This document shows positions 1 to 64,000 of a stretch of DNA of 64,000 nt, one piece after another. The position numbers and the translations under genes are program-made. The notes beneath the pieces were generated by a model. It worked only from the letters and a program-made list of their open reading frames with translations, did not search any database and was not told the origin of the DNA. The DNA is from Bugula neritina. Lineage: Eukaryota; Animalia; Bryozoa. Where the stretch lies: contig OZ037768.1 of assembly GCA_964035545.1 (NCBI GenBank), positions 14,269,675 to 14,333,674 of the forward strand, in the 5' to 3' direction. Position 1 is the first letter of the stretch, and every line of letters begins with the position of its first letter.

Positions 1-336
1 TGAAGAGGTAGTTAAACTCTCACGGCCCGCGAATGTTTCCGCTCACCGCGGGCCGCGGGTGAGAGACTCTTCATCGGGGAACCGTCAGCCGTCCGTACGG
101 ACGCGACGAGCAACCCCGCAAACATTGCAGGTGCCACGCAGGACAGGTCGACCGTACGGTCGGCCTGATACCTTCACTCTGCCACTCCGCAATAGCTTCG
201 GCGGATTGCCAGAACCAAAATCCGAGGGGGACAAGAATCCTCAAGGACCTGTTCACAACTGTTGAAAGTTACGTCAGTCACAGCTCAAAGCGAGAGAGGT
301 GTCTTCTGCAAAGACACAGCGCACTAGGGAGTACGG

Positions 337-3300
337 GTGCAACCCTACGGGGGCATCTACTTCTTATCAAGCAAAGTAGCCGGTAAGGCTGTCACCTTCC
401 TGCTGGATTCAGGGTGTACCACGAGCCTCCTAAGTCGCCAGCTTTTTGACACCCTCAGCGCTAAAGATAAAGCTGAGTTGGGACCATACGACGGGGAAAA
501 TGGCATGTTGGCGAACGGGTCATGTATTCCCTTCTATGGTATAGTTGAATTGACGGGACGTGTCCGGGATCAGGCTATCCAGGAGATGTTCATTGTCAGT
601 CAACTCAAAGAGGATACTATCCTCGGGATGCCGTTCTTGGAGAGCCTCGAATGCCATATCGACTTTAGCAAATCTGCAGTGGTTATGGCTGGGCGTGAGC
701 TCACCTGTGTCGACAAGTTCGGTCGTCCCCTAGTGCGAGGTGTGCAGGTAGTACAGAGCTGTACAATACCTGGCCGCTCTTGCGCCACTATCTACTGCAG
801 GGTGAATAGTAGGCAGATCTCAGGACTAGGAGTGGTGAAAGGCGCGTACGATAGAATCCAACTTGCCAGCAGCTTAAATCAGTTGACTGCACAAGGAGAG
901 ATCATAGTGCAGTGCATCAACCTTTTTACGGAGTCGATGGATCTGCCAGCTGGGTCCTTGGTGGGCCGGTTTCACTTCGTCCAAAAAGGAGATGTGAGGC
1001 CATCGTTGGGCGAGACAACGAATGACCCCTGTCGATCTCAGCAGGGAGGTCAGGGACCGATCCCGGCACACGTCAAGGACTTGTACGAAACAGCCTGTCA
1101 GAGCTGCACGAGCAACGAAGAACGCCTGGCCATGGCGAAGTTGTTGCAGGAGTACAAGGACGTGTTCAGTAGCGGAGACCATGACGTGGGCCTGACACAA
1201 GCTGTCTGTCACGAGATTCCTCTGGCTGCGGGAGCGGTCCCAATCCGGCAACCTACATGTAGGTTGGGACCGAAAAAGGAGAAGGTGGTGAACCGACAAA
1301 TCCGGGATCTTCTGGACCGCGGCCTCATAGAGCCAGCACACAGTGCTTGGAGCTCGCCGGTTGTTTTGGTCCGGAAGAAAGATGAGAGTTGGCGGTTCTG
1401 TGTGGATTACCGCAAGCTCAATAGCGTAACTATACAGGATGCATACTCTCTTCCCCGCATTGATGAGTGTCTGGATGCCCTGGCCGGCAGCAAGTACTTC
1501 AGTTCGTTAAACTTGCTTAGCGGGTACTGGCAGGTTCCCCCTTAGTTCTGATGCTCAGGATAAGGCTGCGTTTATAACGCGGGACGGGCTCTGGAAATGG
1601 AAGGTGTTGCCGTTCGGGTTGACCTCTGCCGCGGTCACTTCTCAAAGACTCATGGAGCAAGTCCTTAGTGGACTCCACTGGAAGACACTGCTCATCTACC
1701 TCGATGACGTCATTATGATCTCCCTAGACTTTGCGACCCATGTCAGCTGTCTGAAGGAGGTTTTCGAATGACTCAGAGGTGCCGGTCTAAAACTGAAACC
1801 CTCCAAGTGCGCTTTGTTACAGCCGGAGGTTAAATCCCTAGGACACGTCGTTGGTCGAAACGGCGTGGCGACGGATCCCGAGAAGGTATGGGCAGTGGAG
1901 AACTAGGGTACTACCGGCAGTACATACCAGACTTTGCGGGGAAAACAAAGCTGTTAAATTGGCTCACCGCAAAGGGGGTTCTTTAACAGTGGACTCCGGT
2001 CAAACAATAGGCATTCGACTGTCTCAAGGGTTGCTTGCTTGAAGCGCCCGTCTTGGCCTACCCCGACCTCGCTTGGGAAAACATCCTGGATACAAACATC
2101 AGGGACCATAATGTCAGTGCTGTGTTGTTGCAGGTCCAAAAGGGCCGAGAAGTAGTAGTAGCCTACTACAGTAAGTCTCTCTCTGCCGCCAAAAAGAATT
2201 ACTGCACTACCCGGAACGAGCTCTTGGCAGTAATCAAAGCGGTGAAACACTTCAGGCCTTATCTTTGCGGCAGAATGTTCCGGCTGTGTACGGACCATGC
2301 CTCATTGATTTGGTTGTGTAAGAGAGCCGAACCTTCCAGCCAGGTCGCACGGTGGCTTGAAATCCTGGCGGAGTATTCCTACCGGATCGAGCATCGACCC
2401 GGGAAGAAACACGGCAATGCAGGCGGGCTGAGCCGGCGACCTGATGGAGGATGCAGACAGTGTCTCAGCATCGACAGGAGAGATGGAGGCCCTTCACGAT
2501 TCGAGTTGGAGACCCTGCCTGGATATAGAGCCGAGTACAGCTGGGAGCACGGTTAGCTGATGACGGCGGCTGGTAAAAATGCGAAGGCTGTACGGACTCT
2601 TCGCGCTAACCCCGTTTTGGCCAGTAACGTCTCTGAGCTGAGGAAACTTCAGGAAACTCTCCCTGGAGTGGTAGCCGATGTATACCGGGCCAAGACGGAA
2701 AGGAGGCGGCCCAGTGAGGAACAGCGGAGGCAGGGATGCTTCAAGTTCTGGCTATTCTGCCAACGCTGGGACTCCCTACAGATCAACGAGAATGGGCTCT
2801 TAACCATCACATTGGCCGCCAACGGCAGACACCCGGTCTGCCCCACTGCTATCCGCCGGGAGTTAATTTGAGACACTCATAAACAAGCTCATGCAGTTGT
2901 CCAGAAGGTGTTTGGCAAATTGTCACTCCGGTGGTACTGGCCAAAGATAGGGGGTGACGTACGGCTTAATTGAGACAGTGTGAGATCTGCCAGGCCAGTA
3001 AGCATGGCCATCTTCCTGGTGAAGCAAGACGGTGAAGGATATATGCTGGCTGGCCCTGGCAAGTGGTAGCTGTCAATCTGGTCGGTCCTATGCCTCCAAC
3101 ACCTCGAGGCAACAGCTGGATCTTGGTGCTCACTGACCACTTTACTAGGTGAGCTGACGCCCTGGCTATCCCAGACGCGTCGGCTCCAACTGTGGCCCAT
3201 GTGCTGGACCAGAATGTATTCTGCTACTTTGGCCTCTGAGCAGACACATTTGGACCAAGGTGCTCAGTTTCAGTCTCAATTGATGAGCGACCTTTGTCGC

Positions 3301-4497
3301 CTCTGGGGGGTGAATCAGAGCAGGACTACTCCTTACCATCCACAAGGCAACAGGGTGGTAGAGCGTAACAACCGCATGTTGGGTAATGCGCTCCGGAGCT
3401 TGCTCCTGGGCTGCGGTCAAGAGGAATAAGTTACGGTGCTCCCGCAGATCATGCGGGTCTACTGCAGCACTTCACACACCAGTACTGATGAAACGCCCGG
3501 GTCCCGGACTCGGGTCCCCGACTACCTCACTAACCATGTTCCTGACCATGATAACTCTGTACACGAGTATGTGGGGGAGTTGGTAGAGTGCATGAGAGCC
3601 GCACACGAAATGCTTCGAGAGAAGCAATGGCAGGTGCGGACTGAGGACTTTGATGAGCCTCCCCTCTAACAGGTAGGGGACTGAGTCTGGATGGCTAACT
3701 ACCGCAGGCGTCGCGGACAAGTGGCTAAGTCACAGCCCAAGTTCGTGGGACCTTACTTAATAGTCGAGGCTATGCCCAATCATACGTACAAGATTGAGTG
3801 CTCAGGACAGGTGTCATTCCAGAATGAGGCTCGCTTGAAACCGTATTGGGCTAGCCCCGATGCGGTAGAAGAAGCGCCCCCGTTGCTTGAGCCCAGGAGG
3901 CAGACAGCAACGCGCGGGCGGCAACGGCACAGACCAGAGTATAAGGTGGTAGTGCCGCGGGACCCGGACCTGGTAAGAGACGAGCGATCACTTCCTCCAC
4001 CCGAAGTGAGTCCGCCGCCTCCTGTTCGAGCCCCAATATCGTCACTTCCGGAACCCAACGCTGGTCTGGAAGTGGGAACCCCGGCAATAGAAGAAGCTTC
4101 CGTTTTAAGAGACGGAGGAGGAAGCAGAGAGGGATCCCCCGCTCCCGCCCCGGCTGCCCCACCCGTGGAACTTGCGAGTCTACCTGTGGAGGCTCCGCTG
4201 TTTTTGAAGAGAAGTCAACGCGCTAGACAACCCCCGCCCTATCTCCAAGACTTTGAGTGTGACTGCGTACAAAACGGCAGATCTATGAGTCAAGCGGTGG
4301 GTGTCGCGGGGGTTGTCATAACTAGCGCGGGAGTTGTACGCTCGAAAGAGAAAGGAACTTTTATGAGGGCGGAGCAGTGGGTGGAATTCATCCCCCAATT
4401 GTGAAGTGCCCCAGTCACGCACGACAAGTTCAGCCTTTTCATATGCTGACACAGTCAAGGGTAGACGGACTAGTAGCTCTCTATAATAATTATCCTC
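337..4497 (+). pseudogene. pol pseudogene of element A (PR-RT-RH-IN)
   Basis: ORF pieces 337-1545, 2035-2556, 2560-2871, 3199-3429, 3436-3669 and 3691-4404 align colinearly with the intact Pol of element C; multiple stops and frameshifts. Confidence 0.93.
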
Positions 4498-4508
4498 AAA
4501 CATTGAGT

Positions 4509-5640
4509 ATGTCTTTGAATACCAAGTTACGAGGTAAGTCCACACAGACCTAGTATTCCTAGCTATAAAAACGGGTCTATCATCAGTTAACTCTGGCTTA
4601 GTTGATTCAACTGAGTTAAAGTTGCTGGTAACTATGTCAACTGTGAACGACGACGAAAGTGTAGTGATGTCTGACGATTTTCTTGATTTTGAGCTGGATG
4701 CTATGGTTCTCAGTCAATCTACACGTTTGCCTTCAGTCTCCCGAGTGCCTTACAAAAGAGTTCGTGACTCTCAGGCTATGAACAGCCGATTTTCACAAGA
4801 ATTATGTTGTAAAGATCCGAGTCGATCTAACAATAATTCTGCTCTTTTAGAAGCCACTCGATCTCCGCTACCTGATGGCATGCCACCAATGAAGATAGCT
4901 TGGAACGAGGGCCTCCTTCCGGAACGGTCACTCGCTCCTGTTACCAGTAGACGACTACCACCTGCTCTCAGAGCCAAATCTTGTTGGACCTCGTCACGCA
5001 CGAAGCAAACTGTTTTGAAGGCTCGAGGAGACATTGACAACACCATGTGCTGCCTCTGTCAGCAGCATTTTACTACTCCCCAGAGGCTGCGAGCTCACAT
5101 GCCGCAGCACTTCATCACCACCTTCTGCCCATGCGGGGAGTATAGCTACCACCGGGATTATATCCTGCGACATCAAAGAACCATGAACTGTTTTATAGGA
5201 CACCTATTCGGGGTAGACCAGCCTTCTTATTCCCAGTTTCTGGATCTGATCAAACCCTTCGTACAGGATCCGAGCCGGTTGGAACGATTGTTGCAGGGGT
5301 TTCCAGCTCTTCGGGCTATTACTCAGGGCCCGACTCCTAAACCCCCATGCTATAAGAAGCAAAAATCTCGGTCCTACCTCAATCGCTGGCAGTTTTCCCG
5401 GGTAGTGTTACAGCGGGTGTACACTAACCCCGTCTCTGACGAACATATCCGGCGTTCTCTCTCCAGATTCCGTCCTCTCCAGCTCGCAGCGGAAAAGACG
5501 CAGAAGCTCCCCTTCTCCACTCTGCGCACCTTCTACAGCCAGGAGTATACGTGAAGTAGAGGACCGTATATCTTCCTTAGAAGGCAAGTTGCAGAGGCTC
5601 ACTCCCCAAGTCTTGGCTGCGACCAGCAAACTGCAGTTAC
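4509..5640 (+). CDS. Spliced accessory ORF3 of element A: C2H2 zinc finger + basic patch + coiled coil (frameshifted near 5460)
   Basis: Exon 1 4509-4533 (MSLNTKLR+G); intron 4534-4850 (GTAAGT...CTAAC...TTTTAG); exon 2 in frame; finger CCLCQQHFTTPQRLRAHMPQH, then FCPCG...RHQRTMNC; +1-frame tail RKRRRS...IREVEDRISSLEGKLQRL. Confidence 0.75.
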
Positions 5641-5957
5641 TTACCCCCATGTATATCTGTGTGACATTTGTCTCTCTCATACATGTCTGTTACGTATATC
5701 TGTGTGGTATCATCCCCTTTCGTGACATGTCTCCTGTGTATATGTCTGTGTGATACTTGTTCTTTCCATGGCAGTTGCTATATTATACTGCGTTTCTTGA
5801 CTTTTGTTAATATTCATTCGATATATTATTATTATATTAGTTGTGTATGTACATGCACTTTTTTTCATTCTTTATTTTATACATTTATTACAATTTTATA
5901 CACTTCCTCCCCATTTCTGAATTTATCAGAAAGTGGGCTTCCTGCTGGAGGGGGTGG

Positions 5958-6329
5958 TGTAATGGTTGTCGGAAAAAGGAGTCCTCCTGACCCCTGCTGA
6001 ACATTGGTCTAGATATATTATAGTTCTGCTAGTTGTGACGTTTGCCCCTAGTCTTCCCGTTTTGCATACGGCAGACAGCGTGGACTGGTATATAATACTG
6101 TGAAGCTGTTCTCCAATCAGCGTAGACTAAAGCACCTGACCTAACCTTTATAAACAGTACCTTCCGGAGTGCACAGTAGAGCTGGCTAGACTAGTAACTA
6201 GATAGTTAACCTTCGTATTCTTGTGCCCTTGTCTTTTGATCAACTAATGTGAAGCTTTTCTTAATTATATCTTGCTTATAAAATATATATACTTCCTCAC
6301 GTTCCTGATCATTGGTTTGGTTGATTACA
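5958..6329 (+). repeat. 3' LTR of element A (372 bp)
   Basis: Starts TGTAAT immediately after the G-rich PPT and ends ATTACA (6-bp inverted termini). Confidence 0.8.
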
Positions 6330-6351
6330 TAACCTCCATGTGATGCAGTAA

Positions 6352-6694
6352 GCCTAGGGCCACACGGTGCGTATTTCCGCATGCGAAAATTGAAATCACA
6401 AATAGCAAAGGTGTCCACTGCGCGCGTTGAGAAAACCTTCGCACTTGTCGCTCTGCATTCTCAACGCAAGTGCGAATCGTCTCTGTCGTCGTCACCTAAT
6501 TGGCTGATAGTTATTCAGCGACCCAACTTCTTTATTTTAGTGCTACATTCCAGTAAATTGCGTTTTATTGAAAGCGAGTGCGATTTAAAAATGAAAGCTT
6601 TATTTATCAAGCATCAGTGATGCTACAGTGGACACCTTTGCTACTTGTGATTTCAATTTTCGCATGCGAAAATACGCCCCGTGTGGCCCTAGGC
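6352..6694. mobile_element. MITE, 343 bp, ~69-bp TIRs (TA/TAA-type target; possibly PIF/Harbinger-like)
   Basis: TIR GCCTAGGGCCACACGGTGCGTATTT... at both ends; second copy at 11578-11920. Confidence 0.9.
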
Positions 6695-7392
6695 TTATTG
6701 ACAACATACAAAACAGACCCACAAAGCTATAGTTCTGAAAACTATAGCAATATGTAGGTCAGGAATATGTAGGCCATGAACATTATGCTTCTAAAAGTAT
6801 GTTGTTTGAAAAGGAATATGTTCAAACCTCTTAAGATCGGAATTAATTGATCAATTAGACTTTCTGTCCAGGCGCACAAATTAAGTCAGACTTCAGAAAA
6901 AAAATTACATAGGTAACTATGAAAAATGTAACGTTGTTTGAGAGTTTAGACTTTAGACCTCTAAGTTAAGTACAGGCAGTGAGATTTTTATAATTAGGTC
7001 TTTTGATAGAATGGGGAGAATGGTTTTACAAAACTTTGACTTGTGAGCAGCTATAGAGGAGAAACTGCTGGACAGAACTCAACTAAAGCATTGCATGATA
7101 TTTTATGATTACCTTACAATAGATGTTGCTATCTAAATAGGACTGTTATCTTGTTTTTGAATAATAGCCTATATGCCTATTATCTAACGCTAATTGTGTC
7201 TTCTAAAATTAATATATATATATATATTAATAGGCTCTCATACAAGTTCAATTATAAATATATTATTTTCCTTTTATGTTTATGATTATTGACTTAGACT
7301 TTAGAGGTGCAGCAAGCAAATCTCATCCATATTTCATTTCTATAATAATTATGTAAAAAAGCTAGAGTTCCTACACACATGCTTGTACGTGA

Positions 7393-7506
7393 ATGTGTGT
7401 ATGTATGTGTGTATGTATGTGTGTACATGTGTGCATGTGTCACCAATGTATGTACATGGGAGGTATGTGTGTATGTATGATGTACATGTGTGTAAGCATG
7501 TATGCA
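7393..7506. repeat. Degenerate TG/TATG microsatellite
   Basis: tgtgtatgtatgtgtg... run. Confidence 0.8.
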
Positions 7507-7650
7507 TGTCTGCAGCATGTTATAGCTTGTAGCATTTACGAGAACTTAGCAGAAATTTTGAGAATCATTATCGTACACATGCACTATTTAGTGCAGGGCT
7601 GTCCAGCAGGAGGCCTTATTGTAGTGAATTTCACAATTCACTATATTATG

Positions 7651-8036
7651 TGTGGGTCGACTTAAACAAAGCCACTACACCAGGTTGTTGACGTTATGAT
7701 AAATTTATTTATCACAAGATACAAGAAGTTTTATTTACTGCTAACATGAATAGAAACGATTACATAATAAGTGAGCTTTATACACAACTACTCTAAATGA
7801 AGTCCCAAGCTGCTCTGCCCGGCTAGCTACTCAGTGCGCTTCCACTACGAGTAGCTAGCTCCACCTGCTATCAATTATAATGTCAGTCCTGATTGGTGGT
7901 TACTAGTGGTGCCACTGTTGGCCATAGCTACAAGTCGCAAGAGGTCGATGTAGTCGATCTCCACAATAGCATACCATATAGAGTCGACCCTTTCGATATA
8001 ATACTAACAATAATGACACCACTAAAATCCATTACA
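7651..8036 (-). mobile_element. Solo LTR (386 bp)
   Basis: TG...CA ends; 5-bp direct repeat TTATG at 7646-7650 and 8037-8041; TATA-like TATATAAA (~7780) upstream of AATAAA (~7708) on the minus strand. Confidence 0.7.
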
Positions 8037-8162
8037 TTATGGCCGGATGTGGTCCCAGCCTACATTTATATGCATAGCCCTCAAAAGCATAACAAGTACA
8101 ATCATTTTGCACACTATTATGAATTAAAGTGGAAAACCACTATTTAAATGCCTTATACATAC

Positions 8163-8515
8163 TGTAGTGAGTAGTGCAAAGTACAAATACGGGAATCGCC
8201 CTCTCTCTACTCTTGGAATACTAAGACCCTTATGTAGCAACCAATTAGCAGCTCCGGAAGATATGCTTCCGATTCCCGTGACACTTCCCGGGTTATTAAC
8301 ATTATATCACGTTGTTGTAAGCGGAGGCTTGAAGTAGTAACATGTGTTAGTAGTTGACTGATGTATAGGATAATTTGATGTGATGTTTGTTTTATGCTTT
8401 ATTGTGGATAATAAATATAATTACTCGACAGCTACCCTAGTAATTACTAGCAGAATAACCAACTAACTATACGCAAGTAGATAACTCACGCTCAGTAATT
8501 GCACAAATTACTACA
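8163..8515 (+). repeat. 5' LTR of element B
   Basis: Direct repeat of 13521-13873. Confidence 0.97.
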
Positions 8516-8516
8516 G

Positions 8517-8534
8517 TGGTGGCAGCGGTGGGAT
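8517..8534 (+). promoter_or_regulatory. Primer binding site, tRNA-Leu
   Basis: TGGTGGCAGCGGTGGGAT is the reverse complement of the 3' end of eukaryotic tRNA-Leu(AAG/TAG) (ATCCCACCGCTGCCA-CCA). Confidence 0.92.
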
Positions 8535-8550
8535 CTTGCGTATAGCAGTC

Positions 8551-9501
8551 ATGGCAGAAGACGGCACGGAGCTACCCATTCCACTGAATGAAGGTGAGAG
8601 AGATAATGTTGATATATCTGTGGAACCAGTGGTGTTAGATGAAGAAGTGAGAATTCCTAGAGAGCATGGTGAAGACAGATACCGGCTGAAAGCGCCCACC
8701 TTCACAGGCGAAGAAGCAGTGGAGCAGTTTATCCAAGAATTCCAAGATGTGATGGAGATTGCACAGTGGCCACCAACGGTGGCGTTGCTCAAGCTCAGGA
8801 TGGCGCTGACGGACAAGGCTAAGCCGTATGGAGCGGGACCTGACATAGACGGAATCTTTGCTTCTCTGCGGGCCCGCTTTGGCATCTCCCCCATAGATGC
8901 GCGGGCCCGTCTACAAAGGATGCGGCGTGATCCTCACACGTCGCTACAAGAGCACGCTGCCACGGTGTACCCACTAGCGCAGATCGCGTTCCGCGATCTG
9001 CCTCCAGTACACCGTGAGAGGTATACTTATGATGCCTTCGTGCAGTCCATCAACGACTTGGGGCTCCACCATCAATTCCAAGCGAGGGGAGTCACCACGG
9101 TCGAAGATGCACTTGCGGTGGGAGAAGCCTACCTCATGGCGACTCATATGCACCGCAACCGCGTGGCCTCCCGCCAGGTGACCACGGAGCACATTACTGC
9201 TCATGCCGAACCAAACGCGGAACCCTCCGCGGTGGCTAATGTGAACCAGATGTCACTAGCGTCAAAAGTCGCACAGATGACTGACATGCTAGATAAACTG
9301 GTCGCCACATTAGCTCCCCCAAGCCAGGTAGATACTGCCCGTGAGCCTTGCGGGCCGCAGGTACAATCACCAGGCATGGGGCACAACTTCTGCTGGGGAT
9401 GCGGAAGGCCAGGACATTTCCAGAGGAACTGCCCTCAACTCCCACAAGGGTTAAACTACCACGGCCCGCAGATGTTCCCACCTCCTGCGGGCCGTCTGTA
9501 A
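8551..9501 (+). CDS. gag: Gag of element B
   Basis: Intact ORF with capsid-like KAPTFTGEEAVEQFI segment and CCHC knuckle CWGCGRPGHFQRNC. Confidence 0.9.
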   Translation: MAEDGTELPIPLNEGERDNVDISVEPVVLDEEVRIPREHGEDRYRLKAPTFTGEEAVEQFIQEFQDVMEIAQWPPTVALLKLRMALTDKAKPYGAGPDIDGIFASLRARFGISPIDARARLQRMRRDPHTSLQEHAATVYPLAQIAFRDLPPVHRERYTYDAFVQSINDLGLHHQFQARGVTTVEDALAVGEAYLMATHMHRNRVASRQVTTEHITAHAEPNAEPSAVANVNQMSLASKVAQMTDMLDKLVATLAPPSQVDTAREPCGPQVQSPGMGHNFCWGCGRPGHFQRNCPQLPQGLNYHGPQMFPPPAGRL

Positions 9502-12141
9502 ATCACCCAGGGAGGCCCGCGCGTCTGTCGCCCCGCTGGGCGCCGCGCGGAGATGCTGTGAAGTGGCGACCCCCGCGGCAAGTAGGCTCAAGCCACTCGC
9601 CGCCTGGGTCCTCTACGCCACTCCAACACCAACACGGAGCCGGCAGACGGTTGACCTCAGAGCCTGCGAGGGAAACGGTACAGGCGCCACAAGGCGTACC
9701 GCCCCAACCTCGGCAGCTGGTCAATAGTCGTCACCAACCGTGGACCCCTCGACCCACAGCGAGGGAGGTGCAACCACGGCACACACAGCTGCAGCCACAC
9801 GGAAGTAGCTACTTCCTGCCAGGAAAGCTAGCCGGCAAGCCTGCCAACTTCCTCCTGGACTCAGGCTGCACCACCAACCTCCTTAGCCGTCAATTCTTTG
9901 ACACCCTCAGCGCTAAGGTCAAGGACGGGTTGGCACCGTATGAGGGGGATCATGGCACCCTGGCAGACGGGTCGTGCATTCCCTTCTACGGCATTATTGA
10001 GCTAACTGGTTACGTCCGTAACCAGGCCATCCAAGAGACGTTTATCGTCGGGCAGCTCAACGAGGATGCTATCCTCGGGATGCCATTCTTACAACGACAC
10101 GGATGTCGCATCGATTTCAGTAAATCTGCGATGATCATGGGCGACAGGGAGCTCGCTTGTGTCGATAAGTTTGGTCGTCCTCTAGCGGGAGCAGTGCAGG
10201 TAGTACGAAGCTGTACTATACCAGGCCACTCCCGGGCTACCGTCCGCTGCAAGGTAGACGGTGGCCAAACCTCTAAGTTGGGAGTTGTCGAAAGTACGCA
10301 CTCGAGAGTCCAACTTGCCCATAGCTTTAGCCGGCTTACGGGACAAGGAGAGATCTCAGTGCAGTGTGTCAACCCCTCCTCAGAGACAGTAGACCTACCA
10401 CCCAGATCCATGCTGGGCCGCTTCCATCCTGTCCAGGAGGAAGCCATTGGGCCGTCGTCGGGAGCTACGACGGAAGGTCCTCAGCAGAGCCCGTCTCAAG
10501 GGCGGAGGACCGTCCCAACCCACGCCTCCCATCCTCCAGGGACGCGTGGCTGCACAGGCAACGGAAAGCGCCAGGCTATGGCTAGGTTGCCACATGGGTA
10601 CAGTGAGGCGTTCCGCCACACAGACCACGACGCCCGCCTAAATAGAGCAGGCTGTCGTGAGGTACCACGGGCGGCGAAGACCGCCCCTGCTCAGCCACTC
10701 TAACAGAGGGCTGACACGCCCCCGGAGGCTGTCCAGAGCCTCCGCGCCAAACCTGTATAGGCTGGTAACGTTAGGGAGCTGCCGAAGCTCCAGGAAAGCC
10801 TTCCTGGGGTGGTAGCCGACGTGTACCGAGCGAAACAGGAAGGGCGACGACCCAGTAGTAAACAACGGCGACAGGGATGCGCCGAGTTACGGCTGTACTG
10901 TCAACGTTGGAGCTCTTTGCGGGTCGGGCCAGATGGTCTGCTGACCATGACCTTGGCCGCCAACAGCAGACAGCCAGCCAGGAAGAGGGCTGTCTGCCCA
11001 GTTGCCATCTGCCGGAAGTTGATACAAGACACCCACGAGGAGACTCACGGAGGAGTCCAAGAGGTGGTCACCAAGCTACAACTCCGGTGGTACTGGCCCA
11101 ACATGGAGCGGGATATCCGGCGCAGAGTTTGACGGTGCAAAGTTTGCCAGACCAACAAGCATAGCCGTCTCCCTGGTGAAGCGGGGCGGCAGACGCATTG
11201 TGCGAGAAGGTCTTGGCAAGCGGAGACTGTCGTCCTGGCCGGAAACACCTCCATGACACGTCAGGAAGACTTGGCGAGGCGAGAAAGGCCACTTCCGTCC
11301 TTGAAAGTGTGCCCACCGCCCCCAACGTCAAGCCTGCCATCACCACCACTTCCGGAACCGGAAACGGGTCCAGAAGTGCAAAAACCCCCCGTGGGAGGGG
11401 CTCCGCAAGGAGATACCGACGTAGGAACAACCGTCACAAACAGGCTGGAAAAATCACCCGTGAGACATAACAGTCCACGGGTGAGCACACCGCCTCCCAC
11501 AGTGACGACGCCTCCAGGACCACACACTAGGCAACTTCCAGCGTGTCTCAGAGACTGTGTACGTGACCGCGGTATAAGCCTAGGGCCACACGGTGCGTAT
11601 TTTCGCATGCGAAAATTAAAATCACAAGTAGCAAAGGTGTCCACTGTAGCGTCAGTGATGCGTGATAAATAAAGCTTTCATTTTTAAATCGCACTCGCTT
11701 TCAATAAAACGCAATTTGCTGGAATATAGCACTAAATAAAGAAATTGGGCTCGCTGAATAACTACCAGCCAATTAGGTGACGACGACAGAGACGGTTCGC
11801 ACTTGCGTTGAAAATGCAGAGCGACAAGTGCGAATGTTTTCTCAACGCGCACAGTGGACACCTTTGCTACTCGCGATTTCAATTTTCGCATGCGAAAATA
11901 CGCACCGTGTGGCCCTAAGCTAAGCGGCAGTAACGAAAGTCTAGAGAGGCCTCGCATGGGAAAACAGGCAAAGAAACGTGGGAGTTGTGAACACCACGGA
12001 AATCTCAACTTTTGCCTCGGCGGAATCTCACACGAGATTCATCCGCTGGAAGTGAAAAGCCCTAGTCACGTTTCACAACCACGCTGTTCGGTCTTTTCCT
12101 ACGTTGATGCAGTCAAGAGTAGACGTGCCACTAAACAGTAA
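9450..12141 (+). pseudogene. Deleted pol of element B (protease intact; IN zinc-binding fragment and C-terminal tail only)
   Basis: The -1-frame ORF to 10703 contains LLDSG. Near 10700 the sequence jumps from the pre-RT region (AQPL, cf. VRQPT) to the post-RNase H linker; near 11225 it jumps from the IN HHCC region to the IN tail. Confidence 0.88.
11578..11920. mobile_element. MITE, 343 bp (copy 2, opposite orientation) inserted in element B
   Basis: Same TIRs as 6352-6694; flanked by TAA; removing it restores colinearity with the Pol tail of element C (D-x-x-x-SG). Confidence 0.9.
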
Positions 12142-12164
12142 TCATTTACCGCTCTCATTCCAAA

Positions 12165-13222
12165 ATGTCTTACTATTCTGGATCGAAGGGTGAGTTAATT
12201 ATGTTTTTGGTACGATAACTAGACTGCATCAGTCAGCTTTAGCTACACTAGCTAGCGAGCTGGAGATTCGATAATGATAAACAGTGGTGGGAATACACGT
12301 CGACTTTGATTTTAAATAATCTGCCATAGCGAGTGTGTTCTCCATCAACTATTCATTAGCCTGAATCTCACGAGTGTAACTGAACAGAGTACCGGTCAGG
12401 CTGTACACGCCGACGGTACCTCAGTGTATAACCTTTAACACTGCTACTCTTTCAGATCACACTCGAGTGACCACCTCCCGGTCACGGGACCAGCCAACCT
12501 CTCTGCCTATGGAAGAGGAACCTGTAATGGAGAATGGCATACCCGTGGTGCTCCGTCGACGACACCGCTGGGTGTCACCCACGACGGAAAGGAGAATTGA
12601 GGAAGCCTGGGGACCCAGTGGACCCCACCGAACCTGCCAGGTCTGCTTTGAGGAGTGCCCGTCACACCGCTCCCTGCGTCTACATGTAGACGCCCATTTT
12701 CTACTCCACTTCTGCCCATGCGGGTTCCACGACGTATACCCGTATCCCGTGACAGTCCATAAGCTGAGCTGTTTCGCCGGAGAGAACCATACTGTCGATG
12801 AGGACAGTTTCCCCCAATACCTGGATATCATCAAGCCAGTCATCAGGAAGGCTATCACCCTGGCCGCACTAGCGTCAGGGTTCCAAGTACTGCTGTTATC
12901 CGCCCGCCATAAGTCCCCTATGGTTTAGGGCCTGTCTCCTACCCCCGTCAACCCTAGCAACACCCCCGAAGTAGAAGAAACAACAATACCCCCTCTAACA
13001 GAGACTACTACAACCCCGCCAAGGCCTAGCCAGCTGGCTAATGTAGAAGAGCGGCTTGTAAGACTACAAGCCGAGTTCACACAACTTGCCCCTGACTTGC
13101 TGGATACGACGACAGGTCTATACCAGTTAAAGGACTCAGTGGGGCGACTGAAGAGGCGGCTACGTGCCCGACAGGCTCGACACAGAGCACGATCGCTACA
13201 AGAGTCAGAGTCCACCCAATGA
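12165..13222 (+). CDS. Spliced accessory ORF3 of element B: zinc finger + coiled coil (one in-frame TAG at 12926-12928)
   Basis: Exon 1 12165-12189 (MSYYSGSK+G); intron 12190-12455 (GTGAGT...TTTAAC...CTCTTTCAG); exon 2 in frame; CQVCFEECPSHRSLRLHVDAH, FCPCG; tail LANVEERLVRLQAEFTQLAP...LYQLKDSVGRLKRRLR. Confidence 0.75.
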
Positions 13223-13520
13223 GTATGCCTGGGGTAGGCACCTTCGTTGAGCTGTAACTCGTCTGGAAAGTGACGAGTGCTCCGACATTGGCCCGCGTGC
13301 TGGTAAGCACCCTCTCTCTTTATAGCTGACTAGATGTGTGTGTTCGATCACCCTGTTGTCTTCTGTATGTAAATGTTGTCGTACTCAACTATTTCTCTTC
13401 TTACTCTTTGTGGGTTTACTTATGTATGTTTTTCTTTTTGGATTATTGTATAGTTTTTCATTATGTGTTTTTTTTATTGTGTTATCAGAAAGTAGGGCTT
13501 TCTGCTGGGGGGGGGGGCGG

Positions 13521-13873
13521 TGTAGTGAGTAGTGCAAAGTACAAATACGGGAATCGCCCTCTCTCTACTCTTGGAATACTAAGACCCTTATGTAGCAACC
13601 AATTAGCAGCTCCGGAAGATATGCTTCCGATTCACGTGACACTTCCCGGGTTATTAACATTATATCACGTTGTTGTAAGCGGAGGCTTGAAGTAGTAACA
13701 TGTGTTAGTAGTTGACTGATGTATAGGATAATTTGATGTGATGTTTGTTTTATGCTTTATTGTGGATAATAAATATAATTACTCGACAGCTACCCTAGTA
13801 ATTACTAGCAGAATAACCAACTAACTATACGCAAGTAGATAACTCACGCTCAGTAATTGCACAAATTACTACA
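13521..13873 (+). repeat. 3' LTR of element B
   Basis: Follows the G-rich PPT 13507-13520; repeat of 8163-8515. Confidence 0.97.
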
Positions 13874-16591
13874 ATACTACAAAACATGCAGCTTGCAGTA
13901 TTTATTTGGGCTTCATTGTGTAATGATTCATATAATTTTTGAATAAAGTAACTTGAAAAGTACTGATATCATGGCCCCCAGCTTAAGCTAAATTTCACAA
14001 AATAACCCTCACTACGAGAATATTTCAGTTCAGTGGCTAGTTGTTATTTGTTTAGTGGTATAAGAGCCTAGTCTCCACTCTCCACTCTATTATGCTATTT
14101 CTTCTTGCCTCTTGGTTGATTTATATTGTAAGGATGACTTTTATAGGTATGTAATAATAGAAATGAGCATCGGTCATTAACATAGAAAAGATAACTCTGC
14201 AGCTTTTACTTCGCCCCATTTTACCTATAGAACTTCTCGTAATTATATCACACCATTGAACAAAGGGAAGTAAAGCAATAAAGTTGAAAATATGAATTTA
14301 TTTTAGATGCTGGACTTGGTTACAGTTTGGTCTGCGAGCACTATAATATAGTTTATTATGTATTATTTTTTTGTAATTTTGCAATTTCATTATCTCTTAT
14401 CAATAGTTTAGCATATTAATATAAAGGAAATAATATGATGCTCCTAGTCATTTTAATTTTATAATATTTCAGTAGAATGTTCGAGACGCGAAACTTCGAT
14501 TTCGGAAAGTCCACAGCCTGTGGTTTACCTAGTATCAAATAAATTGCTATAGGCGCAGCTTACCTTATCAATTCTATATTAGCGGTTGAGCCCATACGAA
14601 TAACTTTTTTGTAATCTTAGATTCTCAACTACAAAACCTCAATGTTGCTGAATCACCCAACAATTACAAACACTAGTCACAGGGCTTAGACTGTAATTGT
14701 TGGTTCTTCTCTTGTTTTTCCTCAACTCTTTGTGACTACTGTAATGAACAGTGTCTATGAAATACTCATTCTGATACTGCAATACATTTAATTTTATTTA
14801 AACTTCGTAGGCTTGAAGTTAATTAATATTATTTAATATTTTGTGAAAAAGCAGACTGAGACCCGGTCTGAGAGTGAGAGTGAGTCAGTGACTGTCACTG
14901 TGAGTCTGAGAAGTGAGATTAAAACTCAGTTTAACTTTTAAGTTTCAGATTGAAATTGTCTTTGTGATACTGATTCAGATTGTCATTCACATTTAGTTTC
15001 ACATTGTGATTCAATCGCAATATGAATCATTGAATGTGATTCAATCTGAATCACTGATAGTCAAAGTGATACTCTGATAGTGATAGTAATGTGATAGTGA
15101 TTGTCACAAACTCAAACTGACAAAGTGAGTGATTCGGATTGTTATTAATATTATCATCATTAGTTTGTCATTCAAAACGAGTGGTTCGTTCACATTTCGA
15201 TTGTCATTGTGATACTGATAGTGATAGTGATTATGTTATTGTTAACATTATTAATCATAATGATATTGATATTGCGTACAACTACAAGTAAATGTATTGA
15301 CTATTGAGTATTACTATGGGTATCATAATCAATAAATTTTTTTAATACTTAAAGTTAATAGTGATTATTAATTCATTATTAATCGCCTACAATATCAGTA
15401 ATAGTATTACTAATACTAATACTATTAGTATTAGTATGACTATGAGTATGTAGTTGACTAATTGTATGATGCCGATAGTCATAGTAATATCACTGATAGT
15501 CATAGTTACTTAGTGATAGTCTTAGAGCTGGCGATAGTCATAATAACTATGATAGTGTATACGGGGATGGATCATTATTCCAAAGGCCCATTGCTCCGAA
15601 GGTCCATTAGTTTAAAAAATGTTGCCTATTATAAATTTACACACGTTTATCGGTTTATGGCAAGCCATTTTTGGGGTTTGAACCTGAAATATATTAACCA
15701 CAATGTGACAAAAAGGTTCCAACAAGACTGAATATGTTGGATGTACAAAGTGTACATTTGACCAACGTTGTATTGGCAATAAGATTTGACCACACTGACA
15801 CATTGCCTATAAAATCGTATTAGTTCTATGGAAATAGGAGTGTTGCGCTACATCCATGGCATCAGCCTGGAAGAGCACAGAATTTTCTTCATCTGCAATT
15901 TGTCAGACTGAAAGTTCAATTATTTTAAGTGCAAAAGATATAAAAAAAAAGAATATTGAGTTAACTGTCAATTTTAAAAATATATTATGTAAATATTTCA
16001 TGAATATTTAAATTTCGATTTGGTAAAATGTTTATGAATTTGATGTTTCCAGTAAAAACCTGCACACGAGAGCAGCCTTTAAAACTTGTTGTGCACACTT
16101 AAAATCATAATCTCACGCAAGGATTATGCTTTAAAAAGCAATCAGTTAGTCATTTGTTTTGTCCATGTTAATTTTATCATTTTTGCATCTGGATCTTAAT
16201 AATAGGCATATTGTAATGAAAACTGCAATAAGTATTTATATTCTCAACATTTGATAAGCTTTATGTAAAACTTTTTTTTCATGATCACTGATTCATGTTG
16301 GCTGCAGAAGTTTTGAGTAAATCCTACAGCCTAAAGTTGAGTTGAATTGTTACAAATATCAAGACTAAAATTACAATAATCATAGCATTTTTCTTCCTTC
16401 TGACTTCAAAATATAATAATTTTAGTCATGTGCAGTATGCTATTTCAACTATTGGCTACAAATATCAAACTTGGTCAAAAATATTTTGTTAGCCCAATTA
16501 TAAAACTCATTCTTCTTTATGTCATGTTATACATAACTGTTACAAGCCAATTTTGTTTCTAGGTGAACCTCATAGCATTTGATGATAAAGG

Positions 16592-19500
16592 ATGAGACGT
16601 AGGTGGAAATCTCTACTTTCTGAGAGTTTGGTGCATTTAGCTGTAGTACTTAGCTTGCTTCGTACTGACTTGCGAGTATATCTCAGAAGATATTCACATC
16701 ATCCAGAGGTACAACAAGCACTGCTCGGACATTCTGTTGGTTTGCAGTTATCAAATAATCATCATCAAAGTTTGTATCCCTCCCATAAGTATGTTGAGGA
16801 TGGCGATTATATTTTGAATGAAATCAATAGGCTAACCAGGTCACCATTTCATGATCAAAGATTTGAAATTAATTCTCATGGCACAGTATCAGCATGGCTT
16901 CTTACAGAGGATCAGTCATCCTGTTCTTCAAGTCCACCAGCTGCTGGTGGTTCGACTGAGAATGAGCTGAGTGTACAGGTATGCTGGAGGTTTTATTTAT
17001 TTATCATTTGTGTAATTTCCAAACATTAGCTGTAAATACAGCAGCTGTAGATCAGTTGTGCTGTCAAAAATCAATTGCTGTCTTTGCTAAAACATGTGGG
17101 GGGGGGTAATTAATATACATTGTACTTTATGTTATAGTATTTTAATGTATGCTCCTGTTTTATTCACCTTATGCTAACCTATGTGTTACTATATAAGTAC
17201 ATATAGAGTAACTGAATATATGTATAAAACATTTAAATATAATTACAAACTCTTATGACTTGTAATGTTTTGTTTACCATTGGTGTAAGTATTTGCTGAA
17301 GAAAATTTTTGAAAACTCAAATTAAGACAAATACTTAGTCTGTATAGGAAGTCAGCAAAACTATTGTTTGAATTTTAGTAATTTTTCTAATTTGATAGAT
17401 AATTGATCTTACAAGTATTTTGTTAAATAATTCTATCTGGTCACTGATGCATGTTTTGGCTGTGAGTTTATCCTGGTAAAATAGTTTAGCCAGTGTATGT
17501 TTTTCTACTCTTGAAATTTGCAGGATGTTGAGTTAATAGAACGATTATGGAAGGAAGACTTGGAGTCAGGGGTTAGCCACAGTGCCATTGAATGCAGTCC
17601 CAAGGCCTTGGTGAGCAGCAGATTAGATTAAAGACTTTCAAATATCTGCATAGTTGAATTAGTTTTATTCTTACTATGATGAGCAAGAAAAAAGCACCAA
17701 GTTCAAGCTGAATTATTTAACTTTAGGTCTAATTAAATTTGTGTTTGATAGGCTGACACCTATCCAGACTTTATGGCTGAAGACACTAATGATGTTGATG
17801 TGCCATTCCCTGCAGACTTTTTTGGAGATAGCAGGGGTATTCCATTGACAGGTTAGTTGAGAATTGCTTGAAACAGCACTAAGGTTGTGCTCACTGAGAG
17901 CAGTGGGAGGGGGGGGGCTGGGGTTACAAGCACTGCACTTAATGACCCCCAACTTTGTGCTGTTGCAGGTTAGTCACTCACTAATTATATTTGTGCATCA
18001 TCTGCCTTTGCCTGATTAAACCTGCCTTATCAAAGTTGGCAGTATTTCCATTGGGTATTTCTGGCATCCAAACTGATTTGTAACTCACAGCTACCTTAAT
18101 CAAGTGTTCCTAACAAATAAATCATAAGTTCCAATAAGATTCTGATCATGACACATGAAGCTTTCATCAGCTGGCATTTTAGCTGGTATATTATGTAATG
18201 GTGCAGCCCCCTTTTTATTTTCATTAGGCAATACCTTTTAAATGTGTGACTACTAGTACGTTTTAGAATTTCATAGGGTGTTGGCTGTTGATAAAACACA
18301 TAATGTTGTATTATATAATCACATCACTCAATATATGTTTTGTATAGAAAAATATATCATTAATATAATATAAAGCATGCTTTGTGTCAATACAGTTTAT
18401 AAATCTCCACTAATGCATATTTTGACTCGACTGATTTGCTTTGTTTATACAGTAGACCTATCAAATGCAGCTGCGAGACCACACCCACCCTACAACACTC
18501 AGTCCTCTCTGCAACGTGACCTGCTGGATTTAAGTGCTCTGTCTGGGTCATCTCAAGTCTCTCCATTGCCAAATTATAATACTTCAACCAATCATTTCAT
18601 GTGGCAGCCAACAATTGATGAACCGCCTAATAACAATATTTTGCAAGAAAATTTTTATCCCAACAATACAGGTAGTTGTTCAAGTATATTATTATTATCG
18701 CTAAGCTATGCATACTGTATTACTTCATGCACTGACAATTGGTCACTATTATTTGTAATCTACTATAAACTCATCAGAAGTGACAAGTTTGAAGTGCCAG
18801 TTAAGTAAGTTATGTATATATATTTGTATGACTCAAGATGGCAATGGAAGCTATAAGAATAACTCGTTCCAGTAGTATACTTGCAATCTACATTGGCAGG
18901 ACTATACAAATTGCTTGTTCACTTTTAGTTTCCATTCTTTATTATTAGCAGTTTGAATGTTTAATAATTTTTGTGTTAGATCTTCCTTGGGAAATCAGCG
19001 ATTCAGAAATTGAACCTGGATTTCGTTCAGAAATTGAATCTGGATTCTTAGAAGAAACAGCCTTTGATAATGATGTCTTCAGAGATCCAATTTACTCAAG
19101 TTTGCAGCCACCGTTAAATATTCTACTTGATGATATGGATGTAGAGTTTGATTTAAGTTCAGTAGATGATTTGGGCAAGTTGTGGGATGTTAGTGGCAGC
19201 ATAAGTGGAGATTCAGCCGTTTCTTTGACAGATAGCCCTCAGCATGTAAGTCTTATAGCATATTGTAGATAACTACACGCACTCACAGCAATCTCTCCAT
19301 GTCCACTCTGCTCCCACAGATCTATGCAAACTACTGCACTCAATCATCCATAACTGAAGCTGCTGATAGAACCATTCCACTCACACCTTCTTGATTATGT
19401 ATTCACAATATATGTATTTATTACACACATACTACTGTATTTACCAATCACATTGTTTGTAATATCACACTTGCCACACCTATATTGCCAGAGCAAATAT

Positions 19501-22049
19501 TTTGTATTACTGGAACCAAATTTACTCGAATTATGGTTGTGCTCCCTGCATCACAAGGGTTATAACTGTTGACAAATTCAAAATTGTGACATAACCAGAA
19601 GCAAAATAACTCAGTTATTATTAATGCAAGCTGACTGCTATTTTTGCTAGACACGCCATTTGAATCTTGTAAGGAAAAGTTTTGTTGATTCTCACCATTG
19701 GTATCAGTTGTCCCAACAGATGTAATTGTTCAATTTATATTTCGAGAACCAGTTTTACCAGTTTTTTAAAAATGGTGAATGTTTTATTAGCTAGAAATGC
19801 AAATAACTAGACTCGCCTTTCTAGCATTGATCAAGTTTTGTAACTTTGCACATGTTTTGTTTCGTTTCGTTGCTGTGAATGTTCGATGCCTTTTATATAA
19901 AAAGTGTTTTGAGTATTTACCTCCAAAAGGAGGCTTGATGGCAGATCTCAATCCATTTCAGCTGACAGCCGAGAAAGTGAAGCTGGTAGAAAATTAAAAT
20001 TTTTCATTGATATTCTTAGGTATCTGAACAGTCTATCACTTTCTCTTCCTAGCTTTTAAACTAGATTATAAAACAGTCTCAGTGAATCTAGTTGCTGATT
20101 CATTGGGGAGAGTCAGCAAGTTGTCCCCCCTCTCTCCTTTGACACCAATAACAATATTTTTCAGAGTAATACAAAGCCAGTTTTGGTTCTTGTTTTCATT
20201 TCTAGCATTAGTTAATTGAATTAACTTTAGCAAGATACAACTGGTTACAATAATGAAAACATAAGCTGCTCCCAGAAAATGTTTTGCAGTGTTTTGGTTG
20301 GTCTGAGTCAAGCCCTAAAATTGTTACTAGTACTATATTATATCGTAGTAGGTGAGCTTGTGCAGTTTTTTATATAATACACTGGTGGGATGTGCATGCC
20401 AGCTCTATACATGTATTATGTTGAAACTTATCATTAATAATCCATGTTATACAAAAATCTTAGATATATTTCAAATATGTATAACAATTACTTGTGTGAT
20501 ATATACAGACATGTGTAGTTTGTTTATGTGGATGAATGCAATTAAATATATTATATCTTTAGAGCTGGGTAGACCCATTGTCTGACATCAGCAGTGAAAA
20601 TTACTCCATCTCTGATGATCTGTTAGGATTAGAAGATGGAGCTACAGGTTATAGTGAAACTAAACAAGAGGCCTACTATGATAATGGCTTTTTTGATTTT
20701 GAAGCTTATTCTCAGCCAACAAAGTCCGATAAGAGTGCGATAATGCATGACCATACTTATGGTGCTCCTCCAGGAGGCCAGCCACATGTCCGTAAAATGG
20801 ACATTAAGGTAAATTCTAGCCTATTATTTGTTTTGAGTGCGATACATGTAGTATTCCATATTTGAAAACAATACAAGGGCTTTTTATAAAAGTTGCCTGA
20901 AATTAAACCTTTGTTGCCTAAGCTATTGTGCACTTTATCAAATTTTTCTATTTATGATTAGTCTATAGTTCTGTGTAGAGTTATCCATATACATAATGTA
21001 TGTTATAATTTTTTAGACTACTAAAGTACCCAGTAGAGGGTTGGTTCATGATGAAGCTATGCGCAAAAGGTTGAATATTCCCTTTTCTGTTGATGCTATC
21101 ATAAACATGCCTTTAGACCAGTTTAACTCCCTTATAAAAAAACATCAGCTTACATCAAAGCAAACTACCCTAGTAAAAGATATTAGAAGGCGTGGCAAGA
21201 ATAAGGTATTCGATTAATATTTTGATAGTCATCATTTGCTACTAAGAAAATCTCATAAACAAGTTTTGTGGTAGTTGTTGGGAGTTATGTTCTTGTTTGT
21301 GGAAAAAAGCATGAAGTGACAGCAAAAATAAGATTTAAAGCCAACTAAATTGTCACATTTAAAGATGCTGAAATTCTGTTCTGTGCAGTTAAAAAATTAA
21401 CATTGAATGGTATGTAGTTTTTTTAAACCAGTCTTGTAAATTTTGAGTAATGATACACATTTTAACCAAGTTTTTTATTGGCTATTTGCTTATTTGTGCT
21501 GACTACAAACTTTCTGTTTTTTATGAAGTTAAAAATAAGGTTTAAACATAGTGATAATTATGTGCCTTGCTCATGAAAACAGAAACAATCCAAAGTTGTT
21601 TTCTTTAAAAGAAAATTGTTCTCCATTGCTCACCTTTGGTCACATTCAACTTGTCACTACAATAAGTAGTCAACAAAATTATTTTACTATTTCTCCTATT
21701 GATTATGTTTGTGATATTTTAGATGGCTGCCCAAAATTGTCGAGAGAAAAGAGTGGGTGCATATTCTGAAATGGAAACTGAAGTTGAATCGCTACAGTCT
21801 AAACGAGATGTTCTGCAACAAAAGAAAACTCTCTTGTTAAATAAGTCAACAGAACTCAGAAAGCACATAGACATTATGTCTGCGGAGATATTTCGTACCC
21901 TTCGTGATGAAAATGGTGTTCCTTATGACAACACTCAGTTTAGTCTAGAAGTTGGTGCGAATGGGGAAATTGAACTAGTATCCACCAATCAATCGTCTCG
22001 AAAATCTCAAAACTCAAAAAAGAGAGACAGTAGCAAGCGAAGGCGTTAA
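16592..22049 (+). CDS. NFE2L1: CNC-bZIP transcription factor (Nrf1/Nrf2/CncC-like), 8 coding exons
   Basis: Phase-consistent GT-AG exons 16592-16978, 17524-17610, 17752-17851, 18453-18671, 18980-19245, 20563-20808, 21017-21205, 21723-22049. Motifs: N-terminal hydrophobic LVHLAVVLSLLR, AWLL, DVELIERLWKED, DSAVS, HDHTY, CNC IPFSVDAIINMP, DIRRRGKNKMAAQNCR plus zipper. AATAAA at 22341. Symbol denotes family membership only. Confidence 0.93.
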
Positions 22050-22990
22050 ATATCTAACCAAGATAGTTTTTATTTTGTGAACAATATCAGGCTGGTGTTG
22101 AATCTGATGTTCTATTTTGTATATAAATGTATAATATTATATGTTTCATTATTATTATCATTATTATTATTGTGAGGGTTCCTGCCATTCTAATCTTCAT
22201 ACTAAACCCTATTACATTGCCAATCACAATGTCTATTATACTTTCATGCTCAAGTTGAGAGACTTAAATTAAGCATATTTTATTATCGGTTTTGTGTTAC
22301 TTGTTTATGTGTCTCACTTGACAGTTACATTGTAATTTGTAATAAAATTATAGTCAATGAATCACCAGTGAAATAATCTTCTGTTGGACATGACAATATA
22401 TGGTATCTGCGATTGATGGTGTTGTACTATTTAAAGCTACTTTGGGTGGTCCTAAAACTGGTCAAGTGAATATTCACATACCTAGTCAATAGGTCTGTGG
22501 GTATTCTTAGGTGCAGGCACTGTCAAAACCACCAACAGTGCTTAGTACAATTGCATGGTCCCTCCCTACTTCATTTGGTAGATGGCAGTTGGCTTATGAA
22601 ACGTTTGTCTGCACGCAACGATGGTACTGGATTGCTTGGTAGCAGTAGCAGGTGGATAAACCTGACAGCTGACTATACTTGAAAGACCAAGTGTAAGGCA
22701 GCATTGACTAGTAGTTTTACTTTGTTTATTAAGTTTACTTCATCACATTGAATTCTGTTTACTTACAAAAAGTTGGGTTAAGAATCCATAACAGAATGAC
22801 CGTTCAATCATTCAGACAGAAACCTACTCCACCTTGCTGTCAAAACTTCATGAATTACTTCCGACAAGTACGATATAAAGTAAACTTGGTATTTGCTTAA
22901 AGTCTGGGGCAAAATGGTTGATTTGAGTTCATATTTGTGAGATATTGTCTTAAGATACTTTTAAAACTAGAAATTGTCAACTAAACATAT

Positions 22991-23292
22991 TATGTTTTCC
23001 AGAATTAGGGTAGATGTGCAACCAAGAGAGTCTGCTTACTACTAGAGAGACTTCACCGTGATAAGTCGAGTAGATGTTGTTATATTTCGATACAAGAATA
23101 CATAATAATAAAGTTATACAACAGTTAAAAATACACGCATCTATTTAGTTTACTACACTATCTTCAACTGGGCTAGTAGCGCGAAGCTACTACTATTACT
23201 CATGAGCAGCCTAGCTAATTGGTTAATACATTGTTCCGGGTCAATACGCAACCTTGCGTATTGTGTTACTGGTAGCTCCACGAGCCACCACA
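22991..23292 (-). repeat. 3' LTR of element C
   Basis: Direct repeat of 30657-30958; PPT adjacent at 23293-23303. Confidence 0.95.
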
Positions 23293-23560
23293 CTGCCCCC
23301 TCCAGCAGAAAGCCCTCTTTCTGATAAAATATAATTCACATAAAAAAACGTATACTTCGTTGGGCTGAGAGAGGACAATATAAAAGTATATACAAAAACC
23401 AACTGATTAGATATACAAGTATATATATAAAAAAAATATGCACAATATGTAATATGTAAAAGAAAGTCCTATTTACATGTAGAGTACGTGCCACCATAAC
23501 GGTAGGGAATGCCACAGAGAGGTAGGGGAAGAGTAGTATGGAGTTGGAGATAGACTCATG

Positions 23561-24689
23561 TCAATCGTGGGCCGCCCGCTTCATGCGTTTAATAGACTCC
23601 TGTAGATACTTGAGTTCACTGGATGCAGCATGCACACGCGGGGCCAGTCTATACACTTCATGCACTAGTTCGTTTGCCCTAGCTTCTACTTCACGTAAGT
23701 TGCGGGCCAGACGGGACGACGAGAGAAAGTCTGCTGTCTGTGCCTTTTTCGTTCTGAAGACGGAAGTGGAGGAGGGAGTGTATACGCCTTCGTGTCTACC
23801 CTCTGTAGTACGACACGGGGAAGTGTATGCGGTTGGCGTAGAGGACTGTGAGGTGGAGAGTTAGTTGATTTTGTAGGCTTATCCATGATTTCAGAGATGA
23901 TGGGTCGAGGGGAGGGAAAGCCTTGTTCCAGGCGAGACAGCCGAGCTGGGTCGGTGATGAGGGGTCTGATGGCGTTGAGGAATGCGGGATATGATGATTC
24001 GTCTACTTCGTAGACGTGTCCTTGAAAGCACTGCATAGTGTGTTGGTGACGCAGTAGATAATCACGATTGTAACTATATTCTCCGCAGGGGCAGAACGTG
24101 GTGATGTAATGCTGCGGCAAGTGTACTTTCAGCCTGCGGTGGGTTGTAAACCGCTGCTGACATAGGTGACATTCGCGGTTACTGTCACCTCCTCTACGAG
24201 TCTTAATCTCTTTCTCCTTGGCAGGGGTAATCCAGTTAGAGGTTGCTTCCAACTGGGGTGGCAGTTGTCTGGTTGTGGAAGTTGTTGGGGCCGGCTCTGG
24301 GTCCCACGCCATCTCTAGAGAAGGCATGCCCGGAGAGACGGGCGCGAGTGTGTCTACAAAAGTAGAATTATTGTTAGATCGCGGTGGATCTTTACAACAT
24401 AATTCTAGTGACTGTCGACTGTTACTAGCCTGAGAGTCACAACTTTTGGAATGCACTCGAGGAACCAGTGAATCATGTGTGGACTGACCAAGAACAGTGT
24501 CTAGCTCCAGGTCTAACAGACCGTCGGCCATTACAGTGTCCTCATCGTCATTCACATGAAACGTGGTTCCCAGTAATTCTGATTCAATCTGATGAATTAG
24601 TTCAGAATTTACTGGCATCGAGCCCGTTTCCATGAATAGGAATACAAGACTTATACTGGCTTACCTGTGAACTCGGTATTAATGTCCAT
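23561..24689 (-). CDS. Spliced accessory ORF3 of element C: zinc finger + basic patch + coiled coil (frameshift near 23720)
   Basis: Exon 1 24689-24665 (MDINTEFT+G); intron 24664-24354 (GTAAGC...CTAAC...TTTTGTAG); exon 2 in frame; CHLCQQRFTTHRRLKVHLPQH, FCPCG...RHQHTMQC; tail LREVEARANELVHEVYRLAPRVHAASSELKYLQESIKRMKR. Confidence 0.78.
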
Positions 24690-27600
24690 ACTCAACGTTC
24701 TTGGTAAGATTGGAGCTGGTTGTGAGATACGTCTGCCTTTGGCGATGTCAGCGTAAGAAAGGGCTGAGCATCGTTTCTGAGGCACGAGGTCGGAACTATT
24801 TGCTTTACGCGCATTAATTCCTCCCACTATTCCGCCCTCGCAAAAGTTGATATTTGCGTGGGGTTCACAACTCCAACATTTTATCGTACGGTTTTCCCCT
24901 AGACTTTCATGCCTGCCGCTTTTAATGCAGTCACATACGAAGTCTTTTAAATATGGTGGGGGTTTCCTCGTACGTTGTCCCCGTTCTAGGGGGGGCGACA
25001 CGCTTTCTGGTTTATTAGTAGGGGCCTCTAGTGGCGTCTCTACTTCACCGTTAGCGGTCACTTCTTCTTGTTCTCCGGATGGAGCCCCTCCCTCCGTGGG
25101 GGTTTGCACTTCCGGAACCGGCTCGGTTTCTGGAAGTGGTGGAGTTAGACTTGGCGGCGGCGGGCATGCTTCTGTTGGTAGAAGCTGTCTTTCTTCTCTC
25201 ACCAAGTTTTCTTCCCGCGGTATGACCACTTCATATTCAGGTCCATAGCGCCGTCGCCCGCGCGTTGTCTGCCTCCTGGGCTCCAACAACGGGGGGCTTC
25301 TCCTACTGCGTCGGGGCTAGCCCAATACGGCTTCAAGCGAGACTCATTCTGGATAGACACCTGTCCTGAGCGCTCAATTTTGTACGTATGGTTGGGCATA
25401 GCCTCGACGATCACGTAGGGTCCCACGAACTTAGGCTTTAATTTGTCAGCCTGCCCGCGACGCCTACGGTAATTGACCATCCACACCTTATCTCCGGTTT
25501 GATAGAGAGGTGGTTCCTCGGAATCTTCGTGCCGCACCTTCCACTGCTGTTCGCGCAGTATATCGTGTGCGGCCTTCATCCGTTCCACTAGTTCACTGGC
25601 ATACTCGTGAACCGAGTTGTCTTGCTCTGGAACGTGGTAGGTAAGATGGTCAGGGACACGAGTCTCTCTCCCAAGCATCAAGAGGTTTGGGGTCTCACCA
25701 GTACTGGTGTGTGGGGTGCTACGGTATGCACGCATGACTTGCGGCAACACCGTATCCCATTCCTCTTGGCTGCGTCCAAGGAGGAGACTCCGGAGCGCAT
25801 CACCTAACATCCGGTTGTTGCGCTCCACCACCCCATTACCTTGTGGGTGATAAGGGGTGGTCCTGCTCTGATTTACTCCCCAGAGGTGGCAAAGGTCGCT
25901 CATCAGTTGAGACTGGAATTGAGCGCCTTGATCAGAGTGTATCTGCTCGGGGAGCCCGAAATAACAAAATACGTGTTGGTCTAGCACCCTGGCCACTGTC
26001 GGGGCTGACGCATCTGGGATGGCCAGAGCATCCGCCCACCTAGTAAAGTGGTCGGTTAATACTAATATCCAACTATTGCCTCTGGGGGTCAGGGGCATGG
26101 GTCCGACCAGGTCTACAGCGACTACTTGCCAGGGCCTTCCAGCATATAGCCTCCGCCGTCCCGCTTCGCCAGGGGGACGGCTATGCTTACTGGCCTGGCA
26201 GATCTCACACTGTTTGACTCTGAGTCGGACGTCACGCTCCATTTGTGGCCAATACCACCGGAGTCGTAATTTGGAGATCACTCTCTTGACCCCTGCGTGG
26301 GCCTGTTTGTGAGCATCCCAAATCAACTCATGGCGGATGGCCGTGGGGCAGACTACCCTCTTCCTCTCTGGGTGTCTGCCGTTGGCGGCTAGAGAGATGG
26401 TTAGTAAACCATCCTGCCCGATCCGCAGCGAGTCCCAACGCTGACAGTATAGCCGGAACTTGGCGCATCCCTGTCTTATGCGTTCCTCGCTGGGTCGTCG
26501 CCCTTCCTTTTTGGCCCGATATATGTCTGCCACGACTCCAGGCAGCTCTCCTTGGAGCTTCTTCAGCTGTCGGACATTATCGGCCAGTACAGGGTTGGCG
26601 CGGAGGTTTTGTACAACCTCCGGGAACTCGTCAACCTCCTGTCTGAGTTGACCTTGGTCCCAGTCAAACGGTGCTCCGTGATGAGCCAGCGTCTCCAACT
26701 CGCATCGCGGGGGACCTCCATCCCTCCTCTCGATGTTGAGACACTGTTTGCAACCTCCATCAGGTCGGCGGCTCAAACCATCCGCATTGCTGTGTCTCTT
26801 GCCCGGTCGGTGTTCGATCCGATATGAGAATTCAGCTAGGATTTCGAGCCACCGGGCGACCTGACTAGAGGGCTCTGCTCTCTTGCACAACCAAATCAGC
26901 GAGGCGTGATCCGTACGCAGCCGGAACTTCCTGCCGTACAAGTATGGTCTGAAGTGCTTCACTGACTTGATTACTGCCAGCAACTCTTTGCGGGTAGTGC
27001 AGTAATTTCGTTCAGCGGGTGAGAGAGACTTGCTGTAGTAGGCTACTACTACCTCTCGGCCTTCCTGCACTTGTGACAGCACAGCGCCAACATTTTGGTC
27101 ACTGGCGTCAGTGTCGAGGATGTACTCCAGAGTGGGGTCTGGGTAGGCCAAGATGGGCGCCGTTAGTAGGCAGCCCTTGAGGCGGTCGAACGCTCCTTGT
27201 TCGACTGGGGTCCACTGCCACGTCACTCCCTTTGCGGTGAGCCGGTTTAACGGCTGTGCTATGCCCGCAAAGTCTGGTATGTATTGCCTGTAATACCCTA
27301 CCAGCCCCAAGAAAGCCCGGAGTCCGGTCAAGTCTTGGGGGGTGACCCAGTCTTCTATTGCCCGTACCTTCTCGGGATCCGTTGCCACGCCGTTTCGACC
27401 GACAACGTGCCCCAGGTACTTAACCTCTGGCTGCAATAGAGCGCACTTGGAAGGTTTGAGCTTAAGACCGGCACCTCGGAGTCTCTCAAAGACCTCCTGC
27501 AGACGACTGACATGCGTCTCGAAGTCTGGGGAGATCACGATGACATCATCGAGGTAGACCAGCAGTGTCTTCCAATGGAGCCCGCTAAGGACTTGCTCCA

Positions 27601-28921
27601 TCAGCCTCTGGAAGGTGGCCGGGGCGGAGGTTAACCCGAAGGGTAGCACCTTCCACTTCCACAACCCGTCCCGTGTGATAAACGCCGCTTTCTCCTGGGC
27701 GTCGGGACTCAGAGGGACTTGCCAATAGCCGCTCAGCAGGTCTAACGTACTGAAGTACTTGCTGCCGGCTAGGGCGTCCAATGACTCGTCAATACGAGGT
27801 AGAGGGTAGGCGTCCTGTATGGTTACGTTGTTGAGTTTGCGGTAATCCACACAGAACCGCCAACTGCCGTCTTTCTTCCGGACCAGTACGACCGGTGAGC
27901 TCCACGCGCTATGGGCGGGCTCTATGAGGCCGCGGTCCAGAAGATCCCGTACTTGTCGGCTAACCTCCTTCTCTTTCTCCGGCCCCAGCCTGCGTGTGGG
28001 CTGCCGGACAGGGACTGTCCCTGCAGTCAGCGGTATTTCGTGTCTGACAACTCCAGTCAGCCCCACGTCATGATCTCCGCTACTGAAAACATTACCGTAG
28101 TCGCGTAGCAACTTCGCCATAGCTTGGCGTTCCTTGTTGCTCGCGCAGCCGCCACAGGCTGTTTCATATAACTCCCGGAGATGTGTTGGGACTGCCCCTC
28201 GCCCCTGAATAGGGTGTCGAGGGGGTGCCTCCGTCGCGTCACCCAGCGACGGGCCCACGTCCTCTTCCTGGACGGAGTGGAACCGGCCCAGCATTGACCC
28301 AGCTGGGAGCTCAATGGGCTCGGTAAAGGGGTTGACACACTGCACTAAGACCTCCCCTCGCTCAGTTAGTCGGTTTAAACTACTGGCGAGTTGGATCCTT
28401 TCGTGCGCGCCTTCAACGACCCCGAGCCTGGCTATCCGGTTGCTGTTCACTCGGCAGTGGATAGTAGCTCTGGAGCGTCCGGGCACGGTGCAGTTTCGAA
28501 CTACCTGAACACCGCCCGCCAGAGGACGCCCAAACTTATCCACACAGGCGAGTTCTCGCCCGCCCATCAGCACCACCGACTTGCTAAAATCTATTCGGCA
28601 CTGGTGTTGCTTCAAGAAGGGCATTCCGAGGATAGCATCTTCCTCCAGTTGGCTTATGACAAAGGTCTCCTGTACAGCCTGGTCTCGGACACGCCCAGGG
28701 AGCTCGATAATACCGTAAAAGGGAATACATGACCCGTCTGCCAGGGTGCCATGTTCCCCCGTATACGGTCGTACTCTATCCCTGTCCCGGCGGGGCAGTG
28801 CCTCAAAGACTCTACGACTGAGAAGGTTGGTAGTACAACCAGAGTCGAGCAGGAAAGTGACGGCGTTGCCGGCCACCTTTCCGGGTAGGAAATAGCTCTC
28901 TCCATGTGGTTGTATTTTCAC
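24651..28921 (-). CDS. pol: Pol polyprotein of element C (PR-RT-RH-IN with GPY/F module)
   Basis: ORF 28921-25199 with LLDSG, YLDD, DASD, HHCC, VDLVGP/HSDQG/VERNNR and KFVGPY. One C missing in a homopolymer near 25293 shifts the tail into ORF 25289-24651. The gag-pol linker also appears to carry indels. Confidence 0.95.
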
Positions 28922-29194
28922 CCCCCCGCATGTGCTGTCCTAGATTGGTAGGACGGCGAGGGTTTCACCCGTGGTTTACGGGGTTTCCGGCGGCGAGGTT
29001 GGTGCCGGCGGGGTTTGGGGCTCTCCACTGAGCCTTCTGGCTCCATTTCAGTGGCGGGCTCCTCTTCCCGAGGTAACCGGTGGAACCGGTTGGCGAGTGG
29101 CAGGGAGAAGGTACTCGGCCGTTGTGCGGGCCTACTAGTCCTGCGTGGTACCTGCCACTCGGGGGAGTGTTCCGTCGTGTCCCACCATACTCCT

Positions 29195-30620
29195 TCAGTT
29201 GCGGCCCGCGGGGAGGGAGAGCGTCCGCGGGCCGTGACAGTTTAACGCCCCCTGGTATTGGGGTCGTCCTTGCTGTCTATGGTCTTGACCAGCACTACTC
29301 CAGCCTGGCCCCACAGGTGTTGGGGGCAACCGCAGGGCCTGACCGGGGCCAGCGCCGGCCAGAATTGTTACCAGCTGTCCCAGCATCTCTACCATACGGT
29401 CCACTTCGGCTTCCAGCGGGGGGGCTTCGGGGCCTGTTGTAGCCCTGGCAGCGCTGACTCCAACTACTGGTGGGTTCCGTTGTGCTCGATGCATTTGGGT
29501 AGCCAACAGGTAAGCTTCTCCAGCCTTTAGGGCATCCTCTATCCTGGTTATCCCTTTTGCTCGGAGCTGATGGTGTAGGCCCAGGTCGTTGAGTGTCACA
29601 AAACTGTTGGTAGCAGTGTGACGAGTTCGAAAAGTCTGGTAGTCAGAAGTGTATAGACAAGTAGCATACAGCTTGCTAATCCAGTTGTGAGTAAATAGAG
29701 TTGTGAATATAAGTAGACTTTATTTCTCTATAGTAAGATATGCACAGATGGATTTATAAAAATGAACTCCGAGAATGAACTTATAAAAAGGAACTGATTC
29801 GTAAACCCAACTGCCTCAGTATTTATAGTAAACAAAACACTCTAGAACATTCTCAAGCATTCCAGTATAGAAGATTCTAGTAGAAAACATTCCTCACATG
29901 CCAATACTATTTATAGAAAATCAAAACAAAACAAAACATCGGAATTTCCATGGTTATTTCGCAATTATTGCGCAATACCTTGTTTACATTGCTGGGCAGT
30001 AGTTAACATGACTAACGAAAACAGTAACAATGAACAATGACCCATCTCTTTGATTAGTCTAGAATATTTATGAACATTCCTGTATAATCATTAGGAAAAA
30101 CCCGGTAAGTCTATTTATAGGTATATGTCCACTCAGAATTTGTGACATTGAGTGACTGGACAAAGGCGTCGTATGTGTAACGCTCTTGGTGTTGTGCGGG
30201 CAGATCGCCGTACGCAATCTGTGCCAGCTTCTTCACCATCGCGGCATGTTCTTGCAGCGAGGTCCGCGGGGCGCGGCACAACCTCTGTAGCTTGGTCCTA
30301 GCATCTATTGCGGAGATGCCAAAACGGGCCCGCAGCGCAGCCAGTATTCCGTTTACGTCCGTTCCCACTTCGTACGGCTTTGCTTGCTCCGTCAACGCCC
30401 TCCGCAATTGGATAAGGGCCACTCTATGCGGCCATTGAGCAATCTCCATTACTTCTCTAAATTCTTGTATAAACTGTTCGACATCTTCTGACCCAGTAAA
30501 GGTGGGAGCTTTCAAGCAATATCTATAAGCTTCTTCTCCCTCACGATTCACAGGATTAACATCATTTCTACGCTCACCTTCTACTGGGGGTGGTTGCATT
30601 CTAGCATTTTCAGTCTCCAT
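29195..30620 (-). pseudogene. gag: Gag of element C, interrupted by a solo LTR
   Basis: ORFs 30620-30111 and 29599-29195 join as FVQSLN-DLGLHHQ once the insertion is removed; homologous to Gag of element B. Confidence 0.9.
29594..30147 (-). mobile_element. Solo LTR (554 bp) nested in gag of element C
   Basis: TGTCACAAA...TTTGTGACA termini; 5-bp TSD TTGAG (29589-29593, 30148-30152); TATAAATA (~29824) and AATAAA (~29721) on the minus strand. Confidence 0.88.
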
Positions 30621-30634
30621 CTTTGATGTGCACT

Positions 30635-30652
30635 ATCCCACCGCTGCCACCA
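30635..30652 (-). promoter_or_regulatory. Primer binding site, tRNA-Leu
   Basis: Identical 18-mer to the PBS of element B, 1 nt from the LTR. Confidence 0.92.
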
Positions 30653-30653
30653 C

Positions 30654-30958
30654 TGTTATGTTTTCCAGAATTAGGGTAGATGTGCAACCAAGAGAGTCTG
30701 CTTACTACTAGAGAGACTTCACCGTGATAAGTCGAGTAGATGTTGTTATATTTCGATACAAGAATACATAATAATAAAGTTATACAACAGTTAAAAATAC
30801 ACGCATCTATTTAGTTTACTACACTATCTTCAACTGGGCTAGTAGCGCGAAGCTACTACTATTACTCATGAGCAGCCTAGCTAATTGGTTAATACATTGT
30901 TCCGGGTCAATACGCAACCTTGCGTATTGTGTTGCTGGTAGCTCCACGAGCCACCACA
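30654..30958 (-). repeat. 5' LTR of element C (305 bp)
   Basis: TGTGGT...ATAACA on the minus strand; repeat of 22991-23292. Confidence 0.96.
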
Positions 30959-31032
30959 ATATGTTTGTATACTTTCATTTAATATTTACTGCTCCACCAA
31001 CTCACCTGTGTGTGGAGTATAAGGGTTATGTT

Positions 31033-32801
31033 CAGGGATGTAGTGGCAAAAATATTCTAGGCCACACTCTCAGGTCGGGGGGGGGGGGTCCAGGGGGCTG
31101 CCCTAGCCCCCTGGAGCTTCTGATGCAAATTTATGCAATTTAAAGCCATTGTGAATTATAATTCTTCTGAAAAAAATCTGTGTTGAAATGTGCACCTCGC
31201 TATTATTTTCATACCATACCAGCTACATGACGACTGGGCATTGCTGCAAACTATATAAATATTCAGTATTGTCCCATACCTGTTGACTGTAATTTTAAAT
31301 GTAGTCTTACTCAACTGCAGTTAGGTTTGTTTTGACACTACTAAGTCCAACCTGTACAGAAAAATTGCTGAAGATCTCAAAAAGATGGAAGGATAGAGTC
31401 AAGTAACAAGTGCTCTCCAAATGCAACCAGATTACTTTAAATAACTAATACACTGCCGTGCATAGAAAAAGAATAATATATCAGATCGAACAGAAGAAGA
31501 TTGCAAATCAGAAATTGTGTGTTGGTTATTTATAAAGAGCAATTTGAATTGATAACTCATTATGGCAAGCAGATGTTGGTTGAAAACCTATTTGGAGTTT
31601 ATTAGAGTACTAGTCTAATCCATAAGGAGATACCACCACACCTCCTTTCACACAATAAAGCACACCCAAGAAGAGTATTTTAACTTGGTTTTAAAATAAA
31701 ACTCCTGAGTTTCCACTAGACACATCAAGGAAATATACCCCAAAAGAACAAATTTGACAGGTTTAATATGTGTTAACCTAGAAGATGATTAAATGTAAAG
31801 CCAGACGTTAGTACAATCGAACATAACAGGTTACTTATGGTGGTGTACAGTTTGCAAAACCTCATGCAATAACGCTGCTAGGTTTTTGACCAAAATATGG
31901 ATATAGTACCTGTAGACCTCAGTGATCAATTTTCATTAACCTCTCCTACACACCTGGTACTGTTTCCTGAAGACATTTTGATTTTATTTCTGGATTTCAT
32001 GTTGGTTTTTTTCCAAATTCCATTGCTTATTGACAAAATGCAAGTCCACACAAGATAGATAAGAGCAACCTTCTAGCTGTCACTGCCTTGCTGAAGCCAC
32101 ATTATTGGTATATTATAAGAATTCAGTCCTGCCAAATAAAACCTCACTTAATTGTGCTAGAATTAAAATTTAAAAACCATGTTTTAGATCTTCCTGTTCC
32201 TCAGAGCACCTACTTTTCCGAGTTTCCAATATTTTTTTTGCAAAGTTATAGACAAAAATCTACCTATTTTTGGCCAATTTTACCTGAAAAGTTTATTTTT
32301 CAATCCCTGCCAAATATCTCAGCAGGAAAGCATGGTATTCAAATAGAACAAACACTGTTGGAAACCTGAGAAATTTATGCATAGCAAATTTTTTTATCTT
32401 TTCAATAGCCTTCATAGATTTTCTACAAATTAGTGATTTATACACTGAAAATGAAATATTTTTTCCTTAGTAATCACCAATGCACAGCACTTCGCGCTTC
32501 AGTGAACACGTAAAGATGAGAGGATGGAATGTTGATAGCTGCTTATTATTCATAGTGTAATCTTAGGCTAAACAATTACAAGTAGGCAACACGCATGCCA
32601 TCCACATAGCAATAACATAACAAGAACTTACACTAGATTGTGTGCGAAATTTACGATATTCTCAGTGAGGATGCCCTAACTATCCTGTGCACTAATTATC
32701 TTTCAAAAAACATATGCCCATACGGGCGTATGGCCTGGAACAGTCTAATTTCTTCTAGGCCATATGGCGTATGGGACCGTATGGGTACCACTACATCCCT
32801 G
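31033..32801. mobile_element. Non-autonomous hAT DNA transposon (1769 bp)
   Basis: 14-bp TIR CAGGGATGTAGTGG; perfect 8-bp TSD GTTATGTT; subterminal CCATAC/GTATGG repeats; no intact transposase. Confidence 0.88.
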
Positions 32802-33710
32802 GTTATGTTAGTGTAAAGATTGATCAAAGCACATTTTATTCTAATATTAACATTTATATTTTTTATAGCGTAGCCTTTACATATATGTAAATTGTAATAG
32901 GGGTAACGGGGGGGGGGGGGGGGGGGGGGAGGAGGAGGGCACAACGGGCTGAATTTTTAATTCTTTGCTCTCATTCGTCTGTTTTTCAAGTTACTAGTTC
33001 AATAATCTCTAGTCTAAATGCTACACCAGTTGTCTATTATAGGTAGGTATCAGTTGGCTGTTTCTATCTCTTTCACAACTTTCAAAATAAGGAAATTTTC
33101 ATGATGAAAAAAATAGCCCAATGTGCCCGGTACTGGAGTAAAATTGGCCACTGGGTGGGACACAACAAATATATTGAAAATTTGCTGATTTGGTTGCATC
33201 TGATTTTTATTTATTTAATATTACAAATAAATAAAAATATTATTTCAGATCTACAGCAAAAATCATGTTTTAGCTGTACAGTTTGTGCCACCACAGATAG
33301 CAGGGGGAAGCAAAATCAAATGCACATCACTCATTTCTACAGTTCCACTATCATTAGGAGTAACGGGGGCACACCGGTCATGGCGGTACAAAAAGCCGGT
33401 CAAATTATGAGAGAACTTATTGACTTAGAGTTGGGATTTTTTTACTAAAAAGGTATTGACATAATTATTCAGCCATTGTAGTTTAAACACTTGCGAAGCA
33501 TACATGTTGAAGAGACGAGTCAAAAACTGTTTTTACCTACTTTTTGTACATTTTTCAAGATGTCATTAAAGCTTTATAACTTTTTACACTCGAAGGTAAC
33601 AAGCCTATATTTTACTGATATTGTTTCCATTGCTTGTCTCTACACTGCTCAACTAGTATAACAGCAAACTCTAAATTAAATTTTCTTTGATCCTCATTTA
33701 TTTTCAACTT

Positions 33711-33783
33711 GGCCACCCGGGGCACAATGGGCCACCCTGACCGGGGTACAATGGGCCACCCTGACCGGGGTACAATGAGCCAC
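33711..33783. repeat. 24-bp tandem repeat x~3 (possible transposon subterminal repeat)
   Basis: CCGGGGTACAATGGGCCACCCTGA units. Confidence 0.75.
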
Positions 33784-34209
33784 TTGATCATTGCACCCTG
33801 ATCACTGTTTTTAGTTTGTTTGCCCAAAAAGTTAGTTGGAATGTTAATAAAATCTATAGATATAGCCATTTCTGACCTTTTTGTAAAATATCAAAGACAT
33901 CATGGTAAGACTATCAAACTACAAGGTGAAGCTCCCCTAATATGTACATCTGGTGAGTTATAGCTTTCCCATTTCATTCATCATACAAAACACTCTGCTG
34001 TTGCTACTAGTGAATAGTCATGATATTCATTATACATTATATCATTGAGGGAATATACATGTATTTGACTAAAATAAATTGTGATTTGCTCATTTCCTCC
34101 CCCCCCCCCCCTTCGTAGTAAATACATTATAATAAGTAATACTTGTAATTGATCAACTAAACCTATCACTGAACTAGAAATAACTTCCATTGAAGCATAT
34201 TGCCTAAAT

Positions 34210-34450
34210 CAGGGGTTGGCAACTGGGGACCCAGGGCCACCTGTGACCCTTTGCCAATTTTTGATGGCCCTTTAAAGTTTAAATGCTCAAGATAAGTGAA
34301 ACCTGTTATATGCATTTTAATCAACACAGTATACGATTGGTAACAATTTACTTTATTATAACAAAATTTAATATGTGTACAATTATGTGGCCCCTCGTTT
34401 TGTCTAACTTCTGAACCTGGACCTAATGCAAAGGAAGTTGCCCACACCTG
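34210..34450. mobile_element. hAT (Charlie/Buster-like) MITE
   Basis: CAGGGGTTGGCAACT...AGTTGCCCACACCTG termini; diverged TA-centred 8-bp flanks GCCTAAAT / ACCTAGAC. Confidence 0.65.
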
Positions 34451-34879
34451 ACCTAGACCTAAACCATGTACATTATACAACAATGAACTGTTATTATTTT
34501 TAGATGTATAACCAATGAACTCAATAATATTCTTTTCCAGCTCAGTGTGTATAACAGGGCGGCAAGCATAAATCACTAAAATACTACCTTTATGTGGTGT
34601 GGGTCAAATAAATTTAAGCTAGACTTGGGACTTTGGATACAGCGGAAGAACTTTCTCCAATTTTCGCTTTTTCACTACACAATGAAAATTGCGAGCTAAA
34701 ACTCTAGGGCCTAGATAATAAATTAAAATTGGAAATCTGAAGATCAACTCGATCAATTCGGAGTATTTGGTTTGGTTTATGCCTTAGAGTTTTGGTGCAG
34801 GGAGTTATTAAACACGCAAGATAGTTTTATTCGTAAGTATAGCATCACTCTTACTCCTAGTATAAATTGATAATCGTTC

Positions 34880-35240
34880 TAATTCTATTAGTATTACTAT
34901 TAGTATTAGTATTAGTATTAGTATTACTATTAGTATTACTGTATTACTATAGTATTAGTAATACTAATAGTAGTATTACTATTAGTATTACTATTACTAC
35001 TATTAGTATTTATATTAGTATTAGGCCTAGTACTACTAGAGTCTAGACACTCACACTAGTACTAGTAGTGCTAGTAGTACTACTACTAATAGTAGTACTA
35101 GTAGTACTACTAGTACTACGAGTAGTACTAGTATTAGTAATACTAGTACTACTCGTAGCTCACTACGAATACTAGTGCTGTTTCAGTTTGTAATAGTAGT
35201 AGTATTACTACTAGTACTACTAGTACTACTAGTACTAGTA
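34880..35240. repeat. Low-complexity (TATTAG/TAG/TAC)n tract
   Basis: Dense ACTAGT, AGTACT and TATTAG words. Confidence 0.85.
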
Positions 35241-36399
35241 GTGGTACTGGTGGTGAACTACGAGGTTGAGCTACACTTTGACCTACAGTTATTTATAGTT
35301 ATACTGCGAGTGTTAGACTTAGAGTTAGTGTCAATGTTATTTTTGGTTCTACTTTCTAGTCTACTAAAACTACTAACTCTAAGTACTATAGGTATGCGTC
35401 TATAATAATCAGTATCAGATTAAGTATGACCGAGTATGACATTGACTGTAAAGTCTGTAAGTCTGTGAGACTGAGTAGTATTATTGTTGTTATTAGACTA
35501 TTATTATTACACTTAGTCTTATAGTTACAGCATCAGTATTAGTATTGCTGTTAGTATAATATTAGTCTTAGATTTAAATTCACTATTCAGTAAGTGCAAC
35601 AATAGCATTGACTATCGTCAAAAACATATCAACAATTCAGAGTCAAACTAGATCTTAGGCCCAAGGTGAAGGAATTCTGCATTCCCCGTACAAACCAAAA
35701 TAAATTTTACAATTTGAGACTTGAATATTGAAGTAAATGTAACAGCGTAGAGCACAGTACCATGCTGCATTCTTATCACAGACAGGCTATCCAGGCCTGT
35801 TTTGAATCTACTGTAAATTATTTTTGAATATATATTTATGCACTATAGATGCATACATATAACCCATGATTAAAAATGTGGTACACCCCTTCTACCCAAC
35901 ATGGCGGTTTAGTATGAAGAAAGATTCGACAGGTATCAGACTTTGACCTTAACTTGCAGTGCAACCTACAGTGTAAGACCAAATCATACTGATACTAAGT
36001 GTTTATCATTGTAATTCAGCGTTATTCACTAAGTCTAACTGTATCAGTATGTTGAATAAGTATGAAGCCCAATATGAAAATCTTAATCCATATCACATAT
36101 CACAAATGTCCATGGCTTATCAATCATACTCATTGGATAAAGATTTAGTATGAGTTTCAGTATTGTTATCAGTATGACTGTGATTTTTTTCATATTCTAT
36201 ACTGTTGCTCTATAATTATAATGCAGTATAGTAATAGTGAGTGTGATAGATATAGTGATGATGAATACTGAACAGCAATAAAACTACTATCAGATTCAGT
36301 AATGAGTATCAATAATTAATGTGACTTTCAGTATCTTTAATAATTGCACTTATAATAATGATGCTAATAGACATAATCCACAATCTAGTGCATTTTTCA

Positions 36400-39300
36400 A
36401 ATGGTCCCAAGCCCGGATAGAGACAAAAGGTTTGGTGTCAAGAAGAGCATTCGGCCTGTAAAACCTCATGCCTCATAGACAGCCAACAGAAAAGCAGTGA
36501 TAGATAGGGCGTTACCCCTTCAAAGTGATGTGCAACAGCAACCTAGCTTCAAATAAGTGAGCAAGGCGAACTACAAAATTGAGGGTAGTAACGCAGGAAA
36601 TTGGCGCTCTTACTGGCAAGAATCGTGAAATCACCAACATGATGGTGAGAAGGAGAATAGATATACTGTGTTGGCAGGAGACAAAATAGACAAGAGAAAA
36701 AATGGGGAAGAGCAAGGCACATGGAAGATAGTTGCAATTTATACCAAGCAGGAGGGAAAAACTATAGAACGGGGTTGGGATATGCCTAAGTAGTAAGTGA
36801 CAAAAAGAGTAGTTATAGTAAAGGGAGAATTGGACAGGATTATGGCACTTAAGCTATTTACACTAGACAAAACATATCAGTATAATATGTACCATGGCAA
36901 GCCTGTGACCCGAAAGAGAATGATTCTTGGAAACCAACCAGAAAGGAAATGAATAATATACATGAGACTAAAGCAGGTGGCAGGAGATTTAAGTAGACAT
37001 GTAGATAAAGAGCCAGCTGCGTTTGAAAAATGGCATGGTAGGAAGACAATTGGCCTGAGAAATGACTTGGGTGGCCCTATACTAAAGATGGTTCAAACAT
37101 ATGATATGGTGATTGTGAATACCTTCGTCACTCAAGACAAGGAGAAACTGGTTACATTCAAGGGTGGGGATAATGGGACAGCGAGTAATTAAATTTGATG
37201 AAACATATGCAATTAGGAAATGTGGAGAACTGTAAGATTATACCTAGGAAGGCAGTGGCAACTCAAATTCCTCACATTAAAAACAAGCCAAGAACAGGAA
37301 TTAAAATCAGGTGGGGGAAAAGTATTTAGTCATGGTTTTGGAACCCGGTGGTTGCAAAAAAGATGTGGAGCAAAAGCTGCATATAAGTAGTGGTAAGCAA
37401 CAAAATCAGAAAAAAATCGTGAGGTCTACAAAAAAGTGAACGAGGTTGCAAAACAAGCTGTGACATTAACAAAAGGAAAGGGTTAAAAGGAGTTATATCA
37501 GGACTTAGGAGTTGGAAAACAGCAAGCCAAAAGTAATCTACAGACTGGCTAGGACTAGGAAAGGGAGAGCTCAGGATATTGATCGTTTGGTATTTGGGAA
37601 AAACCAGCAGGCAAAGGTACTGACTGCAAATGAGGCACTCAAGATCAGGTGAGAGCAGTATTTTGACACATTGTTAAATACCAGAAACACCAGAGATAAG
37701 TTGATCGAATTTGAAAGAACAGAAAGACCAATACCAAAAATTAGTGTGGCTTCACGAGTGGTGGAAGTGGACTATGGACATGTTCTCTCGTTTGAGACAA
37801 AGACAGGAATAGTGTATGAAGCAGGACATGCCACTTTATGCTGTGTTCATTAACTTGACTAAAGTCTTTGACACGGTGTCAAGAGATAACCTTTGGCAAG
37901 TTTTCACCAAGTTTGAATCTTCTGCTAAATTTGTGAACATTGTGAAATTTCTATGTAATGGCGTTCAAGTTTCTGTAACTCATGAAACTGGTCAGAAAAT
38001 ATGGAGAAGGCATCTGGAGGGACGGGTCTCAAACTGATCAGAAGAAAAACTGGAACACCTTGCAAGGTTGGGGTAATTGTAATTTGTAATTATAATTGGT
38101 TGTAATTAATTTTATTTTTTTTTCAAGTAATTGAATGTAATTTGTAATTGATGTAGAAAAATGTAATTGTAATTTTAATTGACAAATTTTTAAGTAATTG
38201 TAATTGTAATTAATTACATTCATATGTAATTGACCCCAACCCTGACACCTGGTACCAGCTGGTAATAGCTTATTCAGACACGACGAATTTTCATTCGTTG
38301 GGTCCAACGAACAATCATCTTTGTCACGCCAACTGCAGTAGTAGTGTATAGTTGCTTAGCAATGGTGCTTTTACTAGTAAAGTTGTTACTAGTTAAATTT
38401 AATCATAGTTGTGCGATAACAACGTAAAAGTTTTGTGTTAATAAAATAATTACAATCAAATATAACAAATTTAAATTATGACAAATTTAAAATTCATTAG
38501 CTAAACAAAAGCTGAAATTTTAGTAAATCTATGGTTAACAACAGTTGGGACTGTGAAAAGTAAATGAAAATGACTCGTTAAACTGAATGTGTTTTTATAT
38601 CAAACTCAAACTGATTATTTATTCTTTTGTAGCATTTCACTACTTATTACTTATATTTTTATTGTTACTGAATAAAAAATTTAAATGCCCTGTTTTATAG
38701 TATTTTCTCTATAAAAGAACTATTGCTAAAACTTAGCTGGACTAATTATAAAATACAATATAATCTGGTAGTGTCTACTTTAGTTGAAATGATTCAGATG
38801 CATCAATTTCAATTTAACCACATTTTAACTTTTTTCAAATCACTGCCACTTATTGTGCACATCGACTCAGTTGCTTACGTGCATCTTTGTAGTCAGGATC
38901 AGAAAAATCCTACTGATACAGTGCAGCTTGTCAAGCTCTGACAATTGTTATAAAAAACCTGCTTCTGCCATAGAAACTGCTTGAAATAATTTTAAGATGC
39001 TGCTGACTAGCAAAATAATGCTTCCTACAAATTTATTTTAATTATTATTTATTATTATTATTAATATTACTAAAATAATGATTATTTAATTTAGTTACAA
39101 GCAACCCGCTTGAGCAACTTGTTTGCCATATGAACTATGCTTGTGCTTTTTGCTTTTTGAAATAAGCCAATGGAGTGCTATCAGATAAAATTCGTCAGCT
39201 GGAACCTAGCTGGGTCAGGTTCCAACGAATTTCTGAAAACGTGATTCAAACCGAGCAAAATCATTCGTTGACCATCTGAATAAGCTATAACACATTTAGG

Positions 39301-39530
39301 TTGATAATTGAAAAATATGATAGAGAGGAATATACTAAGCTCCCACAAGCAAAAAACATTTAAATATCTTGGCCCAACAATCCACCAAAATGGGGGCTGT
39401 AAAGCATAGGTAGAAAAAAGAATAGGAAAACATGGGACAAGTGGAGAGAAGTACCTGGCATGTTGTGTTTCAACTAGACTGAAGATGTTGATGTACAAAG
39501 TTCTACTGGCATTGTCGTATGGCAATGAAA
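36400..39530 (+). mobile_element. Degenerate RTE-clade LINE fragments
   Basis: AP-endonuclease remnants (RRRIDILCWQETK, AGDLSRHV, DMVIVNTF); RT remnants (LYAVFINLTKVFDTVSR at 37816+, FKYLG near 39360); many stops; may be more than one element. Confidence 0.8.
38063..38244. mobile_element. hAT MITE with GTAATT internal repeats
   Basis: CA(A/G)GGTTGGGG TIRs; 8-bp TSD ACACCTTG/ACACCTGG. Confidence 0.8.
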
Positions 39531-40052
39531 GATTACCACCGAATTCAAATTCAAATGATCAATCTAATAGCAATGTTTCTTATGCTATCGATTATTAAGT
39601 CAGCTATATTATTCTAGTACTGATAACATGGCTTAAGGGTTTTGATCTGGCATAAAAGAAGTTCGGTATTTATTAAAAATTAGCAGCTTTGTATGCGTTT
39701 TTACAAATAAAATGAACCTTCTAATATTCTTTCAACTGATTGCTATGGTCTATCATATTATTTAATTTATAATTTAGTTTGGCGTTGTCCTTCAGATATA
39801 AAAAGGAAATCTACAATTGGCTCTGCATGCAATGCTGAGAAAAGTTTTACCTTGTACTGTGTTAGTTGTAATGAATGTGTGGCAAAGGCTATATTCTTGT
39901 TACTGGTGAACTGTAAATTGAGTTCCATTGTTTACCCAATGAATCAGAAGCTTAGCATCAACATTTTTAATAGTTTTATTAGACATATTAATTTTACTGC
40001 TACTTTGGTTTGTTTTAGTTTTTTACTTGGGTATAGCTAAACTAGAATCAAT

Positions 40053-43000
40053 ATGCAAGCTCTAGTGGCACCTGTTCAAGATGTTAAATTTGATATTGAA
40101 ACTGCATTGGAGATGCAACTGGGCGCCAAACCTCTTCCTTTTCCTGGAATGGACAGTAGGTAGTTAGTATATAGCAAGAACATTTCATTTATAGGTTTTA
40201 TGCCCTTTTCTAAATTTGTAGAATTGACTTACTTATATCATACATTTGGTACTTTCCGTCACTCCGGTAGAGTTTATATGTGATTGAGCTTTTAATTCAT
40301 ATACGTTATATTTAGTATATCTTGTTACATAGTATTGATACTTTGAAAAGCTAAACTCAGTTTAACCAAAATCAGCTACTATGTGCCACCAACAATAGTT
40401 GTTTTTAGGAAGTCTCATTTAGTTGCGACATGAAAAAATAGATGTTTGCAGCCATTGTATAATATTTGCCCAATAGAAAGTTATAAATGTAGTAGATAGT
40501 TAGGCTAATATTTTGTAGAATGTAATAAAAATTATTATAGCTAGAAAATGGGATTTCTTCCACTAACGCATATAGACCCTTTTTCAACGTCTCCGATTTT
40601 TCATTAATAATTGTACTGTAATTTGTGCCTTCTTAGCAGGCACATACCGTAATTGAGCTTCCAGGGTGGTAGCAACCAGCACACAGCATGATTAAAATGA
40701 GATTTATATCCTAGCTGCCGCTACAGAACTTCTCAATAAACAGAATACCACAAACATGGTTTCAAGTTCTTTTTTCCAAAATTTACTGTGAAGAAACGCT
40801 ATTGAGTAATTTCTTGAAATACTTTAATATGTGTGCTACTACCAAATTTTTGTTTTCTAAAAGAACAAGTATATATCATAGTTTGGGTTTTATGTAGCAG
40901 TCAAACTGTACATTTTTAATGAGACTGCTTTATCTAATAAGATTAAAGTATGCACCAGCAGTTATAAATTGAGTAATAGGGAAATTGAAAAAGGGTCTAT
41001 TGGTTGTATTATTTGCATGGTACTATAGTTTTTGTACCAGCCTTAAGCTGTTCTAAAGTTTGCCTAGATACACACTTGCTCTGGGATAGCTCTGCATGCC
41101 ATACAAGTATGTGTTTAGCAGATTTCTAGATTTTATAAATAAATTTTATAAAAATGTATGCACACAGTGCTCTGTACAATGCTTGGAATAACTTTTAAAG
41201 GAAGTTAACATGACTCTTGTTGCCTTAGCTAGTTGTACACTGCTTGTACATTAATCTAAAATTATCATTACTATAATAGTGTAGGTGTCGTTTGCTATAA
41301 TCTGCTGTATGCACTTCAATTACAAATCTGTATTGTTTTAATAATAGCCTGTTACATATCTTGCTGCGGTTTTTATTATCTCATGAGAATATTGTTAGCC
41401 ACTCACTGTTGAAAAAATTTTCAACGAAATCCCCTATTTTATTCTCTAGAATCTGGATCAGGAATTTGCACATTTCACCTGCGGAGTATCTGTGATATTG
41501 GTAGAACATGTCCATTTCGTCATGTGAGAGCTGAGAAAGCTGTGGTATGCAAACACTGGCTCAGAGGTCTCTGTAAAAAAGGAGATGATTGTGAATTTCT
41601 TCATGAGTATGACATGGCCAAAATGCCAGAGTGCTACTTCTTCCAAAAGTTTGGTAAATGCTTCTCAAAGCCTGCTAAAACTTATTTTAATATTGACTCA
41701 CTGTTTATTCATTCTCTCATAGTTACTGCGTATGAATGAGGTGTGAGTCTTGCCTGCTTATTGTTCATTTATTAGCATCTCTTAAGTAACTGCTGTTTTT
41801 ACAATTAATAGGAGAATGTGGCAACAAAGAATGTCCATTTCTACACATAGATCCTGAAAGCAGAAGAAAGGATTGCGAGTGGTATGACAGAGGGTTTTGT
41901 AGACACGGTAATTTTATTACTGACAATTCCCCCTGTTTATGTTTATTAACTAGTGGCCTAGTTGCAATTGATTGGTGCCAATTCATGTACTTATCTACGT
42001 GAAATAAACTCATTACCATCTGTTACATCTACCAATACTATCTTAACTAGGAGCAAAAAATTTGCTGAATTAACAAGTAACATTGGAATGGAATTTTTAC
42101 AATTTATTGGGCTGTGTTTTCTACTTTTAGGCCCTGCTTGTAAAAACAGACATGTTAGGAAAGTAATATGTCAGAGTTATGTCACCGGTTTTTGTCTCCA
42201 TGGACTTAAATGCAAGTCGTCACAGTAAGATTGAAGTTATGCACTCCTATTTGCTATTTCTGCCTAAATCATTCTATGCTTTTGTTTAATGCAGCTTACT
42301 ATGTTCATTTTTTCATGAAGAACTCAACTTTAAGTTTTATCGGGCTCTGCTGTAAATATTTTTTTATGAAATTATGTAGCCCTAAATGGACTCTACCTGT
42401 TGTGAAAACTGATGGGCAGGTCAGACAGAAGCCTATCTGCCATCATTGTGGAGAAGTTGGCCATGTTGTTCACAAATGTTTTAAGGTAATCAACACAATA
42501 TTCTGGCTGCCTTATAAATAAAGCTTCAAGTCAGCATAATATGGTTTGCTAAGATTTTGTAGTGAAAAATTTAGATCTATGCAAAACTTTTATAGCTCAA
42601 AAATTTGTTTTGTGTTTTTGAATTACTGAAAATAAAATTTGCTAGAAATAAATATAAGATTCGGACTTCCCTGTGATTAAGAGTAGCTAACTAAATTACT
42701 ATGTAATGTGATTTATAATGCTCGATGACATCTTAAAGCACAGCTGCCTAGCCACATTTATATAGTATTGTAATCTATGATAACATCTCAGCTACAAAAT
42801 AAAATATACTGTTTTGAAGCTGCTGCTTGAATGAACTTAATTTCATATATATTTTGTGTACACATTTTTCAATTAAATTATTCTTTAAACCAACTGCTGA
42901 TAACTTGAGCTAGCTCAGCCACCATGGCGTTCTAGAAATAATACGATTTGATGTTCTTACAAATTTTTCTTAGGCAAATTACATTCTTATTCTCCTGGCA

Positions 43001-46000
43001 GATTCAACATGATTATATAATACCAAAGAATATTACTATCACTGACAACTCGTTTACAATTTTCTCAAAAATTATCTTTGAAATTTAATTTAATTTGTTC
43101 CACAGCCAATGTTTTTGCAAATTTTAATACTTCATAAATGTAATTAGACAGCTGTGCTTTAAATAATGAAACTCACTTTTTTATATTTATTCTGGCTCAT
43201 AAAAGAAAAACAATTTGCTTTTGTATTTAGAATAAAGCTGCAAGTATAAAATTCATAGCATATTAATACTTTAATGACGATTCATATTTATATTCTACTG
43301 AATGTAAAGATGCAGATATTAATTTTGTAGTTAACTGAAGAACAGAGAGCGAAATACCACGAAGAACAAAATCGTAGAGTTGAACAACAAGCTGTTTTAC
43401 GTCTACAGAAGCAGCAGTTTATACAGAATCTTACACATGTAATACACTTAGATTTTAATGTATAGCAGTATAATATACTCATATATAATATACTGTACTA
43501 TGATGCTCTACTGTATAGCAGTATAATATACTCATATAATGTACTATGTTATATGTTACCCACTAATTGGTTAAGTACATGTAGGGTAAGACAACTCTGA
43601 TGTTGATTACAAAACCTGTATCTAATAGTAATATTATTCCATTGATATGTAGTCTCACCAGTCAGCAACTAGCCAAATGCAAACTGTAACTCTGGAACAA
43701 GAGAGACAAAAGGAGCGACTTCCATTAGATGAAATCACATGTTACAAAGTATGTTTCACTTATTATACTATGTGCTTGAAGATTTGCACTTCCAAGATAT
43801 CAACTGCTGTTTAATGAATGTTTGTATTTGACTGATGTTTGTAGTAATAGTTATGGGGATAGCAGTGTTTATAGTCGCCAAAATTCATAAACACCATTAT
43901 AGCTTGTATCGAAATTTGAATCATCACGATGCAATCAGCAATAAAATATATACATGTTTCCAGTTACACCTAATCTGAGATATGGCTGCATTGGATGAAT
44001 TCACAATGCCATGTACTGTAACTAGCGTATAATATAACTTGTGAGTGGTCTAAACTCTTCAGCTATGCAATTGTTTTTTTTGTATTACTCAGTCAATGAT
44101 AGTTTGTTGTTGAGACATGTCGCAGCATGTAGCGCACAAGTTCTCGTGACATTGAATGTATTGTCACCAAAACAGAGCAATTACAAGACAAGAGAAGTAT
44201 AAATATGTAAGACTTTATTATTATAAGTTGTCATTATTAAAAATACAATACAAAAACAGTGCATCACCTTGACATTTATAAGCAAGCACTTCTGGTATCA
44301 CGTACCCTCAACACTTCTGGTATCACATACCCTCAACACATCTGGTATCACGTACCCTGAACACATCTGGTATCACAGACCCTCAACTAATGAGCTGATA
44401 TTTTGGATTTTGCAATTTATTCACTTTTAGTGAAAAGAAATGGAATATTTACTTGAAAAATTTGAGTAGTTGACTTTATTAAGCAACATAAATAGGCCAA
44501 TTCTTGGGTTTCAAACAAATGCTACACAATCATAATATTGTTTTGAAAAACCTAATTTGTATGAAGTACAATTAGAAAGGAGAGGACAACTCTTTTTTTT
44601 AAATTTCTGCCATTCTTTGACAGGTCATAAGTAGTACTTGAGTTTCAATAGACTCTTGTGCTGATATAAAATTTTAATGTATGTCAATAAAAGTGTGATA
44701 TTGCATATGACCAATAACCTTTTAATACAGCCAGCCTGGAAGTGTACAATATTGCTCGTTTTAGTGTGCCATTCCTACACACAAGCCAACACTCCAGCCA
44801 TAAATCAAGCATTCTCTAGTACTTACCACGTTACTGTTTAGAAACTCTTGGTTTTAAGTAATTTGCATCTTGATCTAGGTTAGTTTCAAGGCTTCTTGGA
44901 TAGAGTCATAGTAGCACCTCCAGAGCAACCAGGCTCACCAATTAAACTTTTTTACACACTGGTGTTTGACACCCTAAGAAAGCAGCCATGGTCTAGGCCC
45001 TAGGGGTTAAGGTACTGGCTTAGTAAGCGGGATTAGTGGTTCAAACCCCAGTAAAGGCCATTGGTGATGTTAGGAAGGGCATTAAGTCATAATTGCGCCA
45101 GTGCACCATATGAATAAGTCCTTAGCTTGCTTTAAAAATAATTTCCATCAGCGTTTCTCACAGAGATGGTGACTAAAAGCCCATGTTAGTTATTTGACTT
45201 CACCTTGAATCATTTACACGCTTGCTGATGGAAAACACTAGACAGGGCTTTCTGCATTTCAGCTCCTCTTTTGAATTGACTTAGTTGAGGGTCTTTTGTC
45301 AAAACTAACACATCTGTGATTCAAATCCACAACCTGATGTTTGTTCCTTATATATATTTTATTTGCTGTGCTGTCCTGCCCACTTTGCATAATATAAGAA
45401 GGCTGTAGATATAGTGGGCTTGGTTGTATAACATTTGCTTGATATTTATAATAGACCTTGCCAATAATAATTGCTATAACAAATTAGGCTCTATGAACCC
45501 TATCATAGTTATTACTACGGTAAGATAGTTTTACTGGTTTGTTATCTCATCCTGTCATACTGCAAATTCAATAAGGTGAAAAGTTTTTATTTAAGCAACT
45601 TTCTTAATAGTATTAATAGAAGCTGGAATCTCAATTAAGTTATGGAATGACAACTCTGAAAGCTTATGCAATTGACATTAATAATTAGCATCATTTCAAT
45701 GTAGCCATGGACAGCATATGTGCAGAGAAAAAGAGTATATTAACTACGAAAATTCAGTTATATAATGACGTCATGTCCATTTATACACTGAGATTTTGAA
45801 AATAAATTGACATAATATTACCCAATTGCTGTAGTTTAAGCTATCGCTCCCCCATTGATTGTTCCCAACAATAATTCTACTTGGGATAATTACTTATTTT
45901 ATTAAGTAGTAATAGTAATGACGTTTGGGCTACTTGCAGCTACTTTGCCGTAGTAATATTATAGCTAATCATTATTTTACCAGAGCTTTTTCATTGTAAA

Positions 46001-47605
46001 ACTAGAACTACATACCCTGTAAAAATTCCACAACAGGAGTAACTTGCCAGCACGGATAAAACCGGAGTGACCAATTGTATTTACCTTTACTGTTATTTTG
46101 TTTTAAAATCTGATTTTCTATTTTCCATAATCGGCAACTGATGAAATAAAAACATAAAACTTAAGAAAGTAGAATGGCTAAATACCTCGAAAACTTTTTT
46201 TAAGTATTCCATCAGCATTTAGACCATATAAGATCCCGCAAAACTGTTTCTGTTTCGCTGCCTGTTTTTGTTAGTTTCCATGCGAAAATCTACACTATGC
46301 GCCATCTAGCCTATCTTCATGAAATGCAGACTACATTGGTTAAGGTTTTATTAAATTGAAATTGACAAAAATATCAATTTTTACAGTTACTCTAAACATA
46401 TATGAGGTCAAAAATTTCTAATACATTCAAATAAAATATAATATTATAATATATAGCGATTATAAGACTTTTTTCAGCAGAGGTATAAACGAAACTTTAA
46501 TTCATGAATTAGTTTGATTATTTATATTTTTTGGTATTGCATTTAGCAATTTCTGACTTGACTTTAAGCATTGTTTGATTCACTCTGTTAACCGGTACCC
46601 CCAATCACTGTAGCTCTTCTCATTTGAGTTGCTTCAGCTTCTAGAAATGAACATTTCGATTTTAGAATGTAGTTTGCAGCTGAAAATGTGCTCAGTTAAT
46701 AGTTCGCTCAACTTATTATGCAGAAGTGGCATTGTTGAAGCATAAGATAGCTAAATTTTGATTTCACGATTTATTCATTTGTAACAGATTGCTGATAATT
46801 ATGTTTTCTAAATCAATATTGCATCTTAAGATATTACAATATAATATAATATAGTGACACTAATTGGTGTTGATATACGCGAGCAGTAACAGATACCGCA
46901 ACTTCTATCCACCCCAGTCCACATTTCAACAGTGTATTGGATGTTCGTTTATTTCTCTCATTTTTATGACAAATTAGCTGACTTCAACAGACAATTCCAC
47001 TTCATTAGTTTCACTGAGTCTTACTGTGAAACAACACTAATACTTTGTTTTAATGTGCAGGTGGAAACTTTTAATTTTCAATTTTTATTTCCTTATTCCA
47101 CAATTACTTTTCATTCCCCTCCTGTAGATATACATTGCATTCAACTTTCAATACTTACAGTTTTGCCATAACCTATTCTCAGCTATGCTAAAGCTGTTCT
47201 CTTGTTTCCTACAGTTTTAGTACCAGCAGTCCATGTTCTTTGAAAATTAAATACGTATAATAAGATAGCATAGAAACAGCATACATTGAGTGACATAATG
47301 CATCTTTGATATTTACAACATCCTCTATTGCAGATCACTTCTAGGATTATTGTATAATGCATAATCATTTTATAAATACTTTGAAAAAATATTTTACTAT
47401 AAAAAGTTTATCTGAGAAACCTGAAATGACTGCACTAAAAGGTTAATAATTGAGTTATTTAAAGTTATTACTATGATGTTTTTATAACGTATTATTTCTA
47501 TTTTAGTGTGGTGATGTTGGACATTTCGCCAACAAATGTCCAAAAGGTCATTTGGCATTTATTAGTTTGGCAAAGAACCAACCACATGCTGGTGCAGAGC
47601 AGTAA
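40053..47605 (+). CDS. CPSF4: Cleavage and polyadenylation specificity factor subunit 4 (CPSF30), 8 coding exons
   Basis: Exons 40053-40155, 41450-41653, 41812-41907, 42131-42224, 42380-42485, 43331-43438, 43653-43748, 47507-47605. PLPFPGMDKS; five CCCH fingers (VCKHWLRGLCKKGDDCEFLHEYD, DCEWYDRGFCRHG); knuckles CHHCGEVGHVVHKC and CYKCGDVGHFANKCPKGHLAF. AATAAA at ~47798. Confidence 0.96.
40574..40998. mobile_element. MITE in CPSF4 intron
   Basis: Inverted termini AGACCCTTTTTCAA...TTGAAAAAGGGTCT with AT on both sides; superfamily uncertain. Confidence 0.65.
44287..44386. repeat. 25-bp minisatellite x4
   Basis: CACTTCTGGTATCACGTACCCTCAA units without spacers. Confidence 0.9.
44982..45110 (+). 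mobile_element. Putative tRNA-derived SINE fragment
   Basis: A-box-like TGGTCTAG...GG and B-box GGTTCAAACC, followed by a segment resembling the RTE 5' region at ~36430. Confidence 0.5.
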
Positions 47606-48429
47606 TGGTAGAGCTTGAGAGCACTACATCTACGCTGAGGATATATTAGAGTTGATGTCATCATATAAAGAGTAGGCTACTAATTCATGGTGAATTAGTT
47701 TTAATGAAAATTTATCATCCTAAATTTCAGTTATTTCTGTCACTATTTTGTAAATACTGTTTTCCAAAGTTGTTACTGTATATTAATCATATATTATAAT
47801 AAACTGACTAATTGCATTTTAAATTTATTTGTTTTCTATAGTTTATCAAATACTATTTATAGTTGTCACTTCTTGATTAGAATTCTGTACTCAAATAGAT
47901 GCGTTGGTAGGGTTGCAACAGTTCCTTTTTCAGACATCTTCAAGTTAGTCCAAGCCATGAAATGTCTACGCTAGTTTGTATGTGGTTATTAAATTTCCGT
48001 TTGATTAATCATGTTGAAAAATCATATCCTGATATGCTTAGTTTCATATAATTGATCAAATATTTTTTGTTTGCTTCAATTCATTTTCATTTTATAATAT
48101 TTACATCCCATCAAGGTTGTGCCATTGAGGAAAGATTTTATTGTCGCCCACACCTAAATTTGTTAATTGGCTTTGTAATGTCTAGAGCTTTTATAGAATA
48201 ATATGAATCAATACACTGCTGTTGAACTGAAGTTCCGTTTGCAACTACTTTATTGCAAATAGAAAATATGAAAGCCTCAAGCTTCTCTCACGTGGCAGTC
48301 GATATCTGCTTAACCATTGGATAAACTGGCTTATTGCGATAAGGTACTCTATTTGTCAATTCATTAAGAAACTCATCAGGGGAGTTGAGATTTACATACA
48401 ATTACCAAGAAATAACACTGCAACGTAGG

Positions 48430-48436
48430 TATATAA
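48430..48436 (+). promoter_or_regulatory. TATA box of the neuropeptide gene
   Basis: TATATAA ~170 bp upstream of the ATG; CACGTG at ~48289. Confidence 0.45.
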
Positions 48437-48601
48437 GCATGGGCCAAATCTTCGTATATCATTGTGAATTGTTTTTGCTAGCAGCTAAGAATCTAACTAA
48501 TAATTTGAGGCAGTTTTATGCTTAATATAGTTGATCAGCTTATAAGTAATCTTGAACTATACTGATTTTTGTTTTGTTTCAAGTGTGTATTCTTGGAACA
48601 A

Positions 48602-49276
48602 ATGGAATTAAAACTACGTCAATTACTTGTAATTGTAACTTTAACCTCGGGTGAGTAATATTAAGTCAAATAATAGTTTATCAGAGTAATGATTGAATTA
48701 GTTAAACAGATGCCAAATGGTTGCTTAAGCCCAATCATTTATATTGTCTCAAAGTTAAAAAATAGTTTTAAACTCGTACTTTTTAAAATACCAATTGAAC
48801 CTCAAAGAACACAAAATTTGCAAGCTAGTTGCGCCAACTTTGTGCCATTTCTTTCATATGTACAAATAAGTGCTGTTTGTTTTGCAGCCATGTTCTGCAT
48901 TACCAGCAGCTCACCTGTGCGTCAAAAAAGAAGCATGGGAGGAATGAGGTATGGGAAACGACTGTCATATACAAGTCCAGAAAATTCATTGGACTCAAAT
49001 GTTGGAAGTAAACATAGATATGGCCAAGTTTCGAATTTTTACAAAGCAGCCCAAAGGTTGGTTGAGGAGTTGAAGGAAGAAGAGGCTAGACATGCAAGAA
49101 TAGCATATATTGCCAACATCCTTATCCAACTGTATGAAGATCTTCCAATATCTACCAGCTTATATCAGCAACCAACAGTTCCACCAGGTTCTGAAGTTGA
49201 GCGAGAGAAAAGCATAGAGCAAGTTGTTGCTCTTCTTAAAAACATTAGAAGTGGTGGTCTAGGAACAAATGAGTAG
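48602..49276 (+). CDS. Putative amidated neuropeptide precursor (145 aa; predicted SMGGMRY-NH2)
   Basis: Exons 48602-48650 and 48888-49276 (phase 1, GTGAGT...TTTGCAG) give signal peptide MELKLRQLLVIVTLTSAMFCITSS, then KR-SMGGMRY-GKR; AATAAA at 49585. Confidence 0.82.
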
Positions 49277-50915
49277 GATTTGCAAACTTGTAGTTTAAAA
49301 GTAATTCCACAATGGTGCCGATTGCAATGTTGCAATACTCAAGCTTTTTATTTCTCAGACAATTCTGTTGCTTTAAAGCAACTGTAGTAATGGAACCAAG
49401 TTATTTTTTAATCATGTGCTGTAATATGCGATTGGTTTAAATAGCAAATACACTACAGTGTACTTAATACTGTTGTGCTATCATTAACTATTAACTTTTC
49501 AACATATAGATATCTAATGAAATTATGAATGTTTAGTTCAAAGAATATTTGTAAGCAAGCTTAAAACTTAGTATTCAGAAAACAAATAAAGTTGAATAGC
49601 AAATAGCAAATATGAATGGGGTTTAGTCAATCTTTAGCTGATTATATTTATATTAATGAAATTGATGAAAAGATATAATGAAAAATATTGCTATACAGAA
49701 TTTCAGCTAAAATATCATGCAACTATTATAAAGAATTACTTTCAGGAATTAGAATTCAAAATAATTGACATGGTAATTTGCAGTTTCCTAAATTTAATGT
49801 CATTGAAAATAAATACAAGGACAAGAAAATTTGCACATGTTCTTCCATATTAAAAATCTACTTATTGTTCTATAAATTATTCATCAGAATGTACACAATT
49901 TTCTTATGTAGTTCGATTATTTAAACACATAAAAAACGATGCCACAAAAATACAAGAAACATCAGCAAATGAATAACATTAAAAATTTAACAGGATTAGG
50001 CAGAGTAGATTAGACTACTGCGCCTAATCCTTCTGTTGAGGTGGTTTAGTGCCATTATTTAGTGTCATTAAGTAAAGGACAGCAACTTCATTGCAGGTTG
50101 TCATCATCTATCTTCTGATTTATTTCATCCATAAAATTAGCCATGCATGTAGTATGAGCCTGAGGACCAGTGAAAATACCTGTAGAAATATCTGGAAAAA
50201 ATTCAATCAATGGTTTTAATATGCACATGGCTCTGCCATATTGCCCAAGGCACACCTGCCTAACTAGAAGATTGTCTGTAGAATAATTGCATAGCAACTC
50301 TACTCTTGGAAGCCATAATCGTATAACTCTCCAGCCAGCTTACCAATATCCACCTTGCCCTTGCCAGTAACACAAATGAATTTTTCTTTTCGATAATCTC
50401 ACCAGCTATATTACTCACCATAATTTCTCCATCTAGGTTTGTTCAGGCAATCAATTAAAACCATAAGATGCAGATAGTAGAACCATAAGATTGATGGGTG
50501 CATCATACATCACCAGGAGCGCATTTTGATTCCAGCAGCAGAGACCATAAGTAACCCACGTCATAGACACTTCACTGAGCAAGTGCAGCGGTAGCCCCAC
50601 AACCATTAAGCATTCAATTTAAATGAGAGTCTTGAAGGCTATTTCTCATTTGATATTAAATAAATGGAAACAATGATTTTCCTACGACCTTAGAACATAT
50701 TTATTACAAGATGCATCAGTGTCCACTGAATTGATTCATTCATCTTTTCATCTGAAATTGTCCTTTAAAATGTCTATTTTAGATGACCAAAAAAGGCTAC
50801 CTCCGTGCATACCATATTGACGAAGCACTTAAAATTAAATTGCAGAATTTCTATAAATAGATAATTCCAGAATGAGGCCAAGATTCATCAACTTTAGAGC
50901 CTTATTTGGCTATGG

Positions 50916-63934
<13,019 letters not shown>

Positions 63935-64000
63935 CTTTGAAATAAATCTTTCACATTATAACAGTTCTTTGCTGACATTGGCTTTAAATTAGGGTAAATT

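Follow-up and report, generated by a model that had tools for sequence, protein, structure and literature searches.

A likely spliced zinc-finger accessory gene in a Gypsy lineage of LTR retrotransposons from Bugula neritina

We analyzed a 64,000-nt stretch of the genome of the bryozoan Bugula neritina (assembly GCA_964035545.1, contig OZ037768.1, forward-strand positions 14,269,675 to 14,333,674), referred to here as the window, whose numbering is used throughout. The window carries three LTR retrotransposons, A, B, and C (Table 1), each with an additional reading frame, ORF3, located 3' of pol. By structure all three elements belong to Ty3/Gypsy. LTRs are paired in B and C, a primer binding site, which we take to be of the tRNA-Leu type, directly follows the 5' LTR, and a polypurine tract (PPT) and target duplication are present, the 4-bp duplication being clear in B. 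Pfam analysis of element C pol identified Asp protease (residues 19-111), RVT_1 (353-512), RNase H (576-704), integrase (865-1032), and a Tf2-like SH3 module (1149-1189), the PR-RT-RH-IN order of Ty3/Gypsy elements (Metaviridae). In Gmr1 the integrase precedes RT, and this order was not seen in the pol of element C. As initially annotated, the LTRs are unrelated, with no blastn match of the LTRs of A, B, and C to one another. The pol regions are 74% identical at the DNA level between A and C and 68-74% identical between B and either A or C; the elements are thus akin and do not represent three independent cases.

All three elements are defective copies. The pol of A contains several breaks, and its 3' LTR starts at about 5958. 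Element B is non-autonomous, having an internal pol deletion and a MITE inside its pol tail; when C pol was compared with element B by tblastn, the alignment jumped from residue 312 to 765, indicating that the middle of pol is absent from B. In element C a foreign insert splits gag and a frame break is found late in pol. The LTR pairs of B and of C are each 99.7% identical.

Table 1. Features of the three Gypsy elements, in window coordinates
Feature	Position	Strand	Basis or remarks
Element A, Gypsy/Ty3	1..6350	+	Truncated at window start; gag and 5' LTR outside window
A post-pol Met exon (8 codons + G) and putative donor	4509..4533	+	Sequence, donor ranking
A 'intron', 317 nt	4534..4850	+	ORF3 frame open, acidic segment, 3'-terminal branch point and acceptor
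A ORF3 exon 2: finger domain, basic patch, coil; broken	4851..5753	+	Finger frame stop 5552-5554
Element B, Gypsy/Ty3 LTR element	8163..13873	+	LTRs 8163-8515, 13521-13873
B gag leader exon (14 codons + G), putative	8551..8593	+	Phase-1 donor AAG/GTGAGA, top of 340 donors
B post-pol Met exon and putative donor	12165..12189	+	Sequence, donor ranking
B intron, 266 nt, non-coding	12190..12455	+	6-7 stops per forward frame
B ORF3 exon 2: finger domain, coil	12456..13222	+	Premature stop 12926-12928
Element C, Gypsy/Ty3 LTR element	22990..30958	-	LTRs about 30958-30654, 23292-22990
C Pro/Ser linker, basic patch, coil; broken	23561..23895	-	Finger frame stop 23688-23686; coil 23701-23561 in another frame
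C two-finger domain	23896..24303	-	Predicted single compact fold, pLDDT 93.7, pTM 0.84
C 'intron', 311 nt	24354..24664	-	ORF3 frame open, internal ATG at 24633, acidic segment, branch point, acceptor
C post-pol Met exon and putative donor	24665..24689	-	In frame with pol tail ORF 25316-24651
C gag leader exon (14 codons + G), putative	30578..30620	-	Phase-1 donor AAG/GTGAGC, second of 460 donors

Additional features were found within and around the elements. The MITE is 350 nt in length, with terminal inverted repeats of ~70 nt and TAA/TTA-like flanks, and is present in two copies that are 94% identical and in opposite orientation (6349-6698, at or in the A 3' LTR, and 11575-11921, in the B pol tail). 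Despite the unrelated LTRs, a 25-nt motif just 5' of the PPT is common to A (5925-5957), B (13485-13520), and C (23330-23293) and is possibly a cis-acting signal. The insert within C gag is AT-rich, about 550 nt long, and located at about 29595-30145; a contig of a DNA run (X2) skips 29581-30154, so copies without the insert exist. In all three elements pol extends about 230 residues beyond the SH3-like module of the integrase (C 25316-24651, A 3790-4490, B 11130-12155). This pol tail contains a Pro/Glu-rich stretch, an R-x-R-x-P-P-x-Y-L motif, a short Cys/His patch, and an S-Y-A/V-D-x-V/A-K motif in which the third-position changes are silent; the C tail had no match in Pfam. The CpG observed/expected ratio is 0.7-0.9 in the measured parts of B and C versus 0.35 in the host gene region (40000-64000). 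Within that region, exons at 41413-42521 (+) encode CCCH fingers and a zinc knuckle and presumably derive from a CPSF4/CPSF30 gene, and an exon at 51507-51833 (-), with a weak SAC3/GANP match under the cut-off (E 1.5e-5), is assumed to be LENG8-like. An ORF at 48677-49276 (+) without a Pfam match resembles an exon of an amidated neuropeptide precursor, in that dibasic sites enclose a short peptide with the C-terminus R-Y-G-K-R. A large inverted repeat (52998-54239), with arms of ~470 nt and 90% identity around an AT microsatellite, is probably a foldback-type DNA element. Low-complexity arrays of the TAG/TAT type and a 25-nt tandem repeat occupy 34860-35270, 15364-15500, and 44287-44386.

ORF3 had been described as encoding two zinc fingers, a linker, and a C-terminal coiled coil. 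Finger 1, the second site, and the coil are all present, but in no window copy do they lie in one open frame; in A, for instance, the coil is in a different frame from the finger. Finger 1 has the spacing C-x2-C-x12-H-x3-H and the second site C-x-C-x12-H-x5-C/H, and conserved residues (W, I, V-D, F) flank the fingers in the domain of C. Among 101 aligned rows, conservation is at least 90% for C45, C48, H61, H65, C71, C73, G74, H86, V100, and D101, and above 80% for W24, I33, and C92. Three positions of the finger 1 helix carry R or K in 83, at least 60, and 82 of the 101 rows, and five of six proteins counted have a finger domain without net positive charge. A natural full-length homologue was modeled with confidence in the finger domain and in a 49-residue C-terminal helix; residues 23-102 are disordered, the acidic N-terminus being predicted as disordered with one helix and the linker, with its basic patch, as disordered. 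As modeled, the anatomy of ORF3 is that of a transcription factor, comprising an acidic disordered segment, fingers, a basic patch, and a coil.

The finger domain matches known families poorly. Neither P0001, P0004, nor A ORF3 reached the Pfam zf-C2H2 cut-offs (11.6-16.1 bits against 25-27), and matches to PF00096 and PF13894 at E<=0.01 were obtained for 9 and 7 of 127 members. Finger 1 has weak matches to the DNA-binding C2H2 proteins HIC2 (E 6e-6) and SALL3 (5e-5), and solved structures are matched in sequence only weakly, for the most part over finger 1 or the coil. Foldseek returned no match at E<=0.001 for the full model against PDB and a viral library or for the domain against PDB. The Atlas returned generic C2H2 clusters (best 0.90, 135 shared features) with recognition under threshold, and these serve as a lead only. 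The statement that ORF3 is not env held up: the maximum 19-residue hydropathy of five homologues is 0.65-1.43, which indicates that there is no transmembrane segment, and no env family appeared in the Pfam scans.

We identified 54 A/C-type and 97 B-type homologues of ORF3, and a profile search gave 270 representatives at E<=0.001. Finger and coil lie in one frame in 22 of the 54 A/C-type and 54 of the 97 B-type homologues (76 of 151 overall), many of the others being fragments or broken. Among 10 distant clusters, the four that carry an organism name all come from Watersipora subatra or Bugula neritina. Searches for related loci in metagenome contigs confirmed 0 of 30 and 0 of 221 pattern matches, and those in viral contigs 0 of 13. 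Between A and C, dN/dS is 0.13 in the finger domain and 0.23 in the exon-2 linker, compared with 0.06-0.13 in pol, and the ORF3 architecture is preserved over subfamilies that are only about 30% identical. Judged by these codon comparisons, which the initial annotation had put forward as a check, ORF3 is under purifying selection.

The segment between the post-pol Met exon and exon 2 had been annotated as an intron of 266-317 nt with YTAAC and YAG signals. The sizes and signals were recovered in A, B, and C, but the segment is truly non-coding only in B. In A and C the ORF3 frame has no stops beyond the TAA of the donor itself over 104 and 102 codons, a result obtained in 20 (A) and 15 (C) of 10,000 shuffles. 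Just two indels, 3 nt each, separate the A and C segments in alignment, and their dN/dS of about 0.3 (0.33 overall, 0.26 excluding splice signals) is accompanied by a pN/pS of 0.46 in the ORF3 frame versus 0.57-1.13 in the other five frames. Values as low occurred in 3 of 1000 column shuffles; since such shuffles already yield a pN/pS of 0.74, Fisher p values for constraint on the segment overstate the signal. The homologues were found by a search that favors open frames. A fixed Met start lies exactly 86 residues ahead of the acceptor motif in 24 of the 54 A/C homologues; it corresponds to the ATG at 24633 in C, a Met that A lacks. The first 50 residues of these 24 proteins have 9-14 more acidic than basic residues, and the 86-residue segment has a mean identity of 73%, versus 78% in the finger. 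Among 27 X2 variants in the C 'intron' frame, 10 are silent, 15 change a residue, and 2 create stops, whereas five of six in exon 2 are silent, indicating weaker constraint in the 'intron'. Taken at the sequence level, these data indicate that the A/C 'intron' encodes protein and that the segment is non-coding only in the B type. B-type proteins lack the acidic N-terminal segment; just 7 of the 97 extend over 100 residues ahead of the second finger, and these have no common start. The more distant relatives P0184, P0204, P0227, and P0247 keep the L-L-D-x-D and V-P-Y-K motifs of the segment (with one change in P0204 and P0227), so the segment predates the A/C split.

The post-pol Met exons lie where they had been placed initially. 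They are 25 nt long and consist of eight codons including the ATG, plus G, rather than of an ATG and eight further codons. The donors are GTAAGT in A, GTGAGT in B, and GTAAGC in C. The pattern ATG-N21-G/GTRAG has exactly three matches on both strands of the 64 kb, all at these sites, against an expectation of 0.035-0.065 matches per shuffled element for a pattern that was defined post hoc. When scored with a generic matrix, the post-pol donor ranked 1 of 394 GT sites in A, 2 of 340 in B, and 1 of 460 in C, and the ORF3 acceptor ranked joint 1 of 209 YAG sites in A, 2 of 198 in B, and 1 of 271 in C. The arrangement thus exceeds what chance would give. The flanking motif of the acceptor is present in 41 of the 54 A/C homologues, and in all 41 the pair of residues spanning the acceptor has L, S, V, or I in first place and D, E, or A in second; the residues vary yet are always compatible with YAG at the protein level. 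For the B type, a pattern that demanded D or G in the second position gave 33 matches, of which 30 have S-D or L-D as the pair. It is likely, from this conservation, that the ORF3 acceptor is real.

Use of the post-pol donor is a separate question. Six further homologues run from the post-pol exon straight into the acidic segment. Five of the six have a Met eight residues before the donor site; the site reads G-K in three and D-K in three, and the D makes a GT donor impossible there. Strong donors are retained in A, B, and C, where the post-pol Met does not read into ORF3, and the donor is common to B and A/C although silent sites are saturated. From these comparisons, the post-pol Met is old and conserved, with the donor dispensable where the Met already reads into ORF3. 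No protein with the 8-residue leader joined to exon 2 was found among 303 proteins screened. In the very thin RNA run X1, three short contigs fell on a 611-nt stretch, all in exon 2, leaving the 'intron' uncovered; in these data neither the gag splice nor the post-pol splice was bridged by any read or contig. No joint lacking the small 'intron' was found among 256 X2 contigs (15 of 104 joints on the 7.7-kb stretch were among those listed, and the narrow 611-nt stretch gave none). Pol ends before the post-pol ATG in A and B, and an internal promoter for this ATG was not found, a TATA-like word occurring upstream in A only. An internal promoter would nevertheless be the simplest means of ribosome access to the post-pol ATG, with re-initiation after pol or a further acceptor as alternatives. 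A CAG at 12112 in the B pol tail, found at the same place in A, was considered as such an acceptor and rejected, being absent there in C.

A different donor accounts for the only joined form found. In both B and C, gag codon 14 is followed by a phase-1 GAAG/GTGAG donor located in codon 15, a site missing from the initial splice-site inventory. In the homologue P0079 the 14 N-terminal residues match those of the P0375 gag (14/14), and the beginning of ORF3 exon 2 follows without a gap; the protein nests within the B type in the domain tree and is the sole gag/ORF3-joined form among the 303 proteins screened. As a called gene on a contig, P0079 should mirror contiguous sequence, whether of a spliced RNA or of DNA copied from such an RNA. 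There is a small possibility that the join arose by deletion at a shared AG, but the sequence of the join points to env-like splicing. Conservation of the gag site was examined in 37 of 120 listed gag heads that passed a filter and that differ in sequence and length; E-G-E/K is found within residues 9-22 in 27 of the 37, compared to a mean of 1.0 and a maximum of 5 in shuffles. We infer that the B gag leader is the first exon of a spliced ORF3 message and that the same splice would operate in the other elements. The expression route first proposed, through the 8-codon exon and small intron, was not borne out in that the sole joined form uses the gag donor.

By these sequence comparisons, ORF3 is an accessory gene conserved in this Gypsy lineage and likely expressed by splicing. 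In the model that we propose, transcripts from the LTR would be spliced from the phase-1 donor at gag codon 15 to the ORF3 acceptor, removing gag-pol as in an env message and giving a product in which 14 gag residues precede the finger domain, linker, basic patch, and coil. A second entry would lie just 3' of pol, at the Met exon and its donor, and would be reached most simply through an internal promoter in the pol tail. RNAs from such a promoter would have no primer site, so they would not be reverse-copied and no intron would be lost; this would also account for the lack of a DNA copy without the segment in the X2 contigs. In the A/C type, retention of the 311-317 nt segment would add ~95 mostly disordered acidic residues, making a long isoform; the gag splice, and perhaps the post-pol splice as well, would yield the short form. 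The fingers may bind the LTR or internal promoter and the coil may oligomerize the protein; the acidic long form would then activate and the short form would activate less or dampen, so that a feedback set by splicing would tune the amount of genomic RNA. In this model, ORF3 would be nuclear, bind DNA, and activate transcription. We give an even chance to the view that ORF3 is a nuclear DNA-binding regulator of the element's own transcription. Of the role as a nuclear regulator originally suggested, what stands is a selected non-env accessory gene with fingers, a coil, and a probably real acceptor, the regulatory role itself being plausible.

Alternative explanations bear on both the expression and the function of ORF3. 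The post-pol Met exon and donor may be unused, ORF3 being made only through the gag donor and as an unspliced long form, with the small 'intron' a look-alike. The lack of a joined form with the 8-residue leader, the D at the donor site of half the read-through homologues, and the lack of a segment-lacking copy in X2 are all consistent with this. We consider it somewhat unlikely given that in A, B, and C alike the donor is one of the two top-ranked sites and is shared by B and A/C despite saturated silent sites, that the Met is kept at its distance in most of the further homologues, and that the families lacking the donor are those whose Met already reads into ORF3. As to function, ORF3 could act as a Rev/CERV-like factor that binds unspliced element RNA and aids its nuclear exit or escape from splicing, the protein message then arising by default splicing from the gag donor. 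The gene logic does match that of Cer1 CERV, with a spliced message, a gag-shared N-terminus, a zinc-binding loop, an NLS, and a coil (PMC10309623), and each element's strongest splice sites are those that genomic RNA must avoid. Hydrophobic residues with export-signal-like spacing occur in the segment encoded by the 'intron' in 16 of 24 A/C proteins and in four of four more distant ones checked; this pattern is informative to a limited degree, as it is also matched by 33% of shuffled segments and by only 3 of 48 B-type N-termini, and was discarded as a discriminator as too frequent by chance. The C4-type loop and G-protein-like domain of CERV were not seen in ORF3, and finger 1 resembles DNA-binding C2H2 fingers. 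We regard this role as unlikely, although it is the leading alternative to the transcriptional regulator.

ORF3 might instead be an integration-targeting or anti-silencing factor that binds chromatin or shields the element, possibly fused to the integrase in some families. In C, P0228, and P0263 the Met exon shares its reading frame with the pol tail, P0291 and P0215 have a pol-tail motif in frame with the finger, and the finger domain is present in annotated host genes too. Yet an in-frame arrangement in three of nine cases is close to the one-in-three chance level, with three of the nine inferred from the called start only, so a conserved Pol-ORF3 fusion was rejected; pol stops ahead of the ATG in A and B, and no full fusion was found in the best 150 of 270 profile matches. 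We hold this explanation to be quite improbable. The idea that ORF3 is a captured host gene fragment carried as passive cargo would fit with the existence of related annotated host genes and with the broken state of all three window copies in spite of the nearly identical LTRs of B and C. It is very improbable, being largely refuted by the selection signal in the finger domain; the architecture is also kept across divergent subfamilies, half of the homologues are unbroken between finger and coil, and B and C are broken in pol or gag as well, as expected of generally defective copies. A more far-reaching version of the regulator model can be offered only tentatively, and we think it improbable as a whole: this bryozoan Gypsy lineage would have independently evolved a switch in the style of complex retroviruses, with two promoters and a coding retained intron that toggles between an acidic activator and a short LTR repressor, and the finger domain would have been domesticated several times as host genes.

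Five proteins, P0326 and P0264 (Watersipora subatra RefSeq), P0327 and P0328 (Bugula neritina, adjacent locus tags), and P0210, contain one or two copies of the finger domain, several of them with a C-terminal coil. They are scattered among the pol-remnant proteins P0291 and P0301 in the domain tree, a quick tree in which 25 of 61 inner branches are open and which gives no direction of transfer between element and host. From their sequences they are candidate domesticated genes.

The common view of LTR retrotransposons is that of simple elements with gag, pol, and at times env. In the literature examined, Cer1 CERV is the only spliced non-env accessory protein of an LTR retrotransposon with a tested function; the lineage described here would be a second, unrelated case, with hundreds of natural variants and an unnamed finger domain predicted to be well folded. 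Families with a coding intron (A/C) and without one (B), and with or without the second donor, provide a natural comparison for two questions: what balance a retrotransposon strikes between its spliced and its genomic RNA, and whether retroviruses are the only setting in which transactivators arose. The annotated genes of Watersipora and Bugula that share the domain may represent an unrecognized transposon-derived gene family. LTR repeats are reported to be a major component of bryozoan genomes and a poorly annotated one (PMC13326412).

Spliced accessory genes in Gypsy elements are of a known kind, and we found no precedent for this particular protein. In our search of the open literature, no listed title or abstract described this protein or architecture, and no paper on bryozoan Gypsy LTR retrotransposons or on a Gypsy ORF3 with C2H2 fingers was returned; PMC8556966 and PMC11952523 gave us nothing specific. 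With respect to classical C2H2 fingers (PF00096, PF13894), finger 1 is similar in its spacing and weak profile matches, but the second site differs and both sites lie in one 120-residue domain without a significant PDB fold match. The extra ORFs of LTR elements in bdelloid rotifers, plants, and Botrytis likewise are family-specific, lie between pol and the 3' LTR, and have for some been suggested to be regulatory; the ones on record there are env-like, GDSL-/DEDDy-like, or antisense, and the word 'zinc' does not occur in the main texts (PMC5408684, PMC7264820). The env gene of the Drosophila gypsy errantivirus is, like ORF3, a third ORF after pol, and is expressed there from a spliced subgenomic RNA without gag-pol, but it encodes a glycoprotein with a signal peptide and transmembrane segment (PMC4276936). 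ORF3 has neither of these and has zinc fingers instead.

Cer1 CERV, from the C. elegans LTR retrotransposon, is described as a nuclear protein of 517 aa encoded by five exons; exons 1-3 are read in frame with gag, and the protein has a C4 loop in addition to its H, M, and G domains (PMC10309623). ORF3 resembles it as an accessory protein from a likely spliced message with a gag-shared N-terminus (in P0079 only), a zinc-binding motif, a basic NLS-like patch, and a coil, and in the splice sites retained in genomic RNA; neither the ORF3 model nor the fold search revealed the H, M, G-protein-like, or C4-loop features, and ORF3 is set apart from CERV as described by its location 3' of pol and its two-finger C2H2-type unit without a G-like domain. 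Our searches brought up no link between the two in sequence or fold. The regulated splicing deduced earlier from the presence of an intron remains a valid conclusion, though one that applies to retroelements with spliced messages in general; among Gypsy elements, Cer1 CERV is a precedent (PMC10309623). Foamy virus differs from the lineage described here in being a retrovirus, and no relation in sequence or fold was found; an internal promoter for ORF3 is our supposition. In foamy virus, the unspliced tas is an activator and the spliced bet a suppressor, both expressed through an internal promoter, which shows that a switch of this type can work (PMC13220597). Like ORF3, tas and bet lie in a 3' accessory region, and an unspliced activator paired with a spliced suppressor is the model that we propose for ORF3 (PMC13220597).
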